This document shows positions 1 through 64,000 of a DNA stretch of 64,000 nucleotides, one piece after another (position 1 is the first letter of the stretch; the number at the start of each line of letters is the position of its first letter). The notes below the pieces were generated by a model. That model was given only the letters and a program-made list of their open reading frames with translations. It was not told where the DNA came from and ran no database searches. Position numbers and translations under genes: made by a program. The DNA is taken from positions 947,367 through 1,011,366 of the forward strand of contig JAHRHZ010000166.1 of NCBI GenBank assembly GCA_024137785.1, in the 5' to 3' direction. Source of the DNA: Ginglymostoma cirratum (Eukaryota).

Positions 1-246
1 TGTTTGCATGTTCTCCTTGTGTCTGTGGATATACACCTGGTGCTCTCGTTTCCACCCACAGTTCAAACATAGGCAGGCTAGCATTTTGGTTGTGGTAACT
101 TGCACCGTAGACTCCAAGGATATTTAGGTTAGGCTGGTTAGTCAGAGTAAATTCGAGGTATGGGGATAGGGTGGGGTTTTGGATATCTTCAGAGATGAAA
201 ATTCATTGGGCTGAACAGCATCCAACAGCTGGGACTCTGTAATCTG
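1..246 (+). mobile_element. HE1-like tRNA-derived SINE (5' part outside window)
   Basis: Shares the tttgcatgttctcc...ttcc..ccacagt..aaa...gcaggttag core with the copies at 14.6, 31.3 and 58.5 kb. Confidence 0.75.
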
Positions 247-722
247 CTAAATTGGAAGTGCAGTTTCGAAGGTTTCTCCTTGACCTTCATTTGTCCGAAT
301 ACTTCCTGTATTTGGAAGAGGAACAGAAACGATGTTTGACTTACGAAAAGTGTCTGCAATATCCAGTTCCAAGCCGTAACTTGTAGCATGTTCTGAAGTG
401 AAGATAATATTGTTGTCCTCGCTTTTAAAGAGGTTTAATGCGGATAACAGAGAGACAGAGTTTTTAGCTGATGTGAATCTACTGCTTTCTCCTCTGGTCT
501 GCCTAGAATCCCATAGTTTTGAGCCCAGCCTTGGCAGTTCAGCTGAATGACAAGCAATCAGTTTGTTGCTGATAGGAAGTTTACGTCTGTCTTGTACTCC
601 ACCAACCAATCAGCTTTACTTGTAATCCGATGCATGGATTCAATTCATCTGTCCATGTCTAAATCACGTGACGATGAATAGTAACAATATTTTGAAGGTG
701 TCTTGTCTGGTGCATAACAAAC

Positions 723-740
723 TAAGGGCTCGTCCAGGAT
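723..740 (+). other. Primer-binding site, tRNA-Pro type
   Basis: taagggctcgtccaggat matches 15/18 nt of TGGGGGCTCGTCCGGGAT, directly after an LTR end (..cataaca). Confidence 0.7.
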
Positions 741-3700
741 CTAAATCTATAATTGTAAATTGGGGGTAAAATTGTTGGACTCAAAGCCAGCGAGTGTCAT
801 GTGTTAGTGTCTTTTGTTTCAGGTATTGTATTCATTTTTTTTAAAGGGAGTGCCTTTTGTTTTAATGACTGTTTTGGTCACTGATAGTTTTCTGGGAGTG
901 GAAGAAGTGGCTTCGGGAGTTTTACAAAAATTGAGAAAAGCAAAGGTATCAGAATTGGCAAATAAGCCAGATTTGGGGTTATCTGCATCTGTGGGGAAAG
1001 GGAAGATAATTGCTGCAACAAATGGAAATTTAAAGTTGCCAGAAATGTCATCAGAATCTTTAGAAATGGCTACAATTCAATTGCAAATGCAACAGCTTGA
1101 AAATGAAAAGGCAATAAAACAGTTTAAATTCCGATTAAAAGCCAAGAAAAAAAAGTGAAAGGGAGAGAAAAAATAAAGAAAGTAAGAGAATTTGAAAATC
1201 CGAAGTTGGCAGTTAGAGAGGAGAGTTGACTTAAAAGGGTAGAGGCTAAGCTTAGTTAGGTGGAAAGTGATGACAAGCAAATCAATCATAGCCAAAGGTT
1301 TGGTAGATATCGATTTAAATTTGTCCAAACATTTCCTAAATTCGATGAGAAGAATGTCAAAGACTTTTTCCATTTCATTTGAGAAAGTGGCTAAACAAAT
1401 GAAGTGACCATTGACCATGTACGTTTTATGGATCCAGACAAAGTTGGTAAGTAGAGCTAGGTAGGTGTTTGTTTCACGGTCAGAGGAGACAACTGAGGAG
1501 AATGAGGAGCTGAAGAAAAACACTTTAAGTGCATAAGATCTACTCGCAGAAGCCCAGAAATAACATTTCAGAAATCTAAGGAGGGACCCTGGTCAAACAT
1601 GTATTTGAGTTTGGAAGGATCAAACAAATTAATTTTGATAGTTGGACAAGGACATTGAAAATAGTTCAAACACATGACACTCTTCGAGAGAAGACTATTT
1701 TGGAGGAGTTCAAATTTCACTTCCTGAAGTAGGGTGGACTCAGGTGGAAGAGCAGAGAGTTAAAAAGGCAAGATTAGCAGCTGAAAATGTTGACGATTTT
1801 GAGTTGGCTCACTTTGGCATCAGATATCAATTTCAATCTTTAAGGGATAGAAACTGGGGAAAGGAAAAATCCTCAGCTGGTAAGGGAAAAAGGAGATCTA
1901 ATTGGAAATAATAAAGATAGTTTACCACAGGGTAGAAAAAAAAAGTCATGAGGGTGAAAGAGAAATAAAAAAAAAACCATAGGTGATGTCACTGCAATAA
2001 AGCATGACCGTTACAGTGTTGCTGGTATAGAAAAAAAAATGAAGCACTGCGATGACACTGGGAAAACAGGATCAGCCAGTGAATTCTGTCAAAGTAGTAA
2101 AGGACAACATGGTGGGAGTTAAAAGGGAACGTTTCACGAGAATGTACAATCTGTTCAGGGCTTGGTTGAGAAAAAAAAATTCAGATCTTCTTAAACCATG
2201 TACTTGCAAGGGTAAGGTTTACCTATATACGCCAGACAGAACAAGTAAAGAAATGAAAATTTTAAGAGATATGAGAGCATGCCAATGTGTAATATTGAGA
2301 GATGGGAAATATGTAATTCACTCGGACTATTGCCAGACAAACAGGTAATATGTGGCATTCATGGTAACTTGATAGGTGCTCCAATATGTAAAATGAGGTC
2401 TGGTGAAAAGTGCAGAAGTAGTGGGAGGGATACTGGAGAAACTGTCGGCTCCAGGAATATAATTTCTCTTTGATAACGATATAGCTGGATCACAGGTGGG
2501 AGTGCTGCCTACTTTTGAGAAAATAAAAGCAACAGCAGTTGGGGGGGTGGGTGTGGTGCGAAATGAACATTGCTGTTTCATAGAAATTAAGTGAATTCCG
2601 ACATAAAGATGAAAAACTAAAGCAGTCATATCAAAAAGTGTACAAAGCAAAGAATCTGCCTGCATCCCAGAACGCTACTGTTTTAAAAATGACGTCATGA
2701 TGAGTAAATGGAGACTATCACATATTCAGGCAGATGAGAAATGGGCAGAAGTTCATCAAGTCGTATTATATGTGGCTTGTAGAAAATATCTGCTGCAAAT
2801 AGCACAAGGGTTATCAATAGGTGTTCATTTGAGTGTAAGGAAAACTCAAGCCAAAATACAAGAACATGTTTACTGGTTTGGACTGCATCAGGATGTACTT
2901 GAATTTGGCAAAACATGTAATACATCTCTGGTAATAAAAAATCTCAGGTAGTGATAACACCAACACCTTTAATACTGACTCCTGCATTTCAGGATCCTTT
3001 TACAAGGGTCGTAACTGATTATGCAGGGTCACTATTTAAGACAAAAAAGGGGGAAGGAGTATTTGTTGTACACAATGTATGCATGCACTAGATTTTCATT
3101 CCATTGCACAATATCAAAGCTAAAAGGATTGTAGACCGCTTACTCATTTATTTCACTGGATATACACTATACACAGAGGTAGAATCAATACTTCAGAATT
3201 CTTCAGAGGAGTTGTGGATAGCTTAGGAATAGCACAAGTCAATCAGGCAGCAAACCATCCAGGATCGCAAGGAACATTCCAAAGGTGGCAGAAAACGTTA
3301 AAGATCATGTTGAGGTATTTTAGTTCAGACTATGGAGATAATTTGGGTAATGGAATTGAATTTGTGCTTTTAGCAATTAGGGATGCACCAAATGAATCTA
3401 AAAAATGCCATCCAAATGAATTAGTTTTTGGGCCGGAGGTGTGAGGACAACTGAAATTAATTAAGGTGAGATTAATAAACCAGAGCTCTGAGAATTGCAT
3501 TATATGCCCAATTTTAGGGAAATAATAAATACAGCGAGTGAGTTAGCTGCACCGCTGTTAAAAGTTGCGCAGCATGTCATGTAAAAGGAAGCAGCCAAGA
3601 AATAAAACAATGGTTATTTTGTGAGTGGAGATAAAGTGTTCATGTTACTTCCACTGACCAGTGAAACGTTAACAGCAGGGTTTAGTGGACCTTATCAAAT

Positions 3701-5483
3701 CGAAAGGAGACTGTGTAAGATGGATTATTTGATAAGAACGCCAAAAGGAAAGAAATCTCAGAGTGTATCAAGTCAAGATGCTCAGAAGGTATTTTGATCG
3801 GGAAGAAAAGCAAAAGGAGAGTGTGTTCCTACTTACAACACAGAACAAATATCTAAATTCAGAACTTTTCGACATTTCACAAACTAAATTGAACAATGAG
3901 AGGGAAGTCAGAAATTGTGATAGATTATTATGTTGCCTTCCAGAGGAAATTCGAAATGGCCTGAAAGAGTTATTCCTGTCGCCTGGGGGGGAGGGATTTA
4001 AGGGGATAAGCTGGGAAGTACTAATATAATCACGTATGTCATAGACATAGCAAATGCTGTTCCAATTAAATAGCATCCTTATCGAGTTAACCCTGTAAAG
4101 TTGGCACAGGTTCAAAAAAATTTCGAACATATGCACAAAGCCAACATAACCAAAGTAAGTTGCGGCGACTGTGGCACACCCATAATAATGGTGTGAAAAG
4201 CAAGTGGTACCCAATGATTATGTGTGGACTATTGCAAAGTCAATGCAGGTAAAAAGTCTGATTCCTATCCTCTTCCACATTTGGAAGACTGCATTGAGAA
4301 GGTGGAATATCAAATTATATTTATAAGTTTGACTTAGTCGAAGTTTACAGGCAGATACCTATATCCCAAAGCGTGAAGGCAATTTCAGCTTTCATAACAC
4401 AGAATGGACTTCACCAATGTAAAGCCATGACATTTATTACGAAATTGTGCCAGCCACATGTCAAAGACGAACCAGTAAAGTCATTTCTGATTACCCAGTT
4501 ATGTGGTGTACGTCGATAACCTGGTGATTTTTAGTCACACATTGAAAGAATATTTGCAGCATCTATCAGAATTTTTCGATTGACTTTACAAGGCGGGTTT
4601 GGTGATAAACCTGGCTAAGCGTGAGTTTGCAAAAGCCCATGTCCTGGGCCATGTTATTCGACATGGAAAGATGGTTGCACGGAATGTGAAAACAAAGGTT
4701 ACTGGGGAGTTTCCCGTACAATCGATGAACAGGGCAGTACTACGACTCCTTGTGATTGGGTTTTATCAGAAGTTTACACTGAATTTTTGCAGTTTGTTTG
4801 CTCCAATGACAGACATACTGAAGCATTGCAGAAAATTTCTGTGGATTTCAGACTGTCAGAAGATACTTAATAGCCTGAAAGCTGTGTTAACTACTGCTTC
4901 AGCGTGAGCCGCACTCGCTGTTGCAAAGCCAATCAGGTTGGCTATCGAGTGATCTGGGTGTCGGTGCTATATTCTTACAAACGATGACGAGAAGCCAGAA
5001 AGACCCACTGGGCATTTTTTTCAGAAAATTGTATGCACATGAACAGAAATATCCCAAGGTTGAGAAGGAATCAACATGTTTGTTGTTGGCATTACAACAT
5101 TCCAATACTTATGTAGCCAGTAATGTATTTGAGACAATTGAATACACTGATCATAACGCACTAAAGTTTTTGGTCAAATTTAAGGAAAAAAAAATTCCAA
5201 ATATTTTGGATGGAGCTTGTTGTTGCAATCATTCAATTTAAAAATTATACTCGTGTCAGGATGAGAAATGGAATTTCAACGTATTGTCATGACGTTGACG
5301 TAAAACGATGGAATCGTATTTGGTGGGAGGAAATGGACTGAAATAGAATGTAATAGGGAATATTTACATGCTTAGAGTTAATGTAATGTATGTGCATGTA
5401 CCGTACTAATAGAGTAAGTCTAGGACTTACAAAAATGAAGCTATTTGTGTATATTGATGGTTAATTTTTTGAGGGAGGAGAGG

Positions 5484-6128
5484 TGTGTCGATGCTGTCGC
5501 TTTAAGAGGCTATTTTGGTTTTTTTTCTTTGAAGAGAGGTTGTAAGACAGAGATCAATAGCTGTCTCTAGGATAGTAAACTTTTCTCAGGTCTTGAGTGT
5601 TTTTGAAGTTGACATAATGGAGGAAACCTGGGCACTGCCAGCTCTCACAGACCTGGCTTTCTAGTCTTTTTTTTCAGTTTTTAAGTTCAGTGAAAAGCAG
5701 AAGCCTTTGAAGTTTCACAAGAAATGGGACTTCAGCGAATGACTTCAGCTGCCACATTCTCTGAATTTTCTTTGAGGTTTTCTCGACTTGAGCGAGAACT
5801 GCATGCAACAGTTATGTCTGAATTCGCGTTTCAGCAATAGGTGTGTTTATCTGATGTTCATATACTGGAGCTATCAATTAGTTAGGTGTTGTATCTATTA
5901 TTCAGTTAAGTTTTCCAATAGTTAAATTTATTCGAAATCCATTTTTTTTGTTTGTCTTTTAACTATAGTGTTTAACCAAACTGTGTTTTGCTTAACGTCG
6001 AATAGTTTGAACAGTTGCATTGCATCTGGAACACAACACCTCACAGTTACCTTTAAAAATCAGAAAAAAATTAGAGTCTGGGCTGCCTTCTTAAAATAGT
6101 ATGAGGAGGCCTGGGCCGGTTCATAACA
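5484..6128 (+). repeat. 3' LTR of Gmr1-type element
   Basis: TG...CA termini following the PPT; similar to 59299-59880. Confidence 0.8.
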
Positions 6129-8149
6129 ATCCAACAGATACACAAACAGAGTTCAAAAAAAATCAAATTCCATACTTTGAAAGCATGCAGCCATCGTTCT
6201 AAATTTCAGTGTCTCAAACTGGCTATTTATAATATGCGTTTCAGGATTAAGATTGAAAAATACTGTCAGAGAATAATATGATAATACTAAAACAAAATAG
6301 CTGATTAATTTATGCCACAATAAACAGTTTGTATATTTATTTGTGCAGAAGACACAGTTTCTTCAAAGAAGTATAGTAGTAATAGATAAGTGTGAGCATG
6401 TCAATTTTGGCAGCAATGGCAAGATTCAATAAGTTCTCACCTTCCTTATGTCATCCTTCCCATGTGTAGGATACTAACTGATGCACCCAAAGATTCGTGC
6501 GTGATGAGCTTACATTATGTTCATGTATTTCTGCACTTTGCATTTTCTCACTTCTTTCTCCTTTTTGGATCCAACGTAGAAAGCTAAAAAAAAAAAATAC
6601 AATTTACGTTTTCTGGCGTCACGTACCTCTTTCATTTGGTAATAAAATTAGCTACAAAATTTTCCGCTAGATGGGTGCTATTCAGATATAGTTACGATAT
6701 AGTTTATATAGTTTATCCATTCCTCAGCTGAAGAATGTCCATGAACTTGGGTTGTGATCTACACTTTAAACTGAGTTATAATATTTTGTCAAAACCTGTG
6801 CCCAGTCTGACAAATGGTTTCACTGGTAGCTTTCATTCTCTGATTCGCAAGCAGCTCTTTCTTGTCTTTGTAGCTTATCCAGCTTGTCGTATATGGTATT
6901 TGCCTCTTTATGCTTTTAATCAAAAAATTACTTTTACACTAAGTATAGTTGTGATTCATATAATCCCTTGGTCATCCAAATAATCTTAAGATTAAAAATA
7001 TTTGTTTCAATGCAAACAGTGTATTCGATAACTCCTAATTATTACTTTGACCAGATATGCCCAGTGGTTTCATAGGAATGGCGTCTGACCTCCGTGGAAA
7101 TACGAAAAAACTGACATATATGAGAACTGTACAGAATTTTGAGCCACTCCAATCTGTGTCGAACACTACTCATCCTGTTCTACATTCCTAGTTAGCACTC
7201 ATGACTCTACTGACCAATCGTAATTAAATCTGTACATGAACACAATATCCAACCATGTTGCCAAGCGTGGTGTCTGATCGACCCGTTATGAGTTCTGATC
7301 AACTGATATATACATCTAAATTTTTATTTAAAATATTTTCTGTCCTTTTACCCCTGAAGCTTGGTTGGGTAAAGGTGATGTGGCTTAATCAAAAATGAAA
7401 GTAACTCACTTTATTGGAAATGTATTGTGGTGATGCAAGTATTGTGATCTTTTGAGCGGAAAAAGATAGCTCAGTGTGTTAATCTGATGAGGCATACAAG
7501 AGGTGAGGGCGAATGAGAGCGATAGAGGGTGTGTATAATGCTGTTTCTGGCTCTGTATACTCCACAGTCCCCATACCATTCATTGTCTCCTAATACCTTC
7601 GAGAAACAGCTTGATTTTGTTTTTGTCCTATAGCCTCTGTATCTCTGTTTTACCTCCAGATAAAACAAGGTTCTGTATCTCTATAATTACTTCCAGTTCC
7701 TGTAACTCTCGGTATCCATCCAACTTTCTTTAGAAAGTACACATCTGCTTGCCTCCACAGCCTGTTTCTATCTCTGCAACCTTCCCTGCTACATTAGGCT
7801 CATGTAGTATCTCCAGAATTCCTTACCACTGTCAAACTCTTGAGCCGCTCGGGCTCTTTACCTGGGGAGGATGTTCCAGAACATTGTTATCTTATTATTT
7901 CCGTGATCTCTGCAGGCCACCACCATTCTCCCTTGGTCTGCTATCTTTTTTAATCACTGTAGCTATTCCTGCCTCCTTAGCATATGCAGAAAGTGGACAA
8001 AATAGATAATTGCTGGAACGGAAGTATTTTAAATACAGTCTGACGAGTGAGACCAACAGAACTTATTTTCAACTATAGAATAAGAAAAGGGAGGAGCCAG
8101 GTAATCCAGAAAGAAAGAAACATAGCAACAGTTCCATTCCAACTATGAT

Positions 8150-10140
8150 GTGAGCTGGCAGAATTTTATGGACATTGGCCATTTAAAATGTAAGAGAAAT
8201 GACTGCACGATAGGAAATCGAGCATCATGGTTACATCAGGGTTATTCAATTTGGAGGATGCTTTGTAGTGCATTGAGATTGTGGATTTTTCTGATATGCA
8301 TAAATGATCTAGATCTTGCCTGACAGGGGACATTTTGACTATCAAAACAGGTGATACAAAATTTTGAGTAAATTAATGAGTCACTGTAGACCTTCAAAAA
8401 CACGTTGATAAATTTGTGGAGTGGAGAACCAGTGAATGTCATTCATTCAGATTTCAGAGCACTTTTGATAAGGCAGCGCATGTCAATTTGCAGAATAAGG
8501 TAAGATAAGCTTGCAGAATAAGATAAGCATTGGAGGTCATATATTAGTATGGTTAGACAATTGGCTAACTCATTGAAGACAGATTTTTGGGATACTGTGA
8601 GCGCTTTCAGCCTCTCAACATATAGCTAACAGAGTTGCTACTACCAGCACTCTGGTTGTTATATGGACAAGGGGAGTGAATATACCATAGCCAAATTTAC
8701 AGATGACATCGAAATAGCTGGGAAGACGCTTGGTGATGTTCACATAGGGAGTCTGCACAGGGAAACAGACAATATGAGGATGTGGGAAAGACTTGGCTGA
8801 TTGAATATTATATGGGGAAATATGAGGTTATGCACTTTGGTAGAAAGAATAGAAGAACTGAACATTATTTAAAAGGAGGAAGACAGCAGTTATCTACAGA
8901 AATGAAGGATATGGGAATCGCCATGACAAAAACTAAAATCCAATTTCGCTGGATAATGGGGAGGCAAATAAAATGTTGGCCTTTATTTTGCAGAGTAATG
9001 CATATGAAAGTAGTTGGATTTTGATAAAACTATACAAGGTGCGAGTCATATCCCTGCTGGAATTTTGTGAACAGTTCTGGGTCAATTTTCTGAGGAAATG
9101 CTGACTTTGGGGACAGTCCAGATAAGCTTTATTAGGCTCATCCATGATATGGATGTGGGTCTTCTGAGAAGAAGTTGAATATATTGGACTAGAATTAATT
9201 GACATTTGGAAGAACATTCATTGACATTATTGAAAGTTGCAAGATCCTTTGGTGCTGTGACAGGATAACACATCTGCCATGCTTAAAAAAAAGGTAAACA
9301 AAAGACAGGCAACTATAGGTCCATGATCTTAACTTCTATAGTGGGTAAAATGGTTGGATCTATCATTTAGGAATAAATAGCGAAATGTATGGATAGAAAT
9401 TGAACCACCATTCAGACACAATATGGGTTCGTGAAAAGCAAGTCATGTTTAACGAATGTACTGGAATTATTTCAGGATGTTACAGGCATGGTGGACAATG
9501 GGTAACCAGTGGATGTGGTGTATTGTATTTCTACAAGGTATCGAAAAGGTACAGCACAAAAGGCTACTGCATAGTATAAAGTGGACAGCGTTATGGATAA
9601 CATGTTAGTATGGATAAAGGATTGGTTAAAGAACAGAAAGCAAAAAGTGGGGATAAATGGGCATTTTTTTTTCTGGTTGGAGTGCTGTGCCCCAGGGATC
9701 AGTGTTGACACAGCTATTGTTCAAAATTTAGACAGACGATTTGGAGTTGGGGACCAAGTATAGTGTGTAAATTTCACAGGTGACGCTAAGACGAGATGTA
9801 GAGCAAAGTGTGCAGAGGACTCAGAAAGTCTGCAGAGGGATATAAGTAGGTAAAGTGAGTGGTTAATGTCAGGCAGATAATTTACAATGTTCTTAAATGT
9901 GAGGTCATACATTTTGATAGGAATAACAGTAAAGAAGACGATTGCTTAAATGGTGAACCATTGTAATGTGCTGCTGTGCAGATGGAGTTGGGTGTCCTTG
10001 TGCATGTATCATGAAAGTGAATTTGTGGGTGCAGAAAGTAATTATGAAAGCAAATGGAAACTTACCCTTCATTGTTACAGGAATGTTTTTTTTTAAATAG
10101 GGAGGCTATGCTGCAGTTGTATAGAGTGTTGATGAATCTA
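8150..10140 (+). mobile_element. Old CR1-type LINE RT fragments
   Basis: Degenerate KFADD-type and KCEVMHFGRKN motifs in several pieces. Confidence 0.7.
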
Positions 10141-10242
10141 ATGTTTGATATCCCACCTTAACTTGAAATCCCCACAATATCATCAACTATCTTAATTCCC
10201 TTAAAGATAAAATATAAGATGCATACAAATGAAAATATAAAA

Positions 10243-10496
10243 CGGGGATTAGGAGAAACGTCTTCAGCCAGAGAGTGGTGAATCTTTGGAATTTACTGCC
10301 ACAGAAGGCTGCGGAGGCCAGATCATTGAGTCCATTTTAGACTGAGATAGATAGGTTCTTGATTATCAAGGGTATCAAGGGTTACGGGGAGAAAGCAGGT
10401 GAATGGTGTTGAGGGACTTATCAGCCATAACTGAATGGCGGTGGAGACTAGATGGGCCGAATGGCCTAATTTCTGCTCCCATGTCTTCTGGTCTTA
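10243..10496 (+). mobile_element. CR1 LINE 3' end inserted in GPCR pseudogene
   Basis: ..cagagagtggtgaatctttggaat...gggccgaatggcct...tcttctggtctt tail. Confidence 0.75.
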
Positions 10497-12706
10497 AAAT
10501 AATTAAGCCACAGAAATAGGAAAAAATCAGGTAATGCAAAGAGTAAAATAATTGATTTCCTTCCATTCTCCGTCTCTTCGTCAAAGCGATTCCATCCCTG
10601 TATTTGACCCTTTAGCCCATTGCAGGCCTGACTGGTCACCAAAGTATATCTGACTGTCAGAGTGTTGAACATTATATTAAAACATATGGGACAAGGGAAA
10701 ATGAGGCCATTTGAATCGATTCAAATGCCACCCATTCGGGACCCATGTAGTAACTAGTTTTTTTTTTCTTGAGAGAACCAGGGAACGTTGCTTATTAGGT
10801 CTCCTGGTTCAAACTTAGAGAAGATATGAATATACTTCAAACAGAGCAGAATAGATGTTAATGCTAAAACCACAACAGAACTCCCCTCAGGGCAATACTT
10901 CGTTTTCAGCTTCTGGCAGCAAATAGCTAGAAATCAATCAATGGAAAAACAGACAATGAACCACGCAGAAAATACAGCAGCACCGTAATAATACTATATA
11001 TAGCTCTTATTTCCAGGAAGGAGCCAAGGAAATAGAAAGAAAAAAGCTGAGAAATAATAACTATGGTGTTAATGAATAAGAAGTTCACTGTCACCATTTC
11101 TCCCAATAAACGAGTCATATATATAGAGAGACCACATTTTCCCTGAGCCAGGATCACAAATGCCACCAAATTAACTGCAAAAGAGAAAACGAAGGTCCGT
11201 GTGTGTGGGGATAGGGTGGGATATTATTTGTAAATTACCGTTTACATTTTCTTCGCATACAATAGTTTGAGGTCTAATCACAATTATTTATTCTTAAATT
11301 CTTAATTGGATTGTTTACAAAAATTCAAAGGCCTATTCCACTTTTAGAATTGGAAGTATACTGGATTACAGTTAGGACAGAAATGTTAATCTAATAATTG
11401 AATTAATAAGGCCCTGTCAGAAAGAATAACAACTCCAAAATTATGACAGGAAACACCATGCAGCAAAAACAGAACTTGCTCGAGAAATAGGTCTGGCAGT
11501 ATCTGTGGAGATAAAACATGATTAACGTTTCAAATCCAATGACCCTGCTTCGCAGCCATGTTAGCATTGTAATTTGATCACCACAAAGTGGAAGACTTTG
11601 CAAGTTGTTCATTTTCAATCAAAGCACCAGCAATACAATGCCTCAGACAACTGCCCTGAGGAAAATTGGAAAAATCTCGTTATGGTAGATGAGTAAAATT
11701 AAATTCAACTTGCTTCAGTAATGTAGAACTTGAGCTAGCATTAGCGTTTAATGTAAATTAAAGAAAACATCTCATTCACTGATGTGCTTTTATGCGTGGG
11801 AAATCTGCCAGCCTTTGTGTCGAGTTGGCACAAGATAATGCAATTGACATTAACGGCCATGAAATTTTGCGGAGCAAGACGTTAAAATGGACAACATTGC
11901 AGGCCCTCTCAGTGGCGATGACATGCTAATAAATGGCAAATGAAAGGAAGTTCCCCAAAATTTTCCACGAGGTTACTTTGAATATACCAATAAAGGAATG
12001 TGAATAGAAAGGCTTTGATTTGGGTTTCTACTGTTTGGTTTGTAGTGAACTGTGCACAAAGATACTTAGTACAGCTAAGTCTGATTAATATACTGCTGTA
12101 AAGGGCAAAGGAAAGTGGGTGTACCAAACAATTTTCTGAAGAATGGTTCCGACCCAAATTGTCAACTTTCCTGCTCCTCTGATACTGCCTGACCTGTTGT
12201 GTTACTCTAGATCCGCATTGTATTTTCTCTGACTCCAGCATCTTACTATCTCTATCAAACAAATAGACATCTGGATTTCACAAAGGATTTTAAGAAGACT
12301 GAAATCAATGTTTAAATGAGTTCAGCAGTAGTGGCATAAAGTAGAGATTTTGGGAACTGATCTTGAAATAGCAGGAAGAAAGAGCAGCCAAGTAATACAT
12401 GAACAAATCAGTAGATAGGCTTCCAGTAATCTAATCGAGTCCGAGGGAGACAATTGCAAATTAATTAAACATTTATTGTCGTCAAGCAGCATTTTAAAAA
12501 AAAGTAAATCAGAATGAATTTTTAAAAAGTGAAACATTCAAGACATCATTTGACTTTTCGAAAAATGGGATTCAAAATCGGCAAGTCTTTACTAAGGAAA
12601 CATACAGCATTAGTCTTCATCAACCAATGCACTCAATATCACGGAATTACAAAATTGTTACAGCGCATCAGTGCTTCATATTTCTAATTGGGCCATTCTG
12701 TAGTTG

Positions 12707-13495
12707 TGTTATGGACCAGACTAGAACTCCTCAAAATATTTTGAGAAGGTAGCCTACAATCTAGCTGTTTACTATTGTAAAGACCATAAGACCATAAGAC
12801 ATAGGAGTGTCAAGGCAATAAAATGAATAGAACTTGGAAACCAAGTTTATATCTTCAAATAAATGTTAAATTCTGCTGAAGAGAAATGAACTAAAGTGCA
12901 ATCTAATTTCTATCTATGATCTAAGACCATTCTTCCTTGAATAGTAAACACCATTCATGCAGTTACAGGCAGATACACAGAGAAATGGCTAAGCGGTAAA
13001 TGTAAAATAAACAAAAAAAGTGCGGTGACAGTTCCATAGCCGTTTCAACAATGAGTACCAAACCATCATGAAATCCGATGGGTTTCTTCATAAGCAAGAA
13101 GGGTTATATCTTGCTTGAACTCTGTTGACGCTCGACAACACAAACAGCTTTTGCAGGCCTTTTGAGATTTTCCCTTTTTTTATCGGTTGAGGTTCTTTTC
13201 TCATGACTTTCAACAAGCATTGATATTCAGCAGTTGTTGTTGCTGGAGTTCCAACAAACTTTAAACAAAGCTTTCACTGGAGATTAAAGACAGAGAGGAA
13301 AACGAAATAATCATAAAATGAAGCTTCCAAGGAAGTAGGATGCTTCCAGGCCAAAACAAAACAGCCGAAACTAATTTGCCTTTGGGTTCTTTTTTCCTGT
13401 GATTGGCTAAACCACTCTGATCCTCCTTTGATTGATCAATTTGACGTTAATTTACATTCATTGCTTTTTGACGAAAGGAGTTCAAAAAACTAACA
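12707..13495 (-). repeat. LTR-derived sequence, reverse orientation
   Basis: Starts tgttatggaccag...aaaatattttgagaaggtagcc, the reverse complement of the LTR 3' ends at 6080-6128 and 59835-59880. Far boundary approximate. Confidence 0.5.
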
Positions 13496-14525
13496 ATCCT
13501 CTAAGCAAGGAAAAAAAAATCTTGTTTCTGTCTTAAAAAAGAATCTCTTGTTTTTAACCTATGGCCCCAGTTACATAGTGTTCCACAAGAGGAAATATCC
13601 TTACCAAATCCATACAGCCAAATCCCCTTGGGACCGCAGATGTTCTAATTCAGTACATCTGACTTCTTTAAACTTCTGAAATTCCACACCTAGACTGAAA
13701 ATTCTTTCATTCCATGTAAGAGTGGTGTAACACAACACTGAATTCCTTCCAATTTGCTGCCATCCTTCCGCAATCATGTTGACTGTCACATTACATAGTA
13801 CTCCAAAGGTGATTTCAATGGTGCCCAATAAACTTGCATCTCTTGCATTCTGTTCGCCTTGCCATAAAACATAACATTCTATGAGCTTTAGTGATTACTT
13901 GTTAAACCTTCATGCTTACTTTCCACAAAAATATCTCAAACTCTCTCTTCTTTCCAAATAATAATAATCAATCTGACAGACTCTTTCTGGAAGGTGTTGT
14001 GCAATCTAATGTTCATTGAAAAAAAATCATGGAACTTCTGTTTGTAATATGGAGACTCGACCTATATGAAGGCTGAACTGCAGCGGTTTGTCCTATTCTT
14101 TGGGAAGAAGGCGAGAGATATGGATATAAGAATTTCATGCTGCTATTTCAACGATGAGGAGCTTTGATTATAAGGATAGAGTGAAGAATTTAGGCCTGTG
14201 TTCCTGAAGGAAGAATGGCAGAAAGACTATTTCAGCGAGATATTCAAAATCATCAGATATCAGGCTAAATGTTTTAGATTTAAAAAGAAAAACTGCTCGA
14301 ATTCTCAATAAATCAGGAACAAAAGGGTACAGAATTAAATTAAATAAAAACATAAACAGACTGATATCAGGAAAAGTCTTTTGCAGCAATGGATTTTTAT
14401 GATCTAAAATACACTGTGTTGAAATATGGAGCAGGCAAAAGAGATCGAGGCATCTGCTGAATTAAATTGTTATAAGACTATGTTCGATGTATGTTTCAAT
14501 GGGTAGTGGGCAAGAGAATATCAGC

Positions 14526-15280
14526 TGTGATGCTGGTGTGGCTTTTAGAGGTGTATTCTGACATTTTTAAAGAGAGATCTTAAGGGAAAGGAAGAGAGCT
14601 TCCTAGTGGTGGCACAGTGGTTAGCACTGCTACCTCGCAGCACCAGAGACCCGGGTTTAACTACAGCCTCGGGCGACTGTCTGCATGGGTTTGTTCTGGT
14701 TTCCCCCACAGTCCAAAGATGTGTAGGTTAGGTTGATTGGCCATGCTAAATTTTCCGTAGTGTTCAGGGAGGTGTAGATTAAGTGGGTTGTAGGGGGATA
14801 TGTCTGGGTGGGATGCTTTGAGGTTTGGTGTGGACTTGTTGGGCCGAAGGGCCTGTTTCCACACTGTAGGGATTCTATTCTAGTGAAGGCCCATAAGTTA
14901 AACTGCTTGCGAGGCCATTTTTTTTCTTTTAAGTTGGTGCAGACAGCTCTCGATGATTTCTGGTGTTTAGCTTTCAGCATTGATATTCATCAGCTGTTGT
15001 TGCTGGAGTTTCAACAAAGTTTCCTTGCTGCTACTCTCGCTAAGTTTTCTCGTGATTTTTCACCCCTTATGGATTGACGGAGTTACCTGTGAGAATATGT
15101 ACTTTTTTGAATTTTGCCAAGGTATGTGTTTATGGGATGTTACTATATTGGAGCAGTTAATTAGTAATAGTTACTGTATCTATCTTTCTGCTCTATTATT
15201 AAGTAGAGTTGTTACTTTTTCCTTTTTTTGCATTTTATAAACAGTGTTTGCTTAACATCGAATAGTTTGACATTGTGGTT
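14526..15280 (+). repeat. Solo-LTR remnant interrupted by a SINE
   Basis: tgtgatgctg start and internal similarity to LTR 5484-6128. Confidence 0.55.
14606..14880 (+). mobile_element. HE1-like SINE
   Basis: tRNA-like A/B boxes (tggcacagtggttagcactgc...gggtttaact) and 3' gggccgaagggcctgtttccacactgtagggattcta. Confidence 0.85.
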
Positions 15281-15284
15281 GACA

Positions 15285-16315
15285 GGGTCCTCAACTGTGT
15301 CCAATACATTTCCTGATATTCTAATCTCACGAGTTCTCTCCCCTTCCACGGCACTGGTAATGTCCCACGAGTCCTCGCTTACTATCCTTGCAACATCTGC
15401 AAGTATTATTGTTTACAAATCCCGCCATGTCTCACCACCAGCAGACATTCACCACTCCTCCCACTTCAGGCTTCGACATGTACTTTTGTGTCTAGACAAC
15501 ATGGTCCACTCATCCTCCACTCCCCACACCCCATGGCATCATCCTATGCAATCACAATATGTAACATCTGCCCATTTACTTCCTCCTTTCTCACAATCTA
15601 AGACCCCAGACACAACTTCTGGGGCGAAGCAGCAATTTATCTGGACTCACGCAATGTCTGCTGTATTCTCTGCTCACAATGTGGCGTCTTCTACCCTGGA
15701 GACTTGAAACATAAACTGGCGAATGCTTTGCAGAAAACTTATGTTCGGTCCAAAAGTATGACACCAAGATTCCTGAAACTTGCCACATCAACACACTACC
15801 CTGTCTTCTGGCCAAAATCTCTGCCTCGGGCTTGTTGTAGTGTTCCAGTGAAGCTTGGAGTAATCACGAATAACAGCATCTCATCTTTCATCTGGAGAGC
15901 CTGCAGTCTCCAGGACTCAAAATACAGTAAATAATGTTAGGGTCTGAGCATCTTCTCCTATGTCTTTACCCTGTCACAGACACAACAAGCCCGGCCATCA
16001 CTTGGGTTGTCAAAACATAATATAAACATTCCTAGTAAGTAATGGTCTCCAATAGCAGCTGTTGATTCTCCAGGCTGACCATCATCCATTTCTTTGTCTG
16101 CCAAACTTCGGTTTTCTCTCTGCCTCTGCTCCATGTTAACCTTTTTTTAAAACTTACCCAATCCCTCCACCTTATCGTCTGTTTATATAAACAAACTTTT
16201 TCTGATTACAATCAGTTCTGGAGAAGATCCCTGGATCTGAAACGTTCGCTCTGCTTTTTCTCCGCAGATGCTGTCAGATCTGTTGCCTTTGTTTTCTGCA
16301 GTTTCTGTCTCTTTT
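15285..16315 (+). mobile_element. Old Penelope-like element 3' fragment (GIY-YIG + tail)
   Basis: Degenerate similarity to the GIY-YIG region of the 51-kb copy; tail has a degenerate hammerhead-like core at ~16218-16250. Confidence 0.65.
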
Positions 16316-18132
16316 TTCCTTAATAATTCTGTTTTGGTCTTACTTGCTAACCCTGGGTCGTAAAATTACACTGATTGATAACTTCCCCTTGATTGTCATC
16401 TGGACGGCTTCTTGAAAAGGAATGTAATCTTTTCAATTAAAGACAATAACCTGAAAATTCATGGAGCCTGTCATTTACAAAGAGATATATTGGTTTCTTA
16501 AAGTATAAAAAAACGACGGAGCTAAATTGGCGTAATTGCACTGTTAACATGTCCTTTAATTGTCACCAATAGATTAGCCTCAATGTTATCAGTCACATCG
16601 TGAAAAAAAGCACTACGCAGTCATCCAGAGTGTTACAAAAATACAATGATCATAGACACCTACCAGGAACACCAATGACAGAAATCATTGTGTATATTTT
16701 CCTGATACTGTGAAATGCACACATGGATTCTTTTTCCTTGATACGATCTTTCCATTCATGCTTCAGGTACTCTCCCTGAATTGAAAACTGTGTAGCTACT
16801 CACAAACCAGCTAATAGAGATTCTGTGCTAATTACGTAGGGATATTGATGTTGCAGCGATTTCTGCAGCTAAGATTGTTGAAGACGAATGAGAAAACATC
16901 TCAAAAAGCCACGTTAAATGTGTATTGAAATGGACCATATTTCTTTGTAGATATTGAATCATGACACAAGAAAGATTGAAAAATGTTGAGCACATTATAT
17001 GTCCCTCGAGATATCGTGTTCATCCTTCATCATCATATCAAAGCCTACGTAAATAACGACGTTTTGGTAATCACTTTGTGCAAATTGCACAATAAAAATG
17101 CAACATTGAAACGCAATGTCAGGCCTGCTTGACGCAATTTGAAATTGCAAAATGGCGACACAACCTCAGGCCTGTTCGATAGCAATTCAGGATATGGCTG
17201 TTCACTTTAGTGTTGCCAACTTATATGGTTAGGATAAATCTCTAGGAATATCCAAGAAGTGGAAGCTAACTAGTTCCCCATTCAAATTCAATAGCATTAA
17301 CATCACTTAATTCACTAATATCAACATCATTGGAATTGTCGTTGAACATAAATTCAAATGTAATAGCCAAACCAATACTATGACTGCCGGAATTGTCAGA
17401 ATCTTTGAATGCTTCAGTGACTAACACTGTTCATTACTCCGCAAAGCCAACACAACATCTGGCAGGCACAGGTTAGCAGTTTAGTTTTTCCTTTCCTGGA
17501 TGAGTGAAGCTCTAACAATAATCAAGACACAATTCAAGGCAAAACAGCACGCTTGGTTTTAATCAAATCGACAAATATTCACTTCCTTCAATAGTAATGT
17601 TCAGTGTACCATTGGCAAGTTACACTGCAGTAATTCTAAAAGCCTCCTTAAACAGAATGTTGTAAACCCACGACCACTACCACCTAGACCGTCAAGGTTA
17701 ACAGTTACATGGGATCACTACGATCAAAACACAAGCAAAACGCAAGCCAAATTTAGCATATATCACCTGTCCTAGGGTCATGCAGCAGGGAAACCATCTC
17801 TTCAGTCCAACAAGTCAATACTGAGCATGATCCTAAAGTGAACTTGTGCGACCTGCCTGCTCATAGCCAATATCCCTCCGAACTTTTCGTATTCATGTAC
17901 TTATCCAAATAACTTTCAAACATTGTATTTGTGCCCACATCCACCACTTTCTGTGGAAGTTCTTTCCAAATCCGAACCACTCTTCAGTATCGTCTACTAA
18001 TAATTCTGGAGGCATTATAACACCCAACTGACTGGAGGTGGTCAAAAATATATCTCACCACAATTGTTTCATGTTCAATTTGAAATGGGAAATATATGCC
18101 GGCACATCCAACACTGGCAGATTTCTGTGCAA

Positions 18133-19815
18133 TTCACTGAGGAGAGGGACATGACGGATGTTGAGGTTAGGGATAGATGTTTGATTACTCTAGGTCAAGT
18201 CAGCATAAGGAGGGGGGATGTATTGGGTATTCCAAAAGGCATTATGGTGGACAAGTCCCCAGGTGCGGATGGGATCTATCCCAGGTTTTGAGGGAAGCGA
18301 GAGAGGAAATAGTTGGGGCCTTAACAGATATCTTTGCAGCATCCTTGAGCAGGGGTGAGGTCCTGGAAGACTGGAGGATTGCTAATGTTGTCCCCTTGTT
18401 TAAGAAGGGTAGCAAGGATAATCCAGGTAATTATAGACCGGTGAGCCTGACGTCAGTGGTGGAGAAGCTGCTGGAGAAGATACTGAGGGATAAGATCTAA
18501 TTACATTTGGAAGAAAATGGGCTTATTAGTGATAGGCTGCATGGTTTTGTGCAGGAAAGTTCATGTCTTACCAACTTGATTGAGTTCTTTCAGGAAGTGA
18601 CAAATTTGATAGATGATGGAAGGGCTGTTGATGTCGTATACATGGACTTCAGTAAGGCATTTGATAAGGTTCCCCATGGTAGGCTGATGGAGAAAGTGAA
18701 GTTCCATGGGGTTCAGGGTGTACTCGCTACATGAATAGAGAACTGGATGGGCAATAGGAGACAGACAGTTGTAGTGGAAGATAGTTTCTCAAAATGGAGA
18801 ACTGTGACCAGTGATGTTCCACAGGGATCTGTGTTGGGACTACTGTTGTTTGTGATATACAGAAATGATCTGGAGGAAGGTATAGATGGTTTGATTAGCA
18901 AGCTTGCAGATGACACTAAGATTGGTAGAGGAGCAGATAGTGATTGGTGGAGGAGCAGATAGTGAAGGGGGCTGTCGGAGAATGCAGCAGAATGTGGATA
19001 GATTGGAGAGTTGGGCGGAGAAATGGCAGATGGATTTCAATCCAGGCAAATGTGAGGTGATGCATTTTGGAAGATCCAATTCAAGAGCGAACTCTACGGT
19101 AAATGGAAAAGCCCTGGGGAAAATTGATGCAAGAGAGATCTGGGTGTTCAGGTCCATTGTACACTGAAGGTGGCAATGCAGGTGGATAGAGTGGTCAAGA
19201 AGGCATACGGCATGCTTTCATTCATCGTACAGGGTATTGAGTACAAGGATTGGCAGGTCATGTTACAGTTGTATAGGACTTTGGTTCAACCACATTTGGA
19301 ATACTGCATACAGTTCTGGTCGCCACATTACCAAAACGATGTGGGTGCTTTGGAGAGGGTGCAGAGGAGGTTCACCAGGATGTTGCCTGGTATGGAGGGC
19401 ACTAGCTATGAAGAGAGGTTGAGTAGATTAGGACTATTTACATTAGAAAGACTGAGGTTGAGGGGGGTCCTGATTGAGGTCTACAAAATCATGAGGGATA
19501 TAGAGTAGGGGACTCAATTACTTGGGCTTACGATTTCAAGATGAGAGGGGAAAAGTTTAAGAGTGATATGTGTGGAAAGTTCTTTACGCAGAGGGTGGTG
19601 GGTGACTGGAACGCATTGCCAGCGGATGTGGTAGAAATGGGCACGATAGTGTCATTTAAGATGTATCTAGACAGATACATGAATTGGCAGGGAGCAGAGG
19701 GATACAGATCCGTGGAAAATAGGCGAGAGGTTTCGATAGAGGATCTGGATCGGCGCAGGCTTGGAGGTCCGAAGGGCCTGTTCCTGTGCTGCAATTTTCT
19801 TTGTTCTTTCTTCTT
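18133..19815 (+). mobile_element. Young 5'-truncated CR1/HER1-like LINE
   Basis: GNYRPVSLTSVV, YMDFSKAFDKVPH, VPQGSVLG and KLADDTK motifs; ttctttg tail; ~22-bp tandem duplication at ~18920-18965. Confidence 0.92.
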
Positions 19816-20275
19816 TCTTCTTTGTTCGGATGTTAAGTATCCTGCAGAGAGTAACTTAACTATTAACTTCTCAAGTACTATTGAAAATTTATAAGGCACT
19901 TATCAGGAACATGATGGATTAAACCCCACTTGTCAAAAAATTGACATCATCTTAAATAACGGAACCAGCATGATTGCATCCTATTCATAAAATATTCATT
20001 ATTGTCCAACTTTCACAGAGCCAAAACCATGCATGCTTTGCATGAGTTCTTAGATAACAAATTCCCAAACAGACATCAGCAACTTTCTAGGAAATAAAAG
20101 GAAGAGAAGCACGTACCTGGAAACAACAGTGCTTGCGATAACTCTAGTGTTGGATATATTTCTCGTTGTGTGAACAATTAGTGGAAATTGCGTTATTGAA
20201 TACATTGATGCTGTGACCGTTGTTTAAGTTGAGAGAGAGATGTAGGCATATGGAATGAAATCCAAACCAGAACTT

Positions 20276-21168
20276 CCGTGTTACGTGACACCGAGTTATA
20301 GTACAATAAGTTTGTTTGAAATCACAAACTATCAAGCGCTGCTTCTTCATCAAGTGAATTGGGTGGAAGTGCACTGGCACACTGTTGTGAACTGAGTGTC
20401 GACAGTCGACAGGCTGAATAAAAAGGGTTTGCAGGTATCAAAAGTGTCAGACAGTGTGAACAAACTGTCAATTGCTAAGTAGCAAGTAAAGGGATGACCT
20501 ATGATTTGATTAACTGAAGCAGAGAGAGAATTACAAAAAGTAATAAAAATAAGATGATGCTAGTTACAAACCAAATGGCTAGAATAACATGATGGACGTA
20601 AGCGTCTCATGCCAAGGGTCAAACCAAGTAATAATTAATCCAAAACTGCACAAACTAATGAAGGTAGAGAAATCATAACTAGTTATCAAAGTAAAGTTGT
20701 CAAAACAGATCAGTAAGGAAGATTTTACAAACACAGAGGAGTATGGTGGGATTACGTGTAAAGAGATCACAACAAGTTACTAAGGTGATGTTGTCAAAAC
20801 AGGACAGAAAGGATGATTTTATAAATACATAAGGGTATGGTGGCTTTACATATAGTGCAACATTAACCCAAGATCACGGTTGACGCCGTCCAATGGGTAC
20901 CGAACTTGACTATCAATTTCTGCTCGGCGATTCTACTTTGTATTCTATCTCGACGGCCGCCTTAGGGGCTCTCCACTCACATCATTTGTACTATGTTTTC
21001 ATCTTTCCGTCTATAAATACTGTCCTTGTTTGTTCCCCTCCAGTTCAGCTAAAGAAAGAGCAGAGCTCAGAAATCTTGTGATTTATAACAACAGAAAAAG
21101 ACCTGTTGAACCATGACCTGGTGACTTCTGACCTGGTCCACCCCTGTCTAACAGAGGCACCTCAATGT
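20276..21168 (-). mobile_element. Penelope-like element, second family, 3' fragment with inverted terminal piece
   Basis: Minus strand encodes the EN C-terminus RIAEQKLIVKFGTH..GVNRDLG; a related tail recurs on the plus strand at ~21040-21168. TSD caaacca(g/a)aactt at 20263-20275 and 21169-21181. Confidence 0.65.
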
Positions 21169-23271
21169 CAAACCAAAACTTACTGAGTGAATGGCGCGCT
21201 GAAGAGTCTACATTCCATCCGTTTTCTCTCCTTTATAGTGTACTTATTGGAAAGGGTAAATACAAAATGATTGCACTGGAGATGGAAGAGAGGCTTTTCC
21301 AAGGGTATGTACAGAAATAGGGAAAATAAAACCAAGGAAGAAACTATGCAAAATTTGATTCGTTCTCACTACAAAATGTATGTTGAAACATTATCTCGTA
21401 GACTTGTGTATAATTATGACACGCTGTGAGAACGTAACTAAGGGTAAAATATTTATCATGTGAGAATGGTCACGTGAATGCACATTGTTAAAAAAGAAAC
21501 CAGCTACAATCTTTAGTAGGGTGTTGCGGGAACTTATTTAGCCCCATATCATTCGAGACACAGATCTCACTGACCGAAAAGCCAGTGGAGGCAAAATGCT
21601 CACCGGATCAAAATATATATTTGGCACCTTCTGCCATGTAGTGCTGTCGATCTAAACCATGTCGCCAAGGCAGACTGGGTGACTTCTCATTGGCCAACAC
21701 AGAAATTGCGAGTTCCTTCTACCCACATTTTTCTGTGATTATCTTTCATAGGGTTAATACTATCATAAGATTCTGGCTTTAGTTGCAATTGACGATTTTC
21801 AAACTGTAGCCAATAACTGAAGGATGACGTGCAGAAATGTTATAGAAAGTTATCTTGCTTAGTGCATATCTCAGGTAGACACTAGTGTGTTCAAAACGCC
21901 ACTACAAATTAATCTGTATCCTGAAAGGTATACTCGCTGGACTGGCCTTATTATATTCTCGTGACAGTTACAAAAAACACGTGGCTTTTTTTTTAGAAAC
22001 GATGGCTCTGAGTTGAGTGTGAAATTTTGACTCTGTTGCCACCAGTCTAGCTGTGAAAGATATATCTGTTAATGATAAAGATGGAAGAGGGACTGCAACT
22101 GCAAACATACCTTTTGCATATTTTTAGTCTGAATATCCCGGTAACTGTGAGATATTCAGTTAAAATTTAACAGCTCAAATTGGACACACATCTATGAGGT
22201 CTTGATAGCCACCAGTTTCAATAAAACAGTATTCTGTCATTATGCATAACATTACTGCAAGTCACGTTCCTCACTTTGCTGTTGATATCAGGTAAAGTGT
22301 GAAATTTAGTTTGATATTGAACCTCAAGGTTATTCATTCAGTTGGGAATGAATTATATCATAGTGCTATCTGGAAGAATATTGATGACAATGCCGCAGAA
22401 TTATGGCAAGATCTTGCTGCAACTCTACGTATTGTACATGTGAGGTTAGATGCAATTATTCTGTACATTGTAGCTCCCCTTTTCGTTTTAAAGAAAAAGA
22501 AGTATTTAATGAGTTCATATGTCCCATCATTTAACGTCTGAGCCAAAAGAACAGTCTACCAATCCGAATACAAAGTTAATGTAATGCTAAGTGCAGACAA
22601 AAAAAAAGGGCTAGATATCAACTGTCTCATCACTTCACCCCAAATCAACGGTCAGAGGCTAGACAAGTTGATGTTTTTGGTAAGTCATACGATTAAAACA
22701 CAGATCAGATACTGTACTGTCACTATGCATAGCTTTGGATGCCAAGCAAATATGTAAGGGTTCATGCTGCTCTGGTAGCACAGAGTTCTTGGAAGGAAAT
22801 GAAGGTGTTGAACTAACAGGATGGATTGTGATTTCAGGTTTGACTGGATAAATTCAGGATTTTCCTCCTTGTTCTAGTTATGGTGGAGTTCTTGACGCTG
22901 AGGTTCCACATGCCTGAACGATTAATGATAACATGGTACATAATGCTCAGTAGCTGCTAATTAATTTTTCTACTGAAAATATAAAGCCGACAACTGCAGA
23001 TGCTGGAACTCTGACTGTATCTGTAGGACAAAAGCAGAGCTAATCTTTGGAGTTCGGTGAATTTTCATCATAACACAGAGCTCTATGAAATGTCTTTCAT
23101 CATTGGCAAATTGGTATTACATTGCAAAGAGAAAATTAAATCATGTTCTGGTGCAACGTGTTCCATATTCCGGCTTTATTGTGTTCATTCCTCTACTAAA
23201 TTACATTTCCACAACCATGAGACAGAGTAGTAAAACAGATAGACACAGCATAGAGTCGAGGAAATGATGTA

Positions 23272-23433
23272 TTAAATAGTCCTGAACACAAGCTTCCTAT
23301 TGCTTTCTGAATGACAGATAACAGGAGAAGTGGTGTTCCAAACATCATAATCTGCTTCAGCTGATGAATGGTCGTTTCTCTTCACTGTCAGTGTCTTGAA
23401 TCTGCAGTCAATGCCAGCATTGGCATACAGTAT
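23272..23433 (-). CDS. Terminal cytoplasmic exon with two Tyr motifs
   Basis: ttcttccacag| then ILYANAGIDCRFKTLTVKRNDHSSAEADYDVWNTTSPVICHSESNRKLVFRTI*. Phase 0 matches the preceding donor, and a polyA signal lies downstream. Confidence 0.65.
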   Translation of the reverse strand: MLYANAGIDCRFKTLTVKRNDHSSAEADYDVWNTTSPVICHSESNRKLVFRTI

Positions 23434-24065
23434 CTGTGGAAGAATGAATACAAAGAAATCACACAAGGAAGAAGCAGTGGTCTTTCAACATTTGGTGATA
23501 ATTCTCCCATTCAGGTAGATCATATACGATTTTTATTCTCATGCACACATAATGGTTTCCAGTGCCCACTGACATTAAACAAAATGGCAGTAGAAATGGT
23601 TCCAGATCTCTTCTCTCTCCTGTGTACACAGCCGTTTTCTGAATGTCATGAAATAATGTTCAGGAATTATCTGTGATATCAGTGTTCAACAGAAAACAGC
23701 TTCTCTCTTTATAACTGACCAAATGACATAAACAGATTAATCATCACAAGTAGATCGTGTATTTCCATCCTTTACAGCCAGGGATAATTTCAAAACCTAC
23801 TTAACTAGTTCTGATAATGCAACAGTTTGAATAGTGTAATCATTTCATCGAAGCACCATTCTCGAATTAGATATAGTTATTGCTTGTAAATGACCAGATT
23901 TATACAGGTAGCTAAATTCAGTTCTACAAAAATGTTAAGTAGTGTAATTGTATTTGTTCATCGACTTGTGCCGCTGTTGATTGAATTTTGTACCTGCTAA
24001 ACTGAGTTTTATTAAACAAGTGAAAGGCTATTTCAGGTATTAAAAAGAACTCTTTGTACATTTAC

Positions 24066-24124
24066 CTCTTGTTTATGCTTACGTGCTTGCCAATCTTTGG
24101 TTCTCTTATCCATGTTCCAGTTCC
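24066..24124 (-). CDS. Exon: first cytoplasmic exon
   Basis: catcag|...gag|gtaaat, 59 nt, phase 1 to 0. Translates (G)NWNMDKRTKDWQARKHKQE. An alternative internal donor (gcac|gtaagc) is also possible. Confidence 0.6.
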
Positions 24125-24257
24125 CTGATGTAACAACAAATAAGCATCAAAATATCACGCTGATTGTTTTAATTAACGCGTAAATGTCAAAGAAAATGCT
24201 TGCACACGGTTGGGGATTAGGGAATGTTGCGTTACAGCAAACGTGGACACTTCCTAC

Positions 24258-24371
24258 CTGAGTCCCATTTTCTGTATGTCCATCCTGCAGTGACAGCAAA
24301 CACCAACAGAAGAATCATCATCACCATCAAAGTCCCATAACACATGAATTGGTTAGTGGTCTGTGGCTGTC
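24258..24371 (-). CDS. Exon: stalk + transmembrane helix
   Basis: tgttttcag|...|gtagga, 114 nt. Translates (G)QPQTTNQFMCYGTLMVMMILLLVFAVTAGWTYRKWDS: an uncharged hydrophobic stretch followed by RK. Confidence 0.82.
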
Positions 24372-25624
24372 CTGAAAACAAATGAGCAAAATAAAAACGT
24401 TTAGTAACCACAAGCTAAGCCATCAAGCAATTGCAGAAATAGCGAAAAAGACCACCAATGAATCATAATGTCATTGCACATATTTTTGCTCCCTCTTTTC
24501 TGCATGAACATAAATTCATCCTATCACTCTGACATGTCTCAATACACTTGTATCAATCTGACTCTTTTCCAAGATCTAATCCCTGTTGTGGAATGTAAAA
24601 GCATCAATAGTTCTACCAGCGAAGCAATTTAATGTCTTTTTTTCCTATTTAGACCTCCTCCCTGTTTCTTGACAATCATCACGCTTTTTAGTTACGTCCC
24701 CATTCCTCTTTAGCAAATAACAACTAAATCTTTCCCTCCAAAGGTCTTGCTGGGCAGCAGACAAAATATTTCTGGAATTTGATGCACTTTATCTTTGGTT
24801 CAAACTTTTAAATGTACAGTCGTCCAACTTTGTGTTAAAGGTTCAATTCAACATGTTCAAAACTGCATTAACTTCAAAAATAAATTTTCTTCTAATTAAC
24901 CCAAGCATGGCAACAGCGATCCATAGAACGCCGCCACTTTCATTTGAACACAGAATGATAAAACTTTATCAAAAGCATATTAACGTTCAATTACATTATA
25001 GCCAGCCTCTCTGGTATTAAAAGAGTTGCCCATTTTTCATTTTGTTATTTTGTTCTGCTACTAATTTTGAGTTACATGATGGAAATAACAGATAGGCTCT
25101 GGGACAGCTTTGAAAAAAGGGAAATAACAGATCAGATAAGTTTTTTTGTCAGGCCCCGCCTTGAGGTTAATCGCAGTCTGACATTGACTTTTTTTAAAAG
25201 GCTACTCACCGACACAGCCATCCCAGGGAAAAATTTCTGTGTTCGAAAACAGAGCAGAAGGTGGCTGTTAACGAGGGTAGTGCCTGACAGTTGTTTCCAG
25301 CAAGTCGGAAAGAGATCCAGTATTCAAACAGACAGCAATTTTTGAATGCTGACTGAGGCCTCGGGCAGTGTCAATCAGTCAATCCAGGTGGAACCAGAAT
25401 TAAAGATTTTTTTCCTGAAATATCAATTTCTGAGAGATTGTACAGAAATGCTGCTCTACAGCAAGATGATTGCAATCTCCCCTGCTGACCTGGTGCTCCA
25501 ACTTCCAGAAGCTCAAAGAAAAGAAATGCAGAATTATTGCTGGCTTTGCCTGGGAGAACTGAGGTGACGCTAATCAACGTTTCAGAAAAATAGGAGTCCA
25601 TGTTGGACTTGAAGCCCCAATACA

Positions 25625-27426
25625 ATTGCATCCCCCATGCAGATGGACTAAAGGATCTCTGCTTGTTTCTGTCCCGCAGGCCCAACCAGTCCCCCTCCAC
25701 TGACACTCTCATCCGCTGAGCTGAACTCGTACTCACCCTCAACAACTACTCCTTCAATTACTCCCACTTCCTACAAACAAAGGTGGTGGCCATGGTTACC
25801 CGCATGGGCCCAAGCTATGCCTGCTTCTTTCTAGGATACATGGAACAATCCCTCTTCCGTAGTTACACTGGCCCCATCCCCCACTTCTTCCTCCATTACA
25901 ACAATGACTGTATCGGTGCCTTCTCGTGATCCCATGAGGAGCTCGAAAAGTTCACCCACTTCACTAACACCTTCCACCCGAAACTTAAATTCTCCTGGAC
26001 AATCTCCGATACCTCCCTCTACTTCCTGGACCTCTCTATTCTCATCTCTGGCAAACACTTGGAAACCGATGTCCATTTCAAGCCGACTGACTCCCACAGC
26101 TACCGAGAGTACACCTCCTCTCACCCACCTTCCTGCAAAAAGTCCATCCCCATTCCCAATTCCTTCGTGTCCACCGCATCTGCTCCCGAGATGAAGCATT
26201 CCACTCCCAGACATCCCAGATGTCCTCGATTTTCAAGGACCTCAATTTCCCCTCCACAGTGGTCAAAAATGCACTCAACCGTGTCTCTCACATTTCCCAC
26301 AACTCATCCCTCACAACCCCTCCCTGCAATAACAGCCAAAACAGAATCCCCCTCGTGCTCACATACAATCCCACCAACCTCTGGATCCAACGCAGAATCC
26401 TCTGACACTTCCATCATCTGCAATCCGACCCCTAACCCTACCCCTAACCCTATCACAACCTTATCGGCTTTCAGGAGGGACCACTCTCTCCATGACTCCC
26501 TTGTCCGCTCCACACTCCCGTCTAACCCCATCACACCTGGCACTTTACCCTGCAATAGCAGCAAGTGCTACACCTGCCCCTACACCTCGCCCCTCACCCC
26601 CATCCCAGGCCCTAAGAAGACCTTCCACATCAAACAGATGTTCACCTGCACATCTGCTAATGTGGTATACCGTATCCGCTGTTCCCGTTGTGGCCTCCTC
26701 TACATTGGGGAAACCAAATGGAGGCTTGAGGACCGCTTTGTGGAACACCTACGATTGGTTCACAACAAACAACTGCACCTCCCAGTAGCAAAGAATTTCA
26801 AGTCCCCCTCTCACTCCTTGAATGACATGTCCATCCTGGGCCTCCTGCAGTGCCACAACAATGCCACCCGAAGTTAAGTTAAGTTAAGTTAAGTTAAAAT
26901 AAAAACTAAGGAGGAACAGCAATTCATATTTCACTTGGGAACCCTGCAGCCCAATGGTATCAATGTGGTCTTCACAAGCTTCAAAAGCTCCCCTCTCCTG
27001 AACGCATCCCAAAACCAGCCCAGCTCATAGCCGCCTCCCTATCCTGTCCTCCCACCTATCCACTCCTCCCACCTCAAGCCCCACTCCCATCTCCTCCAGA
27101 GTAGCCTCATCCCACCTCCCTGACCTGTCCGTCCTCGCTGGACCGAACTATCCGCTCCCTAACTCACCTTTACTGGCCCCAACCCCGCCTCCTTGACCTG
27201 TATGTCTCCTCTCCACCTATCTTCTCCTTTATCCATCTTCTGTCCGCCTCCATCTCTCTCCCTTTTTGTTTCAGAGCTCCCTTCCCCTTCCCCATTTCTG
27301 AAGAAGTGTCTAGACCCGAAACGTCAGCTTTCCTGCTCCTCTGATGATACTTGGCCTGCTGTGCTCATCCAGCTCTACACCATCTTATCTCAGATTCTCT
27401 AGAATCGGCAGTTCCTACTATCTCTG
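25625..27426 (+). mobile_element. 5'-truncated Penelope-like element (RT C-term, GIY-YIG, tail)
   Basis: NVVYRIRCSRCGLLYIGETK; same family as the 46-58 kb copies; hammerhead core at 27298-27325. Confidence 0.92.
26871..26896 (+). repeat. (AAGTT)5 microsatellite inserted in PLE
   Basis: Direct reading; absent from sibling copies. Confidence 0.9.
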
Positions 27427-29109
27427 TCCATATTTATCCCTGTGAACACTGCATCGTAAAGCATATTTAGGCAATCTAGCCAGTTTTGATATTTTATTTT
27501 ATTTATCCCTTTACTGTTTGCTGACTATCTTATGTGTCAATGTGGAAAAAAACAAATGCTTCAGGTTTGGAGCATAGATGTTAACCATCAGGTGGTACTA
27601 TTTGATCCTTGTTTTGCTAAAGTCAGTTTTATTTCATTAATGGTTTACCCTTTCTTTAAGATTCAAATCTGGTGCCTAGAGATTAAGTATCTATGAAATC
27701 TGGGATTGTTTATTCAAAAGTCTTGTTAGGAACCATTGGTCTGAATCTTTGAGGACTTTCTAATGGTTTAGGTTCACTGTGTCGCAAATACATTGGTAGA
27801 AATGATGCTTTGGTTCAGTTGTCTGTCTCTGTGTCGTAAATCGTAAACTCAAAACTTGGACCTTTAAAAACAGGCTTTTTTGGTTAAGAATTGGATTTTA
27901 GTATTTCGAGTACGTCATCAGACACAAGGTTTGTACACATAAGTAAGATGGAAATTGTCAGTGTTTTCGAACATTTGGAAAGTTTCCCTGATATGCTTGA
28001 AGGGTATGACAAAACCTGAAATAGTAGACTTAACAATCATTCCGGAAAAGGAAGGTTGCTTACAAAAGCAAAGAAGACATCATGTTTAATAATGAGTTGT
28101 GTTTAATGGAAGTAGAGCGGCTAGGTGATTTAGGCCATATACAAGATGCATTAGTAAACTTTAAGTTGCAGTTCAGGTAAACAGAATTGTGAACCATTAG
28201 TATGACTTCCAATATGTGAGAAAAATGAAGGGAATTCCAAAAAACAGCTGGAACTTTAATCTTAAAAAAATTGGAACAAAGAGAGACAGAAAGCTAAGAA
28301 AGAGAGAGAGAACAGGAATTTAAGTTAAAATAAAAACTACGCAGGCTCAGCAACCTAAACAAAATATTTGGGAAAACGTGAAATGAGAAGGTTCCAGTCA
28401 CAACCTACAATTCAGTTTAGAGAAGTTCAAGTTTGCTCAGACTTTGCCAAAACGTGAAGAGAAAGATGGAAAAGGTCACCCAGTTCTTCACTCGTTATGG
28501 TCTTCCAAATTGAGTACTGGCTGATCAAGGTTCAAACTTTATATCAAGACCATCTCAAGATTTCATCAGTAGTTTAGGGATTCAACTTTCATCATCCACT
28601 GACCCAAGGTAGTTTGGAGGGATATAACCAAACTCATTCAAAGTCTATAGTTATGAGAATGCAAACAACTGGAACAAACTATGAGATTTTCTCTTATCTA
28701 CAACCAGAGTTTATCTTAACGAATGTATCCACCTTAGGCCCATTTAAATTAGCTTATGGCTACGAAGTAAGAAGACCATGAATACTGATTAGGGATAAAT
28801 TGCTAGGCCAGTCAAACCAATGGCCAATGTTATAATCATATATCTACATTTCTCAAAAAGTTAATAGGAGCATGTAGAGTTGCACAGGAACATTAAAAAA
28901 AAACCTCACAACACAATATGAAGGAGTGGGTCCATAAAGGGTGGCAACCAGAAATGTTAAAACAGGAGATGACTTTCTCTACAGCTGACTATACAAGTTG
29001 AACCAGCAAAATTGAAATTCAATGGCTCCAACAGAATAGGTAAAATGAATTATCTGCGTAATCTGCTAATTGGCACTCCTGATTTTAAGGGAAAAAAAAG
29101 ATATTTATG

Positions 29110-30225
29110 TCAGGATCCTAATTATTGACTACCGTTCTGCGTTTAACATCCTAATTCTAATCAAACTCATCTCTAAACTCTGAGACCTATATCTCGGTCT
29201 CCCACTCTTTAATTGGATCCTGAACTTCCTGATCCGTAGACCGCAATAAGTAAGAATAGTCAACAGCAAATTCTCCACCATAATCCTCAACGCTGGTATC
29301 AGTTGGCTGCTTACACTCCCACCCACACATACTTCTTCTACTCTCACGATAATGTGGCCCAATTCAGACCCAGCTCATTTTACAATTTTGCTGTCAAAAG
29401 CACCGCTGTTGGTCAGATCTCAAACAACGACGAGGAAGAATACAGGAAAGGGGTTGAGTGCTTAGTGGCATGGTGAAAAAGAACATTCCATAAATATCCT
29501 CAAAATAAAGGAAGTGGTCATTGACTTCAGAACACTGAGTGAGGGGTATACTCCCATCTGCATCAACCGTGCTGAGATAGAGATAGTTGACAGCCCCAAG
29601 TTCCTGGTGGTAATTAGCACTAACAATCCGTCCTGGTCCACCTGTATTGATGCAGCGGTGAAGGAAGCACAGTAATTGTTTTCATTCCTCAGGAATCTAA
29701 GTAAATTCGGCATATTCTCAAGTTTTCTTACAACTTTTACAGGTTCACCATAAAATACATTCTATTGGGATGCATCAGAGCATGGGTTGCCAACTGTTCT
29801 TCCCAAGACCACAATAACCGACAGAGAGTAATGAAAACAGTCCAGTCGAACACACAAACCAGCCTTCCATTCATTGACTCATTGTATACTTTCGACTGCC
29901 TCGAGAAAGCCGCCAACATTACCAAAGACCCCTTCCAACCCGGATATACTCTCTTCCACTCTCTGCCCTCGGGCAGAAGACACAATTGTTTGAATGAACG
30001 AACAAGTAGATACAAGAAGAGTTTCTTTCCCACTGCTTTCAGACTTTTGAACAAATTCTCAGATGTAAGCGTTGATCTCTCTCTCTGCACCTTTTTGGCG
30101 GATCTAACACTATATTGTGTACTCTTTTCTGCTACCCTAATGCATTTTGCATGGTAAAACCTGCCTGGATAGCACAAAAAAAATTTTCACTGTATCCCAG
30201 TACATGTGATAACAATGAATCAATC
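29110..30225 (+). mobile_element. Rex1/Babar-type LINE 3' fragment
   Basis: RPQ.VRI..., ILLGCIRAW and HSLPSGRR...RTSRYKKSFFPTAFRLLN motifs; aatc tail. Confidence 0.7.
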
Positions 30226-30248
30226 AGACTGTGTCATGCAAGTATCAT

Positions 30249-30561
30249 CATAGAATCCCTACAGTGTGGGAGCAGGCCCTTCAGCCCAACAAGTCCACAC
30301 TGGCCCTTAGAGCATCCCATGCAGACCCATTTACCTATCAGCTACTTAACCTACACATCCCTGAACACTACGGGCAATTTAGCATGGCCAAACCACTGAG
30401 CGTGCGCATCTTTGGACTGTGAGGAGAGGAAAGCAGAGCACCTGGTGGGAAGTCACACAGACACGGGGCAAATATGCAAACTCCACACAGGCAATTGCCT
30501 GAGAGCGGATTTGAACCCACGTTCCTAACATTGTAAAGCAGCAGTTCTAACCACTGAGCCA
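30249..30561 (-). mobile_element. HE1-like SINE
   Basis: Reverse complement of the 14.6/58.5 kb SINE. Confidence 0.85.
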
Positions 30562-30832
30562 AAGCATTATTGTCGAGGCAGTAATGAGCATGTACAGACG
30601 TGGCAATTAATAATTTGGCAGAAGAGGATTAAAAAAGAATAAGAGCGAAGATAATTAGACTACTTCTAAATCTCTGAATATTTGAATAGCAAATTTGGAT
30701 ACCTGGAGAATTCAGACATTGTACTAACATAAACAACAACCAAAAGAACTGCAGATGCTAGAAATCAGGAACAAAAATAAAGTTGCTGGAAAAGCTCATC
30801 AGGTCTGGCAACATCTGTGAAGGAGAAAATAG

Positions 30833-30870
30833 AGTTAACGTTTCGGGTCCAGTGACCCTTCCTCAGAACT
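30833..30870 (-). ncRNA. Minimal type I hammerhead ribozyme motif in PLE-derived short repeat
   Basis: AGUU-CUGAGGA-A-GGGUC(ACUG)GACCC-GAAAC-GUU-AACU: core boxes, 5-bp stem II, AGUU/AACU stem I, palindromic ACGU in place of stem III. Confidence 0.6.
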
Positions 30871-31295
30871 AACATACCTGTATTAACATACCTGAAGAAA
30901 GATTTATCGACAGAAAATTTGAGATTGCTGAACAAATATGAACAATTTTGCAATTATATATATTTTGATGTACAACATTAGCCTGACCTGACTTGGATAT
31001 AGGTAATTCGTATTCAATAAAACAAAACCCACAAGGGTTAAATCCAGAGGAACGTACTAAAGTAACAGGAATTTTAATACACAATCAAGAATCAATTGAT
31101 CAAACCAAGCCTGAGTATTTAGAATTCACCTGCCATATTGGTTCCTAATTCAAATGTTTGAATTAAAATACATGCAGACTGTAGGAAAAAATATGTGCAT
31201 TAACAAAGACACTTTCATACCTTAGGCCAAGACTGGAAGATTGCATTCATAGGGTTGGCAATGCATCATTCTTCTCTAAAATTGATTTACTAATA

Positions 31296-31632
31296 GGCGG
31301 TACAATGCCTTAATGGTTAGCACTGCTGCCTCACAGCACTAGGAACATTTGTTCAATTCCAGCCGGGGTAACCGTCTCTTGTAGTTTGTGTGTTCTCCCC
31401 CTATCTGCATGGTTTTTTGTTGGGACCTCCAGTTTCCTCTCACAGTCCAAAATATGCAGGTTAGGCGAATTGGCTGTGTAATATGGTCCCATAGAATTCA
31501 GGGATGTGTAGTTTAGATGGGTTAGATGTTGTAAATTCAGCGTTATGGGGATATAGTAAACTGTGGCTATGGATGGGATGCTCTTTGGTGCAGACTCAAT
31601 GAACCAAATGGCTTCCTTCTGCAATTACAGAT
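31296..31632 (+). mobile_element. HE1-like SINE (diverged)
   Basis: tggttagcactgctgcctcacagc...gttcaattcc head. Confidence 0.8.
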
Positions 31633-32849
31633 TAAATTATATTGGCAAATATTGCTGACAATGACAGTAAAGGATATTTATGAATTTGTCACACCTAATG
31701 GATTTTACCAATGTTGAGTTATGCCATTTGAATATTGGAATACACCAGACACCTTTCAATGATTAGTGAATAGCATTATATTTAAGGTGCCTAATCGTTC
31801 AGTTTATTTGGACAACAACGTCATGCAGAATAATACATGGAAGAAACACAGAGTAGAGATAAATCTTATTTACACAATTATAGTCAGTCATGCTGGTTTT
31901 AAAGGTAGCAAAGATTGATTTTGCACAAAGCAAGGTGGTGTACCTCGGCCATATTGTTAGGTAACAAAAGAAGTGGTGGCTGCAATTGATTTTATCACGC
32001 TGAAAACAAAATGGAAAATAAGAGGGTTCTTGGGAATGTGTGTCTTTAATTGAAAGCTTGTAATTATTTTAGTACAATTGACTTTCCTTCGACTAATGTA
32101 CAATGTAAATAAATGAAGATGGTTGGTCTACAGGTTGCTAGGCAATCTTTGACAAGCAAGAAGCAATTTTACTGAATGAACCTATATTAGCTAGACCTAT
32201 TTTAACAAACCATTTAAATTTGCAGTGGATGCTAACAACTTTGAAGTTCAAAAAGAATTCTCACAGGATGATAAGCTTATAATGCAAAAGCCCACTGCTA
32301 ATTTTCGCATGAAAGTGAACAGAAGATATTTAACACTCTGTGATTGAGAAAGGACCATTGGTAGTGTTAACAGTTCTTCAAAATGTTGACGTTTATGTCA
32401 GAAGTGGGCATTTTGAAGCCGTTAGTCTTACTGACTATCCACCCTCTGAGTTTTTTTGATACGTTAAAAACATGAAACTTCATTATTGTTGACACATGAT
32501 GTCATGTCTGCAGCAGTCTACATTAAAAAAAAACTTTACATACAGCCAAGAATTTTTTAAAAAGTGCAATTGCAGTTTTCTCATCCCAAATGTAAACTGC
32601 TATACATTGAAGAACGTGACCAGGAGAACTGAAAGATGAATAAGTATCTGGTGCATGGAAGAATGGATGTAAGTTCTGAATTTTGCTTGTGTTCTCATTG
32701 TTACAAACCTCGTCATGAAAAAGACTTTCTTTAATTTGGGTTTTATGTCTTTGAGGTTCAAAACATCTCTTTTCATTGCTTTAGTTTTATTCCTTTGTTG
32801 ATATTGAATGGAAGTGACTGCTGAGTTTATACCATTAGTTCCACTGATG

Positions 32850-33200
32850 TTAGAGTAGAGTTAGGTCATTCGGCTGGTCGAGCCTTTTCCAACATTCAAC
32901 CATTCCCCTGTCTTCTCTCTGTAAACCTCTAGGGAGTTACCAATCAAAAAATATATCTATCGCTACCTTAAATACACTCAATGACTTGACCTGAAGATCC
33001 CTCTGTGCAATGGATACCACAGATTAATCACCCTCTGTTTGACGAAATTTCTCCTCATATCATTCTAAAGTGTCAGTCGTTCGCTCTGAAATTGTGCTCC
33101 AGGGTGCAAGTCTCTCCTTCTCGTGGAAACATCTTCTCCACATCCACTCTATCCAGGCTTCTCAGTTTCCTTCAAGCTTCAATCAGACCCTCCCCCATCT
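32850..33200 (-). mobile_element. CR1 LINE 3' fragment
   Basis: Reverse complement of CR1 ORF2 end and 3' UTR. Confidence 0.6.
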
Positions 33201-33336
33201 CTGCTGATGATCTGATGATCAGACAATCGATATGTTTGGAAAGCGGGGCAAAACTTTGGAGATGTACAGTGGCATTGATATTAATTACATCGCTCATAAA
33301 CATTAAAACACAAATGAAATTACATTCAATATGTAC

Positions 33337-33639
33337 CTCTTTGATATGAGACACTTTCGCTGATGAGAGTTCTAGTAGAGGTGATTTGAGCGGAGCAAGT
33401 GATGGCAGCTTCTTTCCTCGACTCTTTTGTTCGAATTCCAAAATGACTTCTCATGCTATATGTCCCGGTGGAGTCGATTGTCCCAGTATCTGGCCAAAGT
33501 TCGACATCCCACATGGAAGCAGTCCAACGGGTGTGGAGTGTACGCGTGATAACATTTTTCACCAAACATATCAATGAAACATTTTCCACGGAAAACGTTT
33601 TATCCACCGGTGGAGATAAGAGAAATATCTCGGCAGCTC
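33337..33639 (-). CDS. Exon: Ig C1-set-like domain
   Basis: Translates (G)AAEIFLLSPPVDKTFSVENVSLICLVKNVITRTLHTRWTASMWDVELWPDTGTIDSTGTYSMRSHFGIRTKESRKEAAITCSAQITSTRTLISESVSYQR. C-x13-W spacing, GTYSxxS motif and second Cys present. 303 nt, phase 1-1, 87-bp intron from the V exon. Confidence 0.85.
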
Positions 33640-33726
33640 CTGATGGGTGTGGAAGATGAGAAGGAAATACTGTTCAGAATTCCTGATTATTTAAGGCGAA
33701 ATTAGTAAAACAGTATTAGTGCTTAC

Positions 33727-34065
33727 CTGTTATGAACAATTTCGAACCATTTCCGAATATGAAGGGTATTCTGTTAATTTTTCTAGCTGCACAGTAATAT
33801 TAACCGGAATCATTTTTCTGGACGTTAGCAATCACAAGAGTACAAACCGTAGAGTCGTTATTAACTTCTCCAGAATATCTCCCATGTGGTGGAAAGTACT
33901 TGGTCACGGTGTAAACGCTTTGCATATGTTCTTGCTGCTGCTGTTTATACCACTGAACAGAGAGATTGGCGACCCAACCTGTGTGGCAGTGAAACCTAAC
34001 AACACTTCCAACTGAGACAGTTTCAACTGTTGGAGCCTGTGAGAACACTGTTTGACAGACAATAA
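33727..34065 (-). CDS. Exon: Ig V-set domain with germline-joined J-like segment
   Basis: Translates (V)IVCQTVFSQAPTVETVSVGSVVRFHCHTGWVANLSVQWYKQQQQEHMQSVYTVTKYFPPHGRYSGEVNNDSTVCTLVIANVQKNDSG*YYCAARKINRIPFIFGNGSKLFIT. Contains B-strand Cys, WYKQ, RYSG, DSGxYYC and FGxG. Acceptor ttttttcag, donor ag|gtaagc, 339 nt. Confidence 0.92.
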
Positions 34066-34336
34066 CTGAAAAAAATGACGTTAAAGAGCGTTGTTAGGCA
34101 AAATGAATTTTTGTCAAGAAATATCAAAATCAACAAATTATCTGCTAAGGAAAACGGGACAAACATCATATCATTTTACAATAGAGAAACGGGATGCGCA
34201 ATTTTTGTCTATTTCAGAGACTTTTCACAGCAATATGAACATTACAAGGAGAGCTCATTTGACCTTCCACCAAGCTGAAGCTATTTGTGATATTACGCAG
34301 GAACTAGTGCACAGATTATAATCTAGAAACGCTAAC

Positions 34337-34378
34337 CTGAAAGAAATTGGAACATTGTACACGGAGTTAGAAAATCAT
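34337..34378 (-). CDS. Candidate leader exon (1-nt frameshift relative to first ATG)
   Basis: atgattttctaactccgtgtacaatgttccaatttctttcag|gttagc. Adding one T to the T4 run gives MIFLTPCTMFQFLS in phase 1. An in-frame internal ATG at 34355 gives only MFQFLS. Confidence 0.5.
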
Positions 34379-34402
34379 TCTCTACAGCGAATATTCTTGC
34401 TG

Positions 34403-34495
34403 TGACGTTTGCACTGACGTTTCAATTTTGTTTTGAAGCTGAAGCAGAGAAGTTATGCTTTGAACTGCACAGCTGATCCAAGGCGTGCAGGAAGT
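34403..34495 (-). promoter_or_regulatory. Candidate proximal promoter motifs (tandem CRE-like, E-box, ETS)
   Basis: TGACGTTT at 34403-34410 and 34415-34422, CAGCTG at 34470-34475, CAGGAAGT at 34488-34495, all immediately upstream of the leader ATG. Confidence 0.35.
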
Positions 34496-35139
34496 TAAAA
34501 ATAGCCGAATGGAAAATATAGCACAACGTTTGGGATTGCTGTCTGTTTCCCGTTTACACTTCAAGCGTGCACTCATTTGCCTCCGAGCAACTGCAAACCA
34601 AATACAATTTTCTTTCAACTTGTGTCAAACAGATTTTGGCACTTCTTTTACAGGCTGTGAAAAAATAATCCAAATCATTCACAGTTTCTTCATTGAAGCA
34701 ACAATGTATTCCTTCTGCTGAGACATTAAACAAAGCCTACTCCATATAATTCCAGGTTGAAGTTCAGATCAGATGTTCAATTAACACTCAAATAGTGCAG
34801 GTGCATTTTGCTGATTGTTTTGGGATATTTATTTTTCCTTGTGGCATTATGATGATGAAACCCGTGTTAATTAATATATTGCATTTTGGACGAGAAAATA
34901 AAAATCCGCAGGAAATAAAAGTCCTAAGAACTGTGGATCCTGGAACTCAGAAACAAAAGCAAAATAAAAAAGGAGACGTAGTTGGAAAACTTAGCTTTCT
35001 TACAGCATCTGTGGATAAGAAATCAGAGTTGACGTTCTGGACCCAGTGCTCCTTCTTCAGAGTGATTCTGTGAAGGACCACTGGATCCAAAACGTTAACT
35101 CATAGCTGTTGTGATTTTCCAATAATTATAATTTTTGTT

Positions 35140-35965
35140 GTTAGTAATAACACATGTCTGTTCAACCACTTTATCCAACTGTCCCAATAACATAGATGAG
35201 CTGTGCACATGCAAACCAAGATTCTGTTGATCCTCGAAAATTCCCAGGATCATACCTTTTATCATATATTTCCTTGTCTTGTTTGTCCTGCCCAACGACG
35301 TTTATTTCACATTTATCAGGTTGAATTATATTTCCTACTGATCAGTCCACCTGATTACCCTGTCCATATCTTCTTGTAATGAAAAGCTATACTCCACACT
35401 ATTTACAGTCCCACCATTTTATAGCATTTGCAAACCTACTAATCAGTCCGCTTACTTTCAAGTCTGAATAATTTATTTGATGAAACAGCAAATTGCCGAC
35501 ACTGACCCCTCTGGCATCCCTACTGCCCACAGACTTCTAGTTGGGAAATGACCCTTCAACTAGCACTCTGTATTTCCTGTGACACAACCAATTGTGGATC
35601 CAATTTGCCACGTTTCTTTGAATACCAAGGACTCTTGTCCTTTCCTATCAGTGATCAATGCGTCTCCTTATCACCTTATGTTGAAATCCAAGTAAACTGC
35701 ATCAAAAGCATTACCTTCATCTACACATCTGTTTACCGCTTCAACATATTTAATTAAGTTGATAGTCCTCCCTTCCACTTAACAAAACCACCCTGACCGC
35801 ACTTGATCAATCCATGCCTCTCCAAATGCAGATTAATTTTGTCGCTAACAATTGCTTCATTTAGCTTCCCACCACTCAGGTTACACTGACCAGCCTGTTG
35901 TATCCCTTGCTTTGTTCTTGCATAACGGAGACTCGATAGTTGTTTTTCAGTCCTCTAGCACCTGC
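35140..35965 (-). mobile_element. CR1 LINE RT fragment
   Basis: Degenerate RT motifs on the minus strand. Confidence 0.65.
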
Positions 35966-38389
35966 CTTCCTGATTCTGAAGAAGGGTCACTGGACCTGAA
36001 ACTTGAACTCTGATTTCACTCCACAGATGCTGCCAGACCTTTTGAGTTTTTACAAGAAATTATCTTCATCTTATTGTTTGGAACAGCTTGCTTTGCAAAA
36101 GTACCTCTGCTGTACTCAAGGTATTACTATTTTGATACATAAGAGTTATATGTCACTGAATGTAATACGTGAGAGAGATTCTTGCTACTTAAGTACAAGC
36201 TTTCCTCGATGTTTCACTCTAAGCTATTACAACGTCACATCCAGGATATCATTAAGTCAGACGTCACTAGTTCAATGATAGTCTTGTTCTTATGAGACTC
36301 CTGGGCTCATGAATCTTGAATTGTGCTGATTTGTCGACTCAGCTGCTGCGTGACAATAACGTCACATCTTGTTGTAGAAACAAATTCAATCAGTTTTGAT
36401 TGCAGTTATAAACAAATAATTGATGGATTCATATACAATAATTTACATTTTAATATGAAACATTTCAGAAAAGTTTTAATTATTGTACTGGTAAGCGTGT
36501 ACATTACGAGACTGGTAATGTTGTGTACCTATTTTTCATACTTTGTTGCGATCTGTTTATCACATTTTACCTTTGTATGGGAAGTATTTGGGAGTATTCT
36601 GTCCCTTATAATAAATAACGTCCCTTAATTTATGAATGTTTTTCCTTTCTTTCGAAGGCAGCAAGGGAGGATTTTTTTTTGACCATTCAAGTTGGAGGTG
36701 CTGGTGAACTGAAGGTTCATTTGTCTCGTTTCATGTTACAGACAAATATTGAGCATGCATAGTATATTACCTTCAAGCCACTTTCCAAATTGATCATGAA
36801 GAATGGATATTGCATTTTATGATTTATTTCTCTGCAGCTTAGGCGTAGTGGAAGCATAAAAATCATTCCCTTAACAGTTACAAGTTTAAAAAATGCACGT
36901 TTTTGTTGGGATAACGGGGCGAGAAAATGTAGAAATGATGTATACAAGTTTTCGTGCACTTTATTGGCGGAGCAGGGCCCCAGATTTTTTCATTTTCCTT
37001 ATCTGAGACTCACAAGATAGTTATAGAGCTTTGCTGGTTGAAGTGATTAAGTTGCATGGCAATTTATGAATAGTCATCACAAATCCAAAATAAGCTGCTG
37101 CTTCAAAACGATGGTACAGGATTCACAATGTTTCAACTCATCATATTGTTGTAGAAGTTGCCTAATACAGACAGCGGAAAAATAAAAGATCTTTTAATTT
37201 GATATGGTAATTTATGGATATGGAAATTTCTTTTTCTTCTCATGTATGTAATGTATCATGAAATGTATAATTGCCATAAAAGGATTACAACAAAAGCTCA
37301 GCACACTTCTACCAGGGATGCCGGGACTGTCATAAGAATAAGAATTGAGAAAACCACGCCTGTAGTGTTCAAATTTTCGAAGAATAACTAATTTGACAAG
37401 CAAAACACATAAAGGGACAGAGAGGGGGTTGATGCGGGTAAGATGTTTCCCTTTGTTTCACAATATAGAATAGTTGGAAAAAAATGCAATAGGGTGGGCT
37501 GTCATTTGCGATCGGGATGAGGAGAACATTTTTAATTAGAGGCTTGGGGATATTTTAAATCCTGTACCTCCAGACGTCCGCAGAAGCTCAGTCTTTCTGT
37601 TTTCATAAAGTAGAAGTTAGGCAAGGCGATGTAAATAATGCTGGTAACATGCATTAAAGATTAATTAATCAGCCATGATCATATTATTGAGTGAAGCAAG
37701 TTCAACTGGCCATACGCCCGAGACCTGTTCCCACTTTTCTGTATTGTTTATCCAAAGTGACATCAAGGATAGAAAAGCAGCATTTGTTGACATTCAGAGA
37801 GAATGTAATAATGCATTTTACAACGTTTCGCTTACCTGACAAGCTTTCTTTTCCTTCAGCGAGAAAATCTAGAATTAGGTGCCACAACACAAGCTCAACT
37901 AAGTTTTCTCGCATTTAAGGCCGAAAAGATAGTTTTTGTTTTATATTTGTAGAACTGTGAAGTGCAATTAAAAAGATTGCTGGGCCTGAGACATTAAAAC
38001 GTTTGATGTTTAATTAAGGCAGTATTGGATATTTGGATATGATAAAAGTTACATTTTCATAATATTTACTATCTGACATGGAATTTAATCTAAGAGCTAT
38101 TACAGCAGTCTTTGACTTTCCAAACTCTGAAAACAAACAAAATAATTCATAGAAATGCAAGCAAAAAAACAAGAGTTCTTACTGGATGTCTCCCAAACAG
38201 CAGTCTTCATTCAGCAGTTATCTCCCAAGCAGAAAGATAATGGACAAGAAAAAAATGGCGAAAGACTCAGGTAAGAGTTCCCTAACACCTGGGCTAGACT
38301 GCAAGTTGCTACTCTCACTACTTTAACGATATCAATACATTGCACACTGATTACCTGCTTGTCGTTTTGTATCAGCAAAAGTTCCCTAT

Positions 38390-40335
38390 GGAACATTCCG
38401 GGATACAGATGTTTCAAGTTGGATAGACGGGGATATGAAAGGGTTGCGGGGTTTGGTGGGGGGGAGCTGCACTCCTTGTTAAGGAGATATCACAGCCGTA
38501 CTGCAGGAGGAACCCTTGGATGGCTCATACAGCGAGGCAATATGGGTAGAACTCAGGAACAGGAACAGTGCAATCACAAAGTTTGGGTTTTACTATGGGC
38601 CTCCCAACGGCCAGCGGGAGATAGAATAGCAGATATGTAGGCATATTTTTGCAAAATATAAAAGTAAAAGGGTTGTTGTCATGGGTGATGTGAATTTTCC
38701 ATATATTGACTGGGACTCAATGAGTGCCTGGGGCATGGATCGGGCAGAGTTTGTAAGGAGCATCCAGGTGGGCTTCTCGCAACAGTATGTAGACAGTCCA
38801 ACTAGGAAAGGGGCCATACTGGACCAAGTATCGGGGAATGAGCCTGGCCAGGTGGTCAACATCTCAGTAAGGGAGCAGCTCAGGAACAGTGATCATAATT
38901 CAGTAAGCCTTAAGGTACCGATGGATAAAGATAGGTGCAGGTGCCAGGCGAAGGTGTTAAATTGGGGGAAGGCTAATTACAACAATATTGGTTAGGAACT
39001 GAAGAATGCAGATTGAAGGCAGATATTTGAGGACAAATGACCTATGTGGGAGGCTTTCAAGTTTAAGTTGCTGGGAACTCAGGACAGGCACATTCCTCTG
39101 AGGATGAGGGGTAGGTATGGCAGGTATAGGGAGTCTTGGATGACAAGAGATATTGTGAAGCTAATCATAAAGAAAAAAGAAGCATTTATTAAGGCTAGGA
39201 GACTGGGAACACATGACGGAAGGCTGGAATACAAGTAAAGTTGAAAGAAACTTAAGCAAGGAGTCAGGAGGGGTAAAATAGGTCACTGAAAGTCATTGGT
39301 CAACAGGATTAGGGAAAATTCCAAGTCTTTTTATACACATATAAAGTGCAAGAGGGTAACCAGGCATAGGGTTGACTCACTGAGGACAGGGAAGGTAATA
39401 TACATGTGGAGCCAGAGGAAATGGGCGAGGCACTAAATGAGTACTTTGGTCAGTATTCAGCATAGAGAAGACCTTGGTTGATGATGAGTCTGGTGAAGGA
39501 TGGTTAGATAGGTTGGGTCATGTTGAGATCAAAAAGGAGGAAGTATTGGATTCAAATGATAGCTGGGAAACCAGTAGGTCATTCATTGAGGATGGTGTGT
39601 TTAAGTACGCAGTGGGGCCTGGGCATACTTGTGCACCAGTCACTGAAGGTAAGCATGCAGGTGCAGCGGGTGGTAAAGGAGGCAAATGGCTTGTTGGACT
39701 TCATTGCGAGAGGTTTCGAATACAGGAGCAGGGATGTGTTGTTGCAGTTTTACAGGGCCTTGGTGAGTCTGCACGTGGAATATTACGTGCAATTTAGGTA
39801 TCCATTCCTGAGGAAGGATACCCTTGCTCTCGGGGGAGTGCAGTACATTTTTACCAGGTTGATTCTGGGGATGGCAGTCTGACATATGAGGAGAAATTGA
39901 CTAGGTTGGGTTTGTTTTTGATATAATTCAGATGAATGGGGGAGTAGATTTCATATAGGCTTATAAAATTCTAACAGGACTGGACAGGGTGGATGCAGGG
40001 AGGATGCTCCCGATGGTGGATGTGTCCAAACCAGAGTTCACAGTATGAGGATTCGGTTTCGATGATTTAGGACGGAAATGAGGAAGCATTTTTTCACACA
40101 AAGAGTGATGAGCCTGTTTTATTCATTGCCACAGGAAGTATTTGATGACAAAACATTGAATGCATTCAAGAGGCGACTAGATATAGTACTTGGGAGAATG
40201 GCATCAAATGTTATGTGGAGAAAGCAGCATTGGGCTATTGAGTTGCACGATCAGAAATGGTTATGAAGAATGTTGGAGCAGGCTTGAAGGGCCGAATGGC
40301 TTCCTCCTGCTCATATCTTTTATGTTTCTATGTCT
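38390..40335 (+). mobile_element. CR1 LINE(s): endonuclease region plus 3' region
   Basis: MGDVNFPYIDWD, SDHNSV and RKHFFTQRV motifs; tatgtttctatgt tail; internal deletion or composite junction near 39560. Confidence 0.85.
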
Positions 40336-40781
40336 TTCAGTGCTTAGAGTTAAAATAGATATCTGACCAGCAGCTTGAAGTGCAGGTTGACAGAGAGAGA
40401 GCCTGAATGGAAACATTTTATATCGAACAGCCAAGCATCATTTTGACCAAGACAACAAGTCTTTTTCAAATTTATCCATTCAATTGAAACCAAGTCTTTA
40501 GATACTAAAACGTTATTAAATTCATATCTGATGGTGTTGACGACGTCGATCCAATTCTAAGTAAGAAATATTGTTATGTCATCAGAGGTGTAAAGATTAG
40601 CTCATTTGGAACATCGGAAAGAACCAACTGCCATCTGTGAATTGACAACACCTTTTAGCTCTCAAATAAAACACCATTTAATGAAAAACGCTCCACATCA
40701 TTTCTAGCTAAAAGTCCTCACAGAAGCAATTACAGTTTAAAAAAACACCCCTGACAGCAGAAACAGCGGAAGAAAGGCACT

Positions 40782-41237
40782 TGTGATGTGAACTTAACAG
40801 GGGCAAGGCTGGAGAAGGCAGAAAGTTCCAGAGGACAGTCTGTACATACTTGGAGAGATTAAGTTAGTTTATCATTGTTTTATTAATTAGGTTTATATAG
40901 TGGTACTTGTGTTTATTTGAACGGCATTATAGCAGAATTTAGACTAGTCAGGGAATAGTTAGTACTTAGGTGGGAACTGATCGATTTGTCAGTAATTCTG
41001 TCAATTTGGTCATTGTTGGGGTTTAATTAATAAATTGTTTCATATTATTTATAATGCAGATCAGGAATTTTCTTTCCTTTAACCAATCTTTTAACAGAGT
41101 ACGAGGGGAAAGCCAAGCTTCTCTGCATGTAGTGGGGATGATTGTCAGAAGGGAACCTTTATTTCTGTGATAAAAGATCGGGTATTGTACTTTAGTTTAA
41201 TTAAGCAGAGGGGTTTGGCCATTCCCCCTCCGTGACA
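40782..41237 (+). repeat. Possible LTR (TG...CA)
   Basis: tgtgatg...cgtgaca termini and internal aataaa; no TSD found. Confidence 0.35.
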
Positions 41238-42479
41238 GTAAGAGGGAATTAGATCTCATTGAAGATAATAAAGATAGCTTACTACTAGGTTAAAAAAGGA
41301 AACCCATGATGGGGGAAGTGAAGTTAAAAAGCTCAGGTGTATTCATTGGAATAAAGTAGCCGACATGAAGTCACAGTGTTGGTGGTTTAGGAAAAGCCTT
41401 CAGAAGATGACTGTAGGGAAAAAAAGAACAGGATAAGCTAGTTATTTTTGTTAAAGTAATAAACAAAATTGGAGGATGTACTGTTCGAAAGTTGGTTGAA
41501 AATGACATTCCAGATCTTCATAAACCATTTGCTTGTGAAGGTAAAGTTTACTTGCATATGCCAGGAGCAGCAGAAGTTAACAGTATTAACAGATTTGGTA
41601 TCATGTCAACCTTTGACGCTCAGAGATGATGTGATATGTAAGTCAGAAGGACTATTGCTCAAAAGTATGCTGGTACTTGGAATTCGTGGTGAGATGAGAA
41701 GTGTCCCATTCTGTAGAGTAGGGTTGAAGTATCCAGTGAAAAGTGAAGAATGATGTTAGGAATACTGGAGGCACCCTCAGCTTCAGGAATAAAATTTGTC
41801 CTTGGTAACATTATAGCTGGATTACAGGTCGGATTGCTGCTTACTCTGGTTGAAATGAGTGTGGAAAATCAGTCAACTGATGTATTACAGGAAGTATATC
41901 TTGAGATTTTTGCTGACAGTGTGATAATAAGGTCACAGAGCCATTGGTTGAAACAAGAGGAGAAATCAAAGATTACAGATAAGGAAGTTGAAATAGAATT
42001 ATCAGAGATAATGTTTGATCAAATGTTTGAGAAAAAAAAGATCAAGAACAGGTGGTGGACAAAATAGATATTATTAGTGATAACGAGGTGTAGAGCTGGA
42101 TGAACACAGCAGGCCAAGCAGCATCAGAGGAGCAGGAAAGCTGACGTTTTGGGGCTAGACCCTTCTTTAGAAGGCAGTCCCTACTATCTCTAGATATTAT
42201 TAGTTCAGGGAAATTAACTGAATTAGAACAGAAGGATTAAAAACTGAAGCAATTGTATCGAAAAGCATGCGTAGAAGAAGAATCTGAGTGTATTCCCAAA
42301 TGTTACTATCTTAAAAATGTTTGCCTCAATAAGGAAATGGAAACCATCACATATTCTGACAGACGAGAAATGGGCAGAAGTTCAGGCGTGACAGAAGTAC
42401 AAGTATGCAAGAAGATTGAGTTGTCCTTTTGATAAACAGTGCTTAAAAGGGATATTCTTAACGTATCATCAAATGAGGA

Positions 42480-45100
42480 CATATAATTAGAACATAGAAA
42501 CAAGAAGGGGATGGCCACTCTGTTAGAACTGCATTATAGACCCACAAATAGCTAGTGGGTACTAAAGGAGCAGATGTGCAGACAGATTCCAGATACTTGT
42601 GGGAATTGCAGAGTAGTTTTGGCTGGAAGTTTCAATTTCCCCTGTATTGACTGAACTACCCAGAGTGTAAAAGGCTCAGATGGCGTAGAGTTTGTCAAAT
42701 AAGTCCAGTGAAGCTTCTTCAATCAATATGCAGAGGACAATGTTTTGGAAGGTGCAACACTGGCCTTCCTGTTAAGAGATGAGTTAGAGGAAGTGACTGA
42801 AGTGTCAGTCGGAGAGCACTTTGGTCCAGTGGCCTTAACTCTCTTAGTTTTAACATAGTTACAGGAAAAGTTAGGACAGGACCATAGGTTAATGTGCTAA
42901 GCTGGAGCAAGGCCCATTTTCGGGCCATTAGGCAGGATCTAGCAAATGTCGATTGGGTGAGTCTGCTTGAAGGACAAGGACGGAATGGCAAATGTGATGC
43001 TTTTAAAATTGTGATATCAAGAGTCCAGGGACAGTATATCCCTGTTAGGATGAAGGGCAAAGTTGATAAGTTTAGAGATCCCTGGCTGACGAGTGATACT
43101 GAGACTCTAGTCAGTAAAAAGCAGAAGGCATACATTGTGTTCAAGCTATCAGTTTCAAGTGAATTGCTCGATGACTAGCAAAAGTATAGGCGCACACCCA
43201 ACAGGGGTGACAGAAAAGGTTGATCTCGCAGATAAGGTTAAAGATAATCCTAAGAGATTTTATAGTTATATTAAGAGTAAAAGGGTGTCTAGGGAGAGAA
43301 TAGGTCCACTTAAAGATCAGCTTTGTCATCTAAGCGTGGAGCCACAGGAGATGGGGGAGATTTTCAATGAATATTTCTCCTCCGTGTTTACTGAGGAGAG
43401 AATCATGGATGCTATGATAACGAAGGAAACAAGTGAGAATGTTTTGGGCCACATACACATTAACAGAGAAGAGGTATTTGCAGCCTTAAAGCGCTTAAGG
43501 TCAATAAATTTCCTGGGCCTGATCAAGTCCATTGTTGAACGTTGTGAGATGCTACGGAAGAAATTGCAGAGGTCCTAGCAGAGGTTTTTGCTTCAGTTTT
43601 AGCTGCTGATTAAGTTCTGGTAGACTGGAAGTTGGATAATGTTGTTTCTTTGTTAAGGAAATGTAGCAAAGGCATGCCAGGGAACGACAAGCCAATGAGT
43701 GGTAGGTAAGTGACTGGAAAGGATACTGAGGGACAGAATCAACCAACTTTTGCATAGTTAGGCTCTTACTAGGGGTGGTCAGCGTGGAAATATGCCCGGA
43801 AAGTCACATCTGACATTTCTTTTAGGCTTTCCGAGGATGTAACCAGCAGAATGGATGAGGGTAGGCCATTGAATGTTGTCTATATGGACTTTAGTAAGCC
43901 CGTTGACAAGGTCCCACACAGCAGGCTGGTCATAAAATTTATGTTGCGTGGGATTCAGGGAATGTTAGCTAATTGACTTAAAAATTGGCTCGATGGTAGG
44001 AAGCAGAGAGTAATGATTGAAGTTCGTTCCTCAAACCGGAGACCTGTGAGTACTAGTGTGCCACATTCGGTGCTGGGACAGTTCATTTGTTATTTACATA
44101 AATTATCTGGACGTGAATGTACAAAGCATGCTTAGTAAGTTTGCAGATGATACAGAATTAGGATATATCATTGGTTGCGAGGAAGGTTGTCAAAGATTAC
44201 AGAGGGATCTTGATCAGATAGGGAAGTGGCTTGAGGATTGGCAAATGTGATTCAAAACGGATAATTGTGAGATGTTGCATTCTGGAAAGTCAAATCAAAG
44301 CAGGACTTATGCGGTAAATGGTAAGGTCCTCATGAGTCTTATGAAAAAGAGGGATCTAGAAGTACAAGTACATAGTTCATTGAAAGTGGCATCACAGGTG
44401 GACAAGGTGGTGAAGAACCACCAACATTTACCATGTTGGACTTCATTGGTCGAGGCACAGAGTATAGGAGTTATGTTACGGTTGTATAAGTCGTTGGTAC
44501 GGCCGCACTTCGAGTATTAGTCATAGGGTCATAGCCATAGAGTCATACAGCACGGAAACAAACCCTTTGGTCCAACGAGTCCATGCCGGCCATAATCCCA
44601 AACTAAACTTGTCCCACCTGCCTATGGTTAGCCCATATTCCTTCATACACTTCTTATGTATGTTGTATTGTGTGCAGTTTTGGTTGCCCTGTTATAGGAC
44701 CGCCATAGTTAAACTGTGCAAAGAACATTTTCAGAAATTTTGCCAGGACTAGTCAGCTTGAGTCCGAGGGAGAAGTTGGGAAAATAAGGGTTGACTTCAT
44801 TGAGGTGTATATAATCATGAGGTGCATCGATAGGATGAAGGTACACAGTCGTTTTCCCAGAGATAGGCGTTGAAAACTAGAGGGCACACGCTTCAGGTGA
44901 GAGGGAATAGATTTAAGAAGGTCCTCAATGACAACTTCTGCACGCAGAGAGTTATGCATATATGGAATAGGCTGCGACAGAATGTGAGTGATGCATGCAC
45001 AACAGCAATGTTTAAAATAAAATCATTTGGATAGGTACATGGATGGGAAGAGTTTAGAGGGAAATGGTCCAAATATGGGCAGCTGGAACTAGCTGATATT
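42480..45100 (+). mobile_element. CR1 LINE (EN + RT), degenerate
   Basis: DNPKRFYSYIKSKR and SKFADDT motifs; contains an inverted CR1 tail at ~44520-44660. Confidence 0.85.
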
Positions 45101-46456
45101 GCAAGTCAGTCAGAGAAAGGATGTGTTGTGGGTAGCAGTAGGAGGTCATTTAGGATGTCAGAAAAGCGCAAGCCAACATACAAAAGAAACATTTTTACTG
45201 GCCTGGACTGCAATAGGATTTAGTTGAACTTTGCCAGACATGTAATACATAAAAGATCCTTCAATTTGATACGGCAATGTATGGGTGAGTGAATGTTTTT
45301 TTTTTCTCTTATGCGTGTAATGTATCAGGAAATGTGTTATTACCAAAGTAGGAATTGGTATTTGTTGACAATAAGGAATGTGTCCACTAGAGGGTAAATC
45401 CACATTTGATATGTGGGAGGATTTTAAAGAGAGGTTGATTAGAGTACGGGGCAGACATGTCCCTGTGAAAATGAGGGATAGAAAGGGCAAGATTAGGGAA
45501 TCATGGATGACAGGTGAAATTGTGAGACTAGCAAAGAGGAAAAAGGAAGCATACATAAAGTTTAGGCGACTGCAAACAACTGAGCTTTGGAAGAATATCG
45601 AGAAATTAGGACCGATATGAAACGAGGAATTAAGATGGCGAAAATGGGTCATGAAATATCTTTGACAAAGAGGGTTAAGGAAAATCCCAAAGCCTTTTAT
45701 TCATACATAAGGAGCAAGAGGGTAACTAGAGTAAAGGTTGGCCCAATCAAGGACAAAGGAGGGAAGTTATGCATGGAGTCAGAGAAAATGAGTGAGATTC
45801 TTCTTGAGTACTTTGCGTCGGTATTCACTGAGGAGAGGGACATGACAGATGTTGATGCTAGGGATAGATGTTTGATTACTCGAGGTCAAGTCAGCATAAG
45901 GGGGGGGAGTGTTGGGTATTCTAAAAGGCAATAGGGTGGACAAGCTCCCAGGTCCAGATGCGATCTATCCCAGTTCACTGAGGGAAACGAGAGAGGAAAT
46001 AGCTGGGGCCTTAACAGATATCTCCGTAGCATCCTTGAGCACGGGTAAGGTCCTGGAGGACTGGAGAATTGCTAATGTTGTCCCCTTGTGTAAGAAGGGT
46101 AGCAAGGACAATCCAGGTAATTATAGAGCGGTGAGCCTGACGTCAGTGGTGGGGAAACTGCTGGAGAAGATACTGAGGGATAGGATCTATTTATATTTGG
46201 AAGAAAGTGGGCTTATTACTGATAGGCAGCATGGTTTGTGCAGGGAAGTTCATGTCTTATCAAATTGATAGATTTCATTGAGGAAGTGGCAAAGTTGATA
46301 GATGAGAGAAGGACTGTGGATGTCATTTACATGGACTTCAGTAAGGAGTTTTATAAGGTTCCCCATGGAAGGCTGATTGAGAAAGTGTAGTCACATGGGG
46401 TCCAGAGTATACTAGCTAAATGGATAGAGAAGTGACTGGGCAACAAGAGACAGAGA

Positions 46457-48842
46457 TAAAAGATACTGCAGATGCTGGAGAATCCGAGATAACAAGCATG
46501 GGGCTGGATGAACACAACAGGTCAAGCAGCATCATAGGAGCAGGAAAACTTGATATTCCGGGCCTAAACCCTTCATCAGAAATGGGGGAGGGGAAGAGGG
46601 TTCTGAAATAAATAGGGAGAGAGGGGGAGGTGGAGGGAGGATGGAGAGAGGAGAGGATAGGTGGAGAGGAGGCAGACAAGTCGAAGAGACGGGGATGGAG
46701 CCAGTAAAGGTGAGTGTAGGAAGGGGGGTAGGGAGGAGATATGTCAGTCCAGGGAGGACGGACAGGTCAAGGGGGTGGGATGATGTTAGTAGATAGGAGA
46801 TGGGGGTGTGGCTTGAGGTGAGAGGAAAAACCGGTTAGGGAGGTAGAGATGAGCTGGGCTGGTTTTGGGATGTGGTTGTGGGAGGGGAGATTTTGAAGCT
46901 TGTGAAATCCACATTGATGCCGTTGGGCTGCAGGGTTCCCAGGCTGAATATGATTTGCTGTTCCTGCAGCCTTCGGGTGGCATCGCTGTGGCATTGCAGG
47001 AGGCCAAGGATGGACATGTCATCTGAGGAATCGGAGGGGGAGTTGAAATGGTTCGCGACTGGGAGGTGCAGTTGTTTGTTGCGAACTGAGCGCAGGTGTT
47101 CTGCAAAGCGGTCCCCAAGCCTCCACTTGGTTTCCCTGATGTAGAGGAAGCCACAACGGGTACAGCGGATGCAGTAGACCACATTGGCAGATGTGCAGGT
47201 GAACCTCTGCCTGATGTGGAAAGTCTTCTTGGGGCCTGGAATTGGGGTGAGGCAGGAGGTGTGGGGGCAGGTGCAGCACTTCCTGCGGTTACAAGGAAAA
47301 GTGCCAGGTGTGGTGGGGCTGGAGGGGAGTGTGGAGCGGACAAGGGAGTCGCGGAGGGAATGGTCCCTCCGGAAGGCAGATAAGGGTGGGGAGGGAAAAA
47401 TGTCTTTGGTGGTGGTGTCTGATTGCAGATGGCGGAAGTGTCGGAGGATGATGCATTGGATCCGGAGGTTGGTGGGGTGGTATGTGAGGACGAGGGGGAT
47501 TCTTTTTTGGTTATTGTTGCGGGGACGGGGCGTGAGGGATGAGTTCCGGGAAATGCGGGAGACACGGTCGAGGGCGTTCTCGACCACTGTGGGGGGGTGG
47601 AATTAGCGGTCCTTGAAGAATGAGGACATTTGAGATGTGCGGGATTGGAATGTCTCATCCTGGGAGCAGATGCGGCGGAGGCGAAGGAATTGGGAATAGG
47701 GGATGGCATTTTTGCAGGAGGGTGGCTGGGAGGAGGTGTATTCCAGGTAGCTGTGGGAGTCAGTGGGCTTGAAATGGACATCTGTCTCTAGGTGGTTGCC
47801 AGAGATGGAGACAGAGAGGTCCAGGAAGGAGAGAGAAGTGCTGGAGATGGTCCAGGTGAACTTCAGGTTGGGGTGGAAGGTGTTGGTGAATTGGATGAAC
47901 TGTTCGAGCTCCTCGTGGGAGCACGAGGCGGCGCCGATGCAGTCATCAATGTAACGGAGGAAGAGGTGGGGATAAGGGCCAGTGTAGGTACGGAAGAGGG
48001 ATTGTTCCACATAACCTACAAAGAGGCAGGCATAGCTTGGGCCCATGCAGGTACCCATGGCCACCCCCTTTGTCTGTAGGAAGTGGGAGGAATTGAACGA
48101 AAAGTTGTTGAGGGTGAGGACGAGTTCGGCGAGGCGGATGAGGGTGTCGATGGAGGGGGATTGGTTCGTTCTGCAGGACAGGAAGAAGCGGAGGGCCTTT
48201 CGGCCATCAGCATGGGGAATACAGGTAAATAGGGACTGGACATCCATAGTAACAATGAGGTGTTGGGGACCTGGAAATTGGAAGTTCTGGAGGAGGTGGA
48301 GGGCGTGGGTGGTGTCACCTACGTAAGTAGGGAGTTCCTGGACCAAGGGGGTGAAAATGGAGTCTAGGTAAGTGGAGATGAGTTCGGTGGGGCAGGAGCA
48401 GGCGGAGACAATGGGTCGACCAGGGCATTCATGTTTGTGGATTTTGGGGAGGAGATAGAAGCGGGCGGTGCGGGGTTGGGGAACGATGAGGTTGGAGGCG
48501 GTGGGTGGGAGGTCACCTGAGGTGATGAGGTTGTGGATGGTTTGGGAGATGATGGTTTGGTGCTCGGGGGTGGGGTCATGATCTAGGGGGTGGTAGGAGG
48601 TGGTGTCAGAGAGTTGGCGCCTGGCCTCAGCAATGTCGAGGTCAGTGCTCCATTCTACAACTGCCCCTCCCTTGTCCGCGGGTTTGATGGTGAGGTTGGG
48701 ATTGGAGCGGAGGGAGCAGAGGGCTGCACGGTCTGCGGGGGAGAGGTTGGAGTGTTTGAAAGGCGTAGAGAGGTTGAGGCGATTGATGTCTCGATGGCAG
48801 TTGGAGATGAAGAGGTCGAGGGAGGGTAGGAGGCCTTGGGGT
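46457..48842 (-). mobile_element. Penelope-like element, left inverted arm
   Basis: GVAMGTCMGPSYA, FLRYIDD and NVVYCIRCTRCGFLYI motifs; complete 3' tail. Confidence 0.95.
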
Positions 48843-49189
48843 CTCCCAGACCTGCAAAGGACCTCTTCTGTTTTTTATTCTCCGTAGGATCCACAGCTTG
48901 AATTCACAATTCTACTCAGCTTTATTGGACACCAAAAACCGTAAGTACAGTAAACTTACTGATTCCCACCACCCAAAACGTGCTTCCCCCACTCCCCTAA
49001 TCCCCACCCGTACCCAGGACCTCCCATACAATGTACCCGCCGCCATTGGCCATTAAGCTACTGGCGGAGAAACAACTGATCACGTCACATCCGCCACCGC
49101 CGGGCACCCCACTTCCGGGACAGCGAACGCCGCCGTTGCTGAAACCACCGCCTTCATCACCGAAACCAACACCGTCATCGCTGTTGCCG

Positions 49190-49350
49190 CCGCCGCCGCC
49201 GCTCCGCACACCGCCGACAACGCTCCGCCCACCGCCGACAACGCTCCGCCCACCGCCGAAGCCGACACAACACCCACCGCCGACGTACCTCCGCCCACCG
49301 ATGACGCCAGCGCAACTCCGACCACTGCCGACGTAACTCCGCCCAGATGA
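49190..49350 (+). repeat. GC-rich ~21-bp tandem repeat in PLE N-terminal coding region
   Basis: ccgcccaccgccgacaacgct-like units; more units than in the 57.3-kb copy. Confidence 0.75.
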
Positions 49351-51917
49351 CGCAGACGTAACCCCGCCCACAGCCTCCACAGCCAGCAGCTCCAGAGGAG
49401 ACAGCAACACTGAGCCCTGCCGAGTATTCACCATCCCCTCAGACCTCCCCCTTTCTGAGGACGAACGGTCACTCCTCAGTAAAGGGCTCACCTTTGTCCC
49501 CGTCCACCAACATATCAACGAATACCGCTCACGCTTGGATATTGAGCAGTTTTTCCGCCGCCTCCGCCTCCACGCTTACTTCTCTCACCGCGAAACTAAC
49601 CCTCCCTCTACTGACCCCTTCTCCTGCCTCCAACACAAGCCCTCCTCCTGGACACCACCCCAAGGCCTCCTACCCTCCCTCGACCTCTTCATCTCCAACT
49701 GCCGTCGAGACATCAATCGCCTCAACCTCTCTACCCCTCTCAAACACTCCAACCTCTCCCCCGCAGAACGTGCAGCCCTCTGCTCCCTCCGCTCCAATCC
49801 CAACCTCACCATAAAACCTGCGGACAAGGGAGGGGCAGTCGTAGTATGGCGCACTGACCTTGACATTGCTGAGGCCAGGCGCCAACTCTCTGACACCACC
49901 TCCTACCGCCCCCTAGATCATGACCCCACCCCCGAGCACCAAACCATCATCTCCCAAACCATCCACAACCTCATCACCTCAGGTGACCTCCCACCCACCG
50001 CCTCCAACCTCATCGTTCCCCAACCCCGCACCGCCCGCTTCTATCTCCTCCCCAAAATCCACAAACCTGAATGCCCTGGTCGACTCATTGTCTCCGCCTG
50101 CTCCTGCCCCACCGAACTCATCTCCACCTACCCAGACTCCATTTTCACCCCCTTGGGCCAGGAACTCCCTACCTACGTCCGTGACACCACCCACGCCCTA
50201 CACCTCCTCCAGAACTTCCAATTCCCAGGTCCCCAACATCTCATTGTTACTATGGACGTCCAGTCCGGATACACCTGTATTCCCCATGCTGATGGCCGAA
50301 AGGCCCTCCGCTTCTTCCTGTCCCGCAGAACGGACCAATCCCCCTCCACCGACACCCTCATCCGCCTAGCCGAACTCGTCCTCACCCTCAACAACTTTTC
50401 TTTCAATTCCTCCCACTTCTGACAGACAAAGGGGGTGGCCATGGGTACCTGCATGGGCCCAAGCTATGCCTGCCTCTTTGTAGGTTATGTGGAACAATCC
50501 CTCTTCCGTTCCTACACTGGCCCTTATCGCCACCTCTTCCTCCGTTACATTGATTACTGCATCGGCGCCGCCTCGTGCTCCCACGAGGAGCTCGAACAGT
50601 TCATCCAATTCACCAACACCTTTCACCCCAACCTGAAGTTCACCTGGACCATCTCCAGCACTTCTGTCTCTTTCCTGGACCTCTCTGCCTCCATCTCGGG
50701 CAACCACCTAGAGACAGATGTCCATTTCAAGCCCACTGACTCCCACAGCTACCTGGAATACACCTCCTCCCAGCCACCCTCCTGCAAAAATGCCATCCCC
50801 TATTCCCAATTCCTTCATCTCCGCCGCATCTGCTCCCAGGATGAGACATTCCAAACACCGCACATCTCAAATGTGCTCATTCTTCTAGGACCGCTACTTC
50901 CCCCACACAGTGGTCAAGAACGCCCTCGACCGTGTCTCCCGCATTTCCCAGAACACATCCCTCACGCCCCATCCCCGCAACAATAACAAAAAAAGAATAC
51001 CCCTCGTCCTCACATACCACCCCACCAACCTCCGGATCCAACGCATCATCCTCCGATACTTCCGCCATCTGCAATCAGACCCCACCACCAAAGACATTTT
51101 TCCCTCCCCACCCTTATCTGCCTTCCGGAGGGACCACTCCCTCCGCGACTCCCTTGTCTGCTCCACACTCCCCTCCAGCCCCACCACACCTGGCACTTTT
51201 CCTTGTAACCGCAGGAAGTGCTACACCTGCCCCCACACCTCCTGCCTCACCCCAATTCCAGACCCCAAGAAGACTTTCCACATCAGGCAGAGGTTCACCT
51301 GCACATCTGCCAATGTGGTATACTGCATCCGCTGAACCCGTTGTGGCTTTCTCTACATCAGGGAAACCAAGCGGAGGCTTGGGGACCGCTTTGCAGAACA
51401 TCTGCGCTCAGTTCGCAACAAACAACTGCACCTCCCAGTCGCGAACCATTTCAACTCCCCCTCCGATTCCTCAGATGACATGTCCATCCTTGGCCTCCTG
51501 CAATTCCACAGTGATGCCACCCGAAGGCTGCAGGAACAGTAAATCATATTCAGCCTGGGAACCCTGCAGCCCAATGGCATCAATGTGGATTTCACAAGCT
51601 TCAAAATCTCCCCTCCCACAACCACATCCCAAAACCAGCCCAGCTCATCTCCACCTCCCTGACCTGTTTTTCCTCTCACCTCAAGCCACACCCCCATCTC
51701 CTATCTACTAACATCATCCCGCCCCCTTGACCTGTCCGTCCTCCCTGGACTGACCTATCTCCTCCCTACCCCCCTACCTACACTCACCTTTACTGGCTCC
51801 ATCCCCGCCTCTTCGACTTGTCTGCCTCCTCTCCACCTATCCTCTCCTCTATCCATCCTCTATCCACCTCCCCCTCTCTCCCTATTTATTTCAGAACCCT
51901 CTACCCCTCCCCCATTT

Positions 51918-51945
51918 CTGATGAAGGGTTTAGGCCCGAAACGTC
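51918..51945 (+). ncRNA. Minimal hammerhead ribozyme motif
   Basis: CUGAUGA-A-GGGU(UUAG)GCCC-GAAAC-GUC. Confidence 0.55.
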
Positions 51946-54900
51946 AAGTTTTCCTGCTCCAATGATGCTGCTTGACCTGCTGTGTTCATCCAGCCCCATG
52001 TTTGTTAACAAGAGACAGAGAGTTGTAGTGGAAGGGAGTTTTTCAAAATGGAGATCCGTGACCATTGGTGTTCCACAGGGATCCGTGTTGGGACCCCTGT
52101 TGTTTTTGATATAAATAAACGATCTGGAGGAAGGTATAGATGGTCTGATTAGCAAGTTTGCAGATGACACGAAGATTGGTGCAGTAGCAGATAGTGAAGG
52201 GAACAGTCGGAGAATGCAGCAGAATACGACAGATTGGAGAGTTTGGCAGAGAAATGGCAGATGGATTACAATCGAGGCAAATGCAAGGTAATGCATTTTG
52301 GAAGATCTAATTCAAGAGTGAACTATATACGGTAAATGGAAAAGCCCTGGGGAACTTTGATGCACAAAAAGATCTGGGTGTTCAGTTCCTTTGTACCCTG
52401 TAGGTGGCAACGCAGGTCGGTAGAGTGGTCAAGAAGGCATACGGCATGCTTTCATTCATTGGACGGCGTATTGAGTACAAAAGTTGGCAGGTTATGTTAC
52501 AGTTGTAGGACTTTGGTTCGATCACATTTGGAATAGTGCATACAGTTCTGGTTGCCACATTACCGAAAGGATGTGGATGCTTTGGAGAAGGTGCAGAGGA
52601 GGTTCACCAGTATGTTGCCTGCTATGGAGGGCGCTAGCTATGAAGAGAGGTTGAGTAGATAAGGATTATTTACATTAGAAAGACGGAGATTGATGGGGGA
52701 CCTGACTGAGGTCTACAAAATCATGAGAGGTATAGACAGGGTGGATAGCAAGAAGTTTTTTTTTTCCCAGAGTGGGGGACTCAATTACTAGGGGTCACTA
52801 TTTCAAGGTGAGAGGGGAAAAGTTTCAGGGAGGTATGCATAGAAAGTTCTTTACACAGAGAGAGGTGGGTGCCTGGAACGAGTTGTCAGTGTAGGTGGTA
52901 GAGGCAGGTACGATAGAGTCATTTAAGATGTATTTGGACAGACACATGAATGGGCAGGGAGCAGAGAGATACAGATCCTTGGAAAATAGGTGACAGGTTT
53001 AGATAGAGGATCTGGATTGGCGCAGGCTTGGAGGACCGAACGGCCTGTTCCAGTGCTGTAATTATCTTTATTCTTTGTTCTTTGTCCTAGAATACCAGTG
53101 GCTGTTGCATTACGCAGCATCACAGCTAAAAGGATTGTGGAAGAGTTACTCTTTTCTTTTCTGTAGGCACAGGCTACTCACAGAGATACAATCAGATCAA
53201 GGATCAAATTTTGCATCATAATTATTCAGGGAAGTTATGGATAGCTTAGAAATAAAACAATTCAAATCCATTGAGCAATGTCCAGATTGTCCGGGAATGC
53301 TCGAAAGGCGGCATCAAAATTTAGAGACCATCTTAAGCGCTTATCGTCAAGACTATCCAGATAATTGGGATAAAGAAATTCTGCTTGAACTTTTTGTCTT
53401 TAGGGATGCACCAAATTAATCAACCAAATTCAGTCCATTTGAATTGTTTTTTGTTCTGCACGAGGTGAGAGGACAAATGAAATTAATTCAAGAGAAATTA
53501 GTGAGTCAGAATTCAGAGACAACATGATTGGACTACGTGTATAAATTTCGGGAATGATTAAATATTGTGGGTGAGTTGGTCAGACAGCATTTAAAACTAC
53601 TACAGCACATGATGAAACAGGAATCAGAGAAGCAATCAAACACTCACAATTTTGCTAAATGAGATAAAGTATTAATCTTACTTCCATTTGTAGGTGAACC
53701 TTTAAAAGCAAGCTTTAGTGGGCTGTATCAAATCAAAAGGATATTGAGTGAGATTGTCTATTTAATAAAGACTCCAGATAGAAAGAATTCTGACAGAGTG
53801 TGCAATGTCACGGTGCTCGAATGGTATATTGATAGTAAAAGAAAGAAAAAGGAGATTGTGTTATTGGTTATAACACAGAGTGATGGACCATCCTCAGAGG
53901 ATTTTGAACTTGACCTTCATCAAATTAAGAAGAAAAACAAAGTTGGTGGAAAAGCTCATCAGGTCTGGCAGCATCTGTGGAGGAGAAAACAGAGTTAACG
54001 TTTTGGGTCCAGTGGCCCTTCCTCAGAACTGTGAATGGGGAGATATGTGAGAATGAGCTGAGAAGTACTATTTTAACATTGCATGATGTAGGTATAAGGA
54101 ATGCTGTTCCAATTAAGCGATATCCTTATCAATGTAACCCTCTAATGTTGGCACAAGTTCAAAAAGAGATTGAACGCCTGCTCCAAGACAACGTAATCAA
54201 AGTGAGTTGCAGCGACTGTAGCTCGCCCATAGTAAAGATACCGAAACCAGGTGATAGCCAATGATTACCTGTAGATTTTTGCAAAGTGAATGCAGTTGCA
54301 AAGTCTGGTTCATGACCGACTCCACGTTTGGAAGGCTGTATTGAGAAGTTGGAACAAGCAACTTATATTTCTAAGTTGGAAATATTCAGAGAACTTTGCA
54401 GGTACCTTTATCCAAAAGATTGAAGACCAGTTCGGTTTTTGAAACATTGGATGACCTCTGGCAATCTGAAGACATGCCCTTTGATTTGGGAAGTGAACCA
54501 GCTAATTTCAAAGACTAACCAATTCAGTCATTTCTAGATTACCCAATCGCATTGTCTCCATCGACGACCTGTGATTATTAGTCAGGCGTGGAAGGAACAT
54601 ATGCATCATTTTTTAGAATTATTCAATCAACTTTGGGAAGCAGGTTTGGTGATAAACCTGGCTAAGAGTGAAATCGCCAAAGCCCAAGTCACGTTCCCGG
54701 CTCATGTTATTGGACATGGACAGAATGTGAAAACAAAGGTAATTGGGGAGTTTCCCATACCATCGTTGAAGACAGCAGTACTACGTTTTCTAAGATTGAA
54801 TAGATTTTTTTGGAAATTTGCATCGAATTTTAACAGTGTGTTTTCTCCACTGATTGATGTATTGAAGAAGTACAGGAAATTTCACTGGACGATAGACTGT

Positions 54901-55046
54901 CAGAAGGCATTCGACAGTTTGTGTGAAACAGCGCCCCAGTATTATGCACGCATAATTATGGAAAGTCATTCAAGATGGCTAGCAATGCGACTGATGTTGG
55001 TGTCTGTAGTGTACTCTTACCAGAAGTCGACAAGAAGATAAAAAGA

Positions 55047-57940
55047 TGCGGTTGGAGGAGGGGAGATTTTGAAGCTTGTGAAATCCACATTGATACCATT
55101 GGGCAGCAGGGTTCCCAGGCTGAATATGATTTGCTGTTCCTGCAGCCTTCGGGTGGCATCACTGTGGCATTGCAGGAGGCCCAGGATGGACATGTCGTCT
55201 GAGGAATGGGAGGGGGAGTTGAAATGGTTCGCGACTGGGAGGTGCAGTTGTTTGTTGCGAACTGAGCGCAGGTGTTCTGCAAAGCGGTCCCCAAGCCTCC
55301 GCTTGGTTTCCCCGATGTAGAGGAAGCCACAACGGGTACAGCGGATGCAGTATACCACATTGGCAGATGTGCAGGTGAACATCTGCCTGATGTGGAAAGT
55401 CTTCTTGGGGCCTGGGATTGGGGTGAGGGAGGAGGTGTGAGGGCAGGTGTAGCACTTCCTGCGGTTGCAGGGGAAAAGTGCCGGGTGTGGTGGGGCTGGA
55501 GGGGATTGTGGAGCGCACAAGGGAGTCGTGGAGGGAGTGGTCCCTCCGGAAGGTAGATAAGGGTGGGGAGGGAAAAATGTCTTTGGTGGTGGGGTCTGAT
55601 TGCAGATGGCGGAAGTATCGGACGATGTTGGATCCGGAGGTTGGTGGGGTGGTACGTGAGGACGAGGGGGATTCTTTTTTGGTTATTATTGCGGGGACGG
55701 GGTGTGAGGGATGTGTTACACGAAACACGGGAGACACGGTCGAGGGCATTCTCGACCACTGTTGGGGGGAAGTTGTGATCCTTAAAGAATGAGGACATCT
55801 GAGATGTACGGGAGTGGAATGTCTCATCCTGGGAGCTGATGCGGCGGAGGCGAAGGAATTGGGAATAGGGGATGGCATTTTTGCAGGAAGGTGGGTGGGA
55901 GGAGGTGTATTCCAGATGGCTGTGGGAGTCAGTGGGCTTGAAATGGACATCGGTTTCTAGGTGGTTACCCGAGATGGAGACAGAGAGGTCCAGGAAGAAG
56001 AGAGAAGTGTTGGAGATGGTCCAGGTGAACTTCAGGTTGAGGTGGAAGGTGTTGGTGAAGTGGATGAACTGTTCGAGCTCCTCGTGGGAACACGAAGCAG
56101 CGCCGATGCAGTCATCAATGTAACGGAGGAAGAAGTGGGGTTTAGGGCCAGTGTAGGTACGGAAGACGGATTGTTCCACGTAACCTACAAAGAGGCAGGC
56201 ATTGCTTGGGCCCATGCGGGTACCCATGGCCAATCCCTTTGTCTGTAGGAAGTGGGAGGAATTGAAAGAGAAGTTGTTGAAGGTGAGGACGAGTTCAGCT
56301 AAGTGGATGAGGGTGTCGGTGGAGGGTGATTGGTCAATTCTGCGGGACAGGAAGAAGCGGAGGGCCTTTAGGCCATCTGCATTGGTAATACAGGTGTGTA
56401 GGGACTGGACGTCTATAGTAAAAATGAGGTGTTGGGGACCGGGGAATTGTACGTTCTGGAGGAGGTGGAGGGAGTGGGCGGTGTCACGGACGCAGGTAGG
56501 TAGTTCCTGGACCAAGAGGGTGAAAATGGAGTCTCGGTAGGTGGAGATGAATTCGGTGGGGCAGGAGCAGGCGGAGACAATGGGTCGACCAGGAAATTCA
56601 GGTTTGTGAATTTTGGGCAGGAGAGAGAAGCGGGCGGTACGGGGTTGGGGAACGATTAGGTTGGAGGCGGTGGGTGGGAGGTCACCTGAGGTGATGAGGT
56701 TGTGGATGGTTTGAGAGATGATTGTTTGGTGCTTGGGGGTGGGGTCATGATCTCGGGTGCAGTAGGAGGAAGTGTCAGAGAGTTGGCGCCTGGCTTCAGC
56801 AATGTAGAGGTCAGTGCGCCATACTACGACTGCTCCTCCCTTGTCCACGGGTTTTATGATGAGGTTGGGATTGGAGCGGAGGGCTGCACGTTCTGCGGTG
56901 GAGAGGTTGGAGTGTTTGAGAGAGGCAGAGAGGTTGAGGCGATTGATGTCTCGACGGCAGTTGAAGATAAAGAGGTCGAGGGAGGGTAGGAGACCATGGG
57001 GTGGTGTCCAGGAGGATGGTTTGTGTTGGAGGCGGGAGAAGGGGTCAGTAGAGGGAGGGTTAGATTCGTGGTTGGAGAAATAAGCGTGGAGGCGGAGGCG
57101 GCGGGAAAACTGCTCAATATCCGAGCGTGAGCGGTATTCGTTGATATGTGGGTGGAGGGGGACAAAGGTGAGCCCTTTACCGAGGACAAACCGTTCGTCC
57201 TCAGTAAGGGGGAGATCTGGGGGGATGATGAAGACTCGGCAGGGCTCAGTGTTGCTGTCTCTTCTGGAATTGCCGGCTGTGGAGGCAGTGGGCGGCGTTA
57301 CGTCGGCAGTGGGCGGAGCGTTGTCGGCTTCGTAGGTGGGCGGAGCGGCGTCGGCGGTGGGCAGGGCGGCGGCGGCAGCGGCAGCAGCGATGACGGTATT
57401 GTCATTGGTGTTTGTTTCGGTGATGGAGGCGGTGGTTTCAGCAACGGCGGTGTTCGCTGTCCCGGAAGTGGAGTACTCGGCGGTGGCGGATGTGACGTCA
57501 TCAGTGGGTTGTCCGACGGTGGCCTCGTGGCCAATGGCTGCGGGTACATTGTCGGGGAGGTCCTGGTTAGGGTTGAGGATTTGGGAAGTCGGGGAAGCCT
57601 GTTTTGGGTGGTGGGCATCAATAAGTTTACCGTACTTACGGTTTTTGGTGTACAATAAAGCTGAGTAGAATTGTGAATTCAGGCTGTGTATCCTCCAAAG
57701 AATAAAAAAACAGGAGAGGTCCTTTGCAGGGCTGGGAGAAGGAGGCTCTGAACTGTGGTAATCTTTATTGTCGTGCCTGGAGATGCCTGCGCATTGCTGC
57801 AAGTGTGTGTTTCAGGACTCGCTGGGAGAAGCGCTTCTGGAGGGTCTCAGTGTTCTGAATGTAGATGTTGTCAGGGTTGGGGCCAAATTGGGAAGGCTTG
57901 AATGTGGATTGTAGTCCATTGGGGATGATCTGGTTCCGTA
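55047..57940 (-). mobile_element. Penelope-like element, long RT ORF, inverted relative to its own 3' end
   Basis: ORF 57802-54956 contains DKG, LLPKIHK, GLAMG and YIDD, then frameshifts near 55625. GIY-YIG (VVYCIRCTRCGFLYIGETKRRL) lies in another frame. Confidence 0.95.
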
Positions 57941-58334
57941 ACCAGCCCAGCTCATCTCCACCTCCCTCACCTGTTTTTCCTCTCACCTATCCCATCCTCC
58001 CACCTCAAGCCCCAGCCCCATCTCCTATCTACTAACATCATCCCGCCCCCTTGACCTGTCCGTCCACCCTGGACTGACCTATCTCCTCCCTACCCCCCTA
58101 CCTACACTCACCTTTACTGGTTCCATCCCCATCTCTTTGACTTGTCTGCCTCCTTTCCACCTATCCTCTCCTCTATCCATCATCTATCCGCCTCCCCTTC
58201 TCTCCCTATTTATTTCAGAACCCTCTTCCCCTCCCTCATTTCTGATGAAGGGTCTCGGCCCGAAACGTCAGGTTTTCCTGCTCCTATGATGCTGCTTGAC
58301 CTGCTCTGTTCATCCAGCCCCACGCTTGTTATCT
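57941..58334 (+). mobile_element. PLE 3' tail (pLTR-like), forward orientation
   Basis: Matches 51634-52006; hammerhead core at 58242-58269. Confidence 0.92.
58242..58269 (+). ncRNA. Minimal hammerhead ribozyme motif
   Basis: CUGAUGA-A-GGGU(CUCG)GCCC-GAAAC-GUC; stem I is weak. Confidence 0.55.
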
Positions 58335-58480
58335 AAGATAAAAAGACCTAACTGTTATTACTCGAGGAAATGGAATATTCATAAATAGAAATATTCTACA
58401 AATGAGAAAGATATCTTGAGCTTGGTTTTGGCATTACAAAGTTGCACCATTTATATTGACAGTAATGTGCCTGAGACAAA

Positions 58481-58800
58481 GGGCCGGCACGGTGTCACAG
58501 TGGTTAGCCCTGCTACCTCACAGCACCAGGGACCTGGGTTCAATCCCACCCGCAGATAACTGTCTGTGTGGAGTTTGCACATGCTCCCCATGACTGCGTG
58601 GGTTTCCTCCAGGTACTCCAGTTTCCTCCCACACTCCAAAGATGCCAAGGTTTGGTGGATTGGCCATGCTAAATTGCCTGTAGTGTCCAGGGGTGTGTAG
58701 ATTAAGTGGGTTATAGGGGGATGAGTCTGGTTGGGGTGCTCTGCGGTTTGGTGTGGACTTGTTGGGCTGAAGGGCCTGTTTCCACACTGTAGGAATTCTA
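58481..58800 (+). mobile_element. HE1-like SINE
   Basis: Full tRNA-like head and CR1-like tail. Confidence 0.88.
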
Positions 58801-59298
58801 ATTGTGTGTACTGGTCATAACCAATTAGAGTTTTGGGGAAATTTAATGGCACAATTTCCAGACTGGTTAGATAGATCTTATTTTTGCAGCCAATAGCAGG
58901 ACTGCAGATGCTGGAGAATCTGAATAACAAGGTGTAGAGCTGGATGAACACAGCAGGCCAAGCAGCAGCAGAGGGCCTTCTCCTCTAATGCTGCTTAGCC
59001 TGCTGTGTTCATCCAGCTCTGCACCTTTTTACCTCTTATTTTTGCAGCTATTCAGTTTGACAATCATATGCGTGGCAAGATGAAAAGAAAAATTATAATT
59101 GCTGTCATTTTGTGGCGATTTGGAATGAAGGAGGACGGAGGTGTTCAGTTGCAGGAGTAAACGGCCTCAAGTAGAACATAATAGTGAATGCTTGCATGCT
59201 TACAGTCAATGTAATATGCATGTACTGTAATTTAGTAATAAAATAAGACTCAGGGGTTTTAAATGAAACCATTTTTGTAATTTTCTTTGTGTAGTGGG

Positions 59299-59880
59299 TG
59301 TGACGATGCTGTGATTTAAAAATAAAGGCTTATTTTATCCTGTTTTTTGCAGAGAGGTTGTAAAGTCAGATGCACTAAAGAGTCTAGAGAGGATCAGTTT
59401 AACGATGGAAGGGGAGTGGACAGTTCTCCCAGTTCAGGTTTTCTTTCTTTTTTTTTGCTGTAGTAGTCACAAGCCGTTTCGAGTCGTGGAGGGTTGCATG
59501 CTTCAATAAAAGATTCCTCTAACTTTCTCCGAAATCTGTCTTTTGGACATAGTTCCCTCAAAACTGTGTTTGAATTTACATGTTGGTCAACGGGTCATTT
59601 ATCTTTATGGGACGTTACTACAATGGAACAGTTAATTAATTAAGTTGGTGTATTTGGTCCGTTAGGTTTTCCAGTGGCTGAGTTACTCTAAATTCCAGTT
59701 TCTTTTGTTTTTGTTTCAACTGTTGGGTTTAAATAAATTTGGTTTTGCTTAAAACCGAGTGGTTTGATCGGTTGCATCATGCCTGGAACATGCACTTGAT
59801 ACCTGCATTTAAAATAAGAAAAAAGTTAGGGTCTAGGTTACCTTCTTAAAATATTTTAAGGGTTTCTGGCCTGGTCCATT
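59299..59880 (+). repeat. 3' LTR of Gmr1-type element
   Basis: tgtgacgatgctg start, aataaa, end ...tctggcctggtccat; similar to 5484-6128. Confidence 0.8.
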
Positions 59881-61269
59881 GGAATACCAAGGCACACAAA
59901 CAGAAGTTTCTGAAAAAGTTCAGCAGGTCCGGCAGCATCTACGAAGAAAAAAAAATCAATGTTAACGTTTTAGGTCTGGTTACCCTTCTTCTGAACCAGT
60001 TGTACCAAGGACATGGCAAAACAATATTTTCAAGCTTCCCTGAAATTCAGACAACATTCTGACTTGTATCTATGGTGTCAACACTTCAAAATAATTGGTT
60101 TCACACTCTAAAATTTAGGCTCTGGCAGCACTGAGTATGTTAATACATTCAAAGAACTTTAGGGGTTCTTGAAAGTTGCTCATTACCATTTATTACAAGA
60201 TAATTGAGGAAAAGATAGCTTAATTTCGTTGTATATATGCAAAAAAAAAAGACTTCGAAGCAACATCTACCGGGGAAAAGATGAAAATTTTAGACTTTCG
60301 TAAATTGTTCAAATGATGTCTACTACCTAAACCGGGCAGTTACAGAAAAGAAAGAAACTTCACAATTGATGGAAATGTGACCGATTAAGAGTAATCTACT
60401 ACTGTAAGTGTTTTCATTAGGAAAGAAAAAGAGGCACATTCTCTACAGATATTCTTGTTTTTCCTCTTCTAAATGTAAGGAATCTTGTATCCCAACACCT
60501 CTAACACGAAAATCAAATCATATATACTGTTCATGTGCAAAGCTATTCACATGCTAGGAATTAAAGTAAAACTGAAATAAATATTTCAAGATGTCGGTGA
60601 AAAATGACATTCAATGCATAAAAGTTGGCACTGAAATGATCAATTATGCAACTTTATGCGTCAGACTATTGGCTCTGCATGGCAATTAATTGCCTCTTCC
60701 TTCCTCTTTTACTATGTTTTGTTGACATTTTAATTGCTGGTCTCCATGTTTCTTCATCGACTTCCCTTATTCCAGCAGAATTTTTGCTCATGATTGAATC
60801 TACTCTTCCCTTTTTCCCCATAGACAACTTATTTTAAAAAAAGACAAATTGGATCGGATTGGATTGAATACATGCTAGCTCAGCTATAATGTGTACAACA
60901 AGCCACGAAATCTCTACCATTTCCAGCTTGAAGTCGTTTTCGCCAGTATCCTGGTGTATTCAGGCAATTTATACAACATTGTTAATGGATGCATGTAAAC
61001 TTTCAGAAACATCGGCCAGGCGAGATAAAGTTTCATTCATTTGAGCAATCTCGATCTTTTCCAGTGAACGTCATGCATTTCAGTGTGGAGTGACACATAA
61101 TACAACTTCATTTTAAGTTGAGCTTCAAATTGAGAAAATTCTATCATAAGAAAACTCATACACATATATATGGCATCTCTCTATCTTATTTGCTTCAGTT
61201 TATCACACTTAACAATTTTTACACGTTGAATGATTTAGTGGGTTCTAGTGATTTATTGGCTATACATAG

Positions 61270-62640
61270 GAAAATAAGAACTGGAATTGTCCATTAAAAT
61301 CATTAGCCTGTTCTGCCATTCTATGAGATCATGGTTGATCGTGGCCGAAACCCATTTGTCTGCCTTTGGCCCATATCCTTGAATACCTTTGCAAAAAATA
61401 GTGTGAGATCTAAAATTAACAACTGATTTAGCATCCACTACCGTTTGTGGAAGACATAACTACACCCTTTGGTGTGCAGAAGTGTTTCTTAACATCAATC
61501 CTGAAACATTTGGCTGTAGACCTCCGACAATGTCCCAGAGATCTGGAATCCCGAAAAAAGTTTATCTTTATCTACCCAGTCTTATCGAGTTAATAAATTG
61601 AAGGCTTCGACCAGATCATCCCTTACCCTCTTACATTCTCGAGAATGCACACCTAATTTGTTTAATCTCTCTTTATAACTTTAACCTTGAAGTCTTGGTA
61701 CCACTCTTGCAAATCTACGTTGTCTTCCCTCAAATGTCAATATATCCTCCCTCATGTCGAAGTGGATAACGTCACACTTGCTCGCATTGCACTGCTTGTA
61801 CCACAGTTTTGCTTGTTCACTATGTCTATCAAATTACTGTAATTTTATATTATTTCTGTACCATCTATAATGCGTCTAACTTTGTGCCATCAATAAATTT
61901 GGATATATTGTTTTCTATGTAATTACCAAATCGTTAATAAGTAATGCAAATCATAAAAACCCTAACCCACATCCTTGTGAGACACCACTGTTCACATACT
62001 GTCAAGGTGAATGCGTACCAATTCTGCTTATTTACTGTCACATACGTCTCAGTGAATTTCCCAGCCAGATCATTAATTTGTCCTCAAGGCTATGCACTTT
62101 TAACTTGGCTAAAAGTACTTTTCTAAAAAAAAACTAATAAAAATATTATTAAATATCTTCCTGAAGTCCTTATAAACAATATCCATAGTCATTACACTGA
62201 ACACTACCTCAAACATTTCTTGAAAATTTTCGATGAGGTCTGAGAGTGATACATCAGTTTTGGTCCCATGCTGGCTATTCTGAATAACTGACATTTTTCC
62301 TTTAGTTATCGCATCTCTAATTATAGACTCCAATAATTTGCTCACCACAGATGTTAGGCAAACTAGTCCTTAATTCCTTGTACTTTTTTCTCTTTTCCCT
62401 TCATTATAAGCAGAATAACATGTGCAATTTCCGTTCCAGACAATGACCTGTGCAATTTTTCATTCCAGCTTGATGACTTCTGTATGTAACGAACTCTGAA
62501 AATTATACTACAATGTGATCCGTTAGTTCCTTTTACACCCTTGAATGAAAAATAAGAGAACCTGGAGATTTGTCACTCTTTAATTCCATTAACTTCTTCG
62601 TTACCACCTTTTTACTTAAGTTAGTGTTATTCAGTCTCTG
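61270..62640 (-). mobile_element. Old CR1 LINE
   Basis: VSKLLESIIRD and DIVYKDFRK motifs; CR1 3' UTR near 61270-61500. Confidence 0.7.
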
Positions 62641-63379
62641 TCTGGGATCCATTGTTAATTTCTTCGCGCTGGAGGCTAATCACAAGCTCCATACTTATGC
62701 GAATATCTTTTGCACACTGCGTACTAACATCCAGCATGCACATTTATGGCTGAGCACAAATCAATGCTGTTTCTCATCCTACCATTAGAAGAACTTCAAA
62801 TTATAAGCGATGTCACCTTTTTAACCATTAATTGGAAGTAGTGGAGTGCATTGCTACTTTCATATTCAGCTCGTCTGTTGTTTTAATGCCATCAACAATT
62901 TTAATTGTTTTATGTATGACCCATACGAATTAATCTTCAACTGATTAATTTATATCAATGAGTGATAACAAGAATGAATTGTGCATGCATATCATCCTTT
63001 TGTTCTGGTTCCAGAAACCTAGCCAATAGCCTACTATGTAGTCGTTCCTACTTTCTCCGACTGTCCATTATGTGAAACACTCACACAACTCTTGTAAGTC
63101 CATAAAATATTGCACATAGTCTTTCCCTTCTATCAATATTATTGCTATTGTAGCATTCCTGATCAAGAAGTCACCCACATTTAGGAGCTATTAAATATGC
63201 ATTACAAATCTATGCCCCAAAGTGGATTTACGACCTTCCCATCAAGATCACTGAAAAAGGTAACAAATTTCATATGCCTTCAAGATAACGAAGATTTTTT
63301 TTTTTTAATCAGCCAGTTCAGATGAGCTATGACACACCTCCAGAACAGGTGAGACTAGAATGGCAGTAACAATATTACC

Positions 63380-63890
63380 ACTGTGCCAATAAGCCTTTAC
63401 AAAGTAATTGCATTCTTGATGATTCTGTTGATAACATGAGGGTGGATAGGAGAATAACTTTCAAATGTTGCAAGGAATGCACAAATCGATGTGGTTAGAA
63501 CGGATAAATGAACATAAATTTGACAGATGCAGCATAGTACAAGTAAAAATGGGAACGTGTCCACATTGGTAGGATGTATAGTAAAGCAATTTAATGGAAG
63601 GAGTTTTCAGACTTCAGAGGGATGTCAGTGTACTGGTACATAAATCAATCAAATTTATTCTGAAGGTTCAGCAAGTCGTTGGATAGGCAAATGGATTGTT
63701 GATCTTCACTGCAAGTAGCGTGTTGTCCAAAAGTAGAGACTTTTTTTTGCAGTTTTACAGGCTATGTGTAAAACACATCTAAAGGACTCTGTCCAGATTT
63801 CTTCTCATTATTTATGAAATTATATACCTGAATTGGAGCAATTCAGTGAAGGCTCACTTGACTGATTACTGGGGTAACCTGTTTCTCTGG
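63380..63890 (+). mobile_element. Old CR1 LINE fragment
   Basis: Degenerate post-RT CR1 motifs. Confidence 0.55.
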
Positions 63891-64000
63891 TCATGCCCAT
63901 TTGGTCTGCGTCCACTGAGTAAAGACAATATCATTTCACTTCTTCAGTATATTTGAATGTGGACTTGGGCAAGTAGCTCATTGGTGTTCTCATTATGTTC

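Follow-up and report, generated by a model that had tools for sequence, protein, structure and literature searches.

A probable pseudogene of a non-rearranging VJ-C1 membrane receptor family in Ginglymostoma cirratum

Introduction

PRARP genes, reportedly described by Fu and colleagues in 2019, are said to be non-rearranging VJ + C1 + TM genes that are found in bony fish, amphibians, reptiles and birds, though not in mammals. UrIg was reportedly described by Flajnik and colleagues in 2023. SIRP-alpha contains two C1 domains and several tail tyrosines. UrIg and UrIg2 have a non-rearranging single VJ exon, a split leader and C1-type domains, and UrIg2 of the nurse shark has nine C domains (PMC12227049).

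Here we describe a locus on the minus strand of a 64-kb stretch of Ginglymostoma cirratum DNA (the window) that is very probably a pseudogene, with three lesions, belonging to a family of type I membrane receptors that do not rearrange and have multiplied by tandem duplication. Its relatives form an unnamed elasmobranch VJ-C1-TM-ITIM family, examples of which are XP_048476236 (Rhincodon), GCB75501 (Scyliorhinus torazame), XP_062888102 (Mobula) and XP_055487220 (Leucoraja). We found no paper describing this family in cartilaginous fish.

The family resembles UrIg and UrIg2 in its non-rearranging single VJ exon, split leader, C1-type domains and retention in elasmobranchs; unlike them, it combines one C1 domain with an ITIM-like tail, and our sequence and fold matches showed no special closeness to them. 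As in SIRP (PTPNS1), the V domain has a J-like strand and precedes a C1-set domain, a TM segment and a tyrosine motif of inhibitory type, but family members of ~300 aa have one C1 domain and not the arrangement of a V and two C1 domains. The one-chain V-J-C1 ectodomain with a cysteine near the membrane recalls Ig light chains and TCR chains, from which the locus differs in having neither RSS nor separate J, a VJ-C intron of 87 bp and an ITIM-like tail of its own. Relatives matching the shark profile occur in frogs, turtles, crocodilians, squamates and birds, among the groups for which PRARP genes are said to be recorded.

Results

Organization of the locus

The locus comprises six exons encoding a leader, VJ, C1, TM and two cytoplasmic segments (Table 1). 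AG/GT dinucleotides were present at every splice site and the TM exon was matched by family proteins, in agreement with the original prediction of six spliceable exons in a type I membrane layout. The VJ segment is a single exon, carries CAARKINRIPFIFGNGSKLFIT and scored as V-set in Pfam (E 2e-9); the CDR3-like loop and J motif that had been proposed for it are both encoded there, and the proposed 87-bp intron between VJ and C1 was recovered to the base. A scan of positions 33000-34600 on either strand detected no RSS-like heptamer-nonamer and the J is fused to the V, which upholds the view that the gene is non-rearranging.

The TM and two cytoplasmic exons lie 8.9 kb downstream of the C1 exon, across an intron filled with a 1.8-kb Penelope-like fragment and short repeats. 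This fragment is ~80% identical to copies at 46.4-52.0 and 55.0-56.4 kb and contains a weak GIY-YIG match (E 0.00099) that falls under the Pfam cut-off. By tblastn with all fetched proteins, no second copy or fragment of the receptor locus was detected in the 64-kb window.

Table 1. Positions of the exons, introns and other features of the receptor locus within the window.
Feature	Position	Strand	Remarks
Leader exon remnant	34337-34378	-	ATG 34378-34376; codon 2 has two bases, 34375-34374; family-like leader FLTPCTMFQFLS at 34373-34338; donor G/GT, phase 1
In-frame ATG inside leader remnant	34353-34355	-	
VJ exon, 339 bp	33727-34065	-	Phase 1 at both ends; contains YYCAARKINRIPFIFGNGSKLFIT, CDR3-like loop and J motif FGNGSKLFIT; TAA inside
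TAA of VJ exon	33800-33802	-	In frame
VJ-C1 intron, 87 bp	33640-33726	-	GT...AG; length divisible by three, yet stop inside
C1-set constant-domain exon, 303 bp	33337-33639	-	Pfam, fold and tree evidence
Intron 3, 8.9 kb	24372-33336	-	Repeat-filled
Penelope-like fragment	25604-27428		Within intron 3
TM exon	24258-24371	-	Encodes QFMCYGTLMVMMILLLVFAVTAGW; membrane-proximal Cys and uncharged TM segment; ends AGWTYRKWDS
Cytoplasmic exon 1	24066-24124	-	Reads GNWNMDKRTKDWQARKHKQE
Last coding exon, family reading	23388-23433	-	ILYA, AATG 23421-23418, LALTADSRH, TGA 23390-23388
Read-through past family stop position	23272-23387	-	DHSSAEADYDVW within it, ending RTI-stop; presumably former 3' UTR

Domain assignment and homology

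Searches were made with single exons, the V exon being divided into two pieces flanking the TAA. Among solved structures, the best matches to the V piece were Ig light-chain V domains. The C1 exon matched the Pfam C1-set at 21.5 bits (cut-off 21), and its top match among solved sequences was an IgG CH3 domain (E 1.9e-8). A structure prediction had been called for in support of the C1 assignment; the AlphaFold model (pLDDT 80) gave IgY, IgE and IgM constant domains as its top fold matches (Z 13.4-11.8), and the exon is indeed C1-like. In the Atlas feature search, a SIRP (PTPNS1) cluster came nearest of the named clusters other than the query itself (0.95, rank 6), and when the C1 exon was compared, no SIRP chain appeared among the best 50 structural or best 60 sequence matches. 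When the family profile or a turtle relative was used to search PDB sequences, antibodies dominated the matches, such that SIRP, TCR and UrIg2 were not rankable.

Each part of the locus matched proteins of the elasmobranch family. Whale shark P0047 aligned over VJ and C1 by tblastn at 8.8e-71; the VJ exon was 62.5% identical to this Rhincodon protein and 63% identical to Scyliorhinus P0004. The C1 exon alone matched 23 proteins at E <= 0.001 (top 9e-16). For the TM exon, E values were 1.3e-5 against P0038 by tblastn and 2e-6 against P0039 and P0038 by blastp. Cytoplasmic exon 1 was 52.6% identical to Stegostoma P0054 over 19 aa and is equal in length to GNWNTDKKSTDFRPHDPKPE of P0049. Among the best ten matches, identities ranged from 53-63% for VJ and 42-49% for C1. 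The closest protein listed was 63% identical and therefore the databases searched contained no copy from the species itself. Further likenesses to the family include the exon plan, the FGNGSKL J motif, the C1-set domain, the cysteine before the TM segment and the GNW juxtamembrane exon. In the protein homologue searches there were family members only, named IgL, TCR, SIRP and UrIg sequences being absent.

In the C1 tree, the exon fell within a clade of orectolobiform sharks (SH-aLRT 95); tetrapod relatives alone served as the outgroup for both the V and C trees. Its terminal branch measured 0.67 compared to a median of 0.15 (4.5x the median), and part of this length may come from divergence between paralogues. 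Both domain cysteine pairs are retained, and the deviations at conserved columns (2/24 for VJ, 2/12 for C1) are inside the family range. The tryptophan of the 'ETW' motif is missing from C1; we weighed this as a mark of decay and discounted it, as the close intact proteins P0004 and P0047 also lack it.

Three lesions in the coding sequence

In contrast to the elasmobranch family, the reading frame of this copy is broken at three places, namely the leader, the VJ exon and the tail motif, and no open reading frame runs from leader to stop. The original prediction had treated the gene as a working receptor, mentioning a 'repaired' protein only in passing; the three lesions contradict this. In the leader, codon 2 is short by one nucleotide beside a T run, and the ATG at 34378 reads ATG ATT TTC TAA. 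With its frame shifted by one base, the leader is as long as those of whale shark P0047 and P0039 and shares their anchor residues (M, F, C-T, S-V). No alternative intact family-like leader exon was found up to position 38000. Loss of this frame alone need not be fatal, however, as a start at the internal ATG would yield a signal-like peptide of 15 aa, MFQFLSVIVCQTVFS.

In the VJ exon, a TAA stands in frame between DSG and YYC (DSG-stop-YYC), at a position occupied in family members by V, L, M, W, I, Q, R or S. This lesion is a substitution. The tail lesion is a 1-nt insertion outside a homopolymer: four bases, AATG, are present where one codon is expected within the ITIM-like motif. As the exon reads, the residue at Y+3 is Ala, the frame continues for 38 extra codons, and E-[TS]-x-Y-A-x-L with a stop ~8 codons further on does not occur. 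In the +1 frame, the sequence becomes ILYA-x-LALTADSRH-stop, in agreement with the family ending ExxYAxLAFTADPTL-stop; the tail thus shares the general form ExxYAxLAFTADxx-stop once the frameshift is read across. Because the family ending LALTADSRH-stop is found only in the +1 frame, the sequence indicates that an ITIM-like motif was ancestrally present and is now broken. Reading across both the leader and tail shifts restores family sequence and length, with a total of ~300 aa that equals the length of seven members. Hence the claim that the protein has its own signalling tail stands as far as the tyrosine motif is concerned, whereas the 53-aa last exon from which it was drawn overruns the family stop and is an artefact of the frameshift.

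We conclude that the copy descends from this family and is now very probably a pseudogene. Its core residues are hardly more degraded than those of intact members and its inactivation was therefore probably recent. The copy retains all its exons and splice sites together with most core residues. According to the model we favour, leader codon 2 has lost one nucleotide, framework 3 of the V domain has gained a nonsense codon and the ITIM has gained one nucleotide. It would no longer be able to make the receptor, as may be expected of a dead copy under birth-and-death evolution of a cluster.

Discussion

Any single one of the lesions may be an assembly error or a segregating null allele. It is distinctly unlikely, however, that the gene is intact and functional and that the stop and two frameshifts all reflect assembly errors or one null haplotype. 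The six exons, splice sites and both cysteine pairs are kept, deviation at the conserved columns stays inside the family range, and the leader deletion lies beside a T run, all of which would fit an intact gene; against this, three independent lesions of different kinds fall within ~900 coding bases, the TAA is a substitution, the tail insertion is outside a homopolymer, and the C1 branch is long. Very improbable is a functional but re-tooled gene that starts at the internal ATG and uses ADYDVW in the extended tail as a new signalling motif. The nonsense codon lies upstream of everything that such a product would need and would stop it, even though the frame is open for 53 codons and horn shark P0003 ends similarly in HSESASGYDVW, the extension being 38% identical to that protein along 26 aa (E 7e-4, with just 155 proteins in the database). 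P0003, whose TM segment is truncated, itself appears to have been modelled from a damaged copy, and the similarity is explicable by conserved 3' UTR DNA.

The two remaining alternatives assign the locus to other families, and both are extremely unlikely compared to a decayed member of the VJ-C1-TM-ITIM family. Germline-joined Ig light-chain clusters, and pseudogenes of them, are of a kind common in cartilaginous fish, the V piece is best matched by light-chain V domains among solved structures, and pipelines name the relatives 'light chain-like'. Yet homologous TM and tail exons follow C1 here, in place of the end of a secreted V-J-C chain; the VJ-C intron measures 87 bp; of the sequences from other families, heavy-chain constant domains come nearest to the C1 exon; and full-length relatives from sharks, rays, turtles, frogs and birds carry a TM segment and a YAxL-type tail. 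The original prediction of a gene other than a germline-joined IgL was correct. The other candidate is a UrIg or UrIg2 paralogue that has been truncated, these being the published antigen-receptor genes of sharks that do not rearrange; a single-exon VJ and split leader followed by C1-type domains are common to both (PMC12227049), and the C1 model can be aligned with a UrIg2 C1 domain (9dmx; Z 11.0). Nevertheless, 9dmx ranks 18th at 14% identity, behind many ordinary Ig constant domains, and is not among the best 60 sequence matches; moreover, nurse shark UrIg2 has nine C domains (PMC12227049) compared to the one of the elasmobranch VJ-C1-TM-ITIM family.

Intact members of this family have a split leader and then a single exon that codes for the whole V domain together with a J strand of its own (FGNGSKL). 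Next come a single C1-set domain, a cysteine close to the membrane and a TM segment free of charged residues, and the short tail closes with one ITIM/ITSM-like motif, E-[TS]-x-Y-A-x-L. In such proteins, ligand would be bound by the V domain, chains may be paired through the cysteine, and the tyrosine, once phosphorylated, would recruit SH2 phosphatases and so give an inhibitory signal. An inhibitory function of the family is suggested by the motif alone.

Relatives at 40-63% identity are present in at least 17 shark and ray species, with several per scaffold, and farther relatives in a chimaera, frogs, turtles, crocodilians, squamates and birds. Full-length shark and ray members have a TM segment and a YAxL / ITIM-like tail in every species checked. 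The matches of the shark profile in frogs, reptiles and birds are 300-aa VJ-C1-TM proteins with Y-A-x-[VL]-type tails, and shark and tetrapod members are 21-30% identical. The pipeline names of the relatives are 'Ig kappa/lambda light chain-like', 'Ig heavy chain Mem5-like' or 'uncharacterized'; for these names, the expectation that automated annotation would use an Ig light chain-like label proved right, and public annotation thus calls family members Ig or TCR chains, or misses them. The family is already in public databases as predicted proteins and reaches frogs, reptiles and birds; it is therefore no private, undescribed chondrichthyan invention. Of the proposal that the locus belongs to such a family, membership of a chondrichthyan multigene family holds, and the possibility of an undescribed family private to that group does not.

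A wider reading is that the dead copy and its relatives are the cartilaginous-fish branch of a PRARP-like family of non-rearranging VJ-C1 inhibitory receptors extending from sharks to birds, undescribed in sharks and expanded there into many-gene clusters, with V domains as close to Ig/TCR V as those of UrIg and UrIg2. We regard this as unlikely; if true, the family would be a third candidate relic of the pre-RAG receptor. That the family extends from a chimaera and sharks as far as frogs, reptiles and birds matters for deciding which non-rearranging genes can inform us about how antigen receptors arose, a question that calls for intact members and proper trees and not for this copy. As a decayed copy, the locus itself is of little weight. 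It helps to document large tandem clusters in sharks of germline-joined, single-chain VJ-C1 receptors with an inhibitory tail that gain and lose copies. In the hit tables, such clusters had at least 15 copies on one Heterodontus scaffold, six in Rhincodon and seven in Cetorhinus.

Exon structure and germline joining of the VJ exon

The gene comprises six exons on the minus strand, with an AG acceptor and a GT donor at every splice site in our reading of the DNA. The V exon also encodes the J strand, since YYCAARKINRIPFIFGNGSKLFIT lies within it; a heptamer-spacer-nonamer scan of 33000-34600 on both strands found no RSS. The original prediction of a germline-joined VJ lacking RSS was thus confirmed, as was its placement of an intron of exactly 87 bp between the VJ and C1 exons. 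It had also described exons hidden among repeats, in agreement with the 8.9-kb C1-TM intron (intron 3), which carries a 1.8-kb Penelope-like fragment and short interspersed repeats. These short repeats recur in the window at 14.7, 36.0, 53.9, and 58.5-58.8 kb, as copies of 73-91% identity.

Exons, lesions, and repeats (window positions)
Feature	Position	Strand	Size or content
Leader exon	34378-34337	-	42 bp
VJ exon	34065-33727	-	339 bp
VJ-C1 intron	33726-33640	-	87 bp
C1 exon	33639-33337	-	303 bp
TM exon	24371-24258	-	114 bp
Cytoplasmic exon 1	24124-24066	-	59 bp
Last exon	starts 23433	-	53 codons in the spliced frame
In-frame stop, VJ exon	33802-33800	-	TAA
Four bases for one codon, last exon	23421-23418	-	AATG
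Read-through	23272-23387	-	
Short interspersed repeats, intron 3	30250-30556, 30762-30870, 31314-31524		
Penelope-like fragment, intron 3	25604-27428		1.8 kb
GIY-YIG-bearing ORF	26059-26877		
Further Penelope-like fragments	46449-48223, 50253-51994		
Open frame	54956-57802	-	948 codons

Lesions in the reading frame

In the assembled sequence, the frame of this gene is broken three times, in the leader, the VJ exon, and the last exon. The in-frame TAA of the VJ exon reads DSG*YYC, and every relative has a sense codon at this position. The leader ATG at 34378 reads ATG ATT TTC TAA, while a family-like leader, FLTPCTMFQFLS, occupies the next frame and ends in a phase-1 donor, its Val codon being completed with the V exon. 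With a three-base codon 2, the leader would match the whale shark leaders MNFFILCTLVYIFSV and MNVLPLCTLFQLLSV in length and in the anchors M, F, C-T, and S-V. A search upstream to 38000 found no better leader exon. Since an internal in-frame ATG could still yield a short signal-like peptide, the leader lesion alone would not be decisive.

Splicing places the last exon in a frame that gives ILYANAGIDCRF…, and four bases stand in place of one expected codon; from the fifth codon, the +1 frame gives LALTADSRH followed by a stop. Because this matches the ending of intact relatives (…E-T-L-Y-A-H-L-A-F-T-A-D-P-T-L-stop), one extra base splits the tyrosine motif, turning Y+3 from Leu into Ala and opening read-through beyond the stop position of the family. 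The tyrosine-motif tail of the original prediction is this read-through after a one-base insertion. Reading across both frameshifts gives a protein of about 300 aa, and a length of exactly 300 aa is found in seven family members. Among positions conserved in 90% of the family, the copy deviates at 2 of 24 in VJ and 2 of 12 in C1, within the family range, and its decay looks recent.

The read-through, …DHSSAEADYDVW, resembles the C-terminus of P0003 (Heterodontus francisci XP_067878814, a horn shark family model without a proper TM segment), which ends …EHSESASGYDVW and a stop (38% identity over 26 aa). This likeness may reflect 3' UTR DNA kept between distant sharks or a common alternative tail.

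Domain identity

The V piece upstream of the stop matched Pfam V-set (E 2e-9), and Ig light-chain V domains were its closest solved structures. The C exon scored 21.5 bits against Pfam C1-set (cut-off 21), with IgG CH3 and other Ig constant domains closest by sequence among solved structures (E 1.9e-8). An AlphaFold model of this exon, built from a 40-row family alignment (pLDDT 80), aligned best with IgY, IgE, IgM, IgA, IgNAR, and IgG constant domains (Z 13.4 to 11), compared to Z 11.0 for a UrIg2 C1 domain and 10.9 for TCR C-beta. On the basis of the Pfam, sequence, and fold matches, the C exon is a C1 domain, as originally proposed, and a C2 or I-set domain is ruled out.

An elasmobranch receptor family

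Searched alone against 1.8 billion representative proteins, the C exon matched 23 of them at E 0.001 or better (best 9e-16, 42-45% identity). Its better matches, together with those of a profile search, are proteins of 290-320 aa that share a leader, a VJ domain with FGNGSKL, one C1, a Cys, a TM segment, and a tail ending E-[TS]-x-Y-A-x-L. Members occur in sharks (Rhincodon, Chiloscyllium, Hemiscyllium, Stegostoma, Scyliorhinus, Mustelus, Cetorhinus, Carcharodon, Heterodontus, and Pristiophorus) and batoids (Mobula, Hypanus, Leucoraja, and Pristis), with several copies per scaffold in each species among the profile-search matches. The names they bear in databases were guessed by pipelines: 'Ig kappa light chain-like', the type of label anticipated by the original prediction, 'Ig heavy chain Mem5-like', 'TCR alpha chain MC.7.G5-like', 'lachesin-like', and 'uncharacterized'.

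Profile searches further reached Callorhinchus fragments, many frogs, turtles, crocodilians, squamates, and birds, and, weakly, a single catfish; no mammals were among the matches. This range fits that reported for the PRARP family (Fu et al. 2019, cited in PMC10751288), and a possible identity with PRARP is a lead. A second elasmobranch subfamily (P0017 and P0057-P0067 among the fetched proteins) has a degenerate J (LQNGPTLLVG), extra cysteines in the V domain, one C1, and a TM segment ending IWIH. Its tail is long and basic and contains GGPxYASLEF. A single Heterodontus scaffold carries at least nine copies of this subfamily.

Within the window, tblastn with all fetched proteins detected a single copy, with the whale shark protein P0047 aligning across VJ and C1 at E 8.8e-71 and the distant TM exon supported at E 1e-5. 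Top identity to family proteins was 63% for VJ and 49% for C1. The V tree left the position of the copy unresolved, with P0047 as its nearest row and an end branch of 0.31 (median 0.19). The C1 tree placed it in a 14-row clade (SH-aLRT 95), the remaining 13 rows of which are all orectolobiform sharks, on an end branch of 0.67 (median 0.15); part of this length may be paralogue divergence. From this placement, the source of the genome is probably an orectolobiform shark.

Other receptor identities

A rearranging segment is ruled out by the fusion of J to V and the lack of RSS, and a germline-joined light chain by the TM and tail exons found here and in full-length relatives. SIRP received a feature-based hint of kinship from the Atlas feature search (score 0.95); no SIRP chain ranked among the top hits of the C1 exon by sequence or by fold. 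UrIg and UrIg2 are very unlikely identities: nurse shark UrIg2 has nine C domains (PMC12227049), and the sequence and fold matches showed no special similarity. In their expression, both UrIg and UrIg2 differ from a typical Ig or TCR gene (PMC12227049).

Proposed working of intact members

In intact members, the VJ domain would bind ligand, and chains may pair by way of C1 and the membrane-proximal cysteine. The uncharged TM segment would speak against ITAM adaptors, and the tail, through its single ITIM/ITSM-like tyrosine, would recruit SH2 phosphatases. The window copy would be capable of none of these functions.

Penelope-like elements

The 948-codon open frame had no Pfam match at E 0.001. 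Judged by eye, it appears to be a near-complete Penelope-like retroelement: it carries the RT motif YIDDCIG, and its C-terminal region resembles the GIY-YIG-bearing ORF. The Penelope-like fragment in intron 3 and the two further fragments are about 80% identical to this element.
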